A DNA stretch of 64,000 nucleotides from Nitrospinaceae bacterium (lineage in GTDB: Bacteria > Nitrospinota > Nitrospinia > Nitrospinales > Nitrospinaceae). The stretch's first letter is position 1. Every line of letters starts with the position of its first letter. The notes under the pieces are model-generated. The model did no database searches, was not told the DNA's origin, and worked only from the letters and a program-made list of their open reading frames with translations. The stretch lies in assembly GCA_965223665.1 (NCBI GenBank), contig OZ245011.1, forward strand, positions 1,440,001 to 1,504,000, written 5' to 3'. The position numbers were made by a program, and so were the translations under genes. This document shows positions 1 through 64,000 of this stretch, piece by piece.

Positions 1-1
1 C

Positions 2-775
2 CACCCTTTTGGGTATGGAATGGAAGTTTACTTTTGGAGTTTTGTGGTCGCGATTCTTATCTTCGGACTGGGTGCGGGGATTTCCATTTATGAAGGCATT
101 GTCAAAATCCAATCGCCTACTCCGGTCAGCAATCCGATGATCAACTACATCGTGATTGGAGTCGCCATTCTTTTTGAAGGCGCGGCGCTGGCGGTGGCCA
201 TTAAAGAGTTTCGCAAAGTGAAGGGAGATCGAGGTTGGTTGCAGGCGGTAAGAAGAAGCAAGGACCCGGCTGTGTTCACGGTGCTGTTTGAAGATTCTGC
301 CGCCTTACTGGGTCTCGTCATTGCCGGTGCCTGTATCTATTTCAGTGAACAGCTGAACATGCCCATTCTCGATGGCGTGGGTTCCATTTTAATCGGACTC
401 ATCCTTGCTGCCACGGCATCGTTACTGGCGTTCGAATGTAAAGGGTTACTCATTGGAGAAGCAGTCAGCAGGGATGTGCAGAGAGAAATTCGAGAAATCA
501 TTCTGAAAGAACCCAAAATCCTTCACATCAATGAAGTGTTGACGCTGCACTTTGGGCCAAAGGATGTGTTGCTGACCATCAGCCTGGATTTTGTCGACAA
601 AATTTCATCGGAAGATATTGAACAGTCTATTTCGCGAATGGAGTTTCAAATCAAAGAACGGTTTGAACAGGTGCGGCGTGTATTTATTGAAGTGCAAAGC
701 TGGCGGGGTCACCTGGTGGACAAAAACATGCACAAATCCAAAGAAGAAGAGGAAGACAAAGAGGAAAAAAAATAA
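2..775 (+). CDS. Cation diffusion facilitator (CDF) transporter, 5'-truncated by the window edge
   Basis: Frame is open from base 2 (HPFGYG-MEVYFWSF, a CDF motif). It has TM helices, FEDSAAL, and a C-terminal dimerisation domain (TLHFGP...RVFIE). Confidence 0.9.
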   Translation, partial: HPFGYGMEVYFWSFVVAILIFGLGAGISIYEGIVKIQSPTPVSNPMINYIVIGVAILFEGAALAVAIKEFRKVKGDRGWLQAVRRSKDPAVFTVLFEDSAALLGLVIAGACIYFSEQLNMPILDGVGSILIGLILAATASLLAFECKGLLIGEAVSRDVQREIREIILKEPKILHINEVLTLHFGPKDVLLTISLDFVDKISSEDIEQSISRMEFQIKERFEQVRRVFIEVQSWRGHLVDKNMHKSKEEEEDKEEKK

Positions 776-795
776 AAGGGTTTTTGTTTAAAGAC

Positions 796-2463
796 TCAAT
801 TCAGTTTCTTTAGGGGGCTGGGAACTTTAACCGTATTTAATTCCAAACACTTTTCAGTCATTTCTTTAACCTTGCGATCCATGCTCACAATGACCAACGT
901 CCAGGGGCATTCGTCTGAGCACAGGTCCTTGATCAATGGGTCTCTCAAGGGCCGTGGAAGTTTATGGAGCGCTCCATCCAATACTAAAAGCGAAGGTCGT
1001 CCCACAATCGCCCGTGCCACCAGAATTCTAAGCCGTTGACTTGGGGTAAAATATTTTCCACCCTCAATGACCCGCGTTTCTAAACCATCCGGAAACTTTT
1101 CCAGATCCAGGTGTGCCATGGTTAACGCCCATAACAAATCTCTGGTTTCAATATCCCTTCCCATTAAAATATTCTCGGCAATAGTTCCATCGAATAAATT
1201 AAGGTCTCTGGCAAACACAATTCCGCGCTGCGCATTTATCTGACGTGTGGATAAACTTTTTAAGTCAATCCCGTTGTACTTAATGATTCCCTGCGGAATG
1301 TTATCCAATCCTGCCAACGCCAAAGAGACACGCATACGAACCGATTCATTGGGACAGATCAAAGACCACTTCTCCCCAGGCATCGCTTCAAAATTAATAT
1401 TAGAAGGCACTCCCCTGCCGCCGGGCCAGTTTAAGTTGTGGCAACTCAAATGCAGACCCGGGCTCTCAGATTGAGGGACCACCAACCCGGATCCTTCTGC
1501 ATTTTTCTCCTGCGACAAAGCAAACATGTGATCCAGTTCGGTAAGCGCTGTAAAAAAATAAAACATGACATAAGTCCGCTTAACAACAGAATCCAGATTG
1601 AGAAGCAGACTGGCAACAATCACTTCCGCAGCAACCAGTTGACCCAGCGTTAATTGCCCCTGACTGAGCAGCCATCCCGCAGTTCCCAACAACCCGGTGT
1701 GCATCACCACCTGAAGGAAAAGCGATCCAATATATTGTCGAAGCAAAGAACTAAATCGATGTTTACGGGCTTCGACATAATTGGTGGCCAGGGTATCGGT
1801 TTTCTTCAGGATCAGGTTTCCGCAATTGGTGGCTTTAAAATGCAATAGATTGTCTGCCACTTCCTGCAGCCATTGGTAAGCATCGTATTTCGCCTCCGAC
1901 ATCAGAATCGTATTGCGAAATCCACCTTTACCCAACACGGCGATGATGATCACGGAAAACAGCAGGAAAATATCAAAGATGATAAAGTAAGGATGGTACA
2001 ACGCCAGCAAAACCATTCCAATAAACCCACCCACCAGCACGTTGGTCAAATCCACAAATAAGCTGGAAAGTGCCCGTTGGAGAAAAACCGTTTCAAAAAA
2101 CCGGCTCACAGAATCGGTGCGAAACGACTTTTCCACAAACCGAGGTAACGATTCGGCTAAAGCGAGAATCACCCGAACAAAGACACGTCTTTCCAGAATG
2201 TCGGTCGCGTAGAATTGCAGCACTCTGAAAATCCCGACGAGGAACAGCATGCCCGCCATAATTCCCACCAACGTGACCACCATAATGGGAGTGACCGCAA
2301 ACGCAAATGTGTTCACCAACTCTTGAACCGTAAACGGAATGATCAGGGAAAACAGCCCAACGGCAATCGCGTAGACAAATATAAAAAAGAAAAGCTTGCG
2401 CTCTTTATCTATAAAGTTTCCCAGGCGATCCAGGGTTTCTCTTAATGATGGGGGTTGATTCAT
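796..2463 (-). CDS. ABC exporter permease/ATPase (type I secretion-like) with a degenerate nucleotide-binding domain
   Basis: ABC TM domain (GQLTLGQLVAAE) plus NBD features (LFDGTIAENI, SQRLRILVARA, LLVLD). No intact Walker A. Confidence 0.85.
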   Translation of the reverse strand: MNQPPSLRETLDRLGNFIDKERKLFFFIFVYAIAVGLFSLIIPFTVQELVNTFAFAVTPIMVVTLVGIMAGMLFLVGIFRVLQFYATDILERRVFVRVILALAESLPRFVEKSFRTDSVSRFFETVFLQRALSSLFVDLTNVLVGGFIGMVLLALYHPYFIIFDIFLLFSVIIIAVLGKGGFRNTILMSEAKYDAYQWLQEVADNLLHFKATNCGNLILKKTDTLATNYVEARKHRFSSLLRQYIGSLFLQVVMHTGLLGTAGWLLSQGQLTLGQLVAAEVIVASLLLNLDSVVKRTYVMFYFFTALTELDHMFALSQEKNAEGSGLVVPQSESPGLHLSCHNLNWPGGRGVPSNINFEAMPGEKWSLICPNESVRMRVSLALAGLDNIPQGIIKYNGIDLKSLSTRQINAQRGIVFARDLNLFDGTIAENILMGRDIETRDLLWALTMAHLDLEKFPDGLETRVIEGGKYFTPSQRLRILVARAIVGRPSLLVLDGALHKLPRPLRDPLIKDLCSDECPWTLVIVSMDRKVKEMTEKCLELNTVKVPSPLKKLN

Positions 2464-2466
2464 AAT

Positions 2467-3975
2467 TTATTTTTTCTTTCCTTTGATGGGTGTAGGATCT
2501 TTAATAAACCCATAACCGTTCACCCACTTGCCGATGGCCCAATTGTAAAAAGCCAACGCTTTTTGATAATCGGCCATTCCGTAAATCCACGATTCATTCG
2601 CCTCAAGCACATTGCGCTCCCGAATATTCACCACCAGCAAATTAGATGCTCCCAAATTGAAACGGGTACGTTCTCCCTCTTCCAGTTGTCTCGCTAACTT
2701 CAAACCTTTATCTAATAACTCAATACGTTCCTCCGCACGAGCTACCGCCGAACGGGAATCTGCTACCTCCATTGCCACCTGCTTCTTTCGATAGTCTTTG
2801 AGAAGTCTTAAGCGTTCTGCCTTCCCTTTAATTTTCAGGATATCGCCTCGCGCCTGGCGCTGGAATATAGGAATGCTCACCTGAACTCCAAACCGATACC
2901 CAAGACCCAGCACAAACTCCCCCGGTTTTCGAGTGGGTTGTGCCTCCAGAGACAAATCCGGGAGCAAATTATTTTCGGCGACATCCAAATCAATGTTGTT
3001 GAACTGAGCCTCCAATTTGACCAGCTTAATCTCAGGGCGTGTCAAAGCGGCTTTTTGTTTTACAGACTCCAGATCGTGCGGCCATTTCTTCGATTCCATC
3101 GCAGGGAACGCAGGCACCTTGCGTTTTTCGGGAACCTTCACTTCATCGCCTTCCCACAAAAACAGAGCCAACTTGTACTTTTCTTCATCGACTTTCCGCT
3201 TGGCTTTAATGAGTTTGTCCATTCGCCATTGCACTTCCTGGCCGGCATCAATCGCATCGAATTCCGCCCGAGCTCCTTCTTTAACCTGTTTCGTAATTTG
3301 TTTCAGACGATCCTTCGCCACCTTGACCGACTTTTCCTGAACATCTTTTACTTTCCAGGCGGCCACCCAATTCCAGTATTGAGTCGCCGCTCCCAGATAC
3401 AAATCCTGCCGCGCCTGCTGTATTTCAAGATTCACCTGCTCTTTGGCCAGGGACGATTTTTTGATTTCTGCACTTTCCGGGTTGGTGATAAATCCGCGCA
3501 GCAGTGGAAACACAATTCCCAACAAAGGCTGATGCTTCGTGTCTATTGCCAGGTCCGCAACTTCTACATCTCCAATTCCAAAACGAAAACCGGCAAACCC
3601 TTTCACCCCTGAAGGATGACGCAACTCCACAAACGTATCATTAAAACCCACACTTTTCGTAGACCCATCCTTTACCAGACGTTCCAGTTCCCAATCGTTA
3701 ACAAGTTTCGGATCAAATTTTCCGAGCGCTTTCAGCACTCTTCCGCGGGCGAGCATCATATTGGCCTGGCTTCTCTTCAGAAGCGGATGCTGTTTTTCCA
3801 AACGCTCAAACACCGATTGCAGGGTCAGCAGGGAAGTGGGAGTTTCTTTCTCAAAAGGCTTGGTCACACTTTCTGCCCGCAGGGGAATTGCCAAAGCAAT
3901 CATAAACACCAGCAACGCAGTCCTGTGAAAATTTTTAGCCAAATGTAACCCTCCCTTTAAAATTGAAATCATCAT
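2467..3975 (-). CDS. TolC-family outer membrane efflux protein
   Basis: Signal peptide, RPEI..NLLPDLSL, GERTRFNLGASNLLVVNIRE; lies between HlyD and ABC genes. Confidence 0.9.
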   Translation of the reverse strand: MMISILKGGLHLAKNFHRTALLVFMIALAIPLRAESVTKPFEKETPTSLLTLQSVFERLEKQHPLLKRSQANMMLARGRVLKALGKFDPKLVNDWELERLVKDGSTKSVGFNDTFVELRHPSGVKGFAGFRFGIGDVEVADLAIDTKHQPLLGIVFPLLRGFITNPESAEIKKSSLAKEQVNLEIQQARQDLYLGAATQYWNWVAAWKVKDVQEKSVKVAKDRLKQITKQVKEGARAEFDAIDAGQEVQWRMDKLIKAKRKVDEEKYKLALFLWEGDEVKVPEKRKVPAFPAMESKKWPHDLESVKQKAALTRPEIKLVKLEAQFNNIDLDVAENNLLPDLSLEAQPTRKPGEFVLGLGYRFGVQVSIPIFQRQARGDILKIKGKAERLRLLKDYRKKQVAMEVADSRSAVARAEERIELLDKGLKLARQLEEGERTRFNLGASNLLVVNIRERNVLEANESWIYGMADYQKALAFYNWAIGKWVNGYGFIKDPTPIKGKKK

Positions 3976-3989
3976 GATGAAATTTGAAC

Positions 3990-5417
3990 TTATTTCCTCG
4001 GCCTTCCTGCTTTGGGTAAAAATAATTCCTTCAGGTTAATATCACCCGACTCATAATCCGCCGGGAACAAATTAAAACGACGCCAGATTTCATACCATAA
4101 CGGCACACGATTCAAAATCACCCAGCCGATGACTCGTGTGCCCTGCCGAACATTTTGCTGAGGCGGCCATTCCCGGCGTTTCGTATCGGGTGTGACCCAA
4201 AACCGAAACTGTCCATTCGTAGAAGCTGCCTGGTCCACCACCTGAATGGTTCCATCATAAGTCCCTGCCATAAACTCAGGCCAGGCCGGAAGCGGAATCG
4301 CGGGCACTCCGTTAAACAAAATTCGGACAGGACGACCCGGTTTTAAAAGAGGCGCATCGATGGCATTGCTCCACATTTCTATAGCCGGAGTCACCTGTTG
4401 CGGAACCAGTGTAAACAGTAAGTCTCCAGAATGTACAATTTCCCCCTGACCAATGGGCGAAATACGCACGATCTTTCCGTCGAACGGAGCAATCACCTGC
4501 CCGGCCTTTTGTCTTTCAAGTGCATTCGATCGGTTCAATTCCAGGTCGGCCAATTCCTTGGAGGCCTTGGCAAAATCACTGAGCGCGGTCACCCGCTTGG
4601 ACTTGGTATCCAGTAAACGTTGAATCAATTCCGCATCGATCTGTTCACTTTGGTGTGCCAGCGCACGACGACCCTCTTGCGCTTCATTCAATTTAGCCTG
4701 CACCGCTTTGACTTCTGCCTTCGCCTCTGTAACTGCCTGGATGGCGAGTTCCAGTTCACGCTGTGAAACTAATCCTTTTTCTCGAAGAGCACGCAACCGT
4801 TCCAGGTTGAGTTGCGCTGTCTCTAAATTTCCTTCGGCAGGAGCTAACCGTTGCTCGGCATTCAATACTTTATTATCGGCTTCGGACACACGGGCCTGGG
4901 CGGAAGAATTGGTCGCTTTGGCTAACGCTTCCATTTCTTTAATTCGTTGCGATAAAATTTCTGCCTGATCCTGGGCGGCCTTTTTTTGCTGTTCCAGCGC
5001 CTGCCGTGATTCGTCTAACCGGTGAATCAGATCCGGTGCCATAAACCTGGGATTAATGTCTCCCAAACTTAATATCAGATCATTCTTATTAACTTCATCC
5101 CCTTCATTCACATGCCAATTGACAATTTTCCCATTGATCTGAGCATGAATTTCCTGAGGTCGATCTTTAGGTAAATACGAAGAAAGCCGACCTTGAACCG
5201 TTATCGTCTGCGTCCACGGAACAAAGCTGACAGTGACCACCAGTAATATAAAAATTAAAAATGCCGTTCGGGACCAGGCTTTTAATCGGCGAGGAATTTT
5301 TACGGATTCTATAGAGCGCAGGCCAGAAGCATCTGGATTAAGAATAATAGAAAAAGGCCCGTTACCGTGGCCGGAATTGTTAGTTGTGGTGTTTTGGGTT
5401 AATTGAATGTCGGCCAT
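3990..5417 (-). CDS. HlyD-family membrane fusion protein
   Basis: TM helix, VPWTQT, lipoyl-like halves (IHAQINGKIVNWHVNEGDEV; IAPFDGKIV) and a coiled coil. Start placed at ATG 5417 rather than TTG 5450. Confidence 0.9.
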   Translation of the reverse strand: MADIQLTQNTTTNNSGHGNGPFSIILNPDASGLRSIESVKIPRRLKAWSRTAFLIFILLVVTVSFVPWTQTITVQGRLSSYLPKDRPQEIHAQINGKIVNWHVNEGDEVNKNDLILSLGDINPRFMAPDLIHRLDESRQALEQQKKAAQDQAEILSQRIKEMEALAKATNSSAQARVSEADNKVLNAEQRLAPAEGNLETAQLNLERLRALREKGLVSQRELELAIQAVTEAKAEVKAVQAKLNEAQEGRRALAHQSEQIDAELIQRLLDTKSKRVTALSDFAKASKELADLELNRSNALERQKAGQVIAPFDGKIVRISPIGQGEIVHSGDLLFTLVPQQVTPAIEMWSNAIDAPLLKPGRPVRILFNGVPAIPLPAWPEFMAGTYDGTIQVVDQAASTNGQFRFWVTPDTKRREWPPQQNVRQGTRVIGWVILNRVPLWYEIWRRFNLFPADYESGDINLKELFLPKAGRPRK

Positions 5418-5859
5418 AATTTTTCCGATCGTTTTCTGAGGTGAATGCAAAATTATTTAATGATTGCAGGAATCTTATATTAGAAAATTACAGCCTCGAA
5501 ACGCCGGTAACACCCAGTTTACCAAGCGCTAATTGTCTCATAAAGTAATATTTTTTATTTCTTTTGATTCAAACCAATTCCATAATTCCATATCCCATTT
5601 TTGATTTTACCATTCCATTGGAATCAACTCATCACTCCCAGAGGGACAAGACAAGATGCCGGTTATGATCCCAATGGAGATGGCAAGATCAGTATATATA
5701 AAATATCGAATCCGCAAGACTCTCCGGTACGAGTCCACGTGTTTCAATATTGTAAGTATAGACGGATTCCATCCATTTAAGTTCTTTGAATGTTTTAATA
5801 GGATAATTTAATAATATTAAACGGTTTAAATAGAAAATGAAAGGGATACTCCTAAAAAT

Positions 5860-6155
5860 CGAGTTGAGTTGTTTCTATATATATACCTGTCTTTAAAAGG
5901 CAATTACTGAGCAAGAATCGGATGGGAAGAAAGACAAAAAATATTAAATGAGAAATCGATGCGCTCCCTCTTTTTAAAGGAGACCTTTGCGTAAATCATT
6001 AAATTGGAAACCCCTGAAGGTGAATCCCCCTAACCCGCAGCGTGACGCTGCACTCAATCTTTGTCCTCGTGGGGTGGTTTACACTTTATTTCTCCACAGA
6101 AAATTGTAAATCCCATTTGCCTCCAACCGCTAGGTTGGAAAGAGGGAATACACTG
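5860..6155. repeat. Modular hairpin intergenic repeat cluster
   Basis: Contains TATATATAGAA, CTCCCTCTTT..AAAGG, GAATCCCCCTAACCC, the GCAGCGTGACGCTGC hairpin and CCAACCGCTAGGTTGG; all recur elsewhere in the window. Confidence 0.8.
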
Positions 6156-6308
6156 TTCTTAATAAACAATTTATTGTGTTCAGTTCAATAGTAATTGTTA
6201 CGTAAAGGTCTCTATAATGAATCCGGAGTGCGTGGATCGCAAGAATCGGATTGGAAAACGATTGGCTCTGGTTTAGAGTAAAGGTCTCAAGCATGGGGAG
6301 ACGATTCG

Positions 6309-7169
6309 ATGGCCTTGGCCGCATTGCAAAAACAATCGATAGATTATCAGCGCATTGAGCAGGCAATCCATAATTTAGAAGACTCGGCACTGGATCAACC
6401 GGATTTAAAAAAGCTTGCCGCAAGTTTGAACCTGAGCGAATATCATTTTCAAAGACTGTTCAGCCGTTGGGCCGGAGTCAGTCCGAAACGGTTTTTGCAA
6501 TTCCTCACTTTGGATTACGCCAAGTCCATTTTAAACCAGTCCAACAATTTACTGGACGTCACGTTGGAAACGGGACTCTCCAGTGTGAGCCGCCTGCATG
6601 ATCTGTTCGTTCAATGCGAATCCGTCACCCCTGGCGAATATAAAAATAACGGGCAAGGTTTGACCATTTCTTATGGCTTTCATCCGACTCCTTTTGGCGA
6701 GTGTCTGTTAGCAACAACTCATCGTGGAATATGCGGACTCACTTTTCTTCAACAGGGAAAGCGTCGTCCCGCACTGGACGACTTGAAACGTCGATGGCAT
6801 CAGTCCACTTTAAAAGAAGACGCACGCCAAACGGAAAAAGTTCTAAAAACCATTTTCAATAAAAATCCAAATCCGCAAAAGCCTTTGTACCTGTTTGTCA
6901 AAGGCACTAATTTTCAAATTAAAGTCTGGGAAGCTTTGGTGCGAATTCCGCAGGGCGCGTTGGTTTCTTATCAGAATGTGGCGCGCTCCATCGGGGCGCC
7001 TCAAGCCTCACGCGCCGTGGCCAATGCCGTGGCGCACAATCCCATTCAGTATGTCGTTCCCTGCCATCGTGTGATCCAAAGCATCGGAGCCTTTGGCGGC
7101 TATCAAGCGGGACCGAACAGAAAAAAAGCACTCCTCGCCTGGGAAGCTGCACAAGCGGAAACCGGGTAG
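6309..7169 (+). CDS. ada: AraC-HTH / methylated-DNA-protein-cysteine methyltransferase (Ada-like)
   Basis: LSEYHFQRLFSRWAGVSPKRF HTH, GTNFQIKVW and active-site PCHRV. Confidence 0.9.
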   Translation: MALAALQKQSIDYQRIEQAIHNLEDSALDQPDLKKLAASLNLSEYHFQRLFSRWAGVSPKRFLQFLTLDYAKSILNQSNNLLDVTLETGLSSVSRLHDLFVQCESVTPGEYKNNGQGLTISYGFHPTPFGECLLATTHRGICGLTFLQQGKRRPALDDLKRRWHQSTLKEDARQTEKVLKTIFNKNPNPQKPLYLFVKGTNFQIKVWEALVRIPQGALVSYQNVARSIGAPQASRAVANAVAHNPIQYVVPCHRVIQSIGAFGGYQAGPNRKKALLAWEAAQAETG

Positions 7170-7212
7170 AACTCAGCCAAGTGGAGTGACCTCTCGTTGA
7201 TCCCCCTAAGGG

Positions 7213-7345
7213 CAATCACCCCGACCGCGGCCCCCGGCCGCTGGGAAAATAAATTTTCGTAAGGTTATTTGCGGTCTTTTTATTGACTAACTTTTGAATA
7301 TCCCGGTTGCCTCCAACCGCCAGGTTGGAAAAGAGGGAGCACATC
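7213..7345 (+). repeat. Expanded hairpin repeat element
   Basis: CAATCACCCCGACCGCGGCCCCCGGCCGC...CCAACCGCCAGGTTGGAAAAGAGGGAGCACAT, closely similar to 24897-25028. Confidence 0.9.
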
Positions 7346-7447
7346 TGCTTCAAAATTTTATATTTTCTACTGAAGACCGGCTTTTAAATTGTTTCTGATG
7401 TAAATAACCAATTACCCAAAGTTATTTTAAGTAGAAATTAAGTGATC

Positions 7448-7855
7448 CTACGTAACCTTCACCACCGCTTCGCCTTCGATGACGATGGTTCCCTCCTGAT
7501 TAACGCAAGCGGTACGCAAAGTGATTATGGGTTTGTCATCGCGAATATGAGTGATCTTCACCATGGCGGTGATTTCATCGCCAATAAACACCGGCGCTTT
7601 AAACTTCAACGTTTGCCCTAAATATATCGAACCTTCTCCGGGAAGCTCCATGCCAATCAATCCCGAGAACATACTCGCCACCAACATGCCATGCGCAACG
7701 CGTTTTCCAAAGACAGTCGACCTTGCATAAACCGAGTCCAAATGAATCGGGTTGCTGTCTTTAGACATAATGGAAAACTCAACGACATCCGCTTCGGTAA
7801 ATATTTTGCTCATCGAAGCTTTATCACCCACCTTAAAATTCGTTTTCATTATCAA
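7448..7855 (-). CDS. MaoC/PhaJ-like (R)-enoyl-CoA hydratase
   Basis: DSNPIHLD...FGKRVAHGML and FKAPVFIGD hot-dog motifs. Confidence 0.9.
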   Translation of the reverse strand: MIMKTNFKVGDKASMSKIFTEADVVEFSIMSKDSNPIHLDSVYARSTVFGKRVAHGMLVASMFSGLIGMELPGEGSIYLGQTLKFKAPVFIGDEITAMVKITHIRDDKPIITLRTACVNQEGTIVIEGEAVVKVT

Positions 7856-7944
7856 GAATCCTTTAAATTGGAAAAAATTGTTTAATGTGGTAATACGTTA
7901 GAATCAAAATAGTCTTTATTTAGTCCTCATCCAGATGACGCTTT

Positions 7945-8742
7945 ATGAATTTTATCACTAAATGCAAAAAATATTTTCTATTCTTACTGCTTATTAAGAG
8001 TTTATATTTGGGAGGTTGTGCCGCCATCACAGACGTTCCACTCTTGACGAACAAAAACTCTGATCCACTAGATAATATGGAAGGGTATTATTATCTGCTG
8101 GATACCAATGGGAAAAAATCCAAACCTATTTTTTTTCAAATTCAAAAATTTCCAGAAGACGGAAAGAATTTATACAAAATTTTAGTAGCCAACCCAAAAG
8201 ATACCACCCTCTTAAGATTTAAAAAACTTAGTGGCAATTGGATATTATTGGAATCAAAGGAAAGTAATTTGGTTAATTCCAAATCCCGTTATTTAAGCTT
8301 CCTTGAATGGCAAGATAAAAAGGGAACCTTTTTTGTACCAAGTGACAAATTACCCACTGATTTGTTGAGTTCTTATCATAATCTGAATGGACATGTAAAA
8401 ATCAAAAGCAACTACCTTATTTTTGATGAAATCGCGGTTACAAAATATGAAAGAGAGATCCTTGGTTTTATACAGAGAGAATTCACTGAAAATAAGGATC
8501 GCTTGAAACCTGTCGCAGAAATGTTTGGATCTGATGAAAAGGCCACTATCAGCCACTGGTGCAAAGAACTAACAAAGATTTTTGACTCAAAAGAGTTTTC
8601 AGAAAACTCTCGGCAAACTCAAAAAATAAATTCCGCCATAGATAAATGCAAGCGAGCCGTTGAGCTGAATCCTGAATCCGCCGAACTAAAATCTCTTTAT
8701 GAAAAAGCTTTAGCAAAAAGGGACGCTACCCAAAAACAATGA
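7945..8742 (+). CDS. Hypothetical lipoprotein with a C-terminal TPR-like helix pair
   Basis: LGGC lipobox; AIDKCKRAVELNPESAE. Confidence 0.6.
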   Translation: MNFITKCKKYFLFLLLIKSLYLGGCAAITDVPLLTNKNSDPLDNMEGYYYLLDTNGKKSKPIFFQIQKFPEDGKNLYKILVANPKDTTLLRFKKLSGNWILLESKESNLVNSKSRYLSFLEWQDKKGTFFVPSDKLPTDLLSSYHNLNGHVKIKSNYLIFDEIAVTKYEREILGFIQREFTENKDRLKPVAEMFGSDEKATISHWCKELTKIFDSKEFSENSRQTQKINSAIDKCKRAVELNPESAELKSLYEKALAKRDATQKQ

Positions 8743-8949
8743 AAAGGAAACAATGACCTGCTCCCCGTTTCGTGTAAAGGTCGATGCATTTCCTCTTTTC
8801 CAAATTGATAATGGAATATTGCACGTGAAGGAGAGGAACACGTCATAAATAATGCCAACGGCTCCTCACACCTTCCATGCAAAAGAAGATCATCAATAAT
8901 CAGTTACGATCATCACTCGTTATAGAGCAATAAGAACGGGTTTTTGTCC

Positions 8950-9951
8950 TCATTGGACTTTCGTCAAAGTATTGATGCTGATATGAGGCCACTGCGCTCG
9001 TCCCGGAAGACCGTCAGCTCGAGGTATAAAGAAATCGAGCATAACCACTTGCGAATATTGCATCCTCAAACCAGGTTTACCCTGTTTATAATCGCCTTCC
9101 AATTCTTGAATCCAAAAAATCGATTTCATACTGACGGGTTCCGCCTGTTTAACGACAAAGGGTATATTCGAAATCCCGGCATCTTGACGGGTTGAATCCA
9201 CCGTAAGAATAGTGGTCTTCTTTATATCCACATTTTGATTCGCAAATCTCAGGATCTCATTCATATCGATGGGAGAAAATCCCGGAAACCCCGGAACGCC
9301 GACAACATTTCCCATAAAAGGTTCGTCTCGATAATGCTTGTACGGTTCTAAATAGATATCAGTATCCAGATCATCAAATCGACCGATGGGCAAACCGCTG
9401 ATCCGTGGAATTTCCGGAGCTCCGTCAATAACCTTCTGAGTTCCCAGCGCCAGAACCGAGTTGCCGTGCGGGATGGTGGCTAAGCGAGCGACTTCCAATA
9501 CTGCATCACCAGTAATATCTTTATCGGTCGTCCGCAGGTTCTTCATATAAAGCCATAACCCCGGCTCATGGTGAATCGCTAATCCGGCATCACCGGCTAA
9601 ACCGCTTTCAGGAAAATCATCCGCATTGGTTTGTTGAATGGTTTGTTGATAATCCAGCGTAGCCGCAAATTGATCGTCCTCACCGGAGTCGTCGATAATC
9701 CCGGCAAGACCTCGGTTGGGAACATTGTCATCCACAAAGGAAAACTTCAATTGCTCATCATACTGATTCATCAAAATTCGATATTTCGCCTTACCCGGAG
9801 GCGCATCATTAAAAGGCAACGCAATCATATTCCAACCGGTTCCCTCTCCTTTCCACTCTCCGGGAAGTTGGGCGAGAGGCCCTAAATCTTTTGCATCCTT
9901 TAAATCAACTGGGTCCTTACAAAATTTGCGAACAAGTTTTTTTAGTTTCAT
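8950..9951 (-). CDS. Conserved hypothetical, putative heme-binding beta-barrel protein
   Basis: LGPLAQLPGEWKG, IHHEPGLWL, RLATIPHGNS, QYSQVVMLDF and WPHISINTL recall a conserved family; function is recalled, not verified. Confidence 0.55.
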   Translation of the reverse strand: MKLKKLVRKFCKDPVDLKDAKDLGPLAQLPGEWKGEGTGWNMIALPFNDAPPGKAKYRILMNQYDEQLKFSFVDDNVPNRGLAGIIDDSGEDDQFAATLDYQQTIQQTNADDFPESGLAGDAGLAIHHEPGLWLYMKNLRTTDKDITGDAVLEVARLATIPHGNSVLALGTQKVIDGAPEIPRISGLPIGRFDDLDTDIYLEPYKHYRDEPFMGNVVGVPGFPGFSPIDMNEILRFANQNVDIKKTTILTVDSTRQDAGISNIPFVVKQAEPVSMKSIFWIQELEGDYKQGKPGLRMQYSQVVMLDFFIPRADGLPGRAQWPHISINTLTKVQ

Positions 9952-10426
9952 TGTTCCTCCCTCATTAATGAATGATTAATTGTATGAGCTGCCTTGGGGA
10001 GGCCCTAAAGCTTAAATAGGAAATTCGAAAACTCAGGGCAAACCATCAGCTTTCCGAACAAAATTCCATAACTCCATAACCCCTTCAAAACAAGTTCTTT
10101 AAAGTAATTTCGCTTTAAATAAGGTTTTTTTTGGTGCTAGAATGAATTCTTCCTGAGGAACTCAGGAATCTAATCTAACTTAGTTATGTTAAATTAATTC
10201 GATATACAAAATCTATCATACCGAACAAGGGATAGGAACACTTTTTTTGTGTAGGGGTTATTTTTCTACTCGCCGTGGCAGCCGGGGGCCGCGGTTTGAG
10301 GCAATGGGGGTTACCCAATTTGGACGGGTTCCTGTTTGATGGCCTATGATACAATAACTATACAATCCAACCCCATAGAAAACGGATTAAGTCCTTCAGC
10401 AAATTGATTCGAATAGGAGAGCTCGT

Positions 10427-11149
10427 ATGAGTTTCGACCCCAATTTGTTTGAAACACCCATCAACCGAAGGGATTTTATTTCTACCACCTCCACCCTGGC
10501 GGGAGCGCTTACTTTCGGCTCCGTTCTTTCATGGCCGACCCGTCTGCCGGCCGAACCCAAAGTGGTCTCCCCCGACACGGTGCTTGAAATCCTGCATGCA
10601 GGGAACAAACGTTACCTGAACGGCAATACCCACAAGCACGATTTTCACGAAGATCGGGCCGAACTGACCCAGAGTCAGCACCCCATTGCCGCAGTGCTCA
10701 GTTGCTCGGACTCCCGCGTGGTTCCGCAGTTTGCGTTCGACCAGGGTTCCGGCAAACTGTTCGTCGTCCGCGTGGCAGGTAACATCGCCAATGCTCACGG
10801 AATTGCTTCGCTCGAGTATGCGGTCAAATACCTTAAAACTCCACTGATTTACGTTTTGGGACACACCTCCTGCGGTGCCGTGGATGCCGCGATTAAAGTG
10901 GTGAAGGATGGGGCAGCGTTTCCCGGGGAACTTCCGGGGCTGGTGTCAACCATCGCCCGGGCCGTGCATGCCACCAAATCGAAACCGGGAGACATCTTGA
11001 CGAACACGGTTCACGAAAACGTGCGTTTGACCGCGGCTCACCTTATAGTTTCGAGTCAAATTATACAATCCCGGGTGGAATCGGGTCAACTCCGAATCGT
11101 GGGTGGAGTTTACGACCTGGCCACCGGTAAGATCTCTCTGTTGTCTTGA
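10427..11149 (+). CDS. Beta-class carbonic anhydrase with Tat signal
   Basis: NRRDFI twin-arginine motif; Zn ligands in CSDSRV and GHTSCGAV; RVAGN. Confidence 0.93.
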   Translation: MSFDPNLFETPINRRDFISTTSTLAGALTFGSVLSWPTRLPAEPKVVSPDTVLEILHAGNKRYLNGNTHKHDFHEDRAELTQSQHPIAAVLSCSDSRVVPQFAFDQGSGKLFVVRVAGNIANAHGIASLEYAVKYLKTPLIYVLGHTSCGAVDAAIKVVKDGAAFPGELPGLVSTIARAVHATKSKPGDILTNTVHENVRLTAAHLIVSSQIIQSRVESGQLRIVGGVYDLATGKISLLS

Positions 11150-11179
11150 GCGGTGCCACACCCTCAGTTAAAGTTTGGC

Positions 11180-11220
11180 CCTGGTGTGACGGTCCCCTAA
11201 CACGGGAACGTTACACCAGG
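11180..11220 (+). terminator. Long hairpin downstream of the carbonic anhydrase gene
   Basis: CCTGGTGTGACGGTCCC-loop-GGGAACGTTACACCAGG imperfect stem; no clear U-tract. Confidence 0.4.
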
Positions 11221-11224
11221 ACAC

Positions 11225-11615
11225 AGGGTGATTGACCACTCGCCGTGGCGGCAGAATTTATTCCCGATGATCAGTAGTTAAAACTGAATCTCCAGATTCT
11301 TTCCTAAAATAATTTCTCCCTTCAAAAAAAAATAACAGAAAAAAGAAAGATGTACTCCCTCTTTCCTAAAGAGGGCTGGGGTGATTCACATTCAGGGGTT
11401 CTAAAAATGATAAAAAAAATAATGCGAAGTTTTTGACTATCCCGTTTGCAAGCAAACACATCGAAGAATTATTCTGAGTCCAGCGTCGCGCTGGCCCCCT
11501 CTTTCCCAACCTGGCGATTGGATGCAATAAGGATTTTCAAAAGTTAGTTAATAAACAGACCGCAAATAACCTTACGAAAATTTATTTTCCCGGCGGCCGG
11601 GGGCCGCGGTTGGGA
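11225..11615. repeat. Modular hairpin repeat cluster (simple copy plus reversed expanded copy)
   Basis: CTCCCTCTTTCCTAAAGAGGGCTGGGGTGATTCAC at about 11355-11389; reversed expanded element at about 11495-11614. Confidence 0.9.
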
Positions 11616-11667
11616 ACAGAAGGAACATTCTCAAACTTTCCTTTCAAAGTTGACCTCAAGTCAAAGC

Positions 11668-12156
11668 TCAGGAAAGCTTTTCGTTGGCCTTTTCGCCTTT
11701 GCTGTAAGAATCGTAGACCACCACGGGAATATTCAGGTCGGCCAGGTTTTTCTGGATTAACGGTTCGACCTCACTCCACTCCAGCCCTCCGACTCCTGTA
11801 GCCAGCCGCGGCAACGCAATGGATGTAATTCCCTGCTCCTGAATGATGCCGCATAAATCTTTAAGAGCATGATTGATATTTTTCACACTGGCTTTTCCCG
11901 GATGAGCCTTGTTGTTCGGCGCCGGTTCCTGAGTCATCAGATTGATCACTACCTTCTCGGCTCCGGCCCATAACCAGGCATGGCCCGGTTTCGGATTTTG
12001 CTGATGACAGTAATGACGAAAATCTTTGACCATCGCAGGAAAACGTTCCCGCAGGGACAACGCCAGTCCCTGGTCAAAGTGATCATGAGGAGCAACGCCG
12101 TGGGCAATTGCCTTTGCTTCCGTTAAAAGAATATCGCCGTGAACTTTGGTAATCAT
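11668..12156 (-). CDS. Macro domain (Appr-1-p processing / ADP-ribose-binding) protein
   Basis: GDILL, AIAHGV, GLALSLRERFP, SIALPRLATGVGGLEW. Confidence 0.85.
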   Translation of the reverse strand: MITKVHGDILLTEAKAIAHGVAPHDHFDQGLALSLRERFPAMVKDFRHYCHQQNPKPGHAWLWAGAEKVVINLMTQEPAPNNKAHPGKASVKNINHALKDLCGIIQEQGITSIALPRLATGVGGLEWSEVEPLIQKNLADLNIPVVVYDSYSKGEKANEKLS

Positions 12157-12503
12157 ACTCTGGCCTCATTTCTGTTGTGGAATATTCATTAAATTAATGT
12201 GCATGTGCCTGCTTTCTCTTTTCAGCCGCCCTGGAATTATACCTCCCCTATTAATAAAGATCGACAGGTGTCGGGTTTTATTCCAATCCCTGAAAGAAAA
12301 GAAACTGAAAATCGGACCCTTGTGCTAAAACTCCGACAAAAGGGGTAATACCGGGGGAAGACGCCCGCCAGGGATGAGATTCACTCAATGAAATCCTGCC
12401 TTCAAAAAAACTTTATTCCTGAAAATCAACCGTTAAACTATTTATAAACACTGGTGTCTTTGGATTCTAATTTCTTAGGGAGGGATTGGGAAAGGGGCTT
12501 TTC

Positions 12504-13235
12504 ATGGGAAACAAGTTTGTTGGATTCTTGATTGCCGGAATTGCTTTTATCCTTGCCTCTGTGCTGATGCTGCAATTCTTTGTCAAACCCAACCCGTATC
12601 CCGAGGGCGTTGTCACCCGGCTTCCCGCAACCGGAGACTGGATTTATCCTCAAAATACTGCCGAAGTTTTAGCCAAAGAACTGACGACCGAGCAATTGAT
12701 CGACCGCTGGAACCGGTGGCCGCAAAAACCCGATAAGGAAGGCTTCCATCTGGTTTACGCGGATGCTCTGGCACTGCACGGGGAAGACGCGGTTTCCGCA
12801 GTGGAGCCCCTGGCCAAAGCCGTCAAACATTTCGATCCGAATCTTCGAAAAAGCGTCATGAAAGCACTGGCCGCCATTGGCGAGGAAGGCATCCCGCCTT
12901 TGATAGAAGCGTTGAAATACTGGCCCGACGAAGATCCCAACAACTTCGGACAGGAAATCCGTGGGGACGCGGCCAATTACCTGAAAGAGGCGGCACGCGA
13001 GGAAGTCTACATTGGACTTGCCCTGCCCACTCTCAGTGCGTATCTGGTCAATGAAAAGTGTTCCGTTCACACTCGCCAGGAAGCGGCCCTCGCCCTGTCA
13101 TGGATGGGCACACCCGAAGCCGGCGAAGCTCTGAAGAAAGGACGCGACTGGTATTTCTCCCTGGACGGTTTGACCCTGGAGGAAAACCAGGTCCTGGAAA
13201 AAATCAACCTGGGCCTGCGCCGATTAAACACCTGA
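12504..13235 (+). CDS. Membrane-anchored HEAT-repeat protein
   Basis: N-terminal TM; AVEPLAKA..LRKSVMKALAAIG and TRQEAALALSWMG repeats. Confidence 0.7.
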   Translation: MGNKFVGFLIAGIAFILASVLMLQFFVKPNPYPEGVVTRLPATGDWIYPQNTAEVLAKELTTEQLIDRWNRWPQKPDKEGFHLVYADALALHGEDAVSAVEPLAKAVKHFDPNLRKSVMKALAAIGEEGIPPLIEALKYWPDEDPNNFGQEIRGDAANYLKEAAREEVYIGLALPTLSAYLVNEKCSVHTRQEAALALSWMGTPEAGEALKKGRDWYFSLDGLTLEENQVLEKINLGLRRLNT

Positions 13236-13264
13236 ATGGACTCGCTCCGAAACTATAAACCCTC

Positions 13265-13684
13265 ATGAAAGAATTTAATCCCGTCGAAGACGTAGAGGAC
13301 AGCGCACTGATTCTGGATAACGGCCAGTGGCCCAACTTCCACGATGCCGAGATTCATAATTTAAATTTGTGGCGCGGCGATGTACGACCGGAAGATAATG
13401 TATGGATCGGCCCCGTCCTGGAAATCACACTAGAGTTATGCGCCTTGAGAAATCCATACATGGTGGTTTTAAAGTTTCATGATTGTGAATCGATCAAGTT
13501 TACCGACTTCAATCACCAAAACGGAGTCTACGATTTGACCTTCCAATATGAAGATCGAGGCACCCTGACCACCGGTGAAAAATTAACGCCCTACATCGTT
13601 GTGAACTTCGAGCAAGGCTTCGGCGCCTCCCTCTCCTTCAAGTGTTTCAAAGTCCAGGCCATGAACGGCAATAAAGTCAATTAA
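13265..13684 (+). CDS. Imm50-like immunity protein
   Basis: GQWPNFHDAEI...FNHQN...FGASLSFKC signature. Confidence 0.7.
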   Translation: MKEFNPVEDVEDSALILDNGQWPNFHDAEIHNLNLWRGDVRPEDNVWIGPVLEITLELCALRNPYMVVLKFHDCESIKFTDFNHQNGVYDLTFQYEDRGTLTTGEKLTPYIVVNFEQGFGASLSFKCFKVQAMNGNKVN

Positions 13685-13689
13685 CCGGG

Positions 13690-14190
13690 CACTCGCCGCG
13701 GCAGCGTGACGTTGCACTCAAAATTTATCTGCGATGAGTTTCTGTGCAAACCAAATCCGCAGAATCTTTCCCAAAGCAAACCTTCCCTTCAGAAAAAAAT
13801 ATTAAAAGAAAAGCAATGTACTCCCTCTTTCCTAAAGAGGGCTGGGGTGATTCACATTCAGTGAAAATTGTCAAAAGAAGAAATGATGCGTCCCCCCTTC
13901 CAGTCCACGACTGGAGGGAATATTTTATTCTCGATGAGTTAGCTGCAAACTAAATCCCCAGATTCTTTCCTAAAATAATTTCTCCCTTCAGAAAAAAATA
14001 ACAGAAAAGAGAACGATATGCTCCCTCTTTTTAAAGAGGGCTGGGGTGATTCACCTTAGTGCGGAATTTAATAATAAATTTTGCCTCCCTCGCTAGAGGG
14101 TGAAGAGGGCTAGGGGGATTTTTCCTCCAGGGGTTTTAGGAGAAAGATGTATCCCCTCTTTCCTAAAGAGGGCTGGGGTGATTAACCTTA
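13690..14190 (+). repeat. Tandem cluster of 3-4 hairpin repeat units
   Basis: CCCTCTTT-N-AAAGAGGGCTGGGGTGATT at about 13823, 14023 and 14154. The upstream linker CAGATTCTTTCCTAAAATAATTTCTCCCTTCA is shared with 11293-11324. Confidence 0.9.
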
Positions 14191-14194
14191 AATG

Positions 14195-15235
14195 TTATTG
14201 GATTATTCTTGAAACATTTTTAATAAATTCTTTTGTATCTAAGAAATAATTTGGATATGCTTTTTTTAAAGAATTAACCGAACCAACTGAAACCAATACT
14301 ACTTCGCTGGCTTCCCCTTCACTTACTTTCGTTTCCAATTCTGCATATGCTTTTGATGCTTTATGTAATTGATCTCTTCCATATGCTTGGAGGGTTATTG
14401 TCTTTTCTTCGTAGTTCAAATTAATTAAATGATAGGTATATGCTTTTTGACCTTTTTTATCCAAAATAAAATCTGCAGCAAGTGAAAACCCTTTCAACAT
14501 ATCCAAAACCTTCAAATCTCTTTCAATTTTTTTTACCTTTTTAAATATTTCACTTTTTGAGAAGTTTTCATAACCTGGGACCGGGGTTGTTCTTTCAATA
14601 TGAGCAAATGCAGAACCAACTAGTTTAAAATAATCCAACCATTTTTCTTCTCCCTGACTTGATTTTAATGATTGCTTTAAAAAAGTACCCATAGTTTCTA
14701 CCGCCGTTGCCCAAGCATGTTGAAGCTTCGTTCTTACCTGTAATTCAACCATCAAACCATTATATTTTGGAACTAACTTATTTTGGTAACGATAAATAAG
14801 ATGGATGCACCTATAACCATCCTGTTTGGGGTTTTCTATATAGTTTTTGGTAGTAATTAATTCATGTTCAAATCCACCTGGACGTGTGTATTCTTTGACT
14901 ACTTGATTTACTTTTCTTAGAGACGAGACAATGGCTCGCAAACCTCCTATATCTTGCATCCTTGATAATTGCATTGATTTAAATCGTTTAAGTTTATTTA
15001 TTATTGAAGGTGCCCGCTTTAAACGTTGGGCAACAATCGCATGTCTGTCAATTTTATTTAATCTATTTCTTAGGGTAGAATTAAAGGTATTAATTGGATA
15101 ACCATGACAAGCTCGCCAATTTTCCAATACTTTATTAGCCCACATTAAATCTTCTTCCCTCGGGCTATCTTTAATTAAAATTGACCCGGCCTTGGAAACT
15201 TTATTTTTTGAATACTGTAAGGTTGGAAAAGCCAT
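14195..15235 (-). CDS. RelA/SpoT-domain protein, fused CapRel-like toxin-antitoxin
   Basis: AQRLKR, MQDIGGLR, GYRCIH and ELQVRT..QHAWA synthetase motifs; C-terminal VVLV..AYPNYF (YxxY); AT-rich. Confidence 0.8.
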   Translation of the reverse strand: MAFPTLQYSKNKVSKAGSILIKDSPREEDLMWANKVLENWRACHGYPINTFNSTLRNRLNKIDRHAIVAQRLKRAPSIINKLKRFKSMQLSRMQDIGGLRAIVSSLRKVNQVVKEYTRPGGFEHELITTKNYIENPKQDGYRCIHLIYRYQNKLVPKYNGLMVELQVRTKLQHAWATAVETMGTFLKQSLKSSQGEEKWLDYFKLVGSAFAHIERTTPVPGYENFSKSEIFKKVKKIERDLKVLDMLKGFSLAADFILDKKGQKAYTYHLINLNYEEKTITLQAYGRDQLHKASKAYAELETKVSEGEASEVVLVSVGSVNSLKKAYPNYFLDTKEFIKNVSRIIQ

Positions 15236-15432
15236 GTAATTTTTATGAATTTATTTTGCTTTAACAAAATACAATGATTTTCAGTTGCCTGATTATAAAA
15301 GAAATACATTATTTATCTAAATATTTTTTTGACAACAAATCTTCTTAGCCTCATTCGTAAAAAGTTTATTTCGAAGCGCCAGTTAAAAAACCAAAATTAA
15401 AATAAAACAGGGAAACTCGTTGGCAACTCTTT

Positions 15433-15470
15433 TGCTCCCTCTTTCCTAAAGAGGGTTAGGGTGATTCACC
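15433..15470 (+). repeat. Single core hairpin repeat
   Basis: TGCTCCCTCTTTCCTAAAGAGGGTTAGGGTGATTCACC. Confidence 0.85.
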
Positions 15471-15730
15471 GCTAATAGCCCTTCTTAGAATTAGAATCCT
15501 GTCAACCTTCCCGAACCCACCTTTTTAAGTTAATTTTACCCAAAAATAGTTACTTTTGAGACGAATCTACCGCTAATATTTAAATGTGCCCAAATTTACC
15601 TTGATTGCCCATACAGAATGAATTAGGGTTGAGAAAAATCATCAGAAAATGCCTATCAAATTTAATTTAGATATAAATAAGACTACTTCCGACCCTTTGA
15701 GGATGTTCAAAAAAATTCAAAAGGCTTATA

Positions 15731-16186
15731 TTGAAAAAAATAATAGTATTTCACATATTAATTTTAATAACTATTGTTGCACTATGGATACAAGAACCTA
15801 TAGGAAATATTCCAAATTGGTTAAATAGTTATTTATTAGCAATCCAATGTGTACTGATTGCGGCGGCAGGAGGGTCACTTTATTGCCTACGAGCTATATA
15901 TGTTAATAAATGTGTAAAAAAAAAATGGGATGTCGAATGGGAGACTTGGTATTACCTAAGACCAATTGCTAGCTCATTAAGCGGATTTGCAGCATATATC
16001 TTTTTAAAAGCCGGCTTGCTTATCTTAGAAGCTTTTCAAGAAGCTAATTCTGGAAATTATGGCTTTTTAGCTGTTGCATTTATAGCTGGTCTAAATGTAG
16101 ATAAATTTGTACAGAAAATTGAGGATATTGCAAAATCTACATTTGGGATTGATAAATCCAGATCATCAACCGAAGAGGAATCGTAA
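15731..16186 (+). CDS. Small multi-TM membrane protein (WYxxRP type)
   Basis: About four hydrophobic helices; WETWYYLRP; AFIAG. Confidence 0.75.
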   Translation: MKKIIVFHILILITIVALWIQEPIGNIPNWLNSYLLAIQCVLIAAAGGSLYCLRAIYVNKCVKKKWDVEWETWYYLRPIASSLSGFAAYIFLKAGLLILEAFQEANSGNYGFLAVAFIAGLNVDKFVQKIEDIAKSTFGIDKSRSSTEEES

Positions 16187-16187
16187 A

Positions 16188-17012
16188 TTGGAGTTTAAGT
16201 TATTTGATGTCAAGCACGGATTTTGCGCAGCACTAATGAGCCAAAATTATTTGACACTAATCGATTGTGGTCATAATTTCTCTGATGGTTTTAGGCCCCT
16301 ACAATGGCTGTATGATAAAGGATATCGACATATAGACTCTTTGGTGATAAGTAACCTTGATCAGGATCATATAAGTGACATTAAGGCCATTAGAGATTAT
16401 TTCACTGTTGGCAATTTAGCGGTAAACCCCACAGTTTCTTCTACGACTTTGCGCCAAATAAAAATAAAAGGCGGTCCAATAAGTGAGCAGATGGAAATAC
16501 TTTTGAAAAGTATGGACAATCCAGAGTTGAATTCCGTATATTTTGTTCCATATCAAACAAAAGAAGTAAATTTAGAGTTTTATTGGGTATGTTATCCATA
16601 TGAGGAGGACACAAATAATCTTAGTGTTGTATCATTTATTAGTTTTGGAACTTGCGATATTATTTATCCAGGTGATCTGGAAAAAAAGGGTTGGTATCGG
16701 TTTCTACAAGATCAAAATTTCCGGTCTAGAATTACTAAAGTAAATGCATTTATTGCTTCCCACCATGGAAGAATTGATGGATATTGCAAAGAAGTTTTCG
16801 ATTATTGCAAACCTCAGATTGTTATTATCTCGGATCAAGAACGCAAGTTCACAACACAAGAACACGATCTTTACTTAAAACACGCGACCGGAATGAAGTT
16901 TCAATCCATTTTGCATAACACTACTACTCGCAAGGTTATGACTACAAGGAATGATGGGCATCTGACCATTTTTGAAAGATCAGGCATTTCTTACATAAAA
17001 AAGGGTCTTTAA
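16188..17012 (+). CDS. ComEC/Rec2-like metallo-beta-lactamase-fold hydrolase
   Basis: DVKHG, IDCG, SNLDQDH, NNLSVV, PGDLE and SHHG. TTG start 1 nt after the upstream stop, with GAGGA RBS. Confidence 0.8.
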   Translation: MEFKLFDVKHGFCAALMSQNYLTLIDCGHNFSDGFRPLQWLYDKGYRHIDSLVISNLDQDHISDIKAIRDYFTVGNLAVNPTVSSTTLRQIKIKGGPISEQMEILLKSMDNPELNSVYFVPYQTKEVNLEFYWVCYPYEEDTNNLSVVSFISFGTCDIIYPGDLEKKGWYRFLQDQNFRSRITKVNAFIASHHGRIDGYCKEVFDYCKPQIVIISDQERKFTTQEHDLYLKHATGMKFQSILHNTTTRKVMTTRNDGHLTIFERSGISYIKKGL

Positions 17013-17132
17013 CAAATAATGTCCATTTTTGGTCGAAACCTGCCATTTTAATTTACCTAATTCTCTTCCAAAATTAGCCCTTAATATATAGAACCAACTC
17101 ATTAAGGGTTTCGTCACAATATTTGATACAGT

Positions 17133-18590
17133 TTACTGATGGCTTTTGGCCTGGTGGCTTTTTGCGGGGCAATGGTCCCGCGGGGACCGAATGAACAACA
17201 GCGGATGGTCCCGCCATTTCCGGCTCAAATATTGAGGATCTGCGGCAGGCGGTCGAGTCTGGTACCAGTAGCGATAGTAATTCACCCGGCGGAATTTTTC
17301 TGACTGGTACACGCACTCCAGCACCAGAGGTTGCGATTCGATCACCGCGTTGACGTCGTCCTCGTACATCTTGCGGGCGCGCGGGTTGTTCAAAAAATCA
17401 GCGAACGTCTGGTACAGGTGCCAGCGGCCGAACGGGGAGACCTCGATCTCCAGCAGTTGGCCCGGTGTGATTTTTTCCATCTTGATTCGTAATGCCCGAT
17501 TGGGCGGCAGGTTCGGAATCGGCGGCACATACCCCTCCGGCACATCGCCATAATCATACACCGTGAACTTTTTCTTTTTGCCAATGGTGGGGTCGCCGAC
17601 CTTCCCTTTCACCTTGGCATTCCGTTGGACACGCTTTTTTTCCCAGTAATTGATCTGCTTTTGGTTGTTGAAGTCGTAGACCACATACATACTTTTCAAG
17701 TTACTGGCACTTTGGTTGTCGGTTGGGTCCAGAGTGTGATGCGCCTCAAAAGCGGCCATGGCATAGAACATCGCCTTCGAATGCGACGGTTTGCCACGGC
17801 GCAGGTTCCACAAAAACTTGTGGCCGCAGTTATGGTCTTTCTTCTCTATTCTGACGCGCTCCGGATCTTTGCCTCGCAACTCCCATTCTCGACTGGCGAC
17901 GAACCGCGCAAAAGTAAAATCGGATTTTTTCGTCCTCTGGCGGCGGCGCTGTTTTCGCCAGCGACCTTCAAACACCTGATAGCGCGGCATACAGACATCA
18001 CTCATGTCCATATCCTTGAACTTGCGTGCCGCTATCAACAACACCAGATCCAGATTTTCTTCAGCCAGTTTCTTCGCTTCTGCTTCCAGTTGGTTTATCT
18101 CGCGACCGATTTGGTCGAGTTGGCGTTGTTGCTCCTCAGACCTTACAAACGGTTTGGGGATATCCTCTGCACTGGCAAAGCGAACCGCATTGGGGAGGTC
18201 CACGGTTATAGACAAAGCGGGTGTGAGCCGGATGGGGTTTTTGGGGTGCTTGGGTTGAATGACACCTTCCACTCGAATTACCTGGCCGACCAGTTGCTGC
18301 GCATGCTCATCCCGTTTGACCGGAGAACGGACATAGGCGTTATCATAAAAAATCAGGCCGAAGCGGTTGGAGCCTTCAAAGTACACATAAAAATAATGGC
18401 CGCCCATTGGCGTTTTCCTGGGTCCCCCGCTGGCCCAGACCACCTTACTCACTTTGCCGTAGACGACCTGACTTTTTCCCACCGAGCGCTCCACTGCATC
18501 GGCGTCGGTGACAGCGATGCCGCGATTGGCCGCATGGGCGGTGGTGATCCCGATGACCACAGTCAACAGGTAGGTGAATAACGTTTTCAT
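17133..18590 (-). CDS. Hypothetical secreted protein, possible N-terminal OB-fold; GC-rich
   Basis: Signal peptide ending AHA; VGKSQVVYGKV...GQVIRVEGVI; coiled coil; ends AKSHQAKSHQ. Confidence 0.65.
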   Translation of the reverse strand: MKTLFTYLLTVVIGITTAHAANRGIAVTDADAVERSVGKSQVVYGKVSKVVWASGGPRKTPMGGHYFYVYFEGSNRFGLIFYDNAYVRSPVKRDEHAQQLVGQVIRVEGVIQPKHPKNPIRLTPALSITVDLPNAVRFASAEDIPKPFVRSEEQQRQLDQIGREINQLEAEAKKLAEENLDLVLLIAARKFKDMDMSDVCMPRYQVFEGRWRKQRRRQRTKKSDFTFARFVASREWELRGKDPERVRIEKKDHNCGHKFLWNLRRGKPSHSKAMFYAMAAFEAHHTLDPTDNQSASNLKSMYVVYDFNNQKQINYWEKKRVQRNAKVKGKVGDPTIGKKKKFTVYDYGDVPEGYVPPIPNLPPNRALRIKMEKITPGQLLEIEVSPFGRWHLYQTFADFLNNPRARKMYEDDVNAVIESQPLVLECVYQSEKFRRVNYYRYWYQTRPPAADPQYLSRKWRDHPLLFIRSPRDHCPAKSHQAKSHQ

Positions 18591-18752
18591 GCTGTCATGA
18601 CCCCTTGAAGATCAACTCGGAATTTTTATTGAGAAAATTTTTTCTACCCTATCAACGGAAGGCTATTTTTTCAACCCCAATCCCATCGGCTTGTGAGAGT
18701 TGAGCCCTGCCGAAATAATGGCTTCTATATATAGAACCCACTTGCTATTTTT

Positions 18753-18884
18753 TTAGAGTACATTCAGGTAATGCGAAACTTTGGGGCGGGAGGATTCCAC
18801 CTGAAAGGACCAGGCTTTTTCCTGAAGGGTTTTGTCCGCATGGGTCACGCGGTTGTGCTGGCGCAAATACTCGGCCCAGGACTC
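18753..18884 (-). pseudogene. 3'-terminal remnant of an MFS (MFS_3-type) transporter gene, copy 1
   Basis: Translates ESWAEYLRQHNRVTHADKTLQEKAWSFQVESSRPKVSHYLNVL*, resembling the ESWxEHLRQHxRVT C-terminal motif. Confidence 0.75.
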
Positions 18885-18922
18885 TAAAGCTCAATTATTA
18901 AGGAAATTTAAGTCTTTAAAGT

Positions 18923-18957
18923 AAAAAAAAAGGACCGGTCATTAAACCGGCCCTTTT
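18923..18957 (-). terminator. Rho-independent terminator of the csp gene
   Basis: Minus strand AAAAGGGCCGGT-TTAATG-ACCGGTCCTTTTTTTT. Confidence 0.8.
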
Positions 18958-19019
18958 CTAAAAATCAGGGTAAAAACTCAAATTAAATAACAAGATTACA
19001 AGAGTAAACCTTGTAATAA

Positions 19020-19220
19020 TTATATGGCAGTAACCTTAGTGGCACATGGTCCTTTCTGACCCATACCTTCTACAAATTCAACCAATTGACCCTCAACAAG
19101 AGTTTTATAGCCGTCGCCTAGAATTTCTGAAAAATGCACAAAAATATCCTTGCCGCTTTCACACTGAATAAATCCAAACCCTTTGCTTTCGTTAAACCAT
19201 TTTACTGAACCTTTAGACAT
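19020..19220 (-). CDS. Cold-shock protein (CspA family), 66 aa
   Basis: [18 protein letters not shown]...DIFVHFS RNP motifs; ATG at 19220 with GGAG RBS. Confidence 0.95.
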
Positions 19221-19689
19221 AATAATCTCCAAATATTTACGAGCATAAATTGGCGAATGCTCGCACAAAGCATGCTCTTTATTTTTAATGGGGCTGAATT
19301 TAATCAAGAAATTCTAGGAGGAGTACTTCGAGAAAAAACTAACAATTCTTAAACTACAAAACCAAGCGGCTTTTACAACGTACCAAAAGAAGAGAAACTT
19401 GAAGGAATCAACTAAATTTTAATCTATACAACCCAAATGACATAAGAAGATTAGCATCAAAAGAGAGGAAACACAAATTTATTTTTCATAAGGATAGCAT
19501 TACTGAGATTATGATTATCCAACCGGCCTCCAATTTTAAAACAAAATAGGTTATTCTGAATAAAAACTATTGGGCGCCAGATTATTTACTGTCGAATTTT
19601 CCACCAATTCAGGGGAGTTAATCGATTTTCTTCCTCCAACATTTTCTTCTAAAGATTGCCTCTATATATAGAACCCACTCGCTATTTTT

Positions 19690-19812
19690 TTAGAGTACAT
19701 TCAGGTAATGCGAAACTTTGGGGCGGGATTGGTTGATGTGAAAGGACCAGGCTTTTTCCTGAAGGGTTTTGTCCGCATGGGTCACGCGGTTGTGCTGGCG
19801 CAGGGGCTCGGC
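19690..19812 (-). pseudogene. 3'-terminal remnant of the MFS transporter gene, copy 2
   Basis: AEPLRQHNRVTHADKTLQEKAWSFHINQSRPKVSHYLNVL*; direct repeat of copy 1 at an offset of 937 bp. Confidence 0.75.
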
Positions 19813-19814
19813 CC

Positions 19815-20168
19815 GGAAATCCCTGAAGGTGAATCCCCCGCAGCGTGACGCTGCACCCAGACTTTATTTGCGATGTGTTTACTTGCTAACGGTAACATTA
19901 AAATTTTTTCTTTCATTTCTTTCAATTAAACAAAGCCCCTGGAGGAAAAATCCCCTTAGCCCCCTTCATAAAGGGGGAACGCATCGCTCTCTCACTCAGT
20001 AGTTTTTTTCTGAAGGCAAACTTTACTTTTGAAAAGGTTCTGGCGATTTTGCGTTCACTATCAATCATCGGAAATATAATATTCCCTCCGGGCGTGGCCC
20101 GTGCAGCGTCACGCTGCTTCACGGCGAGTGAGTCATCGAGAATTTATGTTCCCACCGGCCGGGGGCCG
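19815..20168. repeat. Modular hairpin repeat cluster
   Basis: GCAGCGTGACGCTGC, CCCCCTTCATAAAGGGGG, CCGGGCGTGGCCCG and CACGGCGAGTGAGTCATCGAGAATT modules. Confidence 0.85.
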
Positions 20169-20779
20169 AGGCCGGGGCCGTCGAGGGAATTGAGTTTCAC
20201 GATTTCTTCTATCGGTCGGCGAGCATCCCGCGGTCGCGGTTCGTTTTTCTCGTAGCCTAAAACCAAAAGCATGACCGGGATCACATTGGGAGTCAGTTTC
20301 ATCAATTTGGAAGCCGCTTTCGGGTCGAATCCGATCATCGGGCCGGTCGCCCAACCGCGATTTTTCGCCGCGTACATTAAAGTCATTGCCGCCATGGACG
20401 CACTGCGAATGGCTTCGTCTCTCTGCAACTGGTCCTTGCCTTCGTAAAATTTTTCAATCATGGGAAACATGCCTTCCCGCACTTCCGCGGGTGCGTTCTT
20501 ATGAATTTCCGGCGCATCTTTGTAAGCATCCAGTTTGCCGCACACCAGGAACGCCACCGAGCAGTCTTCCACTTGCTGTTGTCCCCAGGCCGCTTCTTTC
20601 AATAATGTTTTCTGCGCAGGATCTTTGACCGCGACAAAAGTCCAGTGCTGGAGGTTGAACGAACTGGGACTCAACACCACCTCTTCAAAAAGTTCTTTGA
20701 GTTCTGCATCACTGATGGTTTTTTCCGGGTCATACGATTTAACACTGCGACGCTGCTGAATAATTTCTGAAAATTCCAT
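20144..20779 (-). CDS. Nitroreductase family protein
   Basis: RRSVKSY, SPSSFNLQHW and ATGPMIGFD. Confidence 0.92.
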   Translation of the reverse strand: MEFSEIIQQRRSVKSYDPEKTISDAELKELFEEVVLSPSSFNLQHWTFVAVKDPAQKTLLKEAAWGQQQVEDCSVAFLVCGKLDAYKDAPEIHKNAPAEVREGMFPMIEKFYEGKDQLQRDEAIRSASMAAMTLMYAAKNRGWATGPMIGFDPKAASKLMKLTPNVIPVMLLVLGYEKNEPRPRDARRPIEEIVKLNSLDGPGLGPRPVGT

Positions 20780-20807
20780 GATAGTTTCCTTATCTCTTTT
20801 TTATATT

Positions 20808-21010
20808 AAGGTGAATCACCCCAGCCCTCTTTAGTAAAGAGGGGGTACATTCACTTCCGTTTTATAATTTTCTTCTAAAGACAAACTCAACTTAGGCAAA
20901 GTTTCTGAGCGTTTGGTTCAATTAATAAATCATCGCAAAATTAAACTGCCCCTGACGGCGAGTCAGTCATCGAAAATTAATATTGGGTCCACGTCACGCT
21001 GCCCTTCACG
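20808..21010. repeat. Modular hairpin repeat (reverse orientation)
   Basis: GTGAATCACCCCAGCCCTCTTTAGTAAAGAGGG, linker, then ACGGCGAGTCAGTCATCGA. Confidence 0.85.
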
Positions 21011-21019
21011 ACGTTTGAG

Positions 21020-22045
21020 TTATTTTTTTGAAATTTCTTTGTAGGTGTTGGGGATGTTAACTCCCGAGTGCACCCAGCCCCAAAGCGCGTAACCCTGAAA
21101 CTCTTTCATGGTGATTTCTTTTTGTGCCAGCTCCAAAGACGTGCCGCTTCTCACCGCATAGTCAACTTCGTCGTGAAGTTTTTCCAGGTACTTGATGGTG
21201 AAATCGAGATCGGCCGGTTTCACCGGAACGCCATGACCGGGAACCACGGTGGCATCCTCCGGAAGAAAAGCTCTCACCTTTTTCATCGTCGCTAAAACTT
21301 CCTGAAGTTTTCCATCCAGTAACCAGGGCAGCGCCGGCGGCATGGCCACCAACGGGTTGCCGGTCCAGAATACTTTTGCGCCCGGAACCCAGACAAACAG
21401 ATCGCCTTCCGTTTGTGCAAACCCCATGTGCATGATTTCTACTTTTACATTTCCCAGGTCGATGTTTTTTTTATCATCGACAATGATGTCTGCCGTTCGC
21501 GCCACCACATCTTCAATCCCGCGGTTAGCACCGAAGTACTGCACCATGAATTTTTTATCCGCTTCAAACCCTTTTTGATTTTCCATGAACTCTTTGGTCT
21601 TGCTGTGCTGAATGATCTTTGTCGATTTGGGAAACACATAGTTTCCGTAAGCGTGGTCGCCGTGGTAGCTGGTGTTGATGACATAGAGGATCGGTTTTTT
21701 CGTTACCTTTTTCACAAAGCCCATGACCTGGTCTGCCAACCGTTTGTTCACCATGGATTCGATGACCAACACGCCTTTGTCACCGATCACAAACCCGCCG
21801 GAGGTGGCAACGGGATAGCCTTTAGGATTTTTTTCTTTCGCATCGGTCGGGTAAAGGGCATACACTCCTTTGGAAAGTTTTTCCATTTTTAGTTGAACCG
21901 CTCCGGCATCCCAAACCAGTTGCTGCTTTTTTTCTTTCTTCGCCTCGGCATGACTGGATGAAACCGCAAAGAGAAAGGCCAACGCTGTGATGTATAAAAG
22001 TAATCCTCCAAAAGAAAAACTTTTTTTTGCATAATCCATTTTCAT
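21020..22045 (-). CDS. Exported MBL-fold metallo-hydrolase
   Basis: Signal peptide; INTSYHGDHAYGN; VVPGHG. Confidence 0.85.
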   Translation of the reverse strand: MKMDYAKKSFSFGGLLLYITALAFLFAVSSSHAEAKKEKKQQLVWDAGAVQLKMEKLSKGVYALYPTDAKEKNPKGYPVATSGGFVIGDKGVLVIESMVNKRLADQVMGFVKKVTKKPILYVINTSYHGDHAYGNYVFPKSTKIIQHSKTKEFMENQKGFEADKKFMVQYFGANRGIEDVVARTADIIVDDKKNIDLGNVKVEIMHMGFAQTEGDLFVWVPGAKVFWTGNPLVAMPPALPWLLDGKLQEVLATMKKVRAFLPEDATVVPGHGVPVKPADLDFTIKYLEKLHDEVDYAVRSGTSLELAQKEITMKEFQGYALWGWVHSGVNIPNTYKEISKK

Positions 22046-22109
22046 GATCCCTTCCCTTTGCTTTTAAGTTGGTTGAGTTTAAAAAATTTTTGATGATTCT
22101 GCATTAACC

Positions 22110-22680
22110 ACCGATCATCGCGAATAAATATTGCCCGCGGCGGTTCGCCGCAAAACCCCTGGTGGTCAATCACCCCAGCCGCGGCCCCCGGCCGCTGGGA
22201 ATATTCATTTGCGATGTGTTTACTTGCTAAAAGCATCTGCAGAAACTTTTCGAATATTGCTGCTGCTTCCAACCGCCAGGTTGGGAAAGAGGGAGCACAT
22301 CGACTTCCGTTTTCTAATTTGTTTCTAAAGACCAAATTAACTTACGAATAGTTTCTAATGATTCTTCAATGTCTATTGATCATCGAGAATTAAATATTCC
22401 CTCCGGGCGTGGCCCGGAAATCCCCCTAACCCCCTTCATAAAGGGGGGACGCATCGTTTCCCCCCTCATCAGTTTTTTCTGAAGGTAAACTTAACTTACG
22501 AAAAATTTTTCTTGGTACGGCTTACACAGAAACTCATCGAAAGTCAATTTCGCCCCTCACGGCGAGTGAGTCATCGAGAATTAATTCTGCTGCGGGCGCT
22601 GGCCCGCTGCCTCTCACGGCGAGTGAGTCATCGAGAATTCATGTTCCCACCGGCCGGGGGCCGGCGAGTGAGTTACTCGC
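22110..22680. repeat. Dense modular hairpin repeat cluster
   Basis: Expanded element 22160-22302, simple element 22419-22456, tandem 27-mers at 22556 and 22613. Confidence 0.9.
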
Positions 22681-23464
22681 CGTACAAGGGATAGTCCACG
22701 GTGGCCGGGACTTCGATGATGGCCAGGCGAAAGCTTTTCTCCGAGTCGGCTTTAAAGGAAACGGTTCCCTCCGCTTTCGCATGGACCACGGCAAAATCTT
22801 TTTTCTGAACAGAGTCCTTGCGGCCATTGGCTTCGTCCTGAATCAAACCGCTGCCTTCGATGACCACAACCGCCAGAGAATAGTTCTCCTTAAGATCCCA
22901 GGTGAACTGGTGATCGGAAGCAATGGTAATATCTTTCATCACCACTTCGGTTTTAATCGAAACCGGACCGCCCTCGCCTATCACCGATTTAATGCTGACG
23001 CCTTCACGCGACTCCACCGGAAACGCTTCCGGAGACAACTCGCGATAGGTCGGAGTCTGGTGCATGGTCTCGCTCAAGTTGGGATCGAACCAGATTTGAA
23101 AAAACTCGTTGTGCTCGCCCAACGTCTCTTCTTCATGCGAAACGCCGGAACCGGTTTGCATCACCTGCGCGCCGCCGGCTTTCACGCGGCTGCGATTGTT
23201 CAGCGTATCGTAATGGCCGATCTCACCTTCCAACGCGTAACTCATAATTTCAAACGCGCGGTGCGGATGCAGTCCAATTTTTCCATAGCCCTTCGCCGTG
23301 GCCCAGGCCCAGTAGAACAGCGGGCCGACGTTGGACACATACGGACCTTCTCCCGGAAAGGCAATCGGTTTGGTCTCGGTGATTCTTCCCCCGTCAAACT
23401 GCCCGATGCCTTGAACATCGGTGGGGTAAATTTTTATATCCAAGGCTGTCGTGTCTTTAATCAT
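22673..23464 (-). CDS. Pirin family protein
   Basis: GLHPHRAFEIMSY, HYDTL, QVMQTGSGVSHEE, FQIWF. Confidence 0.9.
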   Translation of the reverse strand: MIKDTTALDIKIYPTDVQGIGQFDGGRITETKPIAFPGEGPYVSNVGPLFYWAWATAKGYGKIGLHPHRAFEIMSYALEGEIGHYDTLNNRSRVKAGGAQVMQTGSGVSHEEETLGEHNEFFQIWFDPNLSETMHQTPTYRELSPEAFPVESREGVSIKSVIGEGGPVSIKTEVVMKDITIASDHQFTWDLKENYSLAVVVIEGSGLIQDEANGRKDSVQKKDFAVVHAKAEGTVSFKADSEKSFRLAIIEVPATVDYPLYGE

Positions 23465-23476
23465 GACTTCGTTCCT

Positions 23477-23902
23477 TTATTTTACAAAATTGATTTCCAA
23501 CTGATGACCGTCGGGATCTTGAAAATAAACGGAAACACTTTTTCCCCAATCCCGCGGTTTGCCGTCCAACTGTACACCGGCCTCTTCAAGACCCTGCAGG
23601 GTGGCATCGTACCGATCATAAGAACCGTCGAACGCAAAGTGCAGGTAACCGTCCTCGGTCATCGTTTGGTGCGCCGCTTCCAGATCCAGGTCGGGCGATT
23701 CAAACAGAGCGATGGCTACGTTGCCGGCGTCCACTTCAATGTGCTGCTGTCCCGCCTTCGTCTGCGTTCGCATTAGAACCGGAAATCCCAGTACCTCGGT
23801 GTAAAATTTTTCGGCGCGTTCCATATTTCTAACGTTCAATGCAAAATGGCTGATTCCATTCAGTTGAACTTTGGGTTTATTTATTGTTGTTTTGGTATTC
23901 AT
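23477..23902 (-). CDS. VOC (glyoxalase/bleomycin resistance) family protein
   Basis: ISHFALNV..FYTEVLGF, HFAF, YFQDPDGHQLEI. Confidence 0.92.
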   Translation of the reverse strand: MNTKTTINKPKVQLNGISHFALNVRNMERAEKFYTEVLGFPVLMRTQTKAGQQHIEVDAGNVAIALFESPDLDLEAAHQTMTEDGYLHFAFDGSYDRYDATLQGLEEAGVQLDGKPRDWGKSVSVYFQDPDGHQLEINFVK

Positions 23903-23963
23903 TATGTCCTCCCTTCAGTACGGGAATTTAAATTTTTTATAAATCTTAATAATCTGAAACCGG

Positions 23964-24120
23964 AAACCCATGTGCTCCCTCTTTTCCAACCTGGCGGTTG
24001 GAGGCAACCGGGATATTCAAACGTTAGTCAATAAAAAGACCGCAATAAACTTTGCGGAAATTTTATTTCCCAGCGGCCGGGGGCCGCGGTCGGGGTGATT
24101 GACCGCCTGGGGCTTTTAAG
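23964..24120 (-). repeat. 157-bp inverted repeat, left arm
   Basis: Reverse complement matches 24878-25034 with one mismatch by manual alignment. Confidence 0.95.
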
Positions 24121-24129
24121 TCTAAGGAA

Positions 24130-24330
24130 AAATCCTCCTAGCCCGCAGCGTGACGCTGCACCCGGAATTAATCCTCGATGAGTTTCGGTAGATTCCATGT
24201 TACCAGAAACCTCGCGGAAATCTCGGTTGCCTCCAATCGCTAGATTGGGAAAGGGGGGACGCATCAACTTCCCTTTTAACATTTTCTTCTAATAACTTTG
24301 CATTATATATAGAACAAACTCAACTTGGCA
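24130..24330 (+). repeat. Expanded hairpin repeat variant with TATATATAGAAC tail
   Basis: AATCCTCCTAGCCC-GCAGCGTGACGCTGC...CCAATCGCTAGATTGG-GAAAGGGGGGACGCATC; same layout as 6024-6153. Confidence 0.8.
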
Positions 24331-24336
24331 AAGTCA

Positions 24337-24564
24337 CTACCTACTATGCGTTCCGTCGCAAAATGGAGAGTTTCCGGTTTTTCCACAACCACAGATGGCG
24401 ACCGTTTTCGCTTCGGTTATTTCCGCTGCGGCGGGAGACTTCCCCGTGTTTTTCGTTTCGTGCGACCCGTCACAGTACGGTTTGTTGGCCGACTCGCCAC
24501 AGGTGCAATAATGTTTGGTTCCCGGGGTTTCATCAATCACATGCGGTTCATTTTGGTAAGCCAT
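24337..24564 (-). CDS. CDGSH iron-sulfur domain protein (two motifs)
   Basis: CTCGESANKPYCDGSH and CGCGKTGNSPFCDGTH. Confidence 0.93.
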   Translation of the reverse strand: MAYQNEPHVIDETPGTKHYCTCGESANKPYCDGSHETKNTGKSPAAAEITEAKTVAICGCGKTGNSPFCDGTHSR

Positions 24565-24612
24565 CTCTCAACTCCATTTCAAAGGTTTAAGTTTCGATGT
24601 CACTCATAGTAG

Positions 24613-24629
24613 AGCAACACCCGTGCCAA
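24613..24629 (-). promoter_or_regulatory. Sigma54 (-24/-12) promoter
   Basis: Minus strand TTGGCACGGGTGTTGCT, with GG-N10-GC spacing, about 50 nt upstream of the CDGSH ATG. Confidence 0.88.
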
Positions 24630-24695
24630 ACCGATGGGCTTATCATAACCCTTTTTTTTATGAAGAGTTAGCGCGATTCCGACCGACGGTTGATT

Positions 24696-24791
24696 ACTAC
24701 GGTTTTACGTAGTCTACTGTTTTCAGTAGCACTGTTACGCAAAACCGTATATAATAATGAGCAGGCATACCAGGATCTTTGCGTAACAGTA
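24696..24791. promoter_or_regulatory. Candidate enhancer (UAS) sites for the adjacent sigma54 activator
   Basis: Tandem palindromes CTACG-N6-CGTAG and CTACTG-N4-CAGTAG; 13-bp inverted pair ACTGTTACGCAAA / TTTGCGTAACAGT. Confidence 0.55.
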
Positions 24792-24877
24792 ACTATGGAA
24801 CAAAACACAATAAACTTATAGAGATGACCGATGTGCTCCCCCTTTCATGAAGGGGGCTGGGGGGATTTTACCTTATT

Positions 24878-25034
24878 CTTAAAAACCCCAGGCGGTCAAT
24901 CACCCCGACCGCGGCCCCCGGCCGCTGGGAAATAAAATTTCCGCAAAGTTTATTGCGGTCTTTTTATTGACTAACGTTTGAATATCCCGGTTGCCTCCAA
25001 CCGCCAGGTTGGAAAAGAGGGAGCACATGGGTTT
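24878..25034 (+). repeat. 157-bp inverted repeat, right arm
   Basis: Matches the left arm; preceded by a simple core copy at 24830-24868. Confidence 0.95.
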
Positions 25035-25061
25035 TCAAATTTAAATTCAGGAGACCTTCAA

Positions 25062-26510
25062 GTGGGCAAAACGTTCAGTCCAAAGAGCACACTCAAACTC
25101 GCCGAGTTCACCATTCAGCAATCCGGCGATGGCATTATCTTCCATGATTGCCAGGGAAACATTTTAAAAGCCAATCCCTCGGCGTGCCGATTGTTCGGCT
25201 ATTCTGAAAAAGAGTTTACTCAACTGTCGGTTCGAGACATCAACCCGCAATCCACTAAAAAGTCCTGGCAAAAGTTTTGGAAGGATCTTAAAAAATCCAA
25301 AACACAATCCTTTGAAGAGTTGCATCGCTCGAAGGATGGAAAAGACATTCCTATAGACGTCACAGTGAACTTTTTGGAATTTGGTGGAGAAGAATTCGCC
25401 GTCTCCTTTGTTCGCGACATCACCTGCCGCAAACATATTGAGGAAGAAAAAGAAAAAGCCTATGCAGAAATTTGCCGACTGCGCGGTCAACTGGAACTGG
25501 AGAAAGAATATCTCTATGAAGAGGTGCAGGAGCTTCAGTCCTTCGGCAACATCATCGGCAAAAGTCACTCGCTGCAAAACATTTTACAGCAGATCCAAAT
25601 GGTCGCCTCCACCGATGCCAACGTTCTGATCACCGGAGAGTCCGGAACCGGCAAGGAACTCATCGCCAACGAAATTCACAAACAAAGTCCACGGTCCACG
25701 CGATCTTTGATAAGAGTCAACTGCGCTTCCATTCCCAGGGAACTTTATGAAAGCGAGTTCTTCGGCCACGTGAAGGGCGCGTTCACCGGTGCCATTCGCG
25801 ACCGGGTGGGACGGTTTGAACTGGCCAACGGCGGCACGCTGTTTCTGGATGAGGTTGGAGAAATTCCGCTAGACCTGCAAAGTAAATTGCTGCGCGTGCT
25901 GCAGGAAGGCACCTTCGAGAGAGTGGGCGAAGAAAAAACGTTGACCACCGATGTGCGAGTGATCGCCGCGACTAATCGAAATCTGAAACGAGAAGTGGAA
26001 CATGGAAACTTTCGCGAAGACCTGTTCTATCGCCTCAACGTGTTTCCGCTGGAGGTGTCTCCTTTAAGGGAACGCAAGGACGACATTCCTTTACTGGCCA
26101 GCCACTTTTTACAAATCGCGCAGGAGAAATTCAATCGCAAAGGAATCCAGTTTTCCAGAGCGAATATGATCACGCTGGAGAATTACAACTGGCCCGGCAA
26201 TATTCGGGAACTGCAAAACGTCATTGAGCGCGCGGTGATCATTGCTTCGTCCAGTAAGCTGGTGTTGGATTTACCCAAAGGTCCGGCTGCGAAAAAAGTT
26301 TCTTCGCGCAGTCCCGCCGGGCAATCGCTGGACAAAGTGATGACGTTTGATGAGATCAAGCATCTTGAACAGAGAAATATTCTTAAGGCACTGGATCAAA
26401 CGCGCTGGAAAATTTTCGGCAAAGACGGCGCCGCCGAATTACTTGGAATTCCCCCCACTACTCTAACCACCCGCATGAAGCGGATGGGCCTGACCAAACC
26501 CACCGAGTAA
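25062..26510 (+). CDS. PAS-domain sigma54-dependent enhancer-binding protein (Fis HTH)
   Basis: [31 protein letters not shown] and HTH. Start moved to GTG 25062 (AGGAG RBS) because the longer ORF begins inside the repeat. Confidence 0.93.
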
Positions 26511-26581
26511 CGATATAGCCTTCCCTTTTGCGATAGGTTATAATTTCAAATAAGTTGTCATTAATCAGATATCGATCCAAA

Positions 26582-27043
26582 ATGAGTTATTACAATAGGC
26601 TAAGACCTTTCACACAAACAGAAGCTTGCGAATGCGATCAAATCACCGGCCTTTTGCTCGTCTACATTCTCACAAGAAATCCAATACACTGTATCCAATG
26701 TAAAAACGAAATTGACCCGGAAAGACTGAAGTTATCTGCAAAGATGGTTGATAAAATTGCGGATTGGAATCGAGCCTATGGCTCTCTCTACGAATTGTGG
26801 TTGGATTCCGGAGAATATGAAATTTGGGCAGAACAAAAGCTTCTCGATCCAAAGGGTCAGGGGAATACTCAAGGAATGGCAATAGTCAAAGAGCTATCCG
26901 ATCAATGGCCGACTTACTTTTGGTGGTTTGATGATGCGGCGATGGATGGGGAAGCAACCTTTTGCCCTAATTGTGGAGAAAAACTGAGCGAGGAGACTAT
27001 TTTTGAAAAGAAAAAATGCAAACCCTGTCGAATAATTGTTTAA
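26582..27043 (+). CDS. Zn-ribbon protein (DUF2310-like)
   Basis: CEC, NPIHCIQC, LWLDSGEYE, CPNCG, CKPC. Confidence 0.65.
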   Translation: MSYYNRLRPFTQTEACECDQITGLLLVYILTRNPIHCIQCKNEIDPERLKLSAKMVDKIADWNRAYGSLYELWLDSGEYEIWAEQKLLDPKGQGNTQGMAIVKELSDQWPTYFWWFDDAAMDGEATFCPNCGEKLSEETIFEKKKCKPCRIIV

Positions 27044-27171
27044 CGACAGCAAATTCCACCACAAAGCAACGAATGATATATAATATAGAAGCATTAGAAA
27101 TAAAAAGGGAACGCCTTTAAGCTGACTTCTCTCACTTAAATTATTAACCACAATACCGATTCATAGCCGCT

Positions 27172-27948
27172 ATGGTGATTTACTCTCTCGTCGCGTACGC
27201 GATTATCATTGTATCCGCAGGATTTTTAATCTGGAAACGCCAGCATGAACTTCCGGTGTTTGTGAACGGCATGATTCCCGCGATGCCCACAACTGAATCG
27301 TTAGCCGAGAGTGGGTCGACGGTCTACCTTTTCTTTTCAGATACCCACGAAGAAGATGAGAACCGGGATATTTTTCGAGGCTTTGCGAATGATAAGGGTG
27401 TGGTCCATACCACGTTGCCCATCTCCAGCGTGGGCCGGCCGGTCACCATTCGCATCCGGCATGACGGTCTTACGTTTGAAGACACGGAGATCATTGTTAA
27501 AAAACACGGTTTGTTTTTCACGGCACGACTGAAGCGGGACCAGCCGGGCGATCAACCTGTCGCGGGTTCGCAGGTTAAAGACCTGGCCGCCCATTTTCGC
27601 AGGTCCAACGTTATTATGGAAAGACTGCGAACGAACGCACTCGGCCTCGCCCAAACATTACAGCTAAAGGTCAGTTTTGTTCCGATTCTTTATTGGCTGA
27701 TTTTTTACACCATCCTGATCGTGGGCTTCGCTCTGGATTACTGGATGAACAGCGGCTCTTTCAGCTCATCCTTTGAGTCGCTCTGGCACGCCACTTATTT
27801 CAGCGTCGTCACCATCACCACACTGGGATACGGAGATTTATACCCAACCACCGATTTAATGAGAATGCTGTGCTCTGTGGAATCGGTATCAGGGATCGTG
27901 ATCATCGGGTTATTTTTAAATTCTTTGGTTTATGAAAATCGACCATAG
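27172..27948 (+). CDS. Potassium channel family protein
   Basis: YFSVVTITTLGYGD selectivity filter flanked by two TMs. Confidence 0.85.
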   Translation: MVIYSLVAYAIIIVSAGFLIWKRQHELPVFVNGMIPAMPTTESLAESGSTVYLFFSDTHEEDENRDIFRGFANDKGVVHTTLPISSVGRPVTIRIRHDGLTFEDTEIIVKKHGLFFTARLKRDQPGDQPVAGSQVKDLAAHFRRSNVIMERLRTNALGLAQTLQLKVSFVPILYWLIFYTILIVGFALDYWMNSGSFSSSFESLWHATYFSVVTITTLGYGDLYPTTDLMRMLCSVESVSGIVIIGLFLNSLVYENRP

Positions 27949-28131
27949 CTTTTCTCCCACAAATTGTTACAATAGCGGAATATTGAGAAGTGACAATTCT
28001 GGCTTCTCTTCAAGATGCGTTTCCGAGTTATTTCAGTTTTGATCCTGGTTTACTTAAAGATTTAAACGGTTCAGATCAACAGGGATTTGAACAAAGTTTT
28101 TTTTCGATAATTTTAACTAAGGAGAAACATT

Positions 28132-28338
28132 ATGGCTGCAGACAAATTTCATCTGACAAAAAAAGGCGACGAATGGAGGCTGGAAAAAGCAAAATCCAAC
28201 CGCCCTATCGTAAGAGCGAGCACCAAGAAGGAAGCGATGCAGAAAATGATGAAGTACATGGCAAATCGCGATGGTTCCGTTCGCATTCATAAAGAAGACG
28301 GCAAGATTCAGGAAGAACGCACCTACCACAAAAAATAA
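28132..28338 (+). CDS. DUF2188-like small protein
   Basis: TKKEA...SVRIHKEDGKIQEERTY; AGGAG RBS. Confidence 0.8.
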   Translation: MAADKFHLTKKGDEWRLEKAKSNRPIVRASTKKEAMQKMMKYMANRDGSVRIHKEDGKIQEERTYHKK

Positions 28339-28515
28339 ATCCCAGGGAGAGTAATAGATTACTGCACTATCCGAAAGTGCCCCACAGGAAACAAACAGTC
28401 CGGCATTATTTTGAATGAAATTTTCCTGAGTTGTGGGGCTACTTTTGGTTGAAAATAATCATTTTTGCTTCTAACCCCGTGCGGACTTGAGCTGAATACC
28501 CACTAAAATCAAAAA

Positions 28516-29067
28516 ATGGAACTATTCAAATTTGGAGAATTAAATGGTCAAGTCGAATGGGTATGGGATGATGTTTACCAACGCGAGGTATATCCAAATT
28601 TTGAACGTCTTTTGATTGGTTGCAAGTCCAAAGAAATTCCTCTGATACTGGATTTATGTAAATCCCTAGATGGACCTTTTGGAATTTTGTACGTACTTAT
28701 TGTTTCGAGGTTAGGGAATTTACCCGGTCGTTATCAAAGTCCTGATGCCCTTAGTTTTAATGACTTGGAATTATTTCTCTATGAGTATCAAGAATATTTC
28801 GAACAAGATGGCCGACATCACTTGTGGGTTTCCTCAATCAATAGTGCTGATCAGTTCATTTATGATAAACATAACTTCATATACGCTTATGGCAATTTGG
28901 AAAAGCATATAGAATGTTTAACAAAAAATAATTTTGTTGAGGGGAAAATCGAGATACCCAAACCGCATTGCCACCATTATCATAATCAATTTGACAATGA
29001 AGAAAGCCACATATTAAAAAAGTGGGATTGGATCCATTACCCTTTAGAGGATGGGGATGATCGATAA
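28516..29067 (+). CDS. Conserved hypothetical protein
   Basis: Uninterrupted 183-aa ORF; DGRHHLW, YDKHN, PHCHHYH. Confidence 0.75.
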   Translation: MELFKFGELNGQVEWVWDDVYQREVYPNFERLLIGCKSKEIPLILDLCKSLDGPFGILYVLIVSRLGNLPGRYQSPDALSFNDLELFLYEYQEYFEQDGRHHLWVSSINSADQFIYDKHNFIYAYGNLEKHIECLTKNNFVEGKIEIPKPHCHHYHNQFDNEESHILKKWDWIHYPLEDGDDR

Positions 29068-29188
29068 AATCTACATTAACAACAGTTTGCCATTAGCTAA
29101 ATGCCAAACTATCTGCTACCAATCTATATAAAAACCCGAGAGACAATTTTAAACTGCAATAAATTTATCATTCCATTGGAGGGAACCT

Positions 29189-29425
29189 ATGAAAACGATG
29201 ACTTGCAAACAGCTTGGGGGCCCATGCGACAAAGCTTTTCAGGCAAATTCTTTTGAAGAGCTTGCCGAAATGAGCAAAGAGCATGGTTTGGAAATGTTCC
29301 ATAAAAAAGATGAAGCGCATCTCGTAGCAATGGCCAAAATGCAGGAACAGATGCAAGATCCAGCAAAGATGAAAGCCTGGTTCGATAATATAAAAAAAGA
29401 ATTTGAGGCATTACCCGAGGATTAG
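29189..29425 (+). CDS. DUF1059-like small protein, copy 1
   Basis: MKTMTCKQLGGPCD..H..H; GGAGG RBS. Confidence 0.85.
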   Translation: MKTMTCKQLGGPCDKAFQANSFEELAEMSKEHGLEMFHKKDEAHLVAMAKMQEQMQDPAKMKAWFDNIKKEFEALPED

Positions 29426-29561
29426 AAATGCTGTGTCCACCGATTGGCCTTTTTGAATTTCTTAAAGAATGTTCGAACCTATAATTCCAGTTAACTATCT
29501 AATATAGATACTTCGCAGTTTTACCTTAAGCTCCATAAATGTCTTTACCGGGGGGAAACTT

Positions 29562-29798
29562 ATGAAAACGATGACTTGTAATCAGCTGGGAGGAGCCTGC
29601 GATCAAAAATTCCAGGCCAATACGTTTGAAGAGATGGCTGAATTGAGCCAACAGCATGGAATGGAAATGCTCAAAAAAAATGATGCGGCGCATCTCGCGG
29701 CCATGGGCAAAGTGCAGGAACTGATGAAAAATCCGGAAGCCATGGCCGAATGGTTTGAAGATAAGCAAAAAGAATTTGAGGAACTACCCGAGGATTAG
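29562..29798 (+). CDS. DUF1059-like small protein, copy 2 (tandem paralog)
   Basis: MKTMTCNQLGGACD; same 78-aa length as copy 1. Confidence 0.85.
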   Translation: MKTMTCNQLGGACDQKFQANTFEEMAELSQQHGMEMLKKNDAAHLAAMGKVQELMKNPEAMAEWFEDKQKEFEELPED

Positions 29799-29934
29799 TT
29801 TAAAAGCCAGAAGCTGAACAACATCCAACATTCAATTGTCCTTAGACTTAAATTTTGTGGAGTACAATAAAGCGAATAATATTTTATGTCCGCCATTGAT
29901 TTGAATAAAGTCATGTGGCTACAGGAGGGGGAGT

Positions 29935-30411
29935 ATGTCCGGCAAAAAAATAAAATCTTGGGAAGGGAGTTCATTTAGTGCCGTTGCTCTGGGTCATTTT
30001 AAGAACCTAGACGAATATTCATACACACTGCCGGCTTTGTCGATGACAGTCAATGGAAAGGTCTTCTTAAATGAATTACTCGATTTGACTGGAAGTGAAA
30101 TTTCGTTCAATAAACTCCCTCCCAAAAAATCGATGCCCTTCTACCACAAACATCAAAAACACGAGGAGGTGTACATCTTTTTATCCGGCAAAGGACAATT
30201 TCAAATTGATGGAAAGGTGTTTCCGGTAGAACAGGGAACGGTGGTACGGGTCAACCCGGAAGGCGAACGAACCTGGAGAAACCTGTCGGATTCGGATGAT
30301 TTAATTTTCATTGTAATACAGAGTCCAGCGGGACAGATCGAAACGACGAAAACTAATGACGGGGTGGCCATCGAGAAAAGAGTCAGTTGGGTCAACAAAG
30401 AAACTCTCTAG
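29935..30411 (+). CDS. Cupin domain protein
   Basis: PFYHKHQKHEEVYIFLSGKG..IDG. Confidence 0.88.
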   Translation: MSGKKIKSWEGSSFSAVALGHFKNLDEYSYTLPALSMTVNGKVFLNELLDLTGSEISFNKLPPKKSMPFYHKHQKHEEVYIFLSGKGQFQIDGKVFPVEQGTVVRVNPEGERTWRNLSDSDDLIFIVIQSPAGQIETTKTNDGVAIEKRVSWVNKETL

Positions 30412-30462
30412 TCGCAATTGTATAAACTAAATATTTCATAACAAGGAAGAAAGAAACACCAC

Positions 30463-32196
30463 ATGGAAGAAATACACGCACTGCAACCGGCCATCATTTT
30501 ACTGTTGGCGGGAATTTTAGCGGTCACCCTGATGCGGCCCTTCAAAATGAGCCCGATTGTCGGCTACCTTTTGGCGGGCATCCTCATTGGGCCCAACGGA
30601 CTGGGGTTGATGCAAGAAAGTGAAACCACGCACCTGCTTGCCGAGCTGGGTGTGGTGTTTTTACTTTTCGATATTGGACTGCACTTTTCCCTCGAACATA
30701 TCTGGGATGCGCGTCGGGAAATTTTAGGATTAGGCCCCATCCAGGTCCTCTTTTGTGCCGGCGCTTTAGGCGGACTGGCCATCGCATTGGGTTATGATAC
30801 CATACTCGCTTTCATCATTGGCGCGGGGCTGGCCCTGTCTTCCACCGCCGTGGTAGCGCAGGTCCTCGCAGGGTACAAGCAAAACAGTTGCCCCATTGGT
30901 TCCGCCGCGATGGCGGTTCTGATTTTCCAGGACATCTGCGCAATTTTTCTTTTGATTGTGGCGGACTCCTTCGGCAACGAAGGCTCTTCTTTATTATCGA
31001 CCATGGGCACCGCCGCGCTCAAAGCATTGGGCGCGTTTGTCATCACAGTCATCATTGGACGGTTCCTCGCGACGCCAATTTTCCGAGGGGTGGCGAACCT
31101 CAAGAACGAAGAAATTTTCACAGCCACGGCACTCTTGATTGTTTTAGCCACCGCCGCGGCGACGGGTTTTCTGCATTTGTCGCTCACGCTCGGTGCGTTT
31201 CTGGGCGGGATGATGATTGCGGAAACGCCTTACCGACATTTCATTCAGAACGAAGTCAAACCGTTTCGAGGTTTGTTGCTCAGTTTCTTTTTCATCACCA
31301 TCGGCATGTCGTTAGACACCATGACCCTGCTGAAAGAGGGGTGGCAGATTCTTCTGATTGTCGCGGTACTCATTTTAATCAAAACGCTTTTCATTTATCT
31401 CGCAGCGCGGACCTTGCGTTCTTCTCACCGGGTTTCGTTGCAACTGGGCTTTTTACTTTCGCAGGGAAGCGAGTTTGCGTTTGTGGTGTTTTCTTTGCCG
31501 CATGTGAATCAGTCGATGGGAGCCGAGGTCGCTTCCATTTTAATTTCCTCCGTCGCCATCAGCATGGCGCTGACCCCTTTCCTGGCCAGCTGGGGATACC
31601 GTTTGGCAGAAAAACTGGAAGGCAAAAAACCGGATTCCGGAGAAGAAGCAGCGAGCCAGGAAGAAGAAAAGAACGTCATCATCATTGGAATGGGAGACAT
31701 TGGCCGCTGCGTGGCCGATGCGTTGGAAGCTCAAAGAATTTCCTACAAGGCCATTGAAATTGATCACGACCGATTCATTCAGGCCACCCGCGACGGGTAT
31801 ACCGTGGTGTTTGGCGATGGCACCGACCTCCGTTTGATGGAGACGATTGAAATCGCCCACGCCAACACGCTGGTGGTGACCGAACCCAAGATCGAAGTCG
31901 CCAAAGAATTAACACCGGTTTCGCAGAAACGTTACCCGAACCTCAAGAGAGTGGTATCGGTAGAGAACGAAGAGAAACAGCAGCAGTTTGAGGCCCTGGG
32001 ATTGAACGCGATCATTGACCGAAGCTTTCCCAAAGGGTTGGACATCGCCACGGCTGTACTCAAATGTCATAACATCGATGAGAAAAAAATCAGCGAATGG
32101 ATGAAGCGTCAGCAGTCCCGCGCCCTCGACGAAATGGAAGAGATCCAGGACCTCACCGGCTCCCTCTCCCTGGAACGGTCCTTGAACCCACAATAA
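30463..32196 (+). CDS. CPA2 cation:proton antiporter with KTN domain (KefB/KefC-like)
   Basis: GYLLAGILIGP, LSSTAVV, QDI, SQGSEFAFV, IIGMGDIG. Confidence 0.92.
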   Translation: MEEIHALQPAIILLLAGILAVTLMRPFKMSPIVGYLLAGILIGPNGLGLMQESETTHLLAELGVVFLLFDIGLHFSLEHIWDARREILGLGPIQVLFCAGALGGLAIALGYDTILAFIIGAGLALSSTAVVAQVLAGYKQNSCPIGSAAMAVLIFQDICAIFLLIVADSFGNEGSSLLSTMGTAALKALGAFVITVIIGRFLATPIFRGVANLKNEEIFTATALLIVLATAAATGFLHLSLTLGAFLGGMMIAETPYRHFIQNEVKPFRGLLLSFFFITIGMSLDTMTLLKEGWQILLIVAVLILIKTLFIYLAARTLRSSHRVSLQLGFLLSQGSEFAFVVFSLPHVNQSMGAEVASILISSVAISMALTPFLASWGYRLAEKLEGKKPDSGEEAASQEEEKNVIIIGMGDIGRCVADALEAQRISYKAIEIDHDRFIQATRDGYTVVFGDGTDLRLMETIEIAHANTLVVTEPKIEVAKELTPVSQKRYPNLKRVVSVENEEKQQQFEALGLNAIIDRSFPKGLDIATAVLKCHNIDEKKISEWMKRQQSRALDEMEEIQDLTGSLSLERSLNPQ

Positions 32197-32257
32197 ATTG
32201 ACAGATGAGTTTGAAAAATCCTCTCCCCAAAGACGGAATTTCTTGGGTTTATTTTGA

Positions 32258-32600
32258 TAGCCACCACAGTCGGTTCTCTACTTGGCACTTCTAAACTTAC
32301 CTGTTATATTGGAAGTTCAGGGGGAGTTGCTGAGTTGTGGCCCAACCGGCCTGGCCAGTCTTGTCACAGCGCTGCTTAATTTGCTGGCCCTTTAGTTCTC
32401 TCCCCTGGCAAAAACCATCGACGATTGGATTTGGGTCGATACACATATCGCATTATACCCCATCACCGCTCCGATATTGATCGTCGTTGATTACCAAATA
32501 ACATCCAACCCTTGTGGAATCGATTGGAAAAATGGGACGAAGCAATACCGGCTTTTCTTATCCCGGCGAGCATGCCGCTGACCTGCAGTATCGCGATTCG
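32258..32600 (+). pseudogene. Degraded NCS2/AzgA-family purine permease fragment
   Basis: Across frameshifts and a stop: IATTVGSLLGTSKLTCYIGSSGGVAE / GPTGLASLVTALL..LAL*FSPLAKTI / LYPITAPILIVV / IDWK / WDEAIPAFLI / MPLTCSIA. Confidence 0.8.
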
Positions 32601-32674
32601 TTGTGCGTTATTGCCTAATCTGATTTTAATCCCTTTGAACAACAGTTGTATTTAAAGGAAGCTCATTACTTAAC

Positions 32675-33979
32675 TTGATCTTTATGAGAATAGTTCCTTC
32701 CCGGAAAATTAAACACGCAAACCATCCATGGTGTTTTGTTCTCGCCTGGTTGGTTTTGATGTATCATCCCACTAACACACACGCCGATGATGCATTGGAA
32801 ACCTTTGGCGACGTCGCTCAATTTGCTTTACCTGCCATTGGTCTAAGCGCTGCAACCTTCAACAAAGACTGGAAAGGTGTCAAGCAGTGGGCTTTTTCCG
32901 GTGGGACTGCCTGGGGCACCGCTCTTTTGATGAAACAAATCTACCGAAAGAGGCGGCCGGGTTTAGGTTCACGGGATTCCTTTCCCTCCGCCCACGCCGC
33001 GCTCGCTTTCTTTGGAGCGGGGTATTTGGATCAGCGTTTCGGTAAGTGGTGGGGACTTCCTGCATACGTTGCGGCTGCGGTTACCGCCTACAGTCGTGTG
33101 GATACAGACTTTCATTTTTTCGATGACACGTTGATGGGTGCCAGTGTCGGCCTGATGAGCAGTTGGCTCTGGACCACGCCGCGTGAAGGAGCGTTCAGCC
33201 TGATTCCTTTTCAACAAAACGATGGAGGAGGAATCTTAATCAGCTTTAACGACAATGATAAACCCAATGACTCTTCTGTTTGGATTGATAAAGACCGGTG
33301 GCGCTATGTCATCCGGTTTGGTCCTGCATGGCCCCAGGAAAACAAAGTCGTCTCACCCGCCGGCGGCGGCGCCTTGATTGATCTGGATAATTTTGCTTTG
33401 AACAGTGATTCAATAACCACGGCAATCGCTTACATCCAACGCCAAACAGGTCGGCATTTTTTTCAATTGTCTGTCGTGCCCTTTGAAGCACGGGATCAGG
33501 GTCGGTTTTCTCAACCCATGCAATTTAATGGTTCAACCTATTTGCCAGGCGAAACTATTCGCTCGCGGTATCGTTTAACCGATTGGCGATTACAATATTA
33601 TTTCGACCTGTTTCCGGACAAGAAATTGATTCTCCGGTTTGGCGGGGGGTTAAGTTATCAGAATCTGGTCGTTAATCTTAAGACGATTTCTAACACTAAG
33701 ATAGAAACCGCAAAAAGCGATATATTGATACCCCTGGTGAATGCAATTCTGGGTTTTCAATTTCATCCTCGGCTTTTACTACTGGCAGAATTAAGCGGCG
33801 TTTCCATAAGTAATCAGGAGCAACTGGACGCCAATATATCCCTGCTGTTCCGCCTGAGTCAAAAATGGGATGTTAAAGTGGATTATGGAATTTATAAACA
33901 CGATACCGAAAGAAGCGGGTTAAGGAATAAGGCGGAATTTAATTTGCTTATGTGTTCTGTTGGGTATTCATGGTATTGA
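32675..33979 (+). CDS. PAP2 phosphatase domain fused to a probable outer-membrane beta-barrel
   Basis: K..YRKRRP, SFPSAH and YSRVDTDFH PAP2 motifs; C-terminal alternating beta-strands ending SVGYSWY. Confidence 0.75.
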   Translation: MIFMRIVPSRKIKHANHPWCFVLAWLVLMYHPTNTHADDALETFGDVAQFALPAIGLSAATFNKDWKGVKQWAFSGGTAWGTALLMKQIYRKRRPGLGSRDSFPSAHAALAFFGAGYLDQRFGKWWGLPAYVAAAVTAYSRVDTDFHFFDDTLMGASVGLMSSWLWTTPREGAFSLIPFQQNDGGGILISFNDNDKPNDSSVWIDKDRWRYVIRFGPAWPQENKVVSPAGGGALIDLDNFALNSDSITTAIAYIQRQTGRHFFQLSVVPFEARDQGRFSQPMQFNGSTYLPGETIRSRYRLTDWRLQYYFDLFPDKKLILRFGGGLSYQNLVVNLKTISNTKIETAKSDILIPLVNAILGFQFHPRLLLLAELSGVSISNQEQLDANISLLFRLSQKWDVKVDYGIYKHDTERSGLRNKAEFNLLMCSVGYSWY

Positions 33980-34014
33980 ACAAGCGAAGAGCTTTAAAAA
34001 TGAATGGGTGCAAT

Positions 34015-34317
34015 ATGGAAGATAAAATTATAGAAGGAATCATTATCGGCGCTACTGGGGGTTCTCTTGCAGGGGTTACAGTTTATTTAATCCAGTACCT
34101 ACATCAAAGGACATTGGATATTGTTGAGTCCAATAAAATTAGAGTATGGTTTGAAAAAAACACGGACGAAAAACTCTGGCGCTCTACAAGAACGATTGCC
34201 AGTTGGACCAACCTGCCGATGGATAGAGTTCAATACCTGTGCAGCCGGGATGAACAGATAAAGTTAACGACCGGGAAGAATGAAGATTTATGGGCACTGA
34301 GGAGCAAGGTTTCTTAG
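34015..34317 (+). CDS. Hypothetical membrane-anchored protein with possible HTH
   Basis: TM GIIIGATGGSLAG; WRSTRTIASWTNLPMDRVQYLCS. Confidence 0.65.
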   Translation: MEDKIIEGIIIGATGGSLAGVTVYLIQYLHQRTLDIVESNKIRVWFEKNTDEKLWRSTRTIASWTNLPMDRVQYLCSRDEQIKLTTGKNEDLWALRSKVS

Positions 34318-35144
34318 GTCTTATTTTTTATTTCGTCCAGGACTAACCCAATCACCCGAATCACTTCCTTACATTTCTCCAGGTCTACGGCATCGGGATG
34401 AGAGATGACAAACCTTCCCAGGTCGTTGTCAAAATATTGTCCGGACACTTTGGCAAACTCTTCGGACAAGGCCGCGTGGGTTAGAATGTCTGCGCCAATT
34501 TGAAGATCGTTTCCTTTTACCCCAAATCCTTCCAGCACCATTTTACTGGCGAGCATCGAACCCGGGTTCACCGCAACCACCACAGGACCTTCCTGCCCCA
34601 GCGAATTCGCCATTGCGTAGGACCACATAACAATCGCCAGTTTGCTTTGGGAATAGGCATGCATGGTTTCCAACTGTCCGCACTCCCCCATCATTTCAAA
34701 CAAGTTGACCGGTGATTGCGCAGCAGAGGATACATTGACCACTCGACCCTCCGCACCCATAAGCGGCAACAGTTCTTTGGTGAGCAGGTAAGGTGCGATG
34801 GTGTTGACCACAAATCGTACATCCAATCCATCTGCGGTCATCGAATGAGGTGACTTGAACACGCCGGCATTATTGATGAGGACATCCAGCGAAGAGTGTT
34901 TGCCGGCGACTTCCTTTGCCAGAGCCTCCACCGCTTTGAGGTCATACAGGTCTGCCAAATAACTCTCCACCTTTCCCGAACGGGAGAGTTTGGATTTCAC
35001 TTTCTGTAATTTTTCGGGATTGCGGCCATGCAGCAAAACCTGATGACCCTTTTCCACCAGCGTCTTCGCGGTGGCAAGCCCAATGCCATCGGTGGCACCG
35101 GTGATCAAAATTGTTTTAGACACTTTCTCTTTCTCCTGACTCAT
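34314..35144 (-). CDS. SDR family oxidoreductase
   Basis: TGATDGIG, NNAG, YSQSK. Confidence 0.93.
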   Translation of the reverse strand: MSQEKEKVSKTILITGATDGIGLATAKTLVEKGHQVLLHGRNPEKLQKVKSKLSRSGKVESYLADLYDLKAVEALAKEVAGKHSSLDVLINNAGVFKSPHSMTADGLDVRFVVNTIAPYLLTKELLPLMGAEGRVVNVSSAAQSPVNLFEMMGECGQLETMHAYSQSKLAIVMWSYAMANSLGQEGPVVVAVNPGSMLASKMVLEGFGVKGNDLQIGADILTHAALSEEFAKVSGQYFDNDLGRFVISHPDAVDLEKCKEVIRVIGLVLDEIKNKT

Positions 35145-35183
35145 AAAACTTTTACCCTAATTTTTGGCAAGATCACTTAAAAA

Positions 35184-37880
35184 CTATCCCGTCACTCCCA
35201 GCCCACAGGCGATGGCGTTGACGCTTAACAACAATTCAGGAAGCATTCTCGGCTTTTGTTCCGGCTCGGTGGTTCGCCATTGGCGCAGAATTTCAATCTG
35301 GTTTTTATGCAGCGGTTCTAAAAATTTAAAGCGTATCGATTGCAGTTCGCTTTCATCGTTATTTTTTGTTGGCAAATTCAGTTTGCCCAAAATAGTTTTG
35401 GTGCGATTATATTCTTCCAGAATCAATTTGAGGAAGGTTTTCCTGATAGTTTCATCTTCCACCAATTGGGCATAAGCCTGCATGATCCCGGTGTCCACCA
35501 TACTAAAGCTGGCTCTGATATTTTCTATAATATGGCGCAGCACCGGAGAACTGGAACAGCTTTGCTGCACTCGATTAAAACTTTCCGGGTCCTGCTCTAA
35601 AAGTTTTTCCAAGGCGCCACCCAAACCATACCAACCGGAAAGGAAAAACCGCGACTGAATCCAGCTGAACACCCAGGGAATGGCTCTTAAGTCTTCCAGG
35701 TTTTTTTGTCCTTTGCGCCGGGTGGGTCGCGACCCGATAAAACTGGATTCAATCACATCGATCGGAGTGGCCTGCAGAAAAAAATCGATGAATCCCTCCG
35801 TGTGAAGCAACGTTTCAAAATGCTTTTGATTGTCCAGGGAAATTTGATTCATGATCGGTGCCAGCTTCGTTACCTCGGCGTGCTGTTGTTGGCCCGTCAA
35901 CGAAGCTTCCAACGCCCCCGCGACTAATAGTTCCAGATTGTATTCTGCATTCAAAAAGTTTGCGTATTTTTGAGAAATGGTTTCCCCCTGTTCCGTCATT
36001 CTGAAGCCGCCTTCCAGACTTTGCGGAGGCAGGGCGTTTAGAAAACGATACGTCGGAGCGGCTCCACGACTGATCGATCCGCCGCGACCGTGAAAAAACT
36101 GTATGGCCACTCCGTGTCGCTCACCCACTTGAATCAGTTCCTTCTGTGCGCAATACAGATTCCACAGGCTGGTGAACGCGCCGCCGTCTTTATTGCTGTC
36201 GCTGTATCCAATCATCACCTGGATGACCGGTTTATTAATGGACTCCGGTTTTTGCCAACCGTCCAGACTGCGTTGCGTCACCGGATGCGATAGAAACTGG
36301 TCCAAAATACCCGGAGCCTGTTTCAGATCTTCTATCGTTTCAAACAGCGGAACCACGGGCAGTCGACACACCAGACCCTCACTCGATTGATAAGCCACCC
36401 CCGCCTCGCGAGCGAGAAGATACACGGTGAGCAGGTCCAAAACATTGCGCGTCATACTGACGATGATGGACCCTAAACCGGCAGGTCCATGAAGTTCCAG
36501 TTCCTTCGCCAGGACTTTATACAACTCCCGGCTCGACTTCGCTTCCGTACCCAACACCTCACGGTTACTGCTGAACGGTCGTGAAGATTTCAGTTCTTCA
36601 TTGAGGAAATTAAAACGTTGTTCAAAGTTGCCTGAAAGATAATTGGCAGGGGCGATTCCGGCAGCCTCCATAAATTGCGTCAAAGCCAATTCATGAAACT
36701 CACTGTTTTGCCGAATATCCAAACGGGCGAGATGAAACCCGAAGGTTTGAACGGTTCGTAAAAGGGGATCGACATCTTTGGCGGCAATCCTTTCGGCGTG
36801 GCAATCGACCAAACTCTCCCTCAACATTTGGAGATCTTTAAACAAATCGGTAGCGAAAGGGTAACCGGTTTCGTTTTCCCGCGGAGTGTCCGGTAAGAGG
36901 GCGATCATTAAATTAATCGCCTGTCGCCAGGGTTCACTTTTGTTTCTGTCCAACGCCTGCTTCCCGGTTTCACCTAACTTTTTAGCAGTCTCTTCGTTCC
37001 ATTGAATCAACCTGGCAGGATATTCCGTCAGCTCATGCGATAGGCTTAACTTTTTTGCCAGTTCGCTCAATCGTCTCTTTAATAATTGAACCGATTGCCT
37101 GCGCATGTTGTGAAGGCTTTCCCGTGTCACGTCTGCTGTCACCAGGGGATGCCCGTCCCGGTCTCCGCCGACCCAGCTTCCAAAAGTAACGAAGGGTAAA
37201 CCGTCGGGAGAGCTTATCAGGTCTCTCGGAAACTGTTTTTGTTCCCACGCCCAGAACAACCTGCGGTCCAACTCCTGCAACACGTTGGGAAACACGTTGG
37301 TGAAATAGTGAATGACGTTGCGGCGCTCATCGGAAATGCGCGGCTTTTCCAGATAAATTTCACCGGTAAAAAACAAACGCTCCAATTCCGTTTTAATTTC
37401 TTCCTTCAGGTTGGAAAGTTCCGATGGCGTCCAAACCGTGTTTTCTTTTTTCACCAGCAGCAGGTATAACCTGCGATGATGTTCCAAAACAGTAATTCGT
37501 TTGGCTTCTGTCGGGTGAGCCGTGAGGACCGGTTCAATATGAATGCCGGACAAATACTGAGCGATCTCTTCCGGTTTGTATTGCAGGTCAATCAACCGGT
37601 CCAGCGCGTGCAGCCACAACCCGGGAATCTGGTGGAGCGCTCCTTCGGACTCCAGCTTTCTTCGTTCCTGAACAATGACATTTTGTTCCACCATGTTGAT
37701 GAGCTGAAACAAAATGGAATGCGCCTGCATACTTTTTTCAGAAAACTCGTTATTCACCGACCCATCCCCAGAGCTTTCTATCTGGATGGTGGAGGCCAGG
37801 GACTCTTCGCCTAACGTGTTGAGCACTTCAACAAAACAGGCCAGCAAAAACTTAAAGTCTTCAATGCGTTTATGACTCAT
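35184..37880 (-). CDS. ppc: Phosphoenolpyruvate carboxylase
   Basis: VLTAHPTE, SWVGGDRDG, PLFET, MIGYSDSNKDGG, FHGRGG, LRAIPWVF. Confidence 0.97.
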   Translation of the reverse strand: MSHKRIEDFKFLLACFVEVLNTLGEESLASTIQIESSGDGSVNNEFSEKSMQAHSILFQLINMVEQNVIVQERRKLESEGALHQIPGLWLHALDRLIDLQYKPEEIAQYLSGIHIEPVLTAHPTEAKRITVLEHHRRLYLLLVKKENTVWTPSELSNLKEEIKTELERLFFTGEIYLEKPRISDERRNVIHYFTNVFPNVLQELDRRLFWAWEQKQFPRDLISSPDGLPFVTFGSWVGGDRDGHPLVTADVTRESLHNMRRQSVQLLKRRLSELAKKLSLSHELTEYPARLIQWNEETAKKLGETGKQALDRNKSEPWRQAINLMIALLPDTPRENETGYPFATDLFKDLQMLRESLVDCHAERIAAKDVDPLLRTVQTFGFHLARLDIRQNSEFHELALTQFMEAAGIAPANYLSGNFEQRFNFLNEELKSSRPFSSNREVLGTEAKSSRELYKVLAKELELHGPAGLGSIIVSMTRNVLDLLTVYLLAREAGVAYQSSEGLVCRLPVVPLFETIEDLKQAPGILDQFLSHPVTQRSLDGWQKPESINKPVIQVMIGYSDSNKDGGAFTSLWNLYCAQKELIQVGERHGVAIQFFHGRGGSISRGAAPTYRFLNALPPQSLEGGFRMTEQGETISQKYANFLNAEYNLELLVAGALEASLTGQQQHAEVTKLAPIMNQISLDNQKHFETLLHTEGFIDFFLQATPIDVIESSFIGSRPTRRKGQKNLEDLRAIPWVFSWIQSRFFLSGWYGLGGALEKLLEQDPESFNRVQQSCSSSPVLRHIIENIRASFSMVDTGIMQAYAQLVEDETIRKTFLKLILEEYNRTKTILGKLNLPTKNNDESELQSIRFKFLEPLHKNQIEILRQWRTTEPEQKPRMLPELLLSVNAIACGLGVTG

Positions 37881-38381
37881 AGCGCGAGATTTAACAGGAG
37901 AATAGGTTCCTAAACATCCATAACATTGTGAATATTCATAAGTGATTCTAATGATATAACATCAAAAAAAAGCTGGCAATTAACTTCGCAAAAAACAATA
38001 ACAATGGCCTGCCTGGGAACAAGAAAACTTTTCAAAAAGTTTCTGAGGATTCTGTCGTCTTAGAAATCTACCGAGTATGTATTTTACCAGCAGGCGTTGG
38101 CCTGCGGGTCGGGGTGATTCACCTTCAGGGGGTTTATATTTTCTGAATAATGGAAAGGTCTCAATTCAGGAATGGCTTTTGGACCCAACGGTCTCAATCG
38201 ATTCTTTTAGATTTCTGACTGGCAAAGGCGAATTTCCCCGGGTTAAAAGTTTCTATGAATATTCCGATTCATAGTGAAAAGTTTCTGGTTATTTTGTAAA
38301 CTTCATTTTGCAGGGAGAGACTGCATCGAGTTCCATTAGCAATACCAAATTATTTATCAACTACAGTTAAGGGAGGTCATT

Positions 38382-38594
38382 ATGAAATCGACCGTGATTC
38401 TGTCCGGGATATTGGTTTTGGGCATGGCATTAACAGGTTGCGCAACCAGCAGTAGTTCAACCAGTGGCAGTGGCGACTGTCTTAAGTGGGAAAATGTTGA
38501 AGTTGGGAAAATGCCCTCAGGTGCCCCCCAAATGAAGCGCCAATGTACAAAATGGAAAGACGAAGCGAATAAATCTTCTGGAAGTGTTTATTGA
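38382..38594 (+). CDS. Small lipoprotein
   Basis: LTGC lipobox; GGAGG RBS; two further Cys. Confidence 0.75.
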   Translation: MKSTVILSGILVLGMALTGCATSSSSTSGSGDCLKWENVEVGKMPSGAPQMKRQCTKWKDEANKSSGSVY

Positions 38595-38642
38595 AATAAA
38601 AAAGAGGAATCCAGTCGACTTGTGGAAAGGAATGCTTTTCAT

Positions 38643-38942
38643 TCAAAGCACGGTGGGAATGCCTTTTTCTAAATCACTGTCCAGCCCATCGTTGCCTTTG
38701 GGTTGTTTGGGTCCGTCCGTGCCAACCGATCCCCGGACTTTTCGGACTTTGACCAGATTGAACATATAATATTCATGACAATTTGGACACATCCACCCTT
38801 CTCCCGAAAAGATCCAGCAATCCATCTCTACCCATTCCTGCGCTTCTTCTTCGCTATCGTGGAACTCCCCCAGCTTGACACAGTTTGGGGCTTCCTGGGT
38901 GAAGCATTTCACAGAATATTGATTGTTTTCTTCAACGAACAA
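38643..38942 (-). CDS. Small Cys-containing hypothetical protein (possible Zn-binding)
   Basis: C..C and GWMCPNC; GGGA RBS before TTG. Confidence 0.6.
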   Translation of the reverse strand: MFVEENNQYSVKCFTQEAPNCVKLGEFHDSEEEAQEWVEMDCWIFSGEGWMCPNCHEYYMFNLVKVRKVRGSVGTDGPKQPKGNDGLDSDLEKGIPTVL

Positions 38943-39259
38943 CGCCGGTCCCTTTCAAAGTTGCCATCAGTAGGTTCATTATAATACAGGATTTGAAAAA
39001 TTAAAATAGGGTGACCCGAGAGCGTATTTTTTCGAGAAAAAGGGTCCATACATTAAGGAACTTTTTCACCCAAACCGGAAAATCTATCGGATCCCACGCC
39101 ACTGAATCACGACCCTAAAACAGATAAGATTGCTCAAACCCATAAGATAAACATTGCATGAAATAATATTCCTTTTTGGATTTGGTTATAAGTATACTGG
39201 AATATAGGGTATTTACTTTCGACCCAAAGTTGACACATTAAAAAACATAAGTTTTAAAC

Positions 39260-39661
39260 ATGCAGAATTACATCGTAACATTTGAATCAAATCAATTTGA
39301 TCTTAAAGGAGAAAAAGAAAACCCCATTAACCCTATTCGTGGTTTGTCCATAGGAGAGTGGATAGTTCCATTATTAAATGAACGTGGAGTAAAAACATCT
39401 TCTATTGAACCTGAAGATTGGGGATGGTATTTGTATGCCGAGCACGAAGGCTCCCGCTACCTGCTTGGGTTTGCTGCCAATGAAGGTGAAGAAGTCGGTG
39501 ATGAACCGGAAATTATGATTCAAATAGAAAAGCAGAGGACATTCCTTGAAACCATTTTATTCAAAAATAAAATGGAAGATAATGACGGGCTTCTAAAGAT
39601 CGTAGAAAATCTTGCTTCTCAAATACCGAATGTCAAAAAACTTGAAACACAACCCGCTTAA
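39260..39661 (+). CDS. Hypothetical protein
   Basis: ENPINPI.G and EPEDWGW motifs; clean ORF. Confidence 0.75.
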   Translation: MQNYIVTFESNQFDLKGEKENPINPIRGLSIGEWIVPLLNERGVKTSSIEPEDWGWYLYAEHEGSRYLLGFAANEGEEVGDEPEIMIQIEKQRTFLETILFKNKMEDNDGLLKIVENLASQIPNVKKLETQPA

Positions 39662-39695
39662 TTTAGAAAAACATTTCTCTCTTTTAATTTAAAAA

Positions 39696-40352
39696 ATGCG
39701 AAGAAAACAATCTACAAACAATCAAGGGACGCGTTCCAATATGTATAGTGAATCCAAATTCACCAATTGGGCGCGTTTTGATCCTATTGGCAGTGCCATA
39801 GAAAAATTCTATTTCAAACATAGCGAAGAGCTGGAAAAATGCCCCAAAGAACCCGCTTACTTTAAGGAAAAACTCCATTCAGAGTTTCTGATGCCGGTAA
39901 CCATCTATGAGTTAAAAACTCAGTTTCAAAAAATCCCGCAAGAGTTCACCTCCGGAATCCGGGGAATATTTTTGCTGGGAGGTTCCAGGAAACAACTCAA
40001 AGCCTGCTGGAGCAAATTGTTTTGTTTTGGCACCTATTGGCTGGATTGCATTTTTATCCTTCCTTATCCCAAAGAACGCATGGAAATAAATTTCAAAACT
40101 TCTCCTAGTCCTCATATTTTGAATGACTACAAAAGAGTGGGCGCTAAGGTGACAAATTCTACTAAAGGAGGGGTCACCGTGAGTTATAGTGAGGAAAATT
40201 TGAAGGCGTTTTATTTAAGGGATGTTTTTGTTCACGAGATCGGACATCATGTGGACAAGTCTTTTTCCAAACACAGGAACAAAAAGGAAGGTTTCGCTGA
40301 GTGGTTTGCCACCGAGTATGGATTTAAATTCAAGTTTTATTCTGATGAATAG
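39696..40352 (+). CDS. Hypothetical protein with HExxH zincin motif
   Basis: VFVHEIGHHVD...KEGFAEWFA. Confidence 0.7.
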   Translation: MRRKQSTNNQGTRSNMYSESKFTNWARFDPIGSAIEKFYFKHSEELEKCPKEPAYFKEKLHSEFLMPVTIYELKTQFQKIPQEFTSGIRGIFLLGGSRKQLKACWSKLFCFGTYWLDCIFILPYPKERMEINFKTSPSPHILNDYKRVGAKVTNSTKGGVTVSYSEENLKAFYLRDVFVHEIGHHVDKSFSKHRNKKEGFAEWFATEYGFKFKFYSDE

Positions 40353-40466
40353 ATTCAATTTCTTCTTGCATCCATCCGCCTAACTGATTAAATTTTAAGT
40401 ATATTCTCTCGTTGCGTTATTTCATATCAACGCAACCTTCAACCCTCCAAAAAAGGAACTCACACC

Positions 40467-41051
40467 ATGCGCCTGCCCTCCCCTTCAGAAAAAAATATCA
40501 AACGCCTCTATATTCTTTCATTGCTGATTTTCATTTCTATTCCCTTTGGCTTCTATGAGATCTCTTCCACCCGCGCCGGAACGTCGCCGGATTGCGTTGG
40601 GAACATCTCCGCGGATTACCTGAAGGCCAAGACTCATTACCAGAATGAACTGCACGATCTCATCACCAAAACCGCACCGGACCTCACCGTACTCGCCGGA
40701 ATCAATCGCGACCTGCAAGTCGCCCTGGCCGAAGACCGACACGCCCGATTACTTTTTCTGCTTGCCTCTAATAAGGAACGAATCGTCACGGACAAAGGCA
40801 TGTCCCGATTCAGCAACTTCGACTGGAACGCGGGAGACCAGAAATCCTTTCTGAAAGTTTCTGCGAATCACCAAAGCCAGACCGATCGCATCACAAAACT
40901 TAAAGAAAAGAACAATAACCATCCCGACTGGCCCAGAATGCGCAATCTCTTCCGCGAAAAACTTTTCTTAAAACCCGAATACCAGGCCATTCAAAAAGAA
41001 CTGACCACCCAAACCAAAGCCCTGGGCCAACAACTGAAACGTTGCCAATGA
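40467..41051 (+). CDS. Hypothetical exported helical protein ('anchor' gene whose 3' end is repeated downstream)
   Basis: N-terminal TM; AGGA RBS; two Cys near the ends. Confidence 0.75.
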   Translation: MRLPSPSEKNIKRLYILSLLIFISIPFGFYEISSTRAGTSPDCVGNISADYLKAKTHYQNELHDLITKTAPDLTVLAGINRDLQVALAEDRHARLLFLLASNKERIVTDKGMSRFSNFDWNAGDQKSFLKVSANHQSQTDRITKLKEKNNNHPDWPRMRNLFREKLFLKPEYQAIQKELTTQTKALGQQLKRCQ

Positions 41052-41120
41052 GCAGACTTAAAATTCAAAACAAATGAGCTCACTAAAATCAATTAATAAA
41101 TAAAGCATGCTACACTATCC
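41052..41120 (+). promoter_or_regulatory. Promoter module copy 1 (variant AAATAAAGCATGCTACACT)
   Basis: Colinear with 44706-44775; extended -10-like TGcTACACT. Confidence 0.6.
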
Positions 41121-41174
41121 GCTTAAAGGTTTGATATCGATATTCAACTCCGAGTATTAAATCAGGAGGACACC

Positions 41175-42167
41175 ATTAAGAATTCCACTAATTTCTATTT
41201 AAAAAAATGTTTTTGCATTGGGGTATTTCTCCTATTTGGAATTCTCTCCGGTTGTGGCATTAGCGAAGATGAAGTTTCTTTAAGAAAGGGATCGGAGGCC
41301 TTCAAGCGCGAAGATGAAATTTCTTTAAGAAAAGGATCGGATTTCTTCAAACGCAAGGATTACCAATCCGCCTATTCCATTTTTGAACCCCTTGCTAACA
41401 AAGGCAACCCTGATGCTCAAAGCTTTCTTGGAACTATTTACCAGAATGGATTCGGCAGACCACAGGATTCGGTTAAAGCTGTGGAGTGGTTTCGAAAGTC
41501 GGCGGAACAGGGAAATAAAATCGGTCAAACAAACCTTGGAGTCCAGTATTTCCATGGAGAGGGTGTCGAGCAAGATGATACCCAAGCCGTCCATTGGTTT
41601 CGCAAGGCGGCAAATCAAGGGTTAGCTATAGCTCAACTAAAACTGGGATGGATGTATTCGAGAGGCAGAGGAGTTTCCCAAGATTATGATCAGGCAGCTA
41701 AGTTGTATCGCCAAGCCGCTGAGCAGGGAGATCAAATTGCTCAAACAAATCTTGGAAATTTCTATCTTAATGGCACTGGAGTTCCACAGGATGATGCTGA
41801 AGCGGTTCGTTGGTTTCGCAAGTCAGCGGAACAGGGACATCCGCAAGGTCAGAATAACTTGGGAGAGTCGTACCGTCTGGGAAAAGGCGTATCACAGAAT
41901 TTTCAAGAAGCGTTTCGACTATATGAACTGGCGGCAAATCAGGGAGATGACTTTGCTCATTTCAACCTGGGAGAAATGTATCGTGACGGGCAAGGCATAC
42001 CCAAAGACCTGGTAAAGGCCAGTATGCATTTCCAAATTTCCGCAAAACTTGGTCACGGCGACCATTCCGTAAAAGCCAATAAAGATATTTGGAAAAAAAT
42101 GCTTCCTGATCAAATAAATGAATCCAAAGAATTAGTTCAACAATGGGAATCGAAAAATTTAAAATGA
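41175..42167 (+). CDS. Sel1-like repeat lipoprotein with an apparent ATT start
   Basis: Frame open from ATT 41175, 5 nt after AGGAGG; LSGC lipobox; multiple Sel1 repeats (A..WFRKSAEQG). Confidence 0.85.
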   Translation: MKNSTNFYLKKCFCIGVFLLFGILSGCGISEDEVSLRKGSEAFKREDEISLRKGSDFFKRKDYQSAYSIFEPLANKGNPDAQSFLGTIYQNGFGRPQDSVKAVEWFRKSAEQGNKIGQTNLGVQYFHGEGVEQDDTQAVHWFRKAANQGLAIAQLKLGWMYSRGRGVSQDYDQAAKLYRQAAEQGDQIAQTNLGNFYLNGTGVPQDDAEAVRWFRKSAEQGHPQGQNNLGESYRLGKGVSQNFQEAFRLYELAANQGDDFAHFNLGEMYRDGQGIPKDLVKASMHFQISAKLGHGDHSVKANKDIWKKMLPDQINESKELVQQWESKNLK

Positions 42168-42261
42168 AATGCCATCAGCCTGCTTTTTTAAAGAATGCCG
42201 GGGATTGATCTTTAGGATTATGAGAGGATCTTATATTGGACCTAGCTTTAACTGTGAGAAT

Positions 42262-43395
42262 TCAATTCACTTTAATGGGATTCATGAATTTTTGACCCGC
42301 TAATTCCGACTCGCCTGCCAAATTGAGTAAAACCTCCAGACGCTGGTCGAATTCCTCCATCGTACAATCCTTACTGGTCAAGGTAACGTGCCCGACCTTG
42401 CGTCCGGGCCGTTCTTGCTTGCCATAAAAATGCGGGATGGCACCGGGGACGCTGCGGATTTCCTTTTCATCTGGCAAGCGGCCTACCAGATTTACCATGG
42501 CGGTGGGTTGATCCGTTGCGGTGTTGCCCAGCGGCAAATCACAAATCGCTCGGAGATGATTCTCGAATTGGGATGTCTCCGCCCCTTCAATGGTCCAATG
42601 CCCGCTGTTATGAACGCGCGGCGCAAATTCATTGGCGAACAGTTGATCCTTCATCTGAAAAAGTTCCAGGGCCATCACTCCCACGTAATTAAAATCCTCC
42701 ATGAGTTTTCTTATAGTGTCATTCGCTTGAGTCTGGAACGGGTCATTCAATCGACTGATCGAAAGACGAAGGATACCATCGCGATGATGATTTTCACTGA
42801 TGGGATAAAACACCATATCGCCTTTTTGGTTGCGAGCCGCTATTATGGAAATTTCCCGATCAAAGGCCACCTTGGATTCGACAATACATGGAAATTCACC
42901 CAGCCGTTCCCAGGCAGCAACAAGGTCGGTTTCATCACGCAGCAACGCCTGGCCTTTGCCATCGTAACCTTGAGTGCGGGTTTTAAGAATGGCGGGAAGA
43001 CCGATGTCTTGAACCGCCCGCGTCAAACCTGCAAGAGTTTCAAAAGGCGCAAACTTTGCGGTCGGAATGCCCAGGGAGTTAAAATGGTTCTTTTCTATCA
43101 GGCGATCTCGCGCCACAGCTAACGGTGAAATCGAGGGATGCAGAGTCACTTGTGGCTGAAGTGATTCCAGAGCGAACAACGAAACGTTTTCAAATTCATA
43201 AGTCACAACGTCCGCCCACTCGGCTATGCTTTTCAGTGCCTGTTCATCATCGTAAGCGGCACAAAGATGCGTTCCCAAAGAAGCGGCACTCGGGTGACTA
43301 TTGGGACTCAGAAACATAAAGTTCAACCCGAGCGAGCGGCCTGCCTGGGCCATCATGCGGGCGAGTTGGCCGCCCCCAAGGACACCAATATTCAT
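42262..43395 (-). CDS. purK: N5-carboxyaminoimidazole ribonucleotide synthase
   Basis: [40 protein letters not shown]. Confidence 0.96.
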
Positions 43396-43901
43396 AAATT
43401 GCCTTCGCGAGGATCAGGGTTTTCCAAAACAGTATCGGTTTGTTGCTTGCGGAAATTGTTTAAGGCGGTTTTGATATCAGGATACTTGTTGGCGAGAATA
43501 CCGGCTGCCAACAGAGCGGCGTTGATCGCACCGGCACGGCCAATTGCCAGAGTTCCCACGGGGATTCCCGCAGGCATCTGCACGATAGATAGTAATGAAT
43601 CCATACCATTTAGCGCTTTCGATTGCACGGGAACCCCCAACACAGGCAGAGAAGTTTTCGCCGCCATCATTCCGGGCAAATGGGCAGCGCCGCCGGCACC
43701 GGCGATGATGACTTCAATACCCTTCTGCTCAGCGCTTTCCGCATGTTGAAACAACTTGTCGGGAGTGCGGTGGGCGGATACGACTTCCACCGCATGCGGC
43801 ACATTCAGCGACTCTAAGGTTTCCGCCGCATGACGCATAGTGTCCCAATCCGACTTGGAACCCATAATAATACTAACAAGCGCAGTATCTTTGGTATTCA
43901 T
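43392..43901 (-). CDS. purE: N5-CAIR mutase
   Basis: [37 protein letters not shown]. Confidence 0.97.
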
Positions 43902-44132
43902 TGAATGGATGATCTCCTAAAGGTTTAAAGCGATTCAATTGATTTATCGATTTTAAAAAGACGGGATTGGTCTTAACCTGATTCCGGCTGTCTCTAATAA
44001 TACTATAATAATGAACCAATCCAAACGTTGGAGCAATATTTTCACTGCTTATTTTGGGGAGTGCCCGCCCTCTGACTTGAGTCCGTTTTTAGAGTTCAGT
44101 TTCAGGGGGCAAACCCTTGCCCCCTTGAACGG

Positions 44133-44471
44133 CTAATTGGGTATAACTTCCACTGCTCCATGGTCATCACAGTGTTCACCATGTTGATGATGAAGACGCC
44201 CATCGACAATATAATCGATATGGTCTCCATGTGCGACCGCCGTATGTCCACAGCCAGAACTATGGACGTGGTTGTGATTATGCTTTTCAGCACACCCATT
44301 GGGATGCTGATCATTGACCTCTAAGACATGCTCGTCCACATGGTCTCCGTGAATGTGATGCAAATGTCCATCATGAAGATAATCGTAGTGATCTCCATGC
44401 TTAATCTTGGTATGACCGCAATTTTCTCCGTGAGTATGATCATGGTTGGGATGCTGGGTACAATCAGTCAT
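44133..44471 (-). CDS. Histidine-rich metal-binding protein
   Basis: Duplicated CGH...HGDHxDY..DGxLHH.HGxHxDxH unit; GGAG RBS. Confidence 0.85.
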   Translation of the reverse strand: MTDCTQHPNHDHTHGENCGHTKIKHGDHYDYLHDGHLHHIHGDHVDEHVLEVNDQHPNGCAEKHNHNHVHSSGCGHTAVAHGDHIDYIVDGRLHHQHGEHCDDHGAVEVIPN

Positions 44472-44689
44472 AGCTATCTCCTCAAGAAAGTTTATGATAA
44501 TCCCTTATCAAATGAATTCCTCTTAAGTTCAATTCGAATAAAAGAAATCATTACCCTCCTTCTCTCTAAATAGTTCAAGGGAAAAGGCATTCAGGACACA
44601 AACTGGCTTTTATACCCCGACCATATAACTCCACCTATAATTTGTCAATACCCTTTAAATGTACCTTTTAAATAGCACGAGAAACCCAT

Positions 44690-44775
44690 TGAAAAGTTGC
44701 CGATGAGCCCGACTTAAAAAATAGAATCCATGAATGTTGTGAAAAAGGGCTGCAAACAAAGCATGCTATAATTCC
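44690..44775 (+). repeat. Anchor 3'-end remnant plus promoter module copy 2
   Basis: TGAAAAGTTGCCGATGAGCCCGACTTAAAA resembles 41035-41063; AAACAAAGCATGCTATAAT at 44754-44772. Confidence 0.85.
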
Positions 44776-44862
44776 CTGCCAGATTTGAATGGAAGACTTC
44801 TTTTGAAGCTTGAATTTTTATATCGCCTCAAAAATAAATTTAAAATTGAATATCATATAACT

Positions 44863-45846
44863 TTGAAAACTTTTTTATATCTCTTACTTACCAGTGTTCT
44901 GCTCACCGCCTGTTCGAATTCACAGGTCACCTCCCAAAACACTCGTCCAAGTTCTGGGGTGGAACCCGCCTCCCGCGTAATCCCGGCGTCCGATGTCCAG
45001 TGGGTGGCGCTGAACCCCGCCCGCGGCGATAAAAGCCCAAAAGCGGGAACTCTCTGGGGCGATCGCACCGGCTCCGGTCCATCCGGCTTTCTGGTTAAGT
45101 TTGTGGATGGCTTCTCGTCGCCTGCGCATATTCACAACATCACCTACCGCGGAGTGGTCATCAGTGGGCTCGTTCACAACGATCATCCTGATGCGGACAA
45201 TCACTGGATGTCGGTGGGTTCTTACTGGACGCAACCTGCGGGAGCGGTGCACCTTACCTCTGCTAAGGGAAGTATGAATCTGGCGTACATAGAGATTGAA
45301 GAGGGGCCGTATCTCGTCCTTTCCACAAAGAAAGCGTTTGATAATGGAGATAGGCCGGTGAAAGTGGACGCATCGAACATTGATTGGATCCATCCGCCCG
45401 GAACGTCAGTTCCTTCCCATGGACTGAAGGTCGCTTTGCTCTGGGGCAAGCCGTCCGACGGCCAGTTGAACGGAACTCTTGTCAAACTGTCCGCCGGGTT
45501 TTCCGGTGAGCTTAGCAGCCCAGGCCCAACCTTACGCACGGTAGTTATCCAGGGTCTCGCAAAGCATCGAATGTCAAACGGAACCGACATCAAGACACTG
45601 GAGCCGGGCAGCTATTTCAGTTCAAAAGGGGAGTTGGCGCACCAGGTTTCATGCGAAGCAGGAAAAGACTGCATTCTCTACGTCCGCACAGAAGGCAAGT
45701 TCGGTATCCTTCCAGTGCCGCCCGGGAATTATCTTTCCCCGATTTACGCATTAAAAGTTTTCTTCTCTCAACCCAAAAACACTCACCACCCAAACCCAGG
45801 CCATGGGCCAACAACTGAAAAGTTGCCATGGAACAAGGGTCTGTAA
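44863..45846 (+). CDS. DUF4437-like double-cupin lipoprotein
   Basis: LTAC lipobox after TTG 44863; [37 protein letters not shown]. Confidence 0.8.
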
Positions 45847-45858
45847 AAAAATGGGCCC
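45774..45858 (+). repeat. Anchor 3'-end remnant with truncated module
   Basis: ACTCACCACCCAAACCCAGGCCATGGGCCAACAACTGAAAAGTTGCCA ([15 protein letters not shown]) versus the anchor LTTQTKALGQQLKRC. Confidence 0.9.
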
Positions 45859-45859
45859 G

Positions 45860-46534
45860 TTATTTAGATGGCTGACCCGCGTTTAATCGGTTGGCCTCTT
45901 CATGATGCCAAAGGATTTGCTCACGAAGCTCCAAAATTTCCTCACGGTTGGCTTTTATAAGCTCATTCCACTCATTCCGTTTTGTTCCTTTTGGATCCAG
46001 ATAGGGTTTCTTATTGAACCGCTCCACTCGTTGCTGCAAGTGAACCACCTTGGCTTCCAGCCGTACTGCATCCTCATCCAGCAAGTCAGCAGCTTCGAGA
46101 TGCTCTTCTGAAGACCACTCCATGGCAGCTTTTGGCGAAAGTTGAGAAGCCAGCGCTTTCTTTCCGGATGACGATACCCCGTTTAACCGGTCGGCCTCTT
46201 GATTATGCCAGGCGATCTTATCATGAAGCTCCGAAATTTCGGCACGGTATGTTGATATACGCGATTTCCACTTTCGTCGCTTGACTCCTTTCAGATCGAG
46301 ATGCTTCTTCTTTTCGAACCGCACCACCCGTTGCTTCAGGTGAGCCACCTGGTCTTCCAGCCTTACCGCTTCTTCATGCAACAGGTCAGCCGCCTTCCGG
46401 TGCTCTTCTGCAGACCAATCCTTGACCTCCTGAGCGGAAAGGTGGGGAGGCAACACCTGTGTTTTGTTCTGCGCACAACCAAGAGAGAGACTCATCAAAA
46501 CAATACCCGTAAGAGCAACCATTCTATTTTTCAT
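45860..46534 (-). CDS. Lipoprotein made of two ~100-aa helical repeats
   Basis: SLGC lipobox; repeated WSxEEH..AADLL..AVRLE...WH..EA.RLN. Confidence 0.85.
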   Translation of the reverse strand: MKNRMVALTGIVLMSLSLGCAQNKTQVLPPHLSAQEVKDWSAEEHRKAADLLHEEAVRLEDQVAHLKQRVVRFEKKKHLDLKGVKRRKWKSRISTYRAEISELHDKIAWHNQEADRLNGVSSSGKKALASQLSPKAAMEWSSEEHLEAADLLDEDAVRLEAKVVHLQQRVERFNKKPYLDPKGTKRNEWNELIKANREEILELREQILWHHEEANRLNAGQPSK

Positions 46535-46716
46535 AGTTCACATCCTTCTTGTAAACAAAAAGATTAAAATTTGATGTTTATTCTTCTTTATGATCTGCTT
46601 TCAACGAAAAATATTCCCCAGTGATTCGGAATATACCGTCTTTTATTTAATTATTAAGATATCAATTCTGTAAAAACGATTCGAGTTTCTAGATTCGTTC
46701 AAGTCGGTCCCATAGA

Positions 46717-46807
46717 CCAAAAGAATGGCCCACCAAACTCAAGCCATGGGCCAATAGAATCCATAAGGCAATAGAATAGCGCCCTAAACAAAGCATGCTA
46801 TAATTCC
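46717..46807 (+). repeat. Anchor 3'-end remnant plus promoter module copy 3
   Basis: CAAAAGAATGGCCCACCAAACTCAAGCCATGGGCCAA, then AAACAAAGCATGCTATAAT at 46786-46804. Confidence 0.85.
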
Positions 46808-46938
46808 TAATCGGATTCGAATTAAAAATCTTTTTATAAAATTTTAAATTCTACTGTCAACCCCAGTGAACATCCAATTTTTAAAATTCACTTGTCACAC
46901 GTGTCGAAGGGAATTCTGTCATTTAATGGAGAGAAAAT

Positions 46939-48039
46939 ATGAATCAGGAAAGTAACCCATTATTCAGTCCGTTCCAGTTAGGCGATCTCACTTTGCAAAA
47001 TCGTATTGCTCTTTCACCCATGACCCGAGCCCGGGCGGGTTCGGAACAAACGGCAAACGAGCTTATGGCAGAATATTATTCCCAACGGTCGGCAGCGGGA
47101 TTGCTGATTACAGAGGGAACCTTTATCTCCAAACAAGCCGTGGGTTGGGTGAACGCACCGGGGATCTATAATGATGAACAAACCGAAGGCTGGAAAATTG
47201 TTACCGATGAAGTCCATTCCAAAGGTTCGAAAATTTTTCTTCAATTGTGGCATTGCGGCCGAGCCTCCCACAGCGCTTTTCATGGCGGTGAACTTCCGGT
47301 GGCTCCTTCGGCCATTCAACCTGATTTGAAATACATCCATACTCCCGATGGCAAAAAGGACCTTGAAGTTCCCCGGGCTCTCGACACCGATGAAATTCCT
47401 CAAGTCGTCAATGACTACAAGCTGGCAGCCAAAAGAGCCAAAGAAGCAGGGTTTGATGGGGTGGAGATTCACAGCGCCAACGGGTATTTGCTCGACGAGT
47501 TTCTTCAATCAAAAACCAATACCCGAACAGACCGTTACGGAGGAAGTCTGGAAAACCGGTTTCGGTTTCTTCAAGAAGTTGTCACTGCGGTCACAGAAGT
47601 CTGGCCCGCCAACCAGATAGGAGTTCGTCTCAGTCCCAATGGAAATTATAATGACATGGGGTCTGAAGACTTTCGAGAGTCTTTTACTTTTTATGCGAGC
47701 CAGCTGGACAAAGTGGGTTTGGCTTATTTGCACGTCGTCGATGGCCTGGCATTCGGGTTTCATGAACTGGGAGAACCGATGACCTTGAAGGAATTTCGCA
47801 ATGTTTTTCCCGGACCCATCATTGGGAATTGTGGATACACAAAAGAGACGGCGGAGGCAGCGATCCAGGAAGGAAACGCGGATTTGATTGCCTTTGGACG
47901 TCCCTTTATCAGCAACCCGGATCTGGTCGAACGGTTTCGTAACGGTTGGCCGTTGGCGGCGGATGCCGATGTCGGCGCCTGGTTTTCGTTTGAAAAAGAA
48001 GGGTATACTGATTTCGAATTTTACGAGAGCGGATCTTAA
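46939..48039 (+). CDS. nemA: Old Yellow Enzyme alkene reductase (NemA-like)
   Basis: PMTRAR, QLWHCGRASH, GFDGVEIHSANGYL, FGRPFISNPDL. Confidence 0.92.
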   Translation: MNQESNPLFSPFQLGDLTLQNRIALSPMTRARAGSEQTANELMAEYYSQRSAAGLLITEGTFISKQAVGWVNAPGIYNDEQTEGWKIVTDEVHSKGSKIFLQLWHCGRASHSAFHGGELPVAPSAIQPDLKYIHTPDGKKDLEVPRALDTDEIPQVVNDYKLAAKRAKEAGFDGVEIHSANGYLLDEFLQSKTNTRTDRYGGSLENRFRFLQEVVTAVTEVWPANQIGVRLSPNGNYNDMGSEDFRESFTFYASQLDKVGLAYLHVVDGLAFGFHELGEPMTLKEFRNVFPGPIIGNCGYTKETAEAAIQEGNADLIAFGRPFISNPDLVERFRNGWPLAADADVGAWFSFEKEGYTDFEFYESGS

Positions 48040-48245
48040 AAAATTCAAGGCTCAGCTATAACTCAGTGGTTCCATTCCCTATCAATAGATAGTTTCTATA
48101 TATATAGAAACCCTTCCTGAACACTTTTTGGCCTGTCGAAAAAAATGGTTTTTTACTCTGGAAACCCGCTTCCGCTTTGGATTAAAATAAAGGTGAATTA
48201 GAAAAGAACACCGCCTGAAATATCATCTAATAGAGCATTCCCGCT

Positions 48246-49541
48246 ATGATCGATTTGCTGGCAGCACGATCGCAATTGGCCGTCTCCCTGGGATTCCATA
48301 TCATTTTTGCCTGCATTGGAATTGCCATGCCTTTTTTCATGGCCGTCGCACACTGGAAATGGTTGCGCACCGGTCAACAGATTTTTCTCGATTTGACCCG
48401 CGCCTGGCTCAAGGGAGTCGCCATCTTTTTTGCCATCGGTGCCGTTTCCGGAACCGTGTTATCGTTTGAACTGGGACTGCTGTTTCCGAAGTTCATGGAA
48501 GTCGCCGGACCCATCATCGGCCTGCCCTTTTCCTGGGAAGGCGTGGCGTTTTTTCTCGAAGCCATTGCACTGGGACTGTTTTTGTACGGATGGGATATCG
48601 TCAATCGATGGGTGCACTGGGCCTCCGGCGTGGTGATGGGAATTGCCGGTGCTGCTTCGGGTATGATCGTCATCTGCGCCAACGGGTGGATGAACAGTCC
48701 GGAAGGTTTCGACTGGGTGAACGGTCAGGCTGTCAACATCGATCCCATCGCTGCCATGTTCAACAACGCGTCGCTGCACCAGGGAATTCATATGACGATA
48801 GCCTCGTTTGCCGCCACCGGGTTTGCGGTCGCAGGTGTTCACGCCATTCTCATATTGAGGAAGAAAAATATTTCGTTTCACCAGGAGGCGTTGAAAATTG
48901 CCCTGGCGTTTGGCGCAGTGGCCGCTTTGCTCCAACCCCTCAGTGGAGATTTCATATCCCGGCATTTGACCGAACACCAGCCGGAAAAAGCCGCCGCCAT
49001 GCATGCGCAATTCAAAACCGAAAAAGGCGCGCCTCTTTTAATTGGTGGCATTCCTCTGGAAAAAGAGAAGACCGTTAAGTTCGGCATCTACATTCCCAAA
49101 ATGCTCAGCTTTCTGGCGCATCATGATTTCAACGCAGAAGTGACCGGACTCGACGCGTTTCCGGAAGAGAATCATCCGCCGGTGGCGGTGGTGCATTTCG
49201 CATTTCAGATTATGGTGGGTATCGGAACTTTTCTTGCCGGCCTGTCTGCACTTTATTTTCTATTCGTGATGAAATTTCCGCGCCTGCTGTTTCATTCGCT
49301 CTATCTAAAGGGTCTTGCCCTCGCGATTCCGCTGGGATTCATCGCGGTGGAAGCGGGATGGGTGGTGACAGAAGTGGGACGCCAGCCGTGGATCATCTAT
49401 AAAATAATGAAGGTTTCCGAAGCGGTCACGCCGATGCCGGGGCTGATTTATCCGTTCCTTCTATTCACCGGCATCTATGTTTTCCTGTCGTTTGTCGCGG
49501 CCTGGTTGCTGTTCCGCCAGATCAAGGCGGTGAAAACTTAA
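48246..49541 (+). CDS. cydA: Cytochrome bd-type quinol oxidase subunit I
   Basis: GFHIIF, AFFLEA, QPEKAAA, GWVVTEVGRQPW. Confidence 0.95.
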   Translation: MIDLLAARSQLAVSLGFHIIFACIGIAMPFFMAVAHWKWLRTGQQIFLDLTRAWLKGVAIFFAIGAVSGTVLSFELGLLFPKFMEVAGPIIGLPFSWEGVAFFLEAIALGLFLYGWDIVNRWVHWASGVVMGIAGAASGMIVICANGWMNSPEGFDWVNGQAVNIDPIAAMFNNASLHQGIHMTIASFAATGFAVAGVHAILILRKKNISFHQEALKIALAFGAVAALLQPLSGDFISRHLTEHQPEKAAAMHAQFKTEKGAPLLIGGIPLEKEKTVKFGIYIPKMLSFLAHHDFNAEVTGLDAFPEENHPPVAVVHFAFQIMVGIGTFLAGLSALYFLFVMKFPRLLFHSLYLKGLALAIPLGFIAVEAGWVVTEVGRQPWIIYKIMKVSEAVTPMPGLIYPFLLFTGIYVFLSFVAAWLLFRQIKAVKT

Positions 49542-49563
49542 AATGTTTTAGGAGTCTGAATTT

Positions 49564-50580
49564 ATGATCGAAGTGGTAATGGTTTTTCTGGCAGGGGCAC
49601 TTTTGCTTTATGTGTTGTTAGGCGGAGCGGACTTCGGCGCGGGCATTCTGGAAATGTTTGTCAATCGCAAAACTCGAAGCCAACAGAAAACTATTATCAA
49701 CAAGGCCATGGGGCCGGTCTGGGAGGTCAACCACATCTGGCTGATCATCGCCGTGGTCATCATGTTCAACGCGTTCCCCAAAGCCTTCAGTCAAATTTCA
49801 GTCACATTTCACATTCCGCTGACCATCATGTTAGTGGGCATCATCACTCGCGGGTGCGCGTTTGCCTTTCGCAACTACGACGCGTATCGGGATCAGTCGC
49901 AGAAGTACTATTCACTCGCGTTCGAAATTTCCAGCGTCTTGACACCGTTCAGTTTAGGCCTGACGCTTGGCGGAATCTTGATCGGACGAATCAATCCGCA
50001 AGCAGATTCGTTTTACGCCGCGTTCATTGATCCGTGGTTCAACGTGTTCTCGTTTACACTAGGAATTTTTACCTGCTGTCTGGTTACTTACATCGCCTCG
50101 GTTTACATCATCGGAGAAACTCGAAAACAAATTCTTCGGCGACAATTCGTTTACCGGGCCAAGGTGGCAGGAGTCGTGACTTTTATCATGGGAGTTTTAG
50201 TCATCGAGGCGGCGGTGTTTTACGAATCGGAACTGTTTTCCAAATTTTATTCGGACGGATTCAGTCTGTCGTGTATTTTTCTCGCGGCCATCCTGTCCGT
50301 ACCGCTATGGAAATTATTGAACCATCCTCGCGCAATCCTTGCGCGCCTGTTGGTGGGGGCGCAGGTGTCGCTGATTTTTCTGGCGTGGTACGAAATGCAG
50401 TTTCCTTTTATTATTGCCCCTTCGGAATTGTTTGGCTTTGAAGGACTCAATCTGTATCAAGTCGCGGCACCGGAAAGCACCTTCAAATATCTGTTGATTG
50501 CGCTGGTCGCCGGATCGGCAATTATTTTTCCCGCCTGGTTGTATCTTATCCGCGTGTTCAAGTTTCGATGGAATTCATAG
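49564..50580 (+). CDS. cydB: Cytochrome bd-type quinol oxidase subunit II
   Basis: YVLLGGADFGAG, GPVWEVNHIWLI; follows cydA. Confidence 0.93.
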   Translation: MIEVVMVFLAGALLLYVLLGGADFGAGILEMFVNRKTRSQQKTIINKAMGPVWEVNHIWLIIAVVIMFNAFPKAFSQISVTFHIPLTIMLVGIITRGCAFAFRNYDAYRDQSQKYYSLAFEISSVLTPFSLGLTLGGILIGRINPQADSFYAAFIDPWFNVFSFTLGIFTCCLVTYIASVYIIGETRKQILRRQFVYRAKVAGVVTFIMGVLVIEAAVFYESELFSKFYSDGFSLSCIFLAAILSVPLWKLLNHPRAILARLLVGAQVSLIFLAWYEMQFPFIIAPSELFGFEGLNLYQVAAPESTFKYLLIALVAGSAIIFPAWLYLIRVFKFRWNS

Positions 50581-50740
50581 ATCCCACTCAAACGGATAGC
50601 TATGAAAGAAGTGGCGAATTTAATTCGTTTTCATTAAACTAATTCTAAAGCAAATATACTTATTAACCAGCGGTTAAGCAAAACATAACCACTTACTATA
50701 CCTATGGCACTTAACGTCGCTACATCCTGGGAGATTTGGC

Positions 50741-51247
50741 ATGATTAGATTGCCCTGGATTCTTAGGGTGCTATTTGTATCCTCTTTTTTAGCGGGCTGT
50801 AGCTCTCTTCCTGTTGAAACTCCCCCTCAGGAAATTATTATTCTAAATTCAAATAAGGCCAACCTCTCCGATTCCAGATCCGTCCGAAAAAAAATCTACC
50901 GGCAGTATGAACGCTGGAAAGGAACGAAATACCATATAGGTGGTCTTTCCAGAAAAGGTATCGACTGCTCGGGATTGGTTTATGTCACCTACCGTGAGCA
51001 GTTGGGCATTAAACTTCCCCGAACCACTAAGTTGCAGGTTAAAGCCGGAAGAACGATTAAGCGCAGTGAGCTTCGGTCCGGTGACCTGGTTTTTTTTAAA
51101 ACAGGAATCAAGGTCCGCCATGTGGGAATCTATATAGAAGACGGAAAGTTTTTTCATGCATCCACAAAGAAAGGTGTTACGATTTCCAAATTGAGTGACT
51201 ATTACTGGAAAGACAGGTACTGGCACTCAAGAAGAATGGAGCGGTAG
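50741..51247 (+). CDS. NlpC/P60 lipoprotein peptidoglycan endopeptidase
   Basis: LAGC lipobox; GIDCSG, GDLVFF, HVGIY, HAST. Confidence 0.93.
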   Translation: MIRLPWILRVLFVSSFLAGCSSLPVETPPQEIIILNSNKANLSDSRSVRKKIYRQYERWKGTKYHIGGLSRKGIDCSGLVYVTYREQLGIKLPRTTKLQVKAGRTIKRSELRSGDLVFFKTGIKVRHVGIYIEDGKFFHASTKKGVTISKLSDYYWKDRYWHSRRMER

Positions 51248-51267
51248 GAATGGTGAAAACAGAAGTT

Positions 51268-51356
51268 GATGTGCTCCCTCTTTTCTAAAGAGGGCTGGGG
51301 TGATTCACATTCAGGGGTTTGCGGCGAACCGCTGCAGGTAAAATTCATTTGTGATG
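51268..51356 (+). repeat. Outlying copy of the modular hairpin repeat
   Basis: GATGTGCTCCCTCTTTTCTAAAGAGGGCTGGGGTGATTCAC plus GCGGCGAACCGC (reverse complement of about 22138-22161). Confidence 0.85.
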
Positions 51357-51464
51357 AATAGGCCCGTAATCGAACCCAAGAGGACCGGTCATAGTCACTG
51401 AGAAATGTCCCTATATGAGTCCACGAAAGTCGGTCGGAATGTAAGATAAGAGAAAAGCCCCTCT

Positions 51465-52556
51465 TTACCTTTCAATTGGCAATTTAAAGAAAAAAGTGCT
51501 TCCCTCTCCCAGTTTGCTCTTTACCCCCACTTCCCCACCATGAAGATGAATGATCTTTTTAACTATCGCTAATCCAAGTCCGGTCGACTTTTCTCCTCCG
51601 GTGGGTTTGGTACTCAACTTTTGAAATTCACCGAACAATAATTTTTGATCTTCATCCGATAAGCCCTGCCCTTCATCCTTAACAGAAAATTGAATATGGT
51701 TGTCCACTGTTTCGGTAAAAATATGAACCTTAGTTTTGGGTGGTGAAAACTTGATTGCGTTGCCTATAAAGTTTCCCATCGCCTGCACGATGGCACTTTC
51801 ATCAAATAGAACCATGGGGATCTCCCCAAGTTTGAGGTCCAAATTAATATCTTTTTTCTTGGCGAGTAATTGATTTAATTCAAATTGAGAACGGGCCAAC
51901 AAATTTAAATCCTGGACTTTCAAGTCCAATTCTATTTTCCCGCTTTCAATTTTGGAAATATCCAACAGGTTTTCTAAAAGATTCCTCATGTAATTACTGG
52001 AATTAAAAATTTTTTCCAGTAATTCCCTTTGTTTATCATTTAACTTCCCAACGCCTTCACCCTTAAGAACTTCACTAAACGATTGAATCAAATATAAAGG
52101 ATTCCTTAAATCGTGAGAAGCAATCCCCAAAAATTTATTTTTAGTGTCGTTCAATTCCAAAAGCTGCTTATTTTTTTCCTTGATCTCCGTTAAGTCTCTT
52201 TCGATCGCTGCGAAATGAGTGACCTCTCCCTTTTCATTTTTCAAAGGAATGATATTGATATCCAGCCAGTACTTGGTTCCGCTTTTTGAATAATTAACGA
52301 TGGAAGTTCTTATGGGTTCTTCTTTTTCCAAAGCGGCTCTTATTTCCGCTTTAGTTTCAGGATCCGATTCCGGCCCCTGTAATATCCTCGGCGTTTTTCC
52401 CAGAACTTCATTGAGTGTATACCCGGTTAACTGAGTAAACGCTTCATTGACATAAACTATTTTTGGTCCGGGCTCATCAAGAGGTTGAGCCTCGGTTACG
52501 ATCACGATATCATTGGCAAATCGAACCACATCCTCAATCGAAAATTCCAATTTCAT
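51465..52556 (-). CDS. PAS-domain sensor histidine kinase
   Basis: PAS/PAC, SHDLRNPL H-box, NAIKFS, GLGLAI. Confidence 0.93.
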   Translation of the reverse strand: MKLEFSIEDVVRFANDIVIVTEAQPLDEPGPKIVYVNEAFTQLTGYTLNEVLGKTPRILQGPESDPETKAEIRAALEKEEPIRTSIVNYSKSGTKYWLDINIIPLKNEKGEVTHFAAIERDLTEIKEKNKQLLELNDTKNKFLGIASHDLRNPLYLIQSFSEVLKGEGVGKLNDKQRELLEKIFNSSNYMRNLLENLLDISKIESGKIELDLKVQDLNLLARSQFELNQLLAKKKDINLDLKLGEIPMVLFDESAIVQAMGNFIGNAIKFSPPKTKVHIFTETVDNHIQFSVKDEGQGLSDEDQKLLFGEFQKLSTKPTGGEKSTGLGLAIVKKIIHLHGGEVGVKSKLGEGSTFFFKLPIER

Positions 52557-52666
52557 AATGTCTTGACCTTAGCTGATTTGTAAGAACCAGAGCTAACCTT
52601 TATTTTATCACGCAATGTCCCCTTTTTGCCGAATGTAGACCTATCAAAGCAAAGAATAATAACCAT

Positions 52667-52763
52667 CCCGACCGGTCCAAAATGCATCGCCTCCTTTGCG
52701 AAACCCTATAGAACCAATGAGTTCGCCAAAGCCAGCGCAGCAAACAAAGCATGCTATAATTCC
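52667..52763 (+). promoter_or_regulatory. Promoter module copy 4
   Basis: CCCGACCGGTCCAAAATGC...TATAGAACCAATG...AAACAAAGCATGCTATAAT (52742-52760). Confidence 0.8.
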
Positions 52764-52832
52764 TTCATGGAATAACAACATACATTGGATTTACAGATAG
52801 CCAAAAAAAATTCCCTGAAAATGGAGGGCAGA

Positions 52833-53195
52833 ATGAAGACATTTAAATTAGGCTTAACGTTGACGCTATTTATAATTTTGATGTCCGCAATCGTATTTTC
52901 TCAAGCGCAAGCGCAAACGGAAGCAGACGAATGCCCCAAGCCGGAAGTTCCGAGCCAGGCGTGCCTTTCTCATGATACGAAAGATGCAATCGATGGAGTA
53001 GAAGACATTTGCGACGGGAAACTGCAACTCGCCACTAAAAAGGCTCTAAGAAAATATTGTCTGGGAGATAAAAATGGAGAGCACAAAGGCGAAGTCTGGT
53101 GGTACAAAGACGAAAGAATAAAAAAGCAGGTCCTTGAAAAGTTTGAATGCTTCAAGCTCACATGCGGGTGCGCCTCCTACTGCGATCCCTATTAA
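52833..53195 (+). CDS. Small Cys-rich secreted protein
   Basis: Signal peptide ending AQA; 8 Cys; GGAGG RBS. Confidence 0.7.
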   Translation: MKTFKLGLTLTLFIILMSAIVFSQAQAQTEADECPKPEVPSQACLSHDTKDAIDGVEDICDGKLQLATKKALRKYCLGDKNGEHKGEVWWYKDERIKKQVLEKFECFKLTCGCASYCDPY

Positions 53196-53258
53196 AACTC
53201 CAGAGACACCGCATAAGAAAAGCTTGATTCAGAATCCATACCCATCCCTCTACCAACT

Positions 53259-53963
53259 ATGAAAACCGCGCACCTGAAAATATCGTTTTTTATTGTTATG
53301 ATTTCTGCCTGTGTGGCCTGTGCCACCCAAGCCCAGGATCCGGACCTCTCTCCTCAAGCGAAGAACGCCCCGACCCGCTCCATTTATCTGGTGAACCAGG
53401 GCTGGCACGCCGGCATTATTGTGAAACGCGCGGATATCCCCGACGGCGTCTGGCCAGAGCACAAAGACTTACCGGATAGCGAGTACCTGGAGTTGGGTTG
53501 GGGAGACCGGGATTTTTACCAGGATTCGGACCCAAACTTTTGGGTCGCATTCAAGGCGGCCTTGTGGCCCACGGAGAGCGTCCTGCACATCGTCATTTTC
53601 AACGGGTCCGTGACCAAATACTTTGCCCACCGCGAAATCATCAGAATCGAGCTCTCTGAAACGGGATTCGAAAAACTGTGCCGCTATTTTTCACAGAGTT
53701 ATGCCAGGGACGATGCCGGTAAGCCCATTTCCCTTGGTCCCGGATTGTACGGAGTAAGTCGCTTCTATCTATCGCAGGAGACCTATCACGGATTCAAAAC
53801 CTGCAACGTCTGGACAGCGCGGGCCCTCCGTTCCGCAGGGGTACCCATCACTTCGACGATGACAATCAAAGTGGAAAGCCTCATGTCCGAAGCCCGCACC
53901 CACGGCACCGTGGTCCAACCCGAACCCGTTGCTTCCGGAAGGGCTTCTCCTAAGAAAGGTTGA
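53259..53963 (+). CDS. DUF2459-like protein
   Basis: GWHAGI, GWGDRDFY, ALWPTESVLH, TCNVWTA. Confidence 0.8.
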   Translation: MKTAHLKISFFIVMISACVACATQAQDPDLSPQAKNAPTRSIYLVNQGWHAGIIVKRADIPDGVWPEHKDLPDSEYLELGWGDRDFYQDSDPNFWVAFKAALWPTESVLHIVIFNGSVTKYFAHREIIRIELSETGFEKLCRYFSQSYARDDAGKPISLGPGLYGVSRFYLSQETYHGFKTCNVWTARALRSAGVPITSTMTIKVESLMSEARTHGTVVQPEPVASGRASPKKG

Positions 53964-53979
53964 CTACCAATGATATTAG

Positions 53980-54261
53980 GTGAATGAAATGAAAATAAAA
54001 ACGTTGAAAGATGTGAGGCGTGCCTGGTTGATTCATTGGTGTGTGTTTTTAAGTGCGCCGCTAGTTTACATATTATTTGTTGTTGTGTTTAACTCCTTTA
54101 TCTCTGAAAGCGCTGTAATTCTGATAACAATGTCTGTTGTTGGGGTTGTTTCGCTAAGAACTGCAATGATTAAATGTCCAAAATGTGGGGAGCATTTCTT
54201 TCCCAGTTACGGCATGACATCTATTTGGACGGGTCGATGTAATGGTTGCGGAGTTCATTGA
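53980..54261 (+). CDS. Two-TM protein with C-terminal Zn ribbon
   Basis: CPKCG...CNGCG. Confidence 0.65.
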   Translation: MNEMKIKTLKDVRRAWLIHWCVFLSAPLVYILFVVVFNSFISESAVILITMSVVGVVSLRTAMIKCPKCGEHFFPSYGMTSIWTGRCNGCGVH

Positions 54262-54652
54262 AAAGAGAAATAAAGAATGATTATTTTTGAGTATTTAAAC
54301 AAATCGTCAAACACCAGTTTCGTTCAAAATCTTACTCACCTGTTTCCCACGCTAAACAGACGTTCGATTATCAAGACAAACTTTTGACTAGAAACCTCAC
54401 ACCTCTCTTTAAAACCTGTTACCAACCCGCTTCCGGAAATCAAACTGCTTAGTGATCACGAGGAGGACAAACACAAAGATTTAAAACGAAATCTTATAAA
54501 GGAATTGGGCGAAACAGGTATGTCGTTAGCATTTCGGAGAAGGATCGGATGCCAATAAATATAAACTTATAAGAAAACCTTAACCATTACTCAGAGATCC
54601 ACAATCTAATTGAGGGTATCTGAGAAACGCTACGTGATTGAACAATGATCAC

Positions 54653-56122
54653 TCAATCACTAGATAAATCCATTTCAGGAACCACAAGAATTGAGCTGAG
54701 GATATCAAGAGAGTTTGAAAAAAACTCATTAAGTTCTCGAGAAAGATTATCCTCTATACTTTTAGATAGAACTTTTAATTCAGATTCATTTTGCTGGAGC
54801 CATTTAGCCACGGAAACTGAGGAAGCAATTTCAATAATTCCGCCCTCAAGTGCACCATCTAATTCACTTCTAAACTTTTTAAATAATTCTTGCATATTCC
54901 CATTGCCAATTTTGGTTGCTGATTCCTCGGAATCAAATCGTTCTTTCCCAACAAAACCCATTCCGCGCAGTAACTCCCACGCAAAATCCGCGTATCCACG
55001 GACAATTAAGTATGCATATGTTTTCTTTATACCGTATTTATTTGTATAGCCTTGTGGCTCAGGGATTCTAAATGTATCGGAAATATCAGATCCAGCTCCT
55101 TTAAGAATTGCTTTCCACTCATACTCAGATTTGATGTACGAAAAATACTTTGGAGGTTCAGATTGTTGTATGAGTGTTCCAATTTCAATTGGCTTAATTC
55201 TATAATCAAGTACCATTCGAAGATGGTCCGACGAAAACTCCGAAGTTGATTTTGAGACCATTTGAACCTTTAAGAGTTCGGAGGGAATTATGAAGTTAAA
55301 TGCTCTCTGTATTACCGACTCAAGCCTGCTTTCAATCATTTGAAGTGCCTTATTTGACAACTCCTTCTCTGGATTAAGCAAATAATGGTGCCTCTTAATA
55401 AGTTGTTCGTGAATCTTCACTTGTTTTTCGGCCGTAGCTAAACGAGCGTCATAATCTGGAATGTCGTTTTTTTTATTCTGCGCTTGTTTTATTCGTTTCA
55501 GTACGTTTTTCCATTCAACGAAATTTAGGTTTTCTTTTTCACGATTTTTTAACACAGTTAGATAAGCAGAAGAGAGCTCATCTACCTTTCGTTTAACTTC
55601 TAACACTAGGCAAGTAGATTCTGTAACGGCCCCTTGTACAACAACATTCCCCAGCGCTAATGGAATTGATCCTACTGGCAATTTTGTGGTATGTCGAAGA
55701 AGAGTAAAGAAGGCTATTTGTTCTTTCATTCTTTTCCGCGCAAGGTTTCTAGCAACAGATATTTTGAATCTTTTTGTATCAAGCTTGAGATAATCAGAAT
55801 AGGCCTTAAACGTGTCTTCAGACTTACATTTAGCCCAAATGCGCCTGTCACGAATGTAAGCTGTGATTAGCCATACCAAATACAATATTGCTGCTATAAT
55901 GCTTGAAAGGACTGCTGAAAGTAATACAGATTTAGAAAAAAGGTAGTAAAGAATTCCGACAAATATTGCTATAAAAAAACCAATCGAGAATGTTTTACTT
56001 TTTTGGAATATTCTAAGAAAGGTTCGGCATACTATAAGAATAACAGTAACCACGATCAAGCCTGCAAGAGACTTTAAAATAAAAAGTGCCCAAGATTCCA
56101 TTATTCCCCCCCAGCTTTTCAA
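54653..56122 (-). CDS. Hypothetical membrane protein (3 N-terminal TMs), AT-rich
   Basis: Long ORF; W..C.SEDTFKAYSDYL; coiled segments. Confidence 0.7.
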   Translation of the reverse strand: MKSWGGIMESWALFILKSLAGLIVVTVILIVCRTFLRIFQKSKTFSIGFFIAIFVGILYYLFSKSVLLSAVLSSIIAAILYLVWLITAYIRDRRIWAKCKSEDTFKAYSDYLKLDTKRFKISVARNLARKRMKEQIAFFTLLRHTTKLPVGSIPLALGNVVVQGAVTESTCLVLEVKRKVDELSSAYLTVLKNREKENLNFVEWKNVLKRIKQAQNKKNDIPDYDARLATAEKQVKIHEQLIKRHHYLLNPEKELSNKALQMIESRLESVIQRAFNFIIPSELLKVQMVSKSTSEFSSDHLRMVLDYRIKPIEIGTLIQQSEPPKYFSYIKSEYEWKAILKGAGSDISDTFRIPEPQGYTNKYGIKKTYAYLIVRGYADFAWELLRGMGFVGKERFDSEESATKIGNGNMQELFKKFRSELDGALEGGIIEIASSVSVAKWLQQNESELKVLSKSIEDNLSRELNEFFSNSLDILSSILVVPEMDLSSD

Positions 56123-56269
56123 GATGGTATCTTAAAACTAACAATTTGAGAATAAGCGCAATTTTCTTTCGCACAAATCAAGTTAAACGAAATTAAATTG
56201 GTGATTTTACTTTTTAATCCGAATTTGTCAATCTCATTTAATAGTGATTCGAATCAATGTTATTTATAA

Positions 56270-56407
56270 ACAAGGATTTATGCCAAGGAGAGCAATGCGG
56301 CGCGATTGCAGTGGATAACAGCCATCGAAAACAAGCAGGCTCAATCACTATATGAATCCATGGAAGTCAATATAAGTACCTGGTTGCTTTACTCCGGCAA
56401 GACTTAA
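56270..56407 (+). pseudogene. C-terminal remnant of a GNAT acetyltransferase
   Basis: YAKESNAARLQWITAIENKQAQSLYESM...* (GNAT motif B-like N..AQ.LYE); no start, in-frame stop upstream. Confidence 0.65.
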
Positions 56408-56421
56408 AGAAAAATATCCAA

Positions 56422-56516
56422 CCCGACCGGTCCAAAATGCCCCCCTTTTTCACAAAACCTTATAGAACAAATGGGCTTAATTAAGTTTAGGCAGTAAACA
56501 AAGCATGCTATAATCC
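56422..56516 (+). promoter_or_regulatory. Promoter module copy 5
   Basis: Colinear with 52667-52763; AAACAAAGCATGCTATAAT at 56496-56514. Confidence 0.8.
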
Positions 56517-56537
56517 ACGTTTAAAGGAGAACTTTTT

Positions 56538-57464
56538 TTGAGCCTATTACAAGAAATTCAGGAGTCTGTTATTCAAGAAGGGACAGAAGTTGCTTCAGTC
56601 TTACTAAAACTTCGCCTTCTGTCATCGCGTTTGGGGAGTGCCACGCTAGAAGAGTGGGTTAAATTTGAATCTGAAGGCTACCCTAGCGATGCTCATATAC
56701 CAAATTACCGGAATATTCCCGTAACCTATAGAGGGTCATTTGCAGGTCCTTTTGGAGCCAGCGTAACGAACGCATCCATTCCTCCGCATATCATTGAGAA
56801 AAACGCTGGAAAACATTGGACAAATTATAAGCTAAGGCAAAGTATTGCCTCCATAGATGATATGGCAAAAAGTTCATCTAAAAAAACCGAAGCACTTCAT
56901 ATTAATGCAGCAAATTTAATTCTGCTAATACAAGGAAAAATGTACCCAGATTACTCGTGCTATGAGATTCGTGGAATTGTTTCGCCGACAAGTCTTGTGG
57001 AAGTACAACATGTAGTTAAAAGTAGAGTTCTGGAATTAACTATTCAACTTGAAAAATCAATTCCAGCCGCCAAGGATGTTACATTTGGGAAACGACAATC
57101 AAATATCAGCGAAACTTCAGCTAAGGTATCACAACTTTCACAGCAAATTATTTTTGGGAATTACACATCAATTTCCAGCAGTGGTGAGGGAGCTCAATTT
57201 CAAATAAATTTTGAAAAGGGTGATAATGAAGCGTTTAAAAAATGCCTTATCGATGCAGGCATTGATCAATCTGATGCTACTGATTTGGCTGAAATCATTG
57301 CTTCAGAAGAACCTGGAGATAAAAATGAACCCCTTGGTTTAAAAGCAAAAAAATGGGTAGTTAAAAACCTAATGAAGGCTATCGACGGTACTTGGAAAGT
57401 TGGCATATCTGTAGTTACAGAAGTTATTAAAAAGGCAGCTCTTAAGTTTTATGGCTTGGGTTAA
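56538..57464 (+). CDS. AbiTii-domain protein
   Basis: LLQEIQ..VASVLLKLRLLSSRLG..LEEWVKFESEGY..IPNYR N-terminus; RQSIASI. Confidence 0.75.
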   Translation: MSLLQEIQESVIQEGTEVASVLLKLRLLSSRLGSATLEEWVKFESEGYPSDAHIPNYRNIPVTYRGSFAGPFGASVTNASIPPHIIEKNAGKHWTNYKLRQSIASIDDMAKSSSKKTEALHINAANLILLIQGKMYPDYSCYEIRGIVSPTSLVEVQHVVKSRVLELTIQLEKSIPAAKDVTFGKRQSNISETSAKVSQLSQQIIFGNYTSISSSGEGAQFQINFEKGDNEAFKKCLIDAGIDQSDATDLAEIIASEEPGDKNEPLGLKAKKWVVKNLMKAIDGTWKVGISVVTEVIKKAALKFYGLG

Positions 57465-57782
57465 TATACAACCGAAATATTTTTATAACTACTATCATAT
57501 GACACAAGATTAAAATTGGGGCAATTTTCATTCAAGCTTTAAACTATTTTCTTACCAAAACTATTTTCACAAACTAACGGCCCAATGCGGATATTCATTG
57601 TAGGACTTATGTAATTCATTTAATAACCGGGGTATATTTTAGTTTTCCTTTTTCACTAGTCCCTTTACAATGGCATGCGATCACATATCCAAAATTGACT
57701 TAATCTCTTCAATGTAGTTTAATCATTCAACAATAAATAGGCGATAATTAAAATAACAAGTAAAATAATTTGAGGGAAATGG

Positions 57783-59129
57783 ATGATTTCAGGATGGCAT
57801 TTAAAAAATTATAAGTCTTTTGACGAAGTATCTATGGAGCTTAGACCATTAACCATTTTTGTTGGTCCAAATAATTCGGGTAAATCTTCTCTAATTTCTC
57901 CTCTTAGAATTTTAATACAAACCATCGAGAGTTTTGATTCTGAATTACCGTTAGTACTTAATGGCACTTTAGGAGATTTTGGAACATACAAAGATGTCGT
58001 TTTCCAAAATACTAGGCGAAGAGATATTGAGATATCTTTAGATTTTTATAACAAGTCCATAAACTTTACAAATCCTGACAGAAAAGATCTAATTAAAGTT
58101 GACTTAAAATTTTCTTACAGAGGTGTAAGAAGGGAAATAATTTTAAAGGGAATTAAAATAACTGATAGCAAGGAAATATTATTAGAAACCAGATATTCAA
58201 ATACGACAGGAAAACAATTAGTTCATAAGTTTGCAAATATCACAATTCCTAAACAGGTAAGTAGTTCATTTTCGAAGGGTCTCAGAATTTATAATTTCAT
58301 ACCTCATTTTACCCCCTTATATCTTTTTGAAATGAAAAATAAAAAGAGTATTCCAAACTCTTTCCTAAAAAATTTAACAGACTCCGAGTTGAGTAATGCT
58401 GCGCGCAAAATTATAAGGACAGGCAATTCCCTTCATCGGATGATATTAGACATGGATTATATAGGCCCAATGAGGGTTCCTCCTGAACGAACAATTTTAT
58501 TTACAGGTGAAAAAAGATCAAGGATAGGCGCTCATGGAGAAAATGCTTCAAATATTTTAGCAATGGACTCAATCCGGAGGGGAAAGGAAAAAAGGGGAAT
58601 TAAACAAGAAATAGTTGATTGGTTACAGAAGGCTGGAATTGCTGGCGATATAAATATCAATTTACTTTCGGACAGACATTATGAAATTAAAATTCAAAAT
58701 GAGCAAACCAAAGAGTATCAGAATTATGCGGATGTAGGATATGGGAACAGTCAGGTTATTCCCATTTTAGTCGGCGGTTTTAATATGGCAAAAAATTCAA
58801 CCTACATCATGGAAGAACCAGAAATACATTTACATCCAAAAGCACAGGCCGAACTGGGGGACTTTTTAATACGACTACACAAAAAGCAAGTACAGGCAAT
58901 TGTGGAAACTCATAGTGAGCATATGATTCTAAGACTCCAACAACATGTGGCCTCTAAGAAAATATCCAATGGCGATGTAATTTTTTATTATGTATGTGGA
59001 ACTGAAAGCGGAAAAACAATTACAAAATTAGAAATGGATAGCCAGGGAAGGTTTGTTGATGAATGGCCGGGAGGATTTTTTCCACAAAGATTAAATGAAG
59101 CAAAAAAACTGGCAAAATTAAGGTATTAG
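57783..59129 (+). CDS. ABC/AAA ATPase with DUF3696-like C-terminus
   Basis: GPNNSGKSS, DVGYGNSQVIP, MEEPEIHLHP, ETHSEH, WPGGFF. Confidence 0.88.
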   Translation: MISGWHLKNYKSFDEVSMELRPLTIFVGPNNSGKSSLISPLRILIQTIESFDSELPLVLNGTLGDFGTYKDVVFQNTRRRDIEISLDFYNKSINFTNPDRKDLIKVDLKFSYRGVRREIILKGIKITDSKEILLETRYSNTTGKQLVHKFANITIPKQVSSSFSKGLRIYNFIPHFTPLYLFEMKNKKSIPNSFLKNLTDSELSNAARKIIRTGNSLHRMILDMDYIGPMRVPPERTILFTGEKRSRIGAHGENASNILAMDSIRRGKEKRGIKQEIVDWLQKAGIAGDININLLSDRHYEIKIQNEQTKEYQNYADVGYGNSQVIPILVGGFNMAKNSTYIMEEPEIHLHPKAQAELGDFLIRLHKKQVQAIVETHSEHMILRLQQHVASKKISNGDVIFYYVCGTESGKTITKLEMDSQGRFVDEWPGGFFPQRLNEAKKLAKLRY

Positions 59130-59147
59130 AATAGATTTGGTCTTTTT

Positions 59148-59663
59148 ATGATAGTAGTAGATGCAAACGTAGTTAAAGATTATTTTCTAGAGGTAGTCAT
59201 TGGTTCTAATCATAAATTAACTGAAAGTAGCAAAGAAATATTTGAGCAACCTAATTTACAAATTTTTTTAGATGAAGGTGGAATAATTGAAAAAGAGTGG
59301 AAGAGTACTGTTGAGCCTGAATGGTTTGACTCGTGGTTTAGTGATTTATTGATAAAGGGAAAGGCAATTACTATTCCGGTTGGGAATTATCCAGACTTAA
59401 TACAAAAGCTTACTCAGCTTGGGTTCCCAATAAATGGAAAGGATAAGTGGTATATTCGGACTGCAGCCGAGGTTTCACTAAAAAATAGTATAGGTATTAT
59501 AATTACCGAAGACTTGGATTTTTACAATCCCAAAATGAAAAATACAGGGGGAGATAAAAGAATAAAAATACTTAAATCAGCCAATCCTCCTATTAAGAAA
59601 TTTTTGAAGAAGAAAAATATTATCGTTCTTTGTGTCCAAGATTATATTTCTTCTTTTTTATAG
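59148..59663 (+). CDS. Putative PIN-like nuclease, partner of the ATPase
   Basis: IVVDANV, EW, KDKWYIRTA, IITEDLDF acidic pattern. Confidence 0.6.
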   Translation: MIVVDANVVKDYFLEVVIGSNHKLTESSKEIFEQPNLQIFLDEGGIIEKEWKSTVEPEWFDSWFSDLLIKGKAITIPVGNYPDLIQKLTQLGFPINGKDKWYIRTAAEVSLKNSIGIIITEDLDFYNPKMKNTGGDKRIKILKSANPPIKKFLKKKNIIVLCVQDYISSFL

Positions 59664-59922
59664 TTATTTTCATTAGAAATTGATCTGCCGCAGAAGTTTA
59701 CACTATTTTTAAGCTAGAGCTTCCTCCTTTAACATGAAAGACATTGGGGCCAGTGGACTTTAAACACAAAAATTGTGTGATGGAACCACAGGATATTCTG
59801 GCAATTGTAGGTCAAAGTTTCAAAGTTGGTTATTGGCCAAATGAAAACTCCTCTTATAGCTATTCACTTAACAGTGGCAAAATACTGTATTTTTAGAAAC
59901 CATTTGAAAAAGATTCATCATC

Positions 59923-60047
59923 ATGTGGAACTGGTTTCGTAAATTTCGGCGGAGGAAAATACTGGCGGAGCCTTTCCCCAGTGAGTGGGAAACGCACATT
60001 AAAAACAGCCTTCCATATTATCGGCACCTGAACGCTGAGAACCAAAA
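59923..60047 (+). pseudogene. 5' fragment of an M90/MtfA-like zinc peptidase gene
   Basis: MWNWFRKFRRRKILAEPFPSEWETHIKNSLPYYRHLNAENQ resembles the family N-terminus; similarity ends just before the attC-like site. Confidence 0.7.
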
Positions 60048-60062
60048 CGATTGCGGAGTCTC

Positions 60063-60123
60063 GTCCAACAAACAATTCAGAGGGCGGCGCATTCCTCGCG
60101 CGATCTAATCTTATTCGTTATGC
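60063..60123 (+). mobile_element. attC-like integron cassette recombination site (61 bp)
   Basis: GTCCAAC-AAACA-ATTCAGAG...ATCTAAT-CTTATTC-GTTATGC: R''/R' boxes, L boxes with an extra C, GC-rich centre. Confidence 0.6.
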
Positions 60124-60155
60124 AATTTTATGAGCGTAGTGACCGCGCGCCAGTT

Positions 60156-60740
60156 TTAGAGTTGAGATATAATTTCAGAGAATTCAGATATAATTTCAGA
60201 AGCCCACTCAAACCCAAGTGCCTTAGCTACAACCAGGGCTATGAACCCCCAAAACGCAACTATTAACACTACCTTCAGCACCTCAACTGCAAGTTTAAGT
60301 ACATAATAAGCAATATAGAGGGCAGCACCAGAAGCAAAAAAGGCAATTATACCCGCAACAATAGTTTCTCCTATATCTTTATTTTTTCCATATGTTACTA
60401 AGCATGCGATTATCGCGATTAATACTGAAAGGCCACCAATGGATTCTGAAACTGACGACTGTTTTTTTGTCGCATTTGTTTTAGGGGTTCCACTTGAAGT
60501 TTTTTCAACATTTTGCCTATGGTTACTACTTACTGAAGAGCTGGGCGAGGAAACCGTTCCCGTGCCACTACAGTTCCAGCAGGCATCTTTTATTTCCGCT
60601 GTTGATTTTCCGCTACCACCGCATGCCATGCAGGCAGTATCCGTGGTTGCTCCATACCCACGCCCTCCACATGAGTAACAGTCTTCGTACCTCCCTGACG
60701 GTAAATAACACATGCCAGAACATACGCTACATGTTCCCAT
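60156..60740 (-). CDS. DnaJ-type CxxCxGxG zinc-finger membrane protein
   Basis: Four CxxCxG repeats, Ser-rich linker, about three TMs; GGAGG RBS. Confidence 0.8.
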   Translation of the reverse strand: MGTCSVCSGMCYLPSGRYEDCYSCGGRGYGATTDTACMACGGSGKSTAEIKDACWNCSGTGTVSSPSSSVSSNHRQNVEKTSSGTPKTNATKKQSSVSESIGGLSVLIAIIACLVTYGKNKDIGETIVAGIIAFFASGAALYIAYYVLKLAVEVLKVVLIVAFWGFIALVVAKALGFEWASEIISEFSEIISQL

Positions 60741-61034
60741 ATTTGCCTCCCAACTATATTTACAAAACGTGCAGCTAACCGGTGGCCGGAAACAAACGAT
60801 GTCGAATGTCTTGTAATTAAATAGTTCCCGTATATAATCCCAAACGGAAAAGTATACTATTTATTTCCAAATAGTACAGTTTGTCTAAATATTTAGCTAG
60901 TTCTGTGGAGATTTATTGCAGGATTTGATTGACTGGTTCTTGCCGACTGTTAACGACCCAAAGCGGTTTCGCAATTGGTGAAAACCAAAATTGGCGTAAT
61001 TGCTTTTAGAAAAAAAATGCTGAAAGGAGAAAGA

Positions 61035-61196
61035 ATGACCCCTATGTTCTTTTATCTCATCTTTGCGTCCATGTTTTTAAATTTCGTTGTTGTCGCTTAT
61101 CAGATTAATAAGAAGCATTCATGGTTAGTTGTTTCTTTTTCGGGCACCTCAATTATCTTACAGGGCTTGGCGCTGCGCGCCATCGCATTTGCATAG
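61035..61196 (+). CDS. Small two-TM protein
   Basis: AGGAG RBS; hydrophobic 53 aa. Confidence 0.45.
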   Translation: MTPMFFYLIFASMFLNFVVVAYQINKKHSWLVVSFSGTSIILQGLALRAIAFA

Positions 61197-61502
61197 CGTC
61201 ACGCTCTCAAAGCATTTCGCGAATCCGTGGGGGATGTAGAGGGCCCTAGCGAGTCACCGAGTCTCAGCCTCTCTCCGCCTGGGACCTCCTAATAATTCAT
61301 TTTCAAGATTTTATATTTTAGCTGATTCAGCAACCATAAATGCTTTTGGCAAATCCTTAATTGTTTTGTCAAAAAACTATTAGGCAGTCCTTCGCACAGA
61401 ATTTATTATTTGATATTGGAATCAAGGTATTTAAGGAATGGCCGCTTTGGGCCGAATGCAGACATAACTTGAAAACAAAAAACAACTTCCTCATGAAAAA
61501 AA

Positions 61503-62555
61503 TCAAAACCAATCAAACAGAGCGGACAGGGTTAGAATCAACCGGAAATCTTCCGTGCCTTCTCCCCCCTGTTGTTGGGATTGTTCGTTGAGGTCTTTCC
61601 ATATAATGGTTTTGTATCCCAGGGCGATACTGTAATTCTCCCAATAAAGACGCACTCCCGGTAAAACATAAAACATACCGCCCCCGGTGGCGAGTTCTCC
61701 GACACCGTTGGTGACATCACGACGCAGATGCAGGTACTGCCCCTCAAAAGCGATATCAATCCGCAGTTTGTTCTTCATGTCGGTGAACAGGCGATAGATT
61801 AAAGCGCTATTGGCTCGAAACTCAGAGCCGAATTTGGTGCGGTTTCCATCAGCGTAAGAATATTCCTGAAAGCCAAGGAATGAAATTTCCTGATTGAAGG
61901 TCAACTTCGGCAAAACCACTTTGGTGAGAGTGACTCCGACTGTATACGAGGGTTTCCCGAATCCTGTAGACTTGCCGGGATCGATGGCACCGCTGTTATC
62001 CCGCTTATTGGCATTACCGGTTGGGAGTGTCATCCCGGCGAACAAAGTGAAATGCCAGTCCTCCAGGTCATCGAGGCTTTCATTTTCAGGTATCAGTTGA
62101 AATCCTTCATCGTACTTAAAACCCAGCTGGCCGAAAAACGAGATGTCCGCAAACCCGTGGGTGTCGAATCCACCGGCTTCATCCACCTTGCTGTTAAATG
62201 GAACAAACAGATAACCGGAAAACCATGAGGTGAAACCGTAACCCAGACCTGCGATATAGAAGTTGGCGTATTCGCTCTCCGGATTGGTGATATTCATATC
62301 GAACGTTTCGTAATTGGCATGGTCGAGTTTAAAAAAAAGCAGCATCTGGTCATCCGGCAAAGTGAAGGAGGTCGCCGATTCTGTAGGGGCGCCCGGGCCC
62401 TTGATTCCTGCGACCCCGAGGCTTGCAACGCCATGATGAGCCTCCACCTGGGTGGGCACCAGAAAGATCAGAACCAGCAGTGAATCCCGAATAAGTTTCA
62501 AAGAAAATTTAAAAAACAAAAGTGAGTTAAAGAAACGGTGAATCATTGCGGTCAT
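61503..62555 (-). CDS. Outer-membrane beta-barrel 'transporter' protein, probably metal-uptake associated
   Basis: Mature N-terminus HHG after a signal; GFADIS, LPTG, beta-strand pattern; co-oriented with the DUF4198 gene. Confidence 0.65.
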   Translation of the reverse strand: MTAMIHRFFNSLLFFKFSLKLIRDSLLVLIFLVPTQVEAHHGVASLGVAGIKGPGAPTESATSFTLPDDQMLLFFKLDHANYETFDMNITNPESEYANFYIAGLGYGFTSWFSGYLFVPFNSKVDEAGGFDTHGFADISFFGQLGFKYDEGFQLIPENESLDDLEDWHFTLFAGMTLPTGNANKRDNSGAIDPGKSTGFGKPSYTVGVTLTKVVLPKLTFNQEISFLGFQEYSYADGNRTKFGSEFRANSALIYRLFTDMKNKLRIDIAFEGQYLHLRRDVTNGVGELATGGGMFYVLPGVRLYWENYSIALGYKTIIWKDLNEQSQQQGGEGTEDFRLILTLSALFDWF

Positions 62556-62574
62556 ATTGGCTTTGAGTTCTGCT

Positions 62575-63342
62575 TCAGTTTGGGAGTTCGAACATCAGTG
62601 AGGTCGAATGCACTATTTTATCACTCCTGCCGTCAACCGAGGGTTCATCTGCACTGGCTGTAATCACCTGGGTTCCTCCATGCCGGATTCGAAGGTTGAT
62701 CCGCCCATCTTTGCCGGTGACTCCACGCGGGTCACCATCGTATGCGACTGTGACTCCTGCACGTGGCTTTCCCCTCCAGGTCACCTGCAAGCGAAGCTTG
62801 TCGCCCGGCTCCAGTTGGAATGGATCAGTTGTGCTTACCAACTCCAGTCCCTGAGAAATGGGCAGTGAAAGTGCTTCCGACCAGGTCTCCAACCTTTTCA
62901 GGACTTCAATGGACTGCCAGCTTCTTAAGGAGCTAATGATCTCCTCACGCGGTTGGTCCGTGATACCCGCCTGAGTTTGCAACCAGATACCGGTGTCTGC
63001 TTCGACAAGAATACATGCGCAAGGCCCGGCAATACGCACCGGGTAGGTTCTGGAAAATTCTGTATGAAGTATTTCTCCTGTTTGGCTGGCGCAAATCACC
63101 TGTTCTACTATTGAGGGATCGTAAGGGACAAAGGCTTCTCCTTTATGTTGAGAAGAATGGTGTCCGTTATAAAAGAGGTAGTCCTCGCCCTTTTTTTCAA
63201 GCCAATAGTCGTGAGCCGTTGCGGAACTTACGGTCAGCAGCAGAAAGATTATATTCAGAAAAAAGTTTTTTAAAAGGGCTTTGAAAGATTGATTGGTCAT
63301 GTCACTGTTCATTAATATAACACCCTTTAAAAGGAACTCCAT
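62575..63342 (-). CDS. DUF4198-like periplasmic (Ni/Co uptake-associated) protein
   Basis: ATA-HDYWL mature start, YNGH, GLELV...PGDKLRLQV.WRGKP, TGKDG. Confidence 0.75.
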   Translation of the reverse strand: MEFLLKGVILMNSDMTNQSFKALLKNFFLNIIFLLLTVSSATAHDYWLEKKGEDYLFYNGHHSSQHKGEAFVPYDPSIVEQVICASQTGEILHTEFSRTYPVRIAGPCACILVEADTGIWLQTQAGITDQPREEIISSLRSWQSIEVLKRLETWSEALSLPISQGLELVSTTDPFQLEPGDKLRLQVTWRGKPRAGVTVAYDGDPRGVTGKDGRINLRIRHGGTQVITASADEPSVDGRSDKIVHSTSLMFELPN

Positions 63343-63521
63343 TTTTTTGTAGGATGGCTATTCAGGATTTCCCTAAGGGACGGCAAGGTGACCCGGGGGC
63401 TGCATAAATAAACCTGGAAGCGGAAACTTTGCAGTAAAGATTGTATTCCCTGTTTCATGCGCTGAATGCAATTCTTCTATTTAACTCTTGATAATAAAAG
63501 AAAATTTTATATAATCCGCCA

Positions 63522-63974
63522 ATGCGAAAAGTAACCTCACAAATTTTCTGCGCTTTTTTAATGCTTCTTCTCTGGGCATCCGGAGCGGTTGCGTCTACTT
63601 CGCATCACCATAAAGGCATGGGCTCTGCCCTGGAAAGCCATTCTCCTTTTCATCAGCATCAAGCGAGTGGTTCTGCTGTGGAAAGTGAAAATGACCACCG
63701 GCGGCTTTGTCGATTAAAACATCATCAGAAGGGACTGCCCTGTCCGCATGAAAAAAAGCACATACCAGGAGAAGGGCTTGCCATCGGAACTGATTGTGGA
63801 GGAATGCCTTCCGGGTCCTTTCCTATCTCTGTGGATTTTTCAAAAAATCTCTTTTTTGATTTAAACCTGTCTTTATTTGGCTGCAATGAAAATTCAGCCG
63901 ATTGGGTTCTTTATACTTCAACCTATACATTCTCTCTTTCTCATCCCATCGACCACCCTCCGAAGTTTCTCTAG
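63522..63974 (+). CDS. His/Cys-rich exported protein ending in an HPP motif (DUF2946-like leader)
   Basis: Signal peptide, HHH/SPFH, C.LKHH..PCPH, DCGG, PIDHPPKF. Confidence 0.65.
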   Translation: MRKVTSQIFCAFLMLLLWASGAVASTSHHHKGMGSALESHSPFHQHQASGSAVESENDHRRLCRLKHHQKGLPCPHEKKHIPGEGLAIGTDCGGMPSGSFPISVDFSKNLFFDLNLSLFGCNENSADWVLYTSTYTFSLSHPIDHPPKFL

Positions 63975-64000
63975 TTTTTCTCTCGTTTTTATTTTCCAAA

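Follow-up and report, generated by a model that had tools for sequence, protein, structure and literature searches.

Copies of a gene-end segment with a conserved putative promoter core precede unrelated genes in a Nitrospinaceae chromosome

How does one short sequence come to stand in front of a series of unrelated genes? In the 64-kb stretch of DNA analysed here as a whole (the window), the 19-mer AAACAAAGCATGCTATAAT occurs exactly at positions 44754, 46786, 52742 and 56496 of the plus strand, and a variant with three mismatches lies at 41098 on the same strand; the minus strand of the window has no copy. Shuffled versions of the window (n = 100) contained 0.03 matches on average and never reached five (0/100), which confirms the four exact sites and the variant listed in the initial annotation. 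The five sites fall within 15.4 of the 64 kb (P about 0.014) and on a single strand throughout (P 0.06), and no further significant copy of the module was found in the window. The 8-bp palindrome AGCATGCT occurs six times in the window, five of them inside modules, and TGNTATAAT five times, four of them inside modules. In a genome-contig collection that does not hold the source genome, the exact 19-mer gave seven single matches in unrelated taxa, roughly the chance level, none of them in a record with a Nitrospinota title. Literature searches for parts of the core motif gave 12 papers with unrelated titles, and when Nitrospina was combined with terms for promoters or repeats, no paper listed contained 'Nitrospina'.

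Table 1 Features of the locus in the 64-kb window.
Feature	Coordinates	Strand	Description
Possible sixth core	39149..39167	+	AAACATTGCATGAAATAAT; 15/19 matching, 4 mismatches, nhmmer E 0.21
Anchor gene	40467..41051	+	194-aa secreted all-helical protein, uncharacterised family
c1	41064..41129	+	module immediately 3' of anchor stop codon; 41098-41116 holds the variant core AAATAAAGCATGCTACACT
Sel1-repeat lipoprotein	41175..42167	+	first gene after c1; Pfam Sel1 5e-60
c2	44686..44772	+	anchor fragment 41031-41063; ATAGAA 44721; exact 19-mer 44754-44772
DUF4437 lipoprotein gene	44863..45846	+	first gene after c2; TTG start 44863; Pfam 1.8e-84
c2b	45775..45856	+	best-preserved anchor fragment (40994-41079), without 19-mer
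c3	46716..46804	+	anchor fragment 40991-41030; ATAGAA 46754; exact 19-mer 46786-46804
OYE-cydA-cydB-NlpC/P60	46939-51247	+	headed by c3
c4	52637..52760	+	anchor fragment about 40895-40967; ATAGAA 52708; exact 19-mer 52742-52760
Cys-rich secreted protein (ATG 52833), DUF2459, zinc-ribbon gene		+	headed by c4
c5	56392..56527	+	c4 sister, same deletion junction; ATAGAA 56462; exact 19-mer 56496-56514
AbiTii (TTG 56538), defence ATPase		+	headed by c5

The repeated fragments are drawn from the last ~55 codons of the anchor gene (Table 1). Its protein product had no match in Pfam or NCBIfam, and a structure model (pLDDT 80) gave no fold match in the PDB at E ≤ 0.001. The family is widespread: at E ≤ 0.001 the search gave 331 representative clusters, the majority of them matching as far as profile position ~189 of 193; the typical member is a stand-alone protein of ~180 aa. 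Homologs at 85% and at 40% identity have the same C-terminus. Because the family as a whole conserves this C-terminus, the anchor gene is the source, and the copies descend from it and not the reverse. A repeat invading the anchor gene was considered and ruled out, the C-terminus being common to distant homologs.

Decayed copies of the anchor end had been reported near 44690, 45774 and 46717, and all three were recovered: c2 is identical to the anchor in 28 of 33 positions (44686-44719 vs 41031-41063), c2b in 51 of 61 (45775-45835 vs 40994-41054; 84% over 61 nt) and c3, which has an internal deletion of 36 nt, in 30 of 37 (46719-46754 vs 40994-41030). The upstream context of c4 and c5, previously described as a different one, proved to be anchor-derived too (45/58 for c4, 52646-52703 vs 40902-40959; 51/71 for c5, 56398-56461 vs 40894-40964). 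The left edges of the fragments vary (about 40890, 40990 and 41031), and c2b breaks off at the 3' end of a minus-strand gene (45860-46534). Identity to the anchor drops with distance from 85 through 84, 81 and 78 to 72%, a series that rests on about two independent lineages. Groupings by flank are reticulate, each at a single site, with c2b and c3 sharing CTG to ATG and c2 and c2b sharing CGT to AGT. The stretch at 39149-39167, of a kind of which 0.2 are expected by chance, lies 92 nt before ORF 39260, the head of the operon that ends in the anchor gene; it is a possible, not an established, sixth and more diverged core copy.

The most informative copies are c4 and c5, which are alike over 110 nt (76%, E 6e-20). 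Both have a 101-nt deletion with the same junction, through which the last 28 codons and the stop codon are gone, and three derived substitutions in common, one of which destroys the family-invariant Trp155. Because of this common deletion and the three substitutions, at least one of the two was, to judge by its sequence, copied from an already dead fragment and not regenerated at the anchor; the proposed renewal of the anchor end by every incoming block does not hold for this pair. The homology of c4 and c5 ends at the right edge of the 19-mer: upstream similarity is high (z = 20) and downstream similarity nil, with 937 of 1000 shuffles scoring as well. Downstream groupings of c1 with c5 (45/1000) and of c2 with c3 (67/1000) are marginal, so that a statistically strong breakpoint is seen for c4/c5 only.

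The core of the module is under selection, since among the four exact copies all of its columns are identical (19/19) vs 14 of 58 in the flanks. ATAGAA is present 31-34 nt upstream of the 19-mer in all four exact copies; the conserved 19-nt module described earlier therefore stands as a core and not in its extent. None of the three substitutions in the c1 core falls in the palindrome or the TG, nor in the -10 box at position 1, 2 or 6 (P 0.09). Extended -10 sigma-70 promoters have the form TGnTATAAT, with transcription starting about 7 nt downstream. The core reads as a putative promoter of this type (TGcTATAAT) without a -35 box, apparently kept by selection, which agrees with its earlier description as a portable promoter; TGnTATAAT is exact in 4/5 copies and the fifth has TGnTAnnnT. 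None of the five sites is called by a simple sigma-70 consensus scan, for which the -35 box is too weak. The perfect conservation of the core (19/19) exceeds the need of a -10 box, so that the operator is an assumption; the palindrome, which overlaps the extended -10, is the likely candidate. Each transcription unit on the plus strand from 41 to 57 kb is headed by the putative promoter, so that these units are probably under common control.

Folding of the five aligned copies with RNAalifold predicted 0 pairs, and single-strand DNA folds of all five copies on both strands gave z between -1.2 and +1.8. Lack of structure is also what promoters display. Rfam gave no match at gathering thresholds in the whole window and none at E ≤ 1 on 38.9-57 kb, and no tRNA genes were found. 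A sigma-54 reading of the core was dropped by eye, the GG/GC spacing being unsuitable, and a reading as retroposed mRNA, with its variable 5' end and fixed 3' end, was dropped with nothing terminator-like at the common end.

The genes behind the modules are unrelated, as stated in the initial annotation: their proteins fall into different Pfam families and no paralogs are found among them. The distances given there were corrected through the start codons to 58, 90, 134, 72 and 23 nt for c1 to c5. The frame of the Sel1 gene, as read from the sequence, would start at an ATT 5 nt past AGGAGG. The DUF4437 ORF has lost its stop codon and is prolonged by 38 codons, crossing c2b in a frame that differs from that of the anchor; the homologs end at ...PPGK or earlier (5/5 aligned), and this loss is the sole reason why c2b lies inside the ORF. 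The blocks consist of 2-5 genes each on both strands. Their GC content is mixed, even within one block (cydA 0.53 vs a histidine kinase 0.38), low-GC genes are present in blocks 3 to 5, and some blocks include the housekeeping genes purEK and cydAB. PurK, the DUF4437 protein and the anchor have orthologs of 85-86% identity on the same 4.0-Mb contig of one relative genome. That no recombinase is visible in the window holds after a search for recombinase and integrase Pfam families (0/58 ORFs ≥ 90 aa), though 22 of the 58 ORFs match no family; PHROGs, PADLOC and NCBIfam added no recombinase among the ORFs submitted. Neither relaxase, coupling protein, VirB4 nor any other mobility gene was found in the 64 kb, and the anchor end with its module matched nothing in the plasmid and phage DNA collections.

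We favour the explanation of a locally propagated promoter/operator module, with recombination between module copies moving DNA behind the promoter, and consider it about evenly balanced between right and wrong. An ancestral segment of ~250 nt, made up of the last ~55 codons of 40467-41051 and ~65 nt past the stop codon, would have given rise to at least five copies, all in direct orientation, inside 16 kb. The selected part of each copy would be the 3' ~55 nt (ATAGAA, about 28 nt and AAACAAAGCATGCTATAAT), and the gene-derived portion a decaying passenger. The propagating unit would thus be the module and not the anchor gene, with dead copies serving as templates. Junctions fall where the conserved core ends on its right, most clearly in c4 and c5, and recombination between copies by host functions may move or replace the DNA behind the promoter. 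Haphazard promoter copying would not obviously lead one to expect the same orientation, the tight clustering and the distance gradient. In its stronger form, the locus would be a gene-shuffling array in which crossover at the promoter/operator edge, by host recombination or a recombinase acting in trans, leaves the moved block expressed and co-regulated; we regard this as rather doubtful.

A rival is site-specific tandem accretion, by which integrative elements, now reduced to CIME-like islets, were inserted serially at an attachment site at or past the anchor 3' end, each leaving a copy of the site, with the integrase acting in trans from elsewhere or lost. Such a history would fit the presence of a coding gene's 3' end in direct repeats of one orientation (P 0.06) within 15.4 kb (P 0.014), the decrease of identity to the anchor with distance (85 to 72%), the sharp end of the c4/c5 homology at the 19-mer and the low-GC genes in blocks 3 to 5. 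It is opposed by the lack of mobility genes, integrase and relaxase included, in the 64 kb, by the differing left edges of the fragments, by heterogeneous GC inside the blocks and by the location of purEK and cydAB within them, PurK and the anchor showing equal divergence from the relative. Moreover, c4 and c5 cannot both be displaced functional ends because their shared deletion removes the stop codon. We judge accretion by serial insertion to be unproven and unlikely, if still worth serious consideration. Tandem duplication yields neighbouring direct copies that begin within a gene, and an ancient tandem amplification of the unit of anchor 3' part, module and gene, followed by differential loss or replacement, would by its nature give nearby same-orientation copies and dispense with an insertion hotspot; old copies with flanks only 44-61% identical are in keeping with it. 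However, the genes behind the modules include no paralogs and several later deletions would be needed, each stopping just past the -10 box, and we regard this history as improbable.

Outward-reading terminal promoters are known in some IS and Correia elements. The copies might accordingly be the right ends of a decayed small mobile element with such a promoter and the anchor as its last gene, and the variable left truncation, the common right end and the possible further core at the head of the orf133-orf218-anchor operon all point that way. Against it, the window has no transposase, no core on the minus strand even at 4 mismatches and no remnants of orf133 or orf218 elsewhere, the plasmid and phage collections gave no match, and the anchor family is found widely as stand-alone proteins; such an element is a very improbable source. 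Chance, or sites of one regulator that evolved independently, can call on the palindrome and nothing more. It is set against an expectation of 0.03 matches and is refuted by the flanks, whose homology and common indels point to a single descent; we give it next to no weight. The initial annotation had rightly argued that a shared regulator site alone is insufficient, the copies being homologous through the anchor end and the downstream flank.

The locus can also be set against systems that are already known. Integrons have an adjacent intI tyrosine recombinase and attC sites, imperfect inverted repeats that form a hairpin at each cassette end, and their cassettes are mostly promoterless single ORFs read from one Pc promoter. 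An ordered gene array with a repeated junction element is common to both, but the 64-kb window has no intI (0/58 ORFs ≥ 90 aa) and no attC hairpin, and a putative promoter (TGcTATAAT) is found at each junction instead of a single Pc. The integron-like comparison drawn earlier fails on the module because it is without an attC-like fold; the blocks are multi-gene, bidirectional and of mixed GC, some with purEK or cydAB. MITEs and REP-type repeats have terminal inverted repeats or a palindromic body and copies in both orientations, whereas the module is without a fold and without a minus-strand core at up to 4 mismatches. The true REP-like families of the window occur in both orientations.

Putative mobile promoters, or promoter reuse, were reportedly described by Matus-Garcia, Nijveen and van Passel in 2012. 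According to a commentary (PMC3575422), these are stretches of homologous upstream DNA before unrelated genes of one genome, for which a rewiring of expression is proposed and the mobilising mechanism is unknown; operationally, they are defined by an identity of 80% or more across 50 nt or more between -150 and -50 of unrelated genes. None of the ten module pairs passes this threshold (longest match 30 nt at 93%), and the best ungapped 50-nt windows between pairs have 26-38 identities. The concept nevertheless applies, as homologous non-coding DNA lies upstream of non-paralogous genes in a single genome. The module copies differ in being older and below the threshold of that screen, in carrying coding 3'-end fragments and in forming a local same-strand array with a perfectly conserved 19-nt core. 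Arbiol et al. (2010, PMC2839356) describe PeSL cassettes of T4-type phages, in which a sigma-70-like promoter and a terminator stem-loop flank single ORFans and promoter motifs are repeated around the non-core genes of plastic regions; recombination between repeats, with mini-circles as products, shuffles genes that arrive with a promoter, and no dedicated integrase is involved. Compared with these cassettes, the locus is alike in its repeated promoter motif and in the lack of a dedicated integrase in the window, and differs in that the module has the promoter motif without the stem-loop, lies on a bacterial chromosome and precedes blocks of 2-5 genes on both strands. By analogy, PeSL cassettes and mobile promoters are a better likeness for the module than dedicated machinery of the integron kind.

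Tandem accretion at the 3' end of a gene involves islets that derive from an ICE or IME, a cognate integrase in tandem or elsewhere, and repeats each of which was once the functional end of the gene. Accretion of ICEs, IMEs and CIMEs is said to have been treated by Bellanger in 2011. According to PMC7563491, such elements accrete at gene 3' ends such as that of fda, 3'-end direct repeats separate the successive islets, the most decayed elements of streptococcal arrays are farthest from the target gene, and recombination genes can be absent. The locus is alike in that each block is flanked by direct repeats with the 3' end of the target gene inside them and that decay grows away from the anchor. 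The differences are the lack of integrase or conjugation remnants in the 64-kb window, a conserved core 47 nt past the anchor stop codon, two copies that derive from one dead fragment, so that the repeats are not all once-functional gene ends, and the housekeeping genes within the blocks.

Promoter reuse is on record for thousands of genomes. Here the gene of origin is preserved along with several of its descendants, whose decay can be dated, and with one or more clean junctions at the promoter edge, which makes the mode of promoter spread testable at this locus, in a phylum, Nitrospinota, of little-studied marine nitrite oxidisers. A shuffling array, if true, would be to bacteria what PeSL cassettes are to phages, or an integron analogue of a 'promoter-first' kind. 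Should a regulator bind the core as well, the locus would show how DNA copying, in place of site-by-site evolution, can enlarge a regulon.

We searched the window for the 19-mer core of the module, AAACAAAGCATGCTATAAT, and found it exact at four plus-strand sites, with a three-mismatch variant on the same strand behind the anchor gene, which encodes a 194-amino-acid secreted protein. These are the sites listed in the initial annotation, and the shuffled window gave a mean of 0.03 matches. No core was found on the minus strand of the window, even allowing four mismatches. On the plus strand, allowing up to four mismatches added one core (chance expectation 0.2), and a profile of the five copies recovered those five alone at E ≤ 2e-15, the next match being this same 39.1-kb site (E 0.21). 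It is a possible, diverged sixth core, and the TCCTTTTTGGATTTGG behind it is similar to the sequence behind copies c2 and c3; if a core, the site would stand at the head of the operon whose last gene is the anchor. Together the five sites occupy a 15.4-kb stretch of the 64 kb (P about 0.014), and they share one strand (P 0.06). An exact 19-mer scan of a genome contig collection returned only seven matches, all single and unrelated.

ATAGAA lies 31–34 nt upstream of the 19-mer in all four exact copies, and TCAAAA is found there in the anchor copy. All 19 core columns are invariant among the exact copies, versus 14 of 58 in the flanks, and pairwise flank identity is 44–61%; the module copies are old, with the core kept by purifying selection. 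The core holds TGcTATAAT, an extended -10 box (five such motifs in the window, four in modules), and the palindrome AGCATGCT (six in the window, five in modules); the variant behind the anchor retains the palindrome, TG and TAnnnT. The -35 region is not consensus-like, and the modules are therefore uncalled by a simple promoter scan. Neither a conserved fold on either strand nor an Rfam match was found for the module.

A module copy heads each plus-strand transcription unit from 41 to 57 kb, and c2 to c5 are all housed in divergent intergenic regions. The 19-mer had been proposed to precede different, unrelated genes, and indeed the five first genes are mutually unrelated and begin 23–134 nt downstream once start codons are corrected. 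In the Sel1 lipoprotein frame (41136-41260) no ATG, GTG or TTG occurs from the upstream stop (41133) to the lipobox (LSGC), and an ATT lies 5 nt past AGGAGG, which suggests either initiation at this rare codon or an error in sequencing. In the DUF4437 gene the stop codon is lost (45730-45846; homologs end in ...VPPGK), which extends the ORF by 38 codons through c2b in a frame that differs from the anchor's. The defence-type cluster behind c5 includes an unknown 171-aa ORF, and its ATPase matches the PADLOC models NsnB, PDC-M55A and HEC-03B.

Module copies and other features of the region (window positions; anchor-derived pieces in coordinates of the anchor region)
Feature	Position	19-mer	Anchor-derived piece	Gene(s) behind	Core to start (nt)	Start
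Anchor gene	40467-41051 (+)
c1	41064-41129	variant, 41098		Sel1 lipoprotein	58	ATT 41175 (inferred)
c2	44686-44772	exact, 44754	41031-41063, module after	DUF4437 lipoprotein	90	TTG 44863
c2b	45775-45856	without	40994-41079, 84% over 61 nt
c3	46716-46804	exact, 46786	40991-41030, module after; 36 nt deleted	OYE, then cydAB and NlpC/P60	134
c4	52637-52760	exact, 52742	about 40895-40967, module after; 101 nt deleted	Cys-rich secreted protein, then DUF2459	72	ATG 52833
c5	56392-56527	exact, 56496	about 40885-40967, module after; 101 nt deleted	AbiTii, then defence-type ATPase	23
Possible sixth core	39149-39167 (+)
Low-GC ORFs before anchor	39260-40352
ORF with HEIGH motif	39696-40352
ORF for His-rich protein	44133-44471
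Defence-type cluster	56538-59663
REP/BIME-like repeats	5936-25042, 38096-38162, 51246-51319
160-nt direct repeat	18718-18877, 19655-19814
Cold-shock gene	19020-19307
248-nt direct repeat	29178-29425, 29551-29798

When the anchor region was compared with the window by BLASTN and local alignment, every copy proved to contain pieces of the anchor gene's last ~55 codons and of the ~65 nt past its stop. The upstream context of c4 and c5, taken for a different one in the initial annotation, is thus also anchor-derived. The anchor protein matched no Pfam or NCBIfam family; in a profile search 331 representative clusters reached E ≤ 0.001, of which most are ~180 aa long and match up to profile position ~189 of 193, and two homologs at 40% carry the same C-terminal NNxHxxW...R...L...C pattern. 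Since homologs and clusters share this C-terminus, the anchor 3' end is old coding sequence from which the fragments derive; a repeat invading the gene was ruled out on the same ground. The protein was modelled as a secreted helical bundle (pLDDT 80), without a PDB fold relative at E ≤ 0.001. The first codons (40477-40502) match 13781-13806 (26 nt at 92%), a member of a dispersed repeat family, and the 85% ortholog has another N-terminus, so the 5' end of the gene seems to have been remodelled by a repeat. Of the two low-GC ORFs before the anchor, the one with a HEIGH motif matches Reprolysin_3 weakly (E 0.11).

Copies c4 and c5 align over 110 nt at 76% (E 6e-20). The same 101-nt deletion, with an identical junction, has taken away the final 28 codons and the stop codon in both, and both carry three substitutions in CCCGACCGGTCCAAAATGC versus anchor CCCGACTGGCCCAGAATGC, one of which alters the codon for Trp155, invariant in all four homologs. 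Given this shared deletion, junction and substitutions, both evidently descend from one dead fragment, which contradicts the proposal that each block of genes regenerates a working anchor end. Their homology goes no further than the 19-mer's right edge (upstream z=20; downstream equalled by 937 of 1000 shuffles). c2 and c3 align over 102 nt at 71%, extending 48 nt beyond the core, and the remaining downstream groupings among copies are marginal. Identity to the anchor declines with distance (85, 84, 81, 78, 72%); the gradient represents about two lineages, since c4 is not independent of c5, nor probably are c2, c2b and c3 of one another.

By PurK (75% identity to Nitrospina gracilis, 76% to Nitrospinae MAGs) the organism is placed in Nitrospinota. 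For PurK, DUF4437 and the anchor alike, an 85–86% ortholog (85% for the anchor) lies on the same 4.0-Mb contig, so that at least these genes are not recent arrivals. GC is mixed within blocks (cydA 0.53 versus histidine kinase 0.38 in one block) and is 0.31–0.38 in the low-GC AbiTii group. As previously noted, no recombinase is visible: among the window's 58 ORFs of 90 aa or more, none matches a recombinase or transposase family, though 22 of these are without any family match, and NCBIfam, PHROGs, PADLOC and a permissive Pfam scan added none among the ORFs submitted. Dense composite REP/BIME-like hairpin repeats, e.g. CTCCCTCTTTCCTAAAGAGGGCTGGGGTGATTCAC and GCCGCGGCCCCCGGCCGCTGGGAA, occur in both orientations in almost every intergenic region from 6 to 25 kb, with one copy behind NlpC/P60 (51268); they share no sequence relation with the 19-mer module. 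The 160-nt repeat (91%) lies on either side of the low-GC cold-shock gene, one copy being upstream of it and its counterpart upstream of ORF 17133-18590; here, too, two unrelated genes are preceded by homologous sequence. The 248-nt repeat (76%) has its copies 373 nt apart, with no called ORF there.

Homologous promoters before unrelated genes are an already published concept (PMC3575422), but none of the ten module copy pairs reaches the numeric threshold of that screen. The suggested likeness to integrons fails, as no integrase is seen in the window, the module has no attC fold and the blocks are not of cassette form. Recombination at the module itself is suggested by the junction at the core edge, by the common orientation and by the clustering. 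Such recombination could have been homologous exchange within the sole identical stretch, as PMC2839356 describes for phage PeSL cassettes, or the work of a site-specific enzyme encoded elsewhere, in the manner of the CIME accretion treated in PMC7563491. The evidence best fits a promoter/operator module that arose from the 3' flank of the anchor, spread locally from copy to copy and is now retained before five transcription units.
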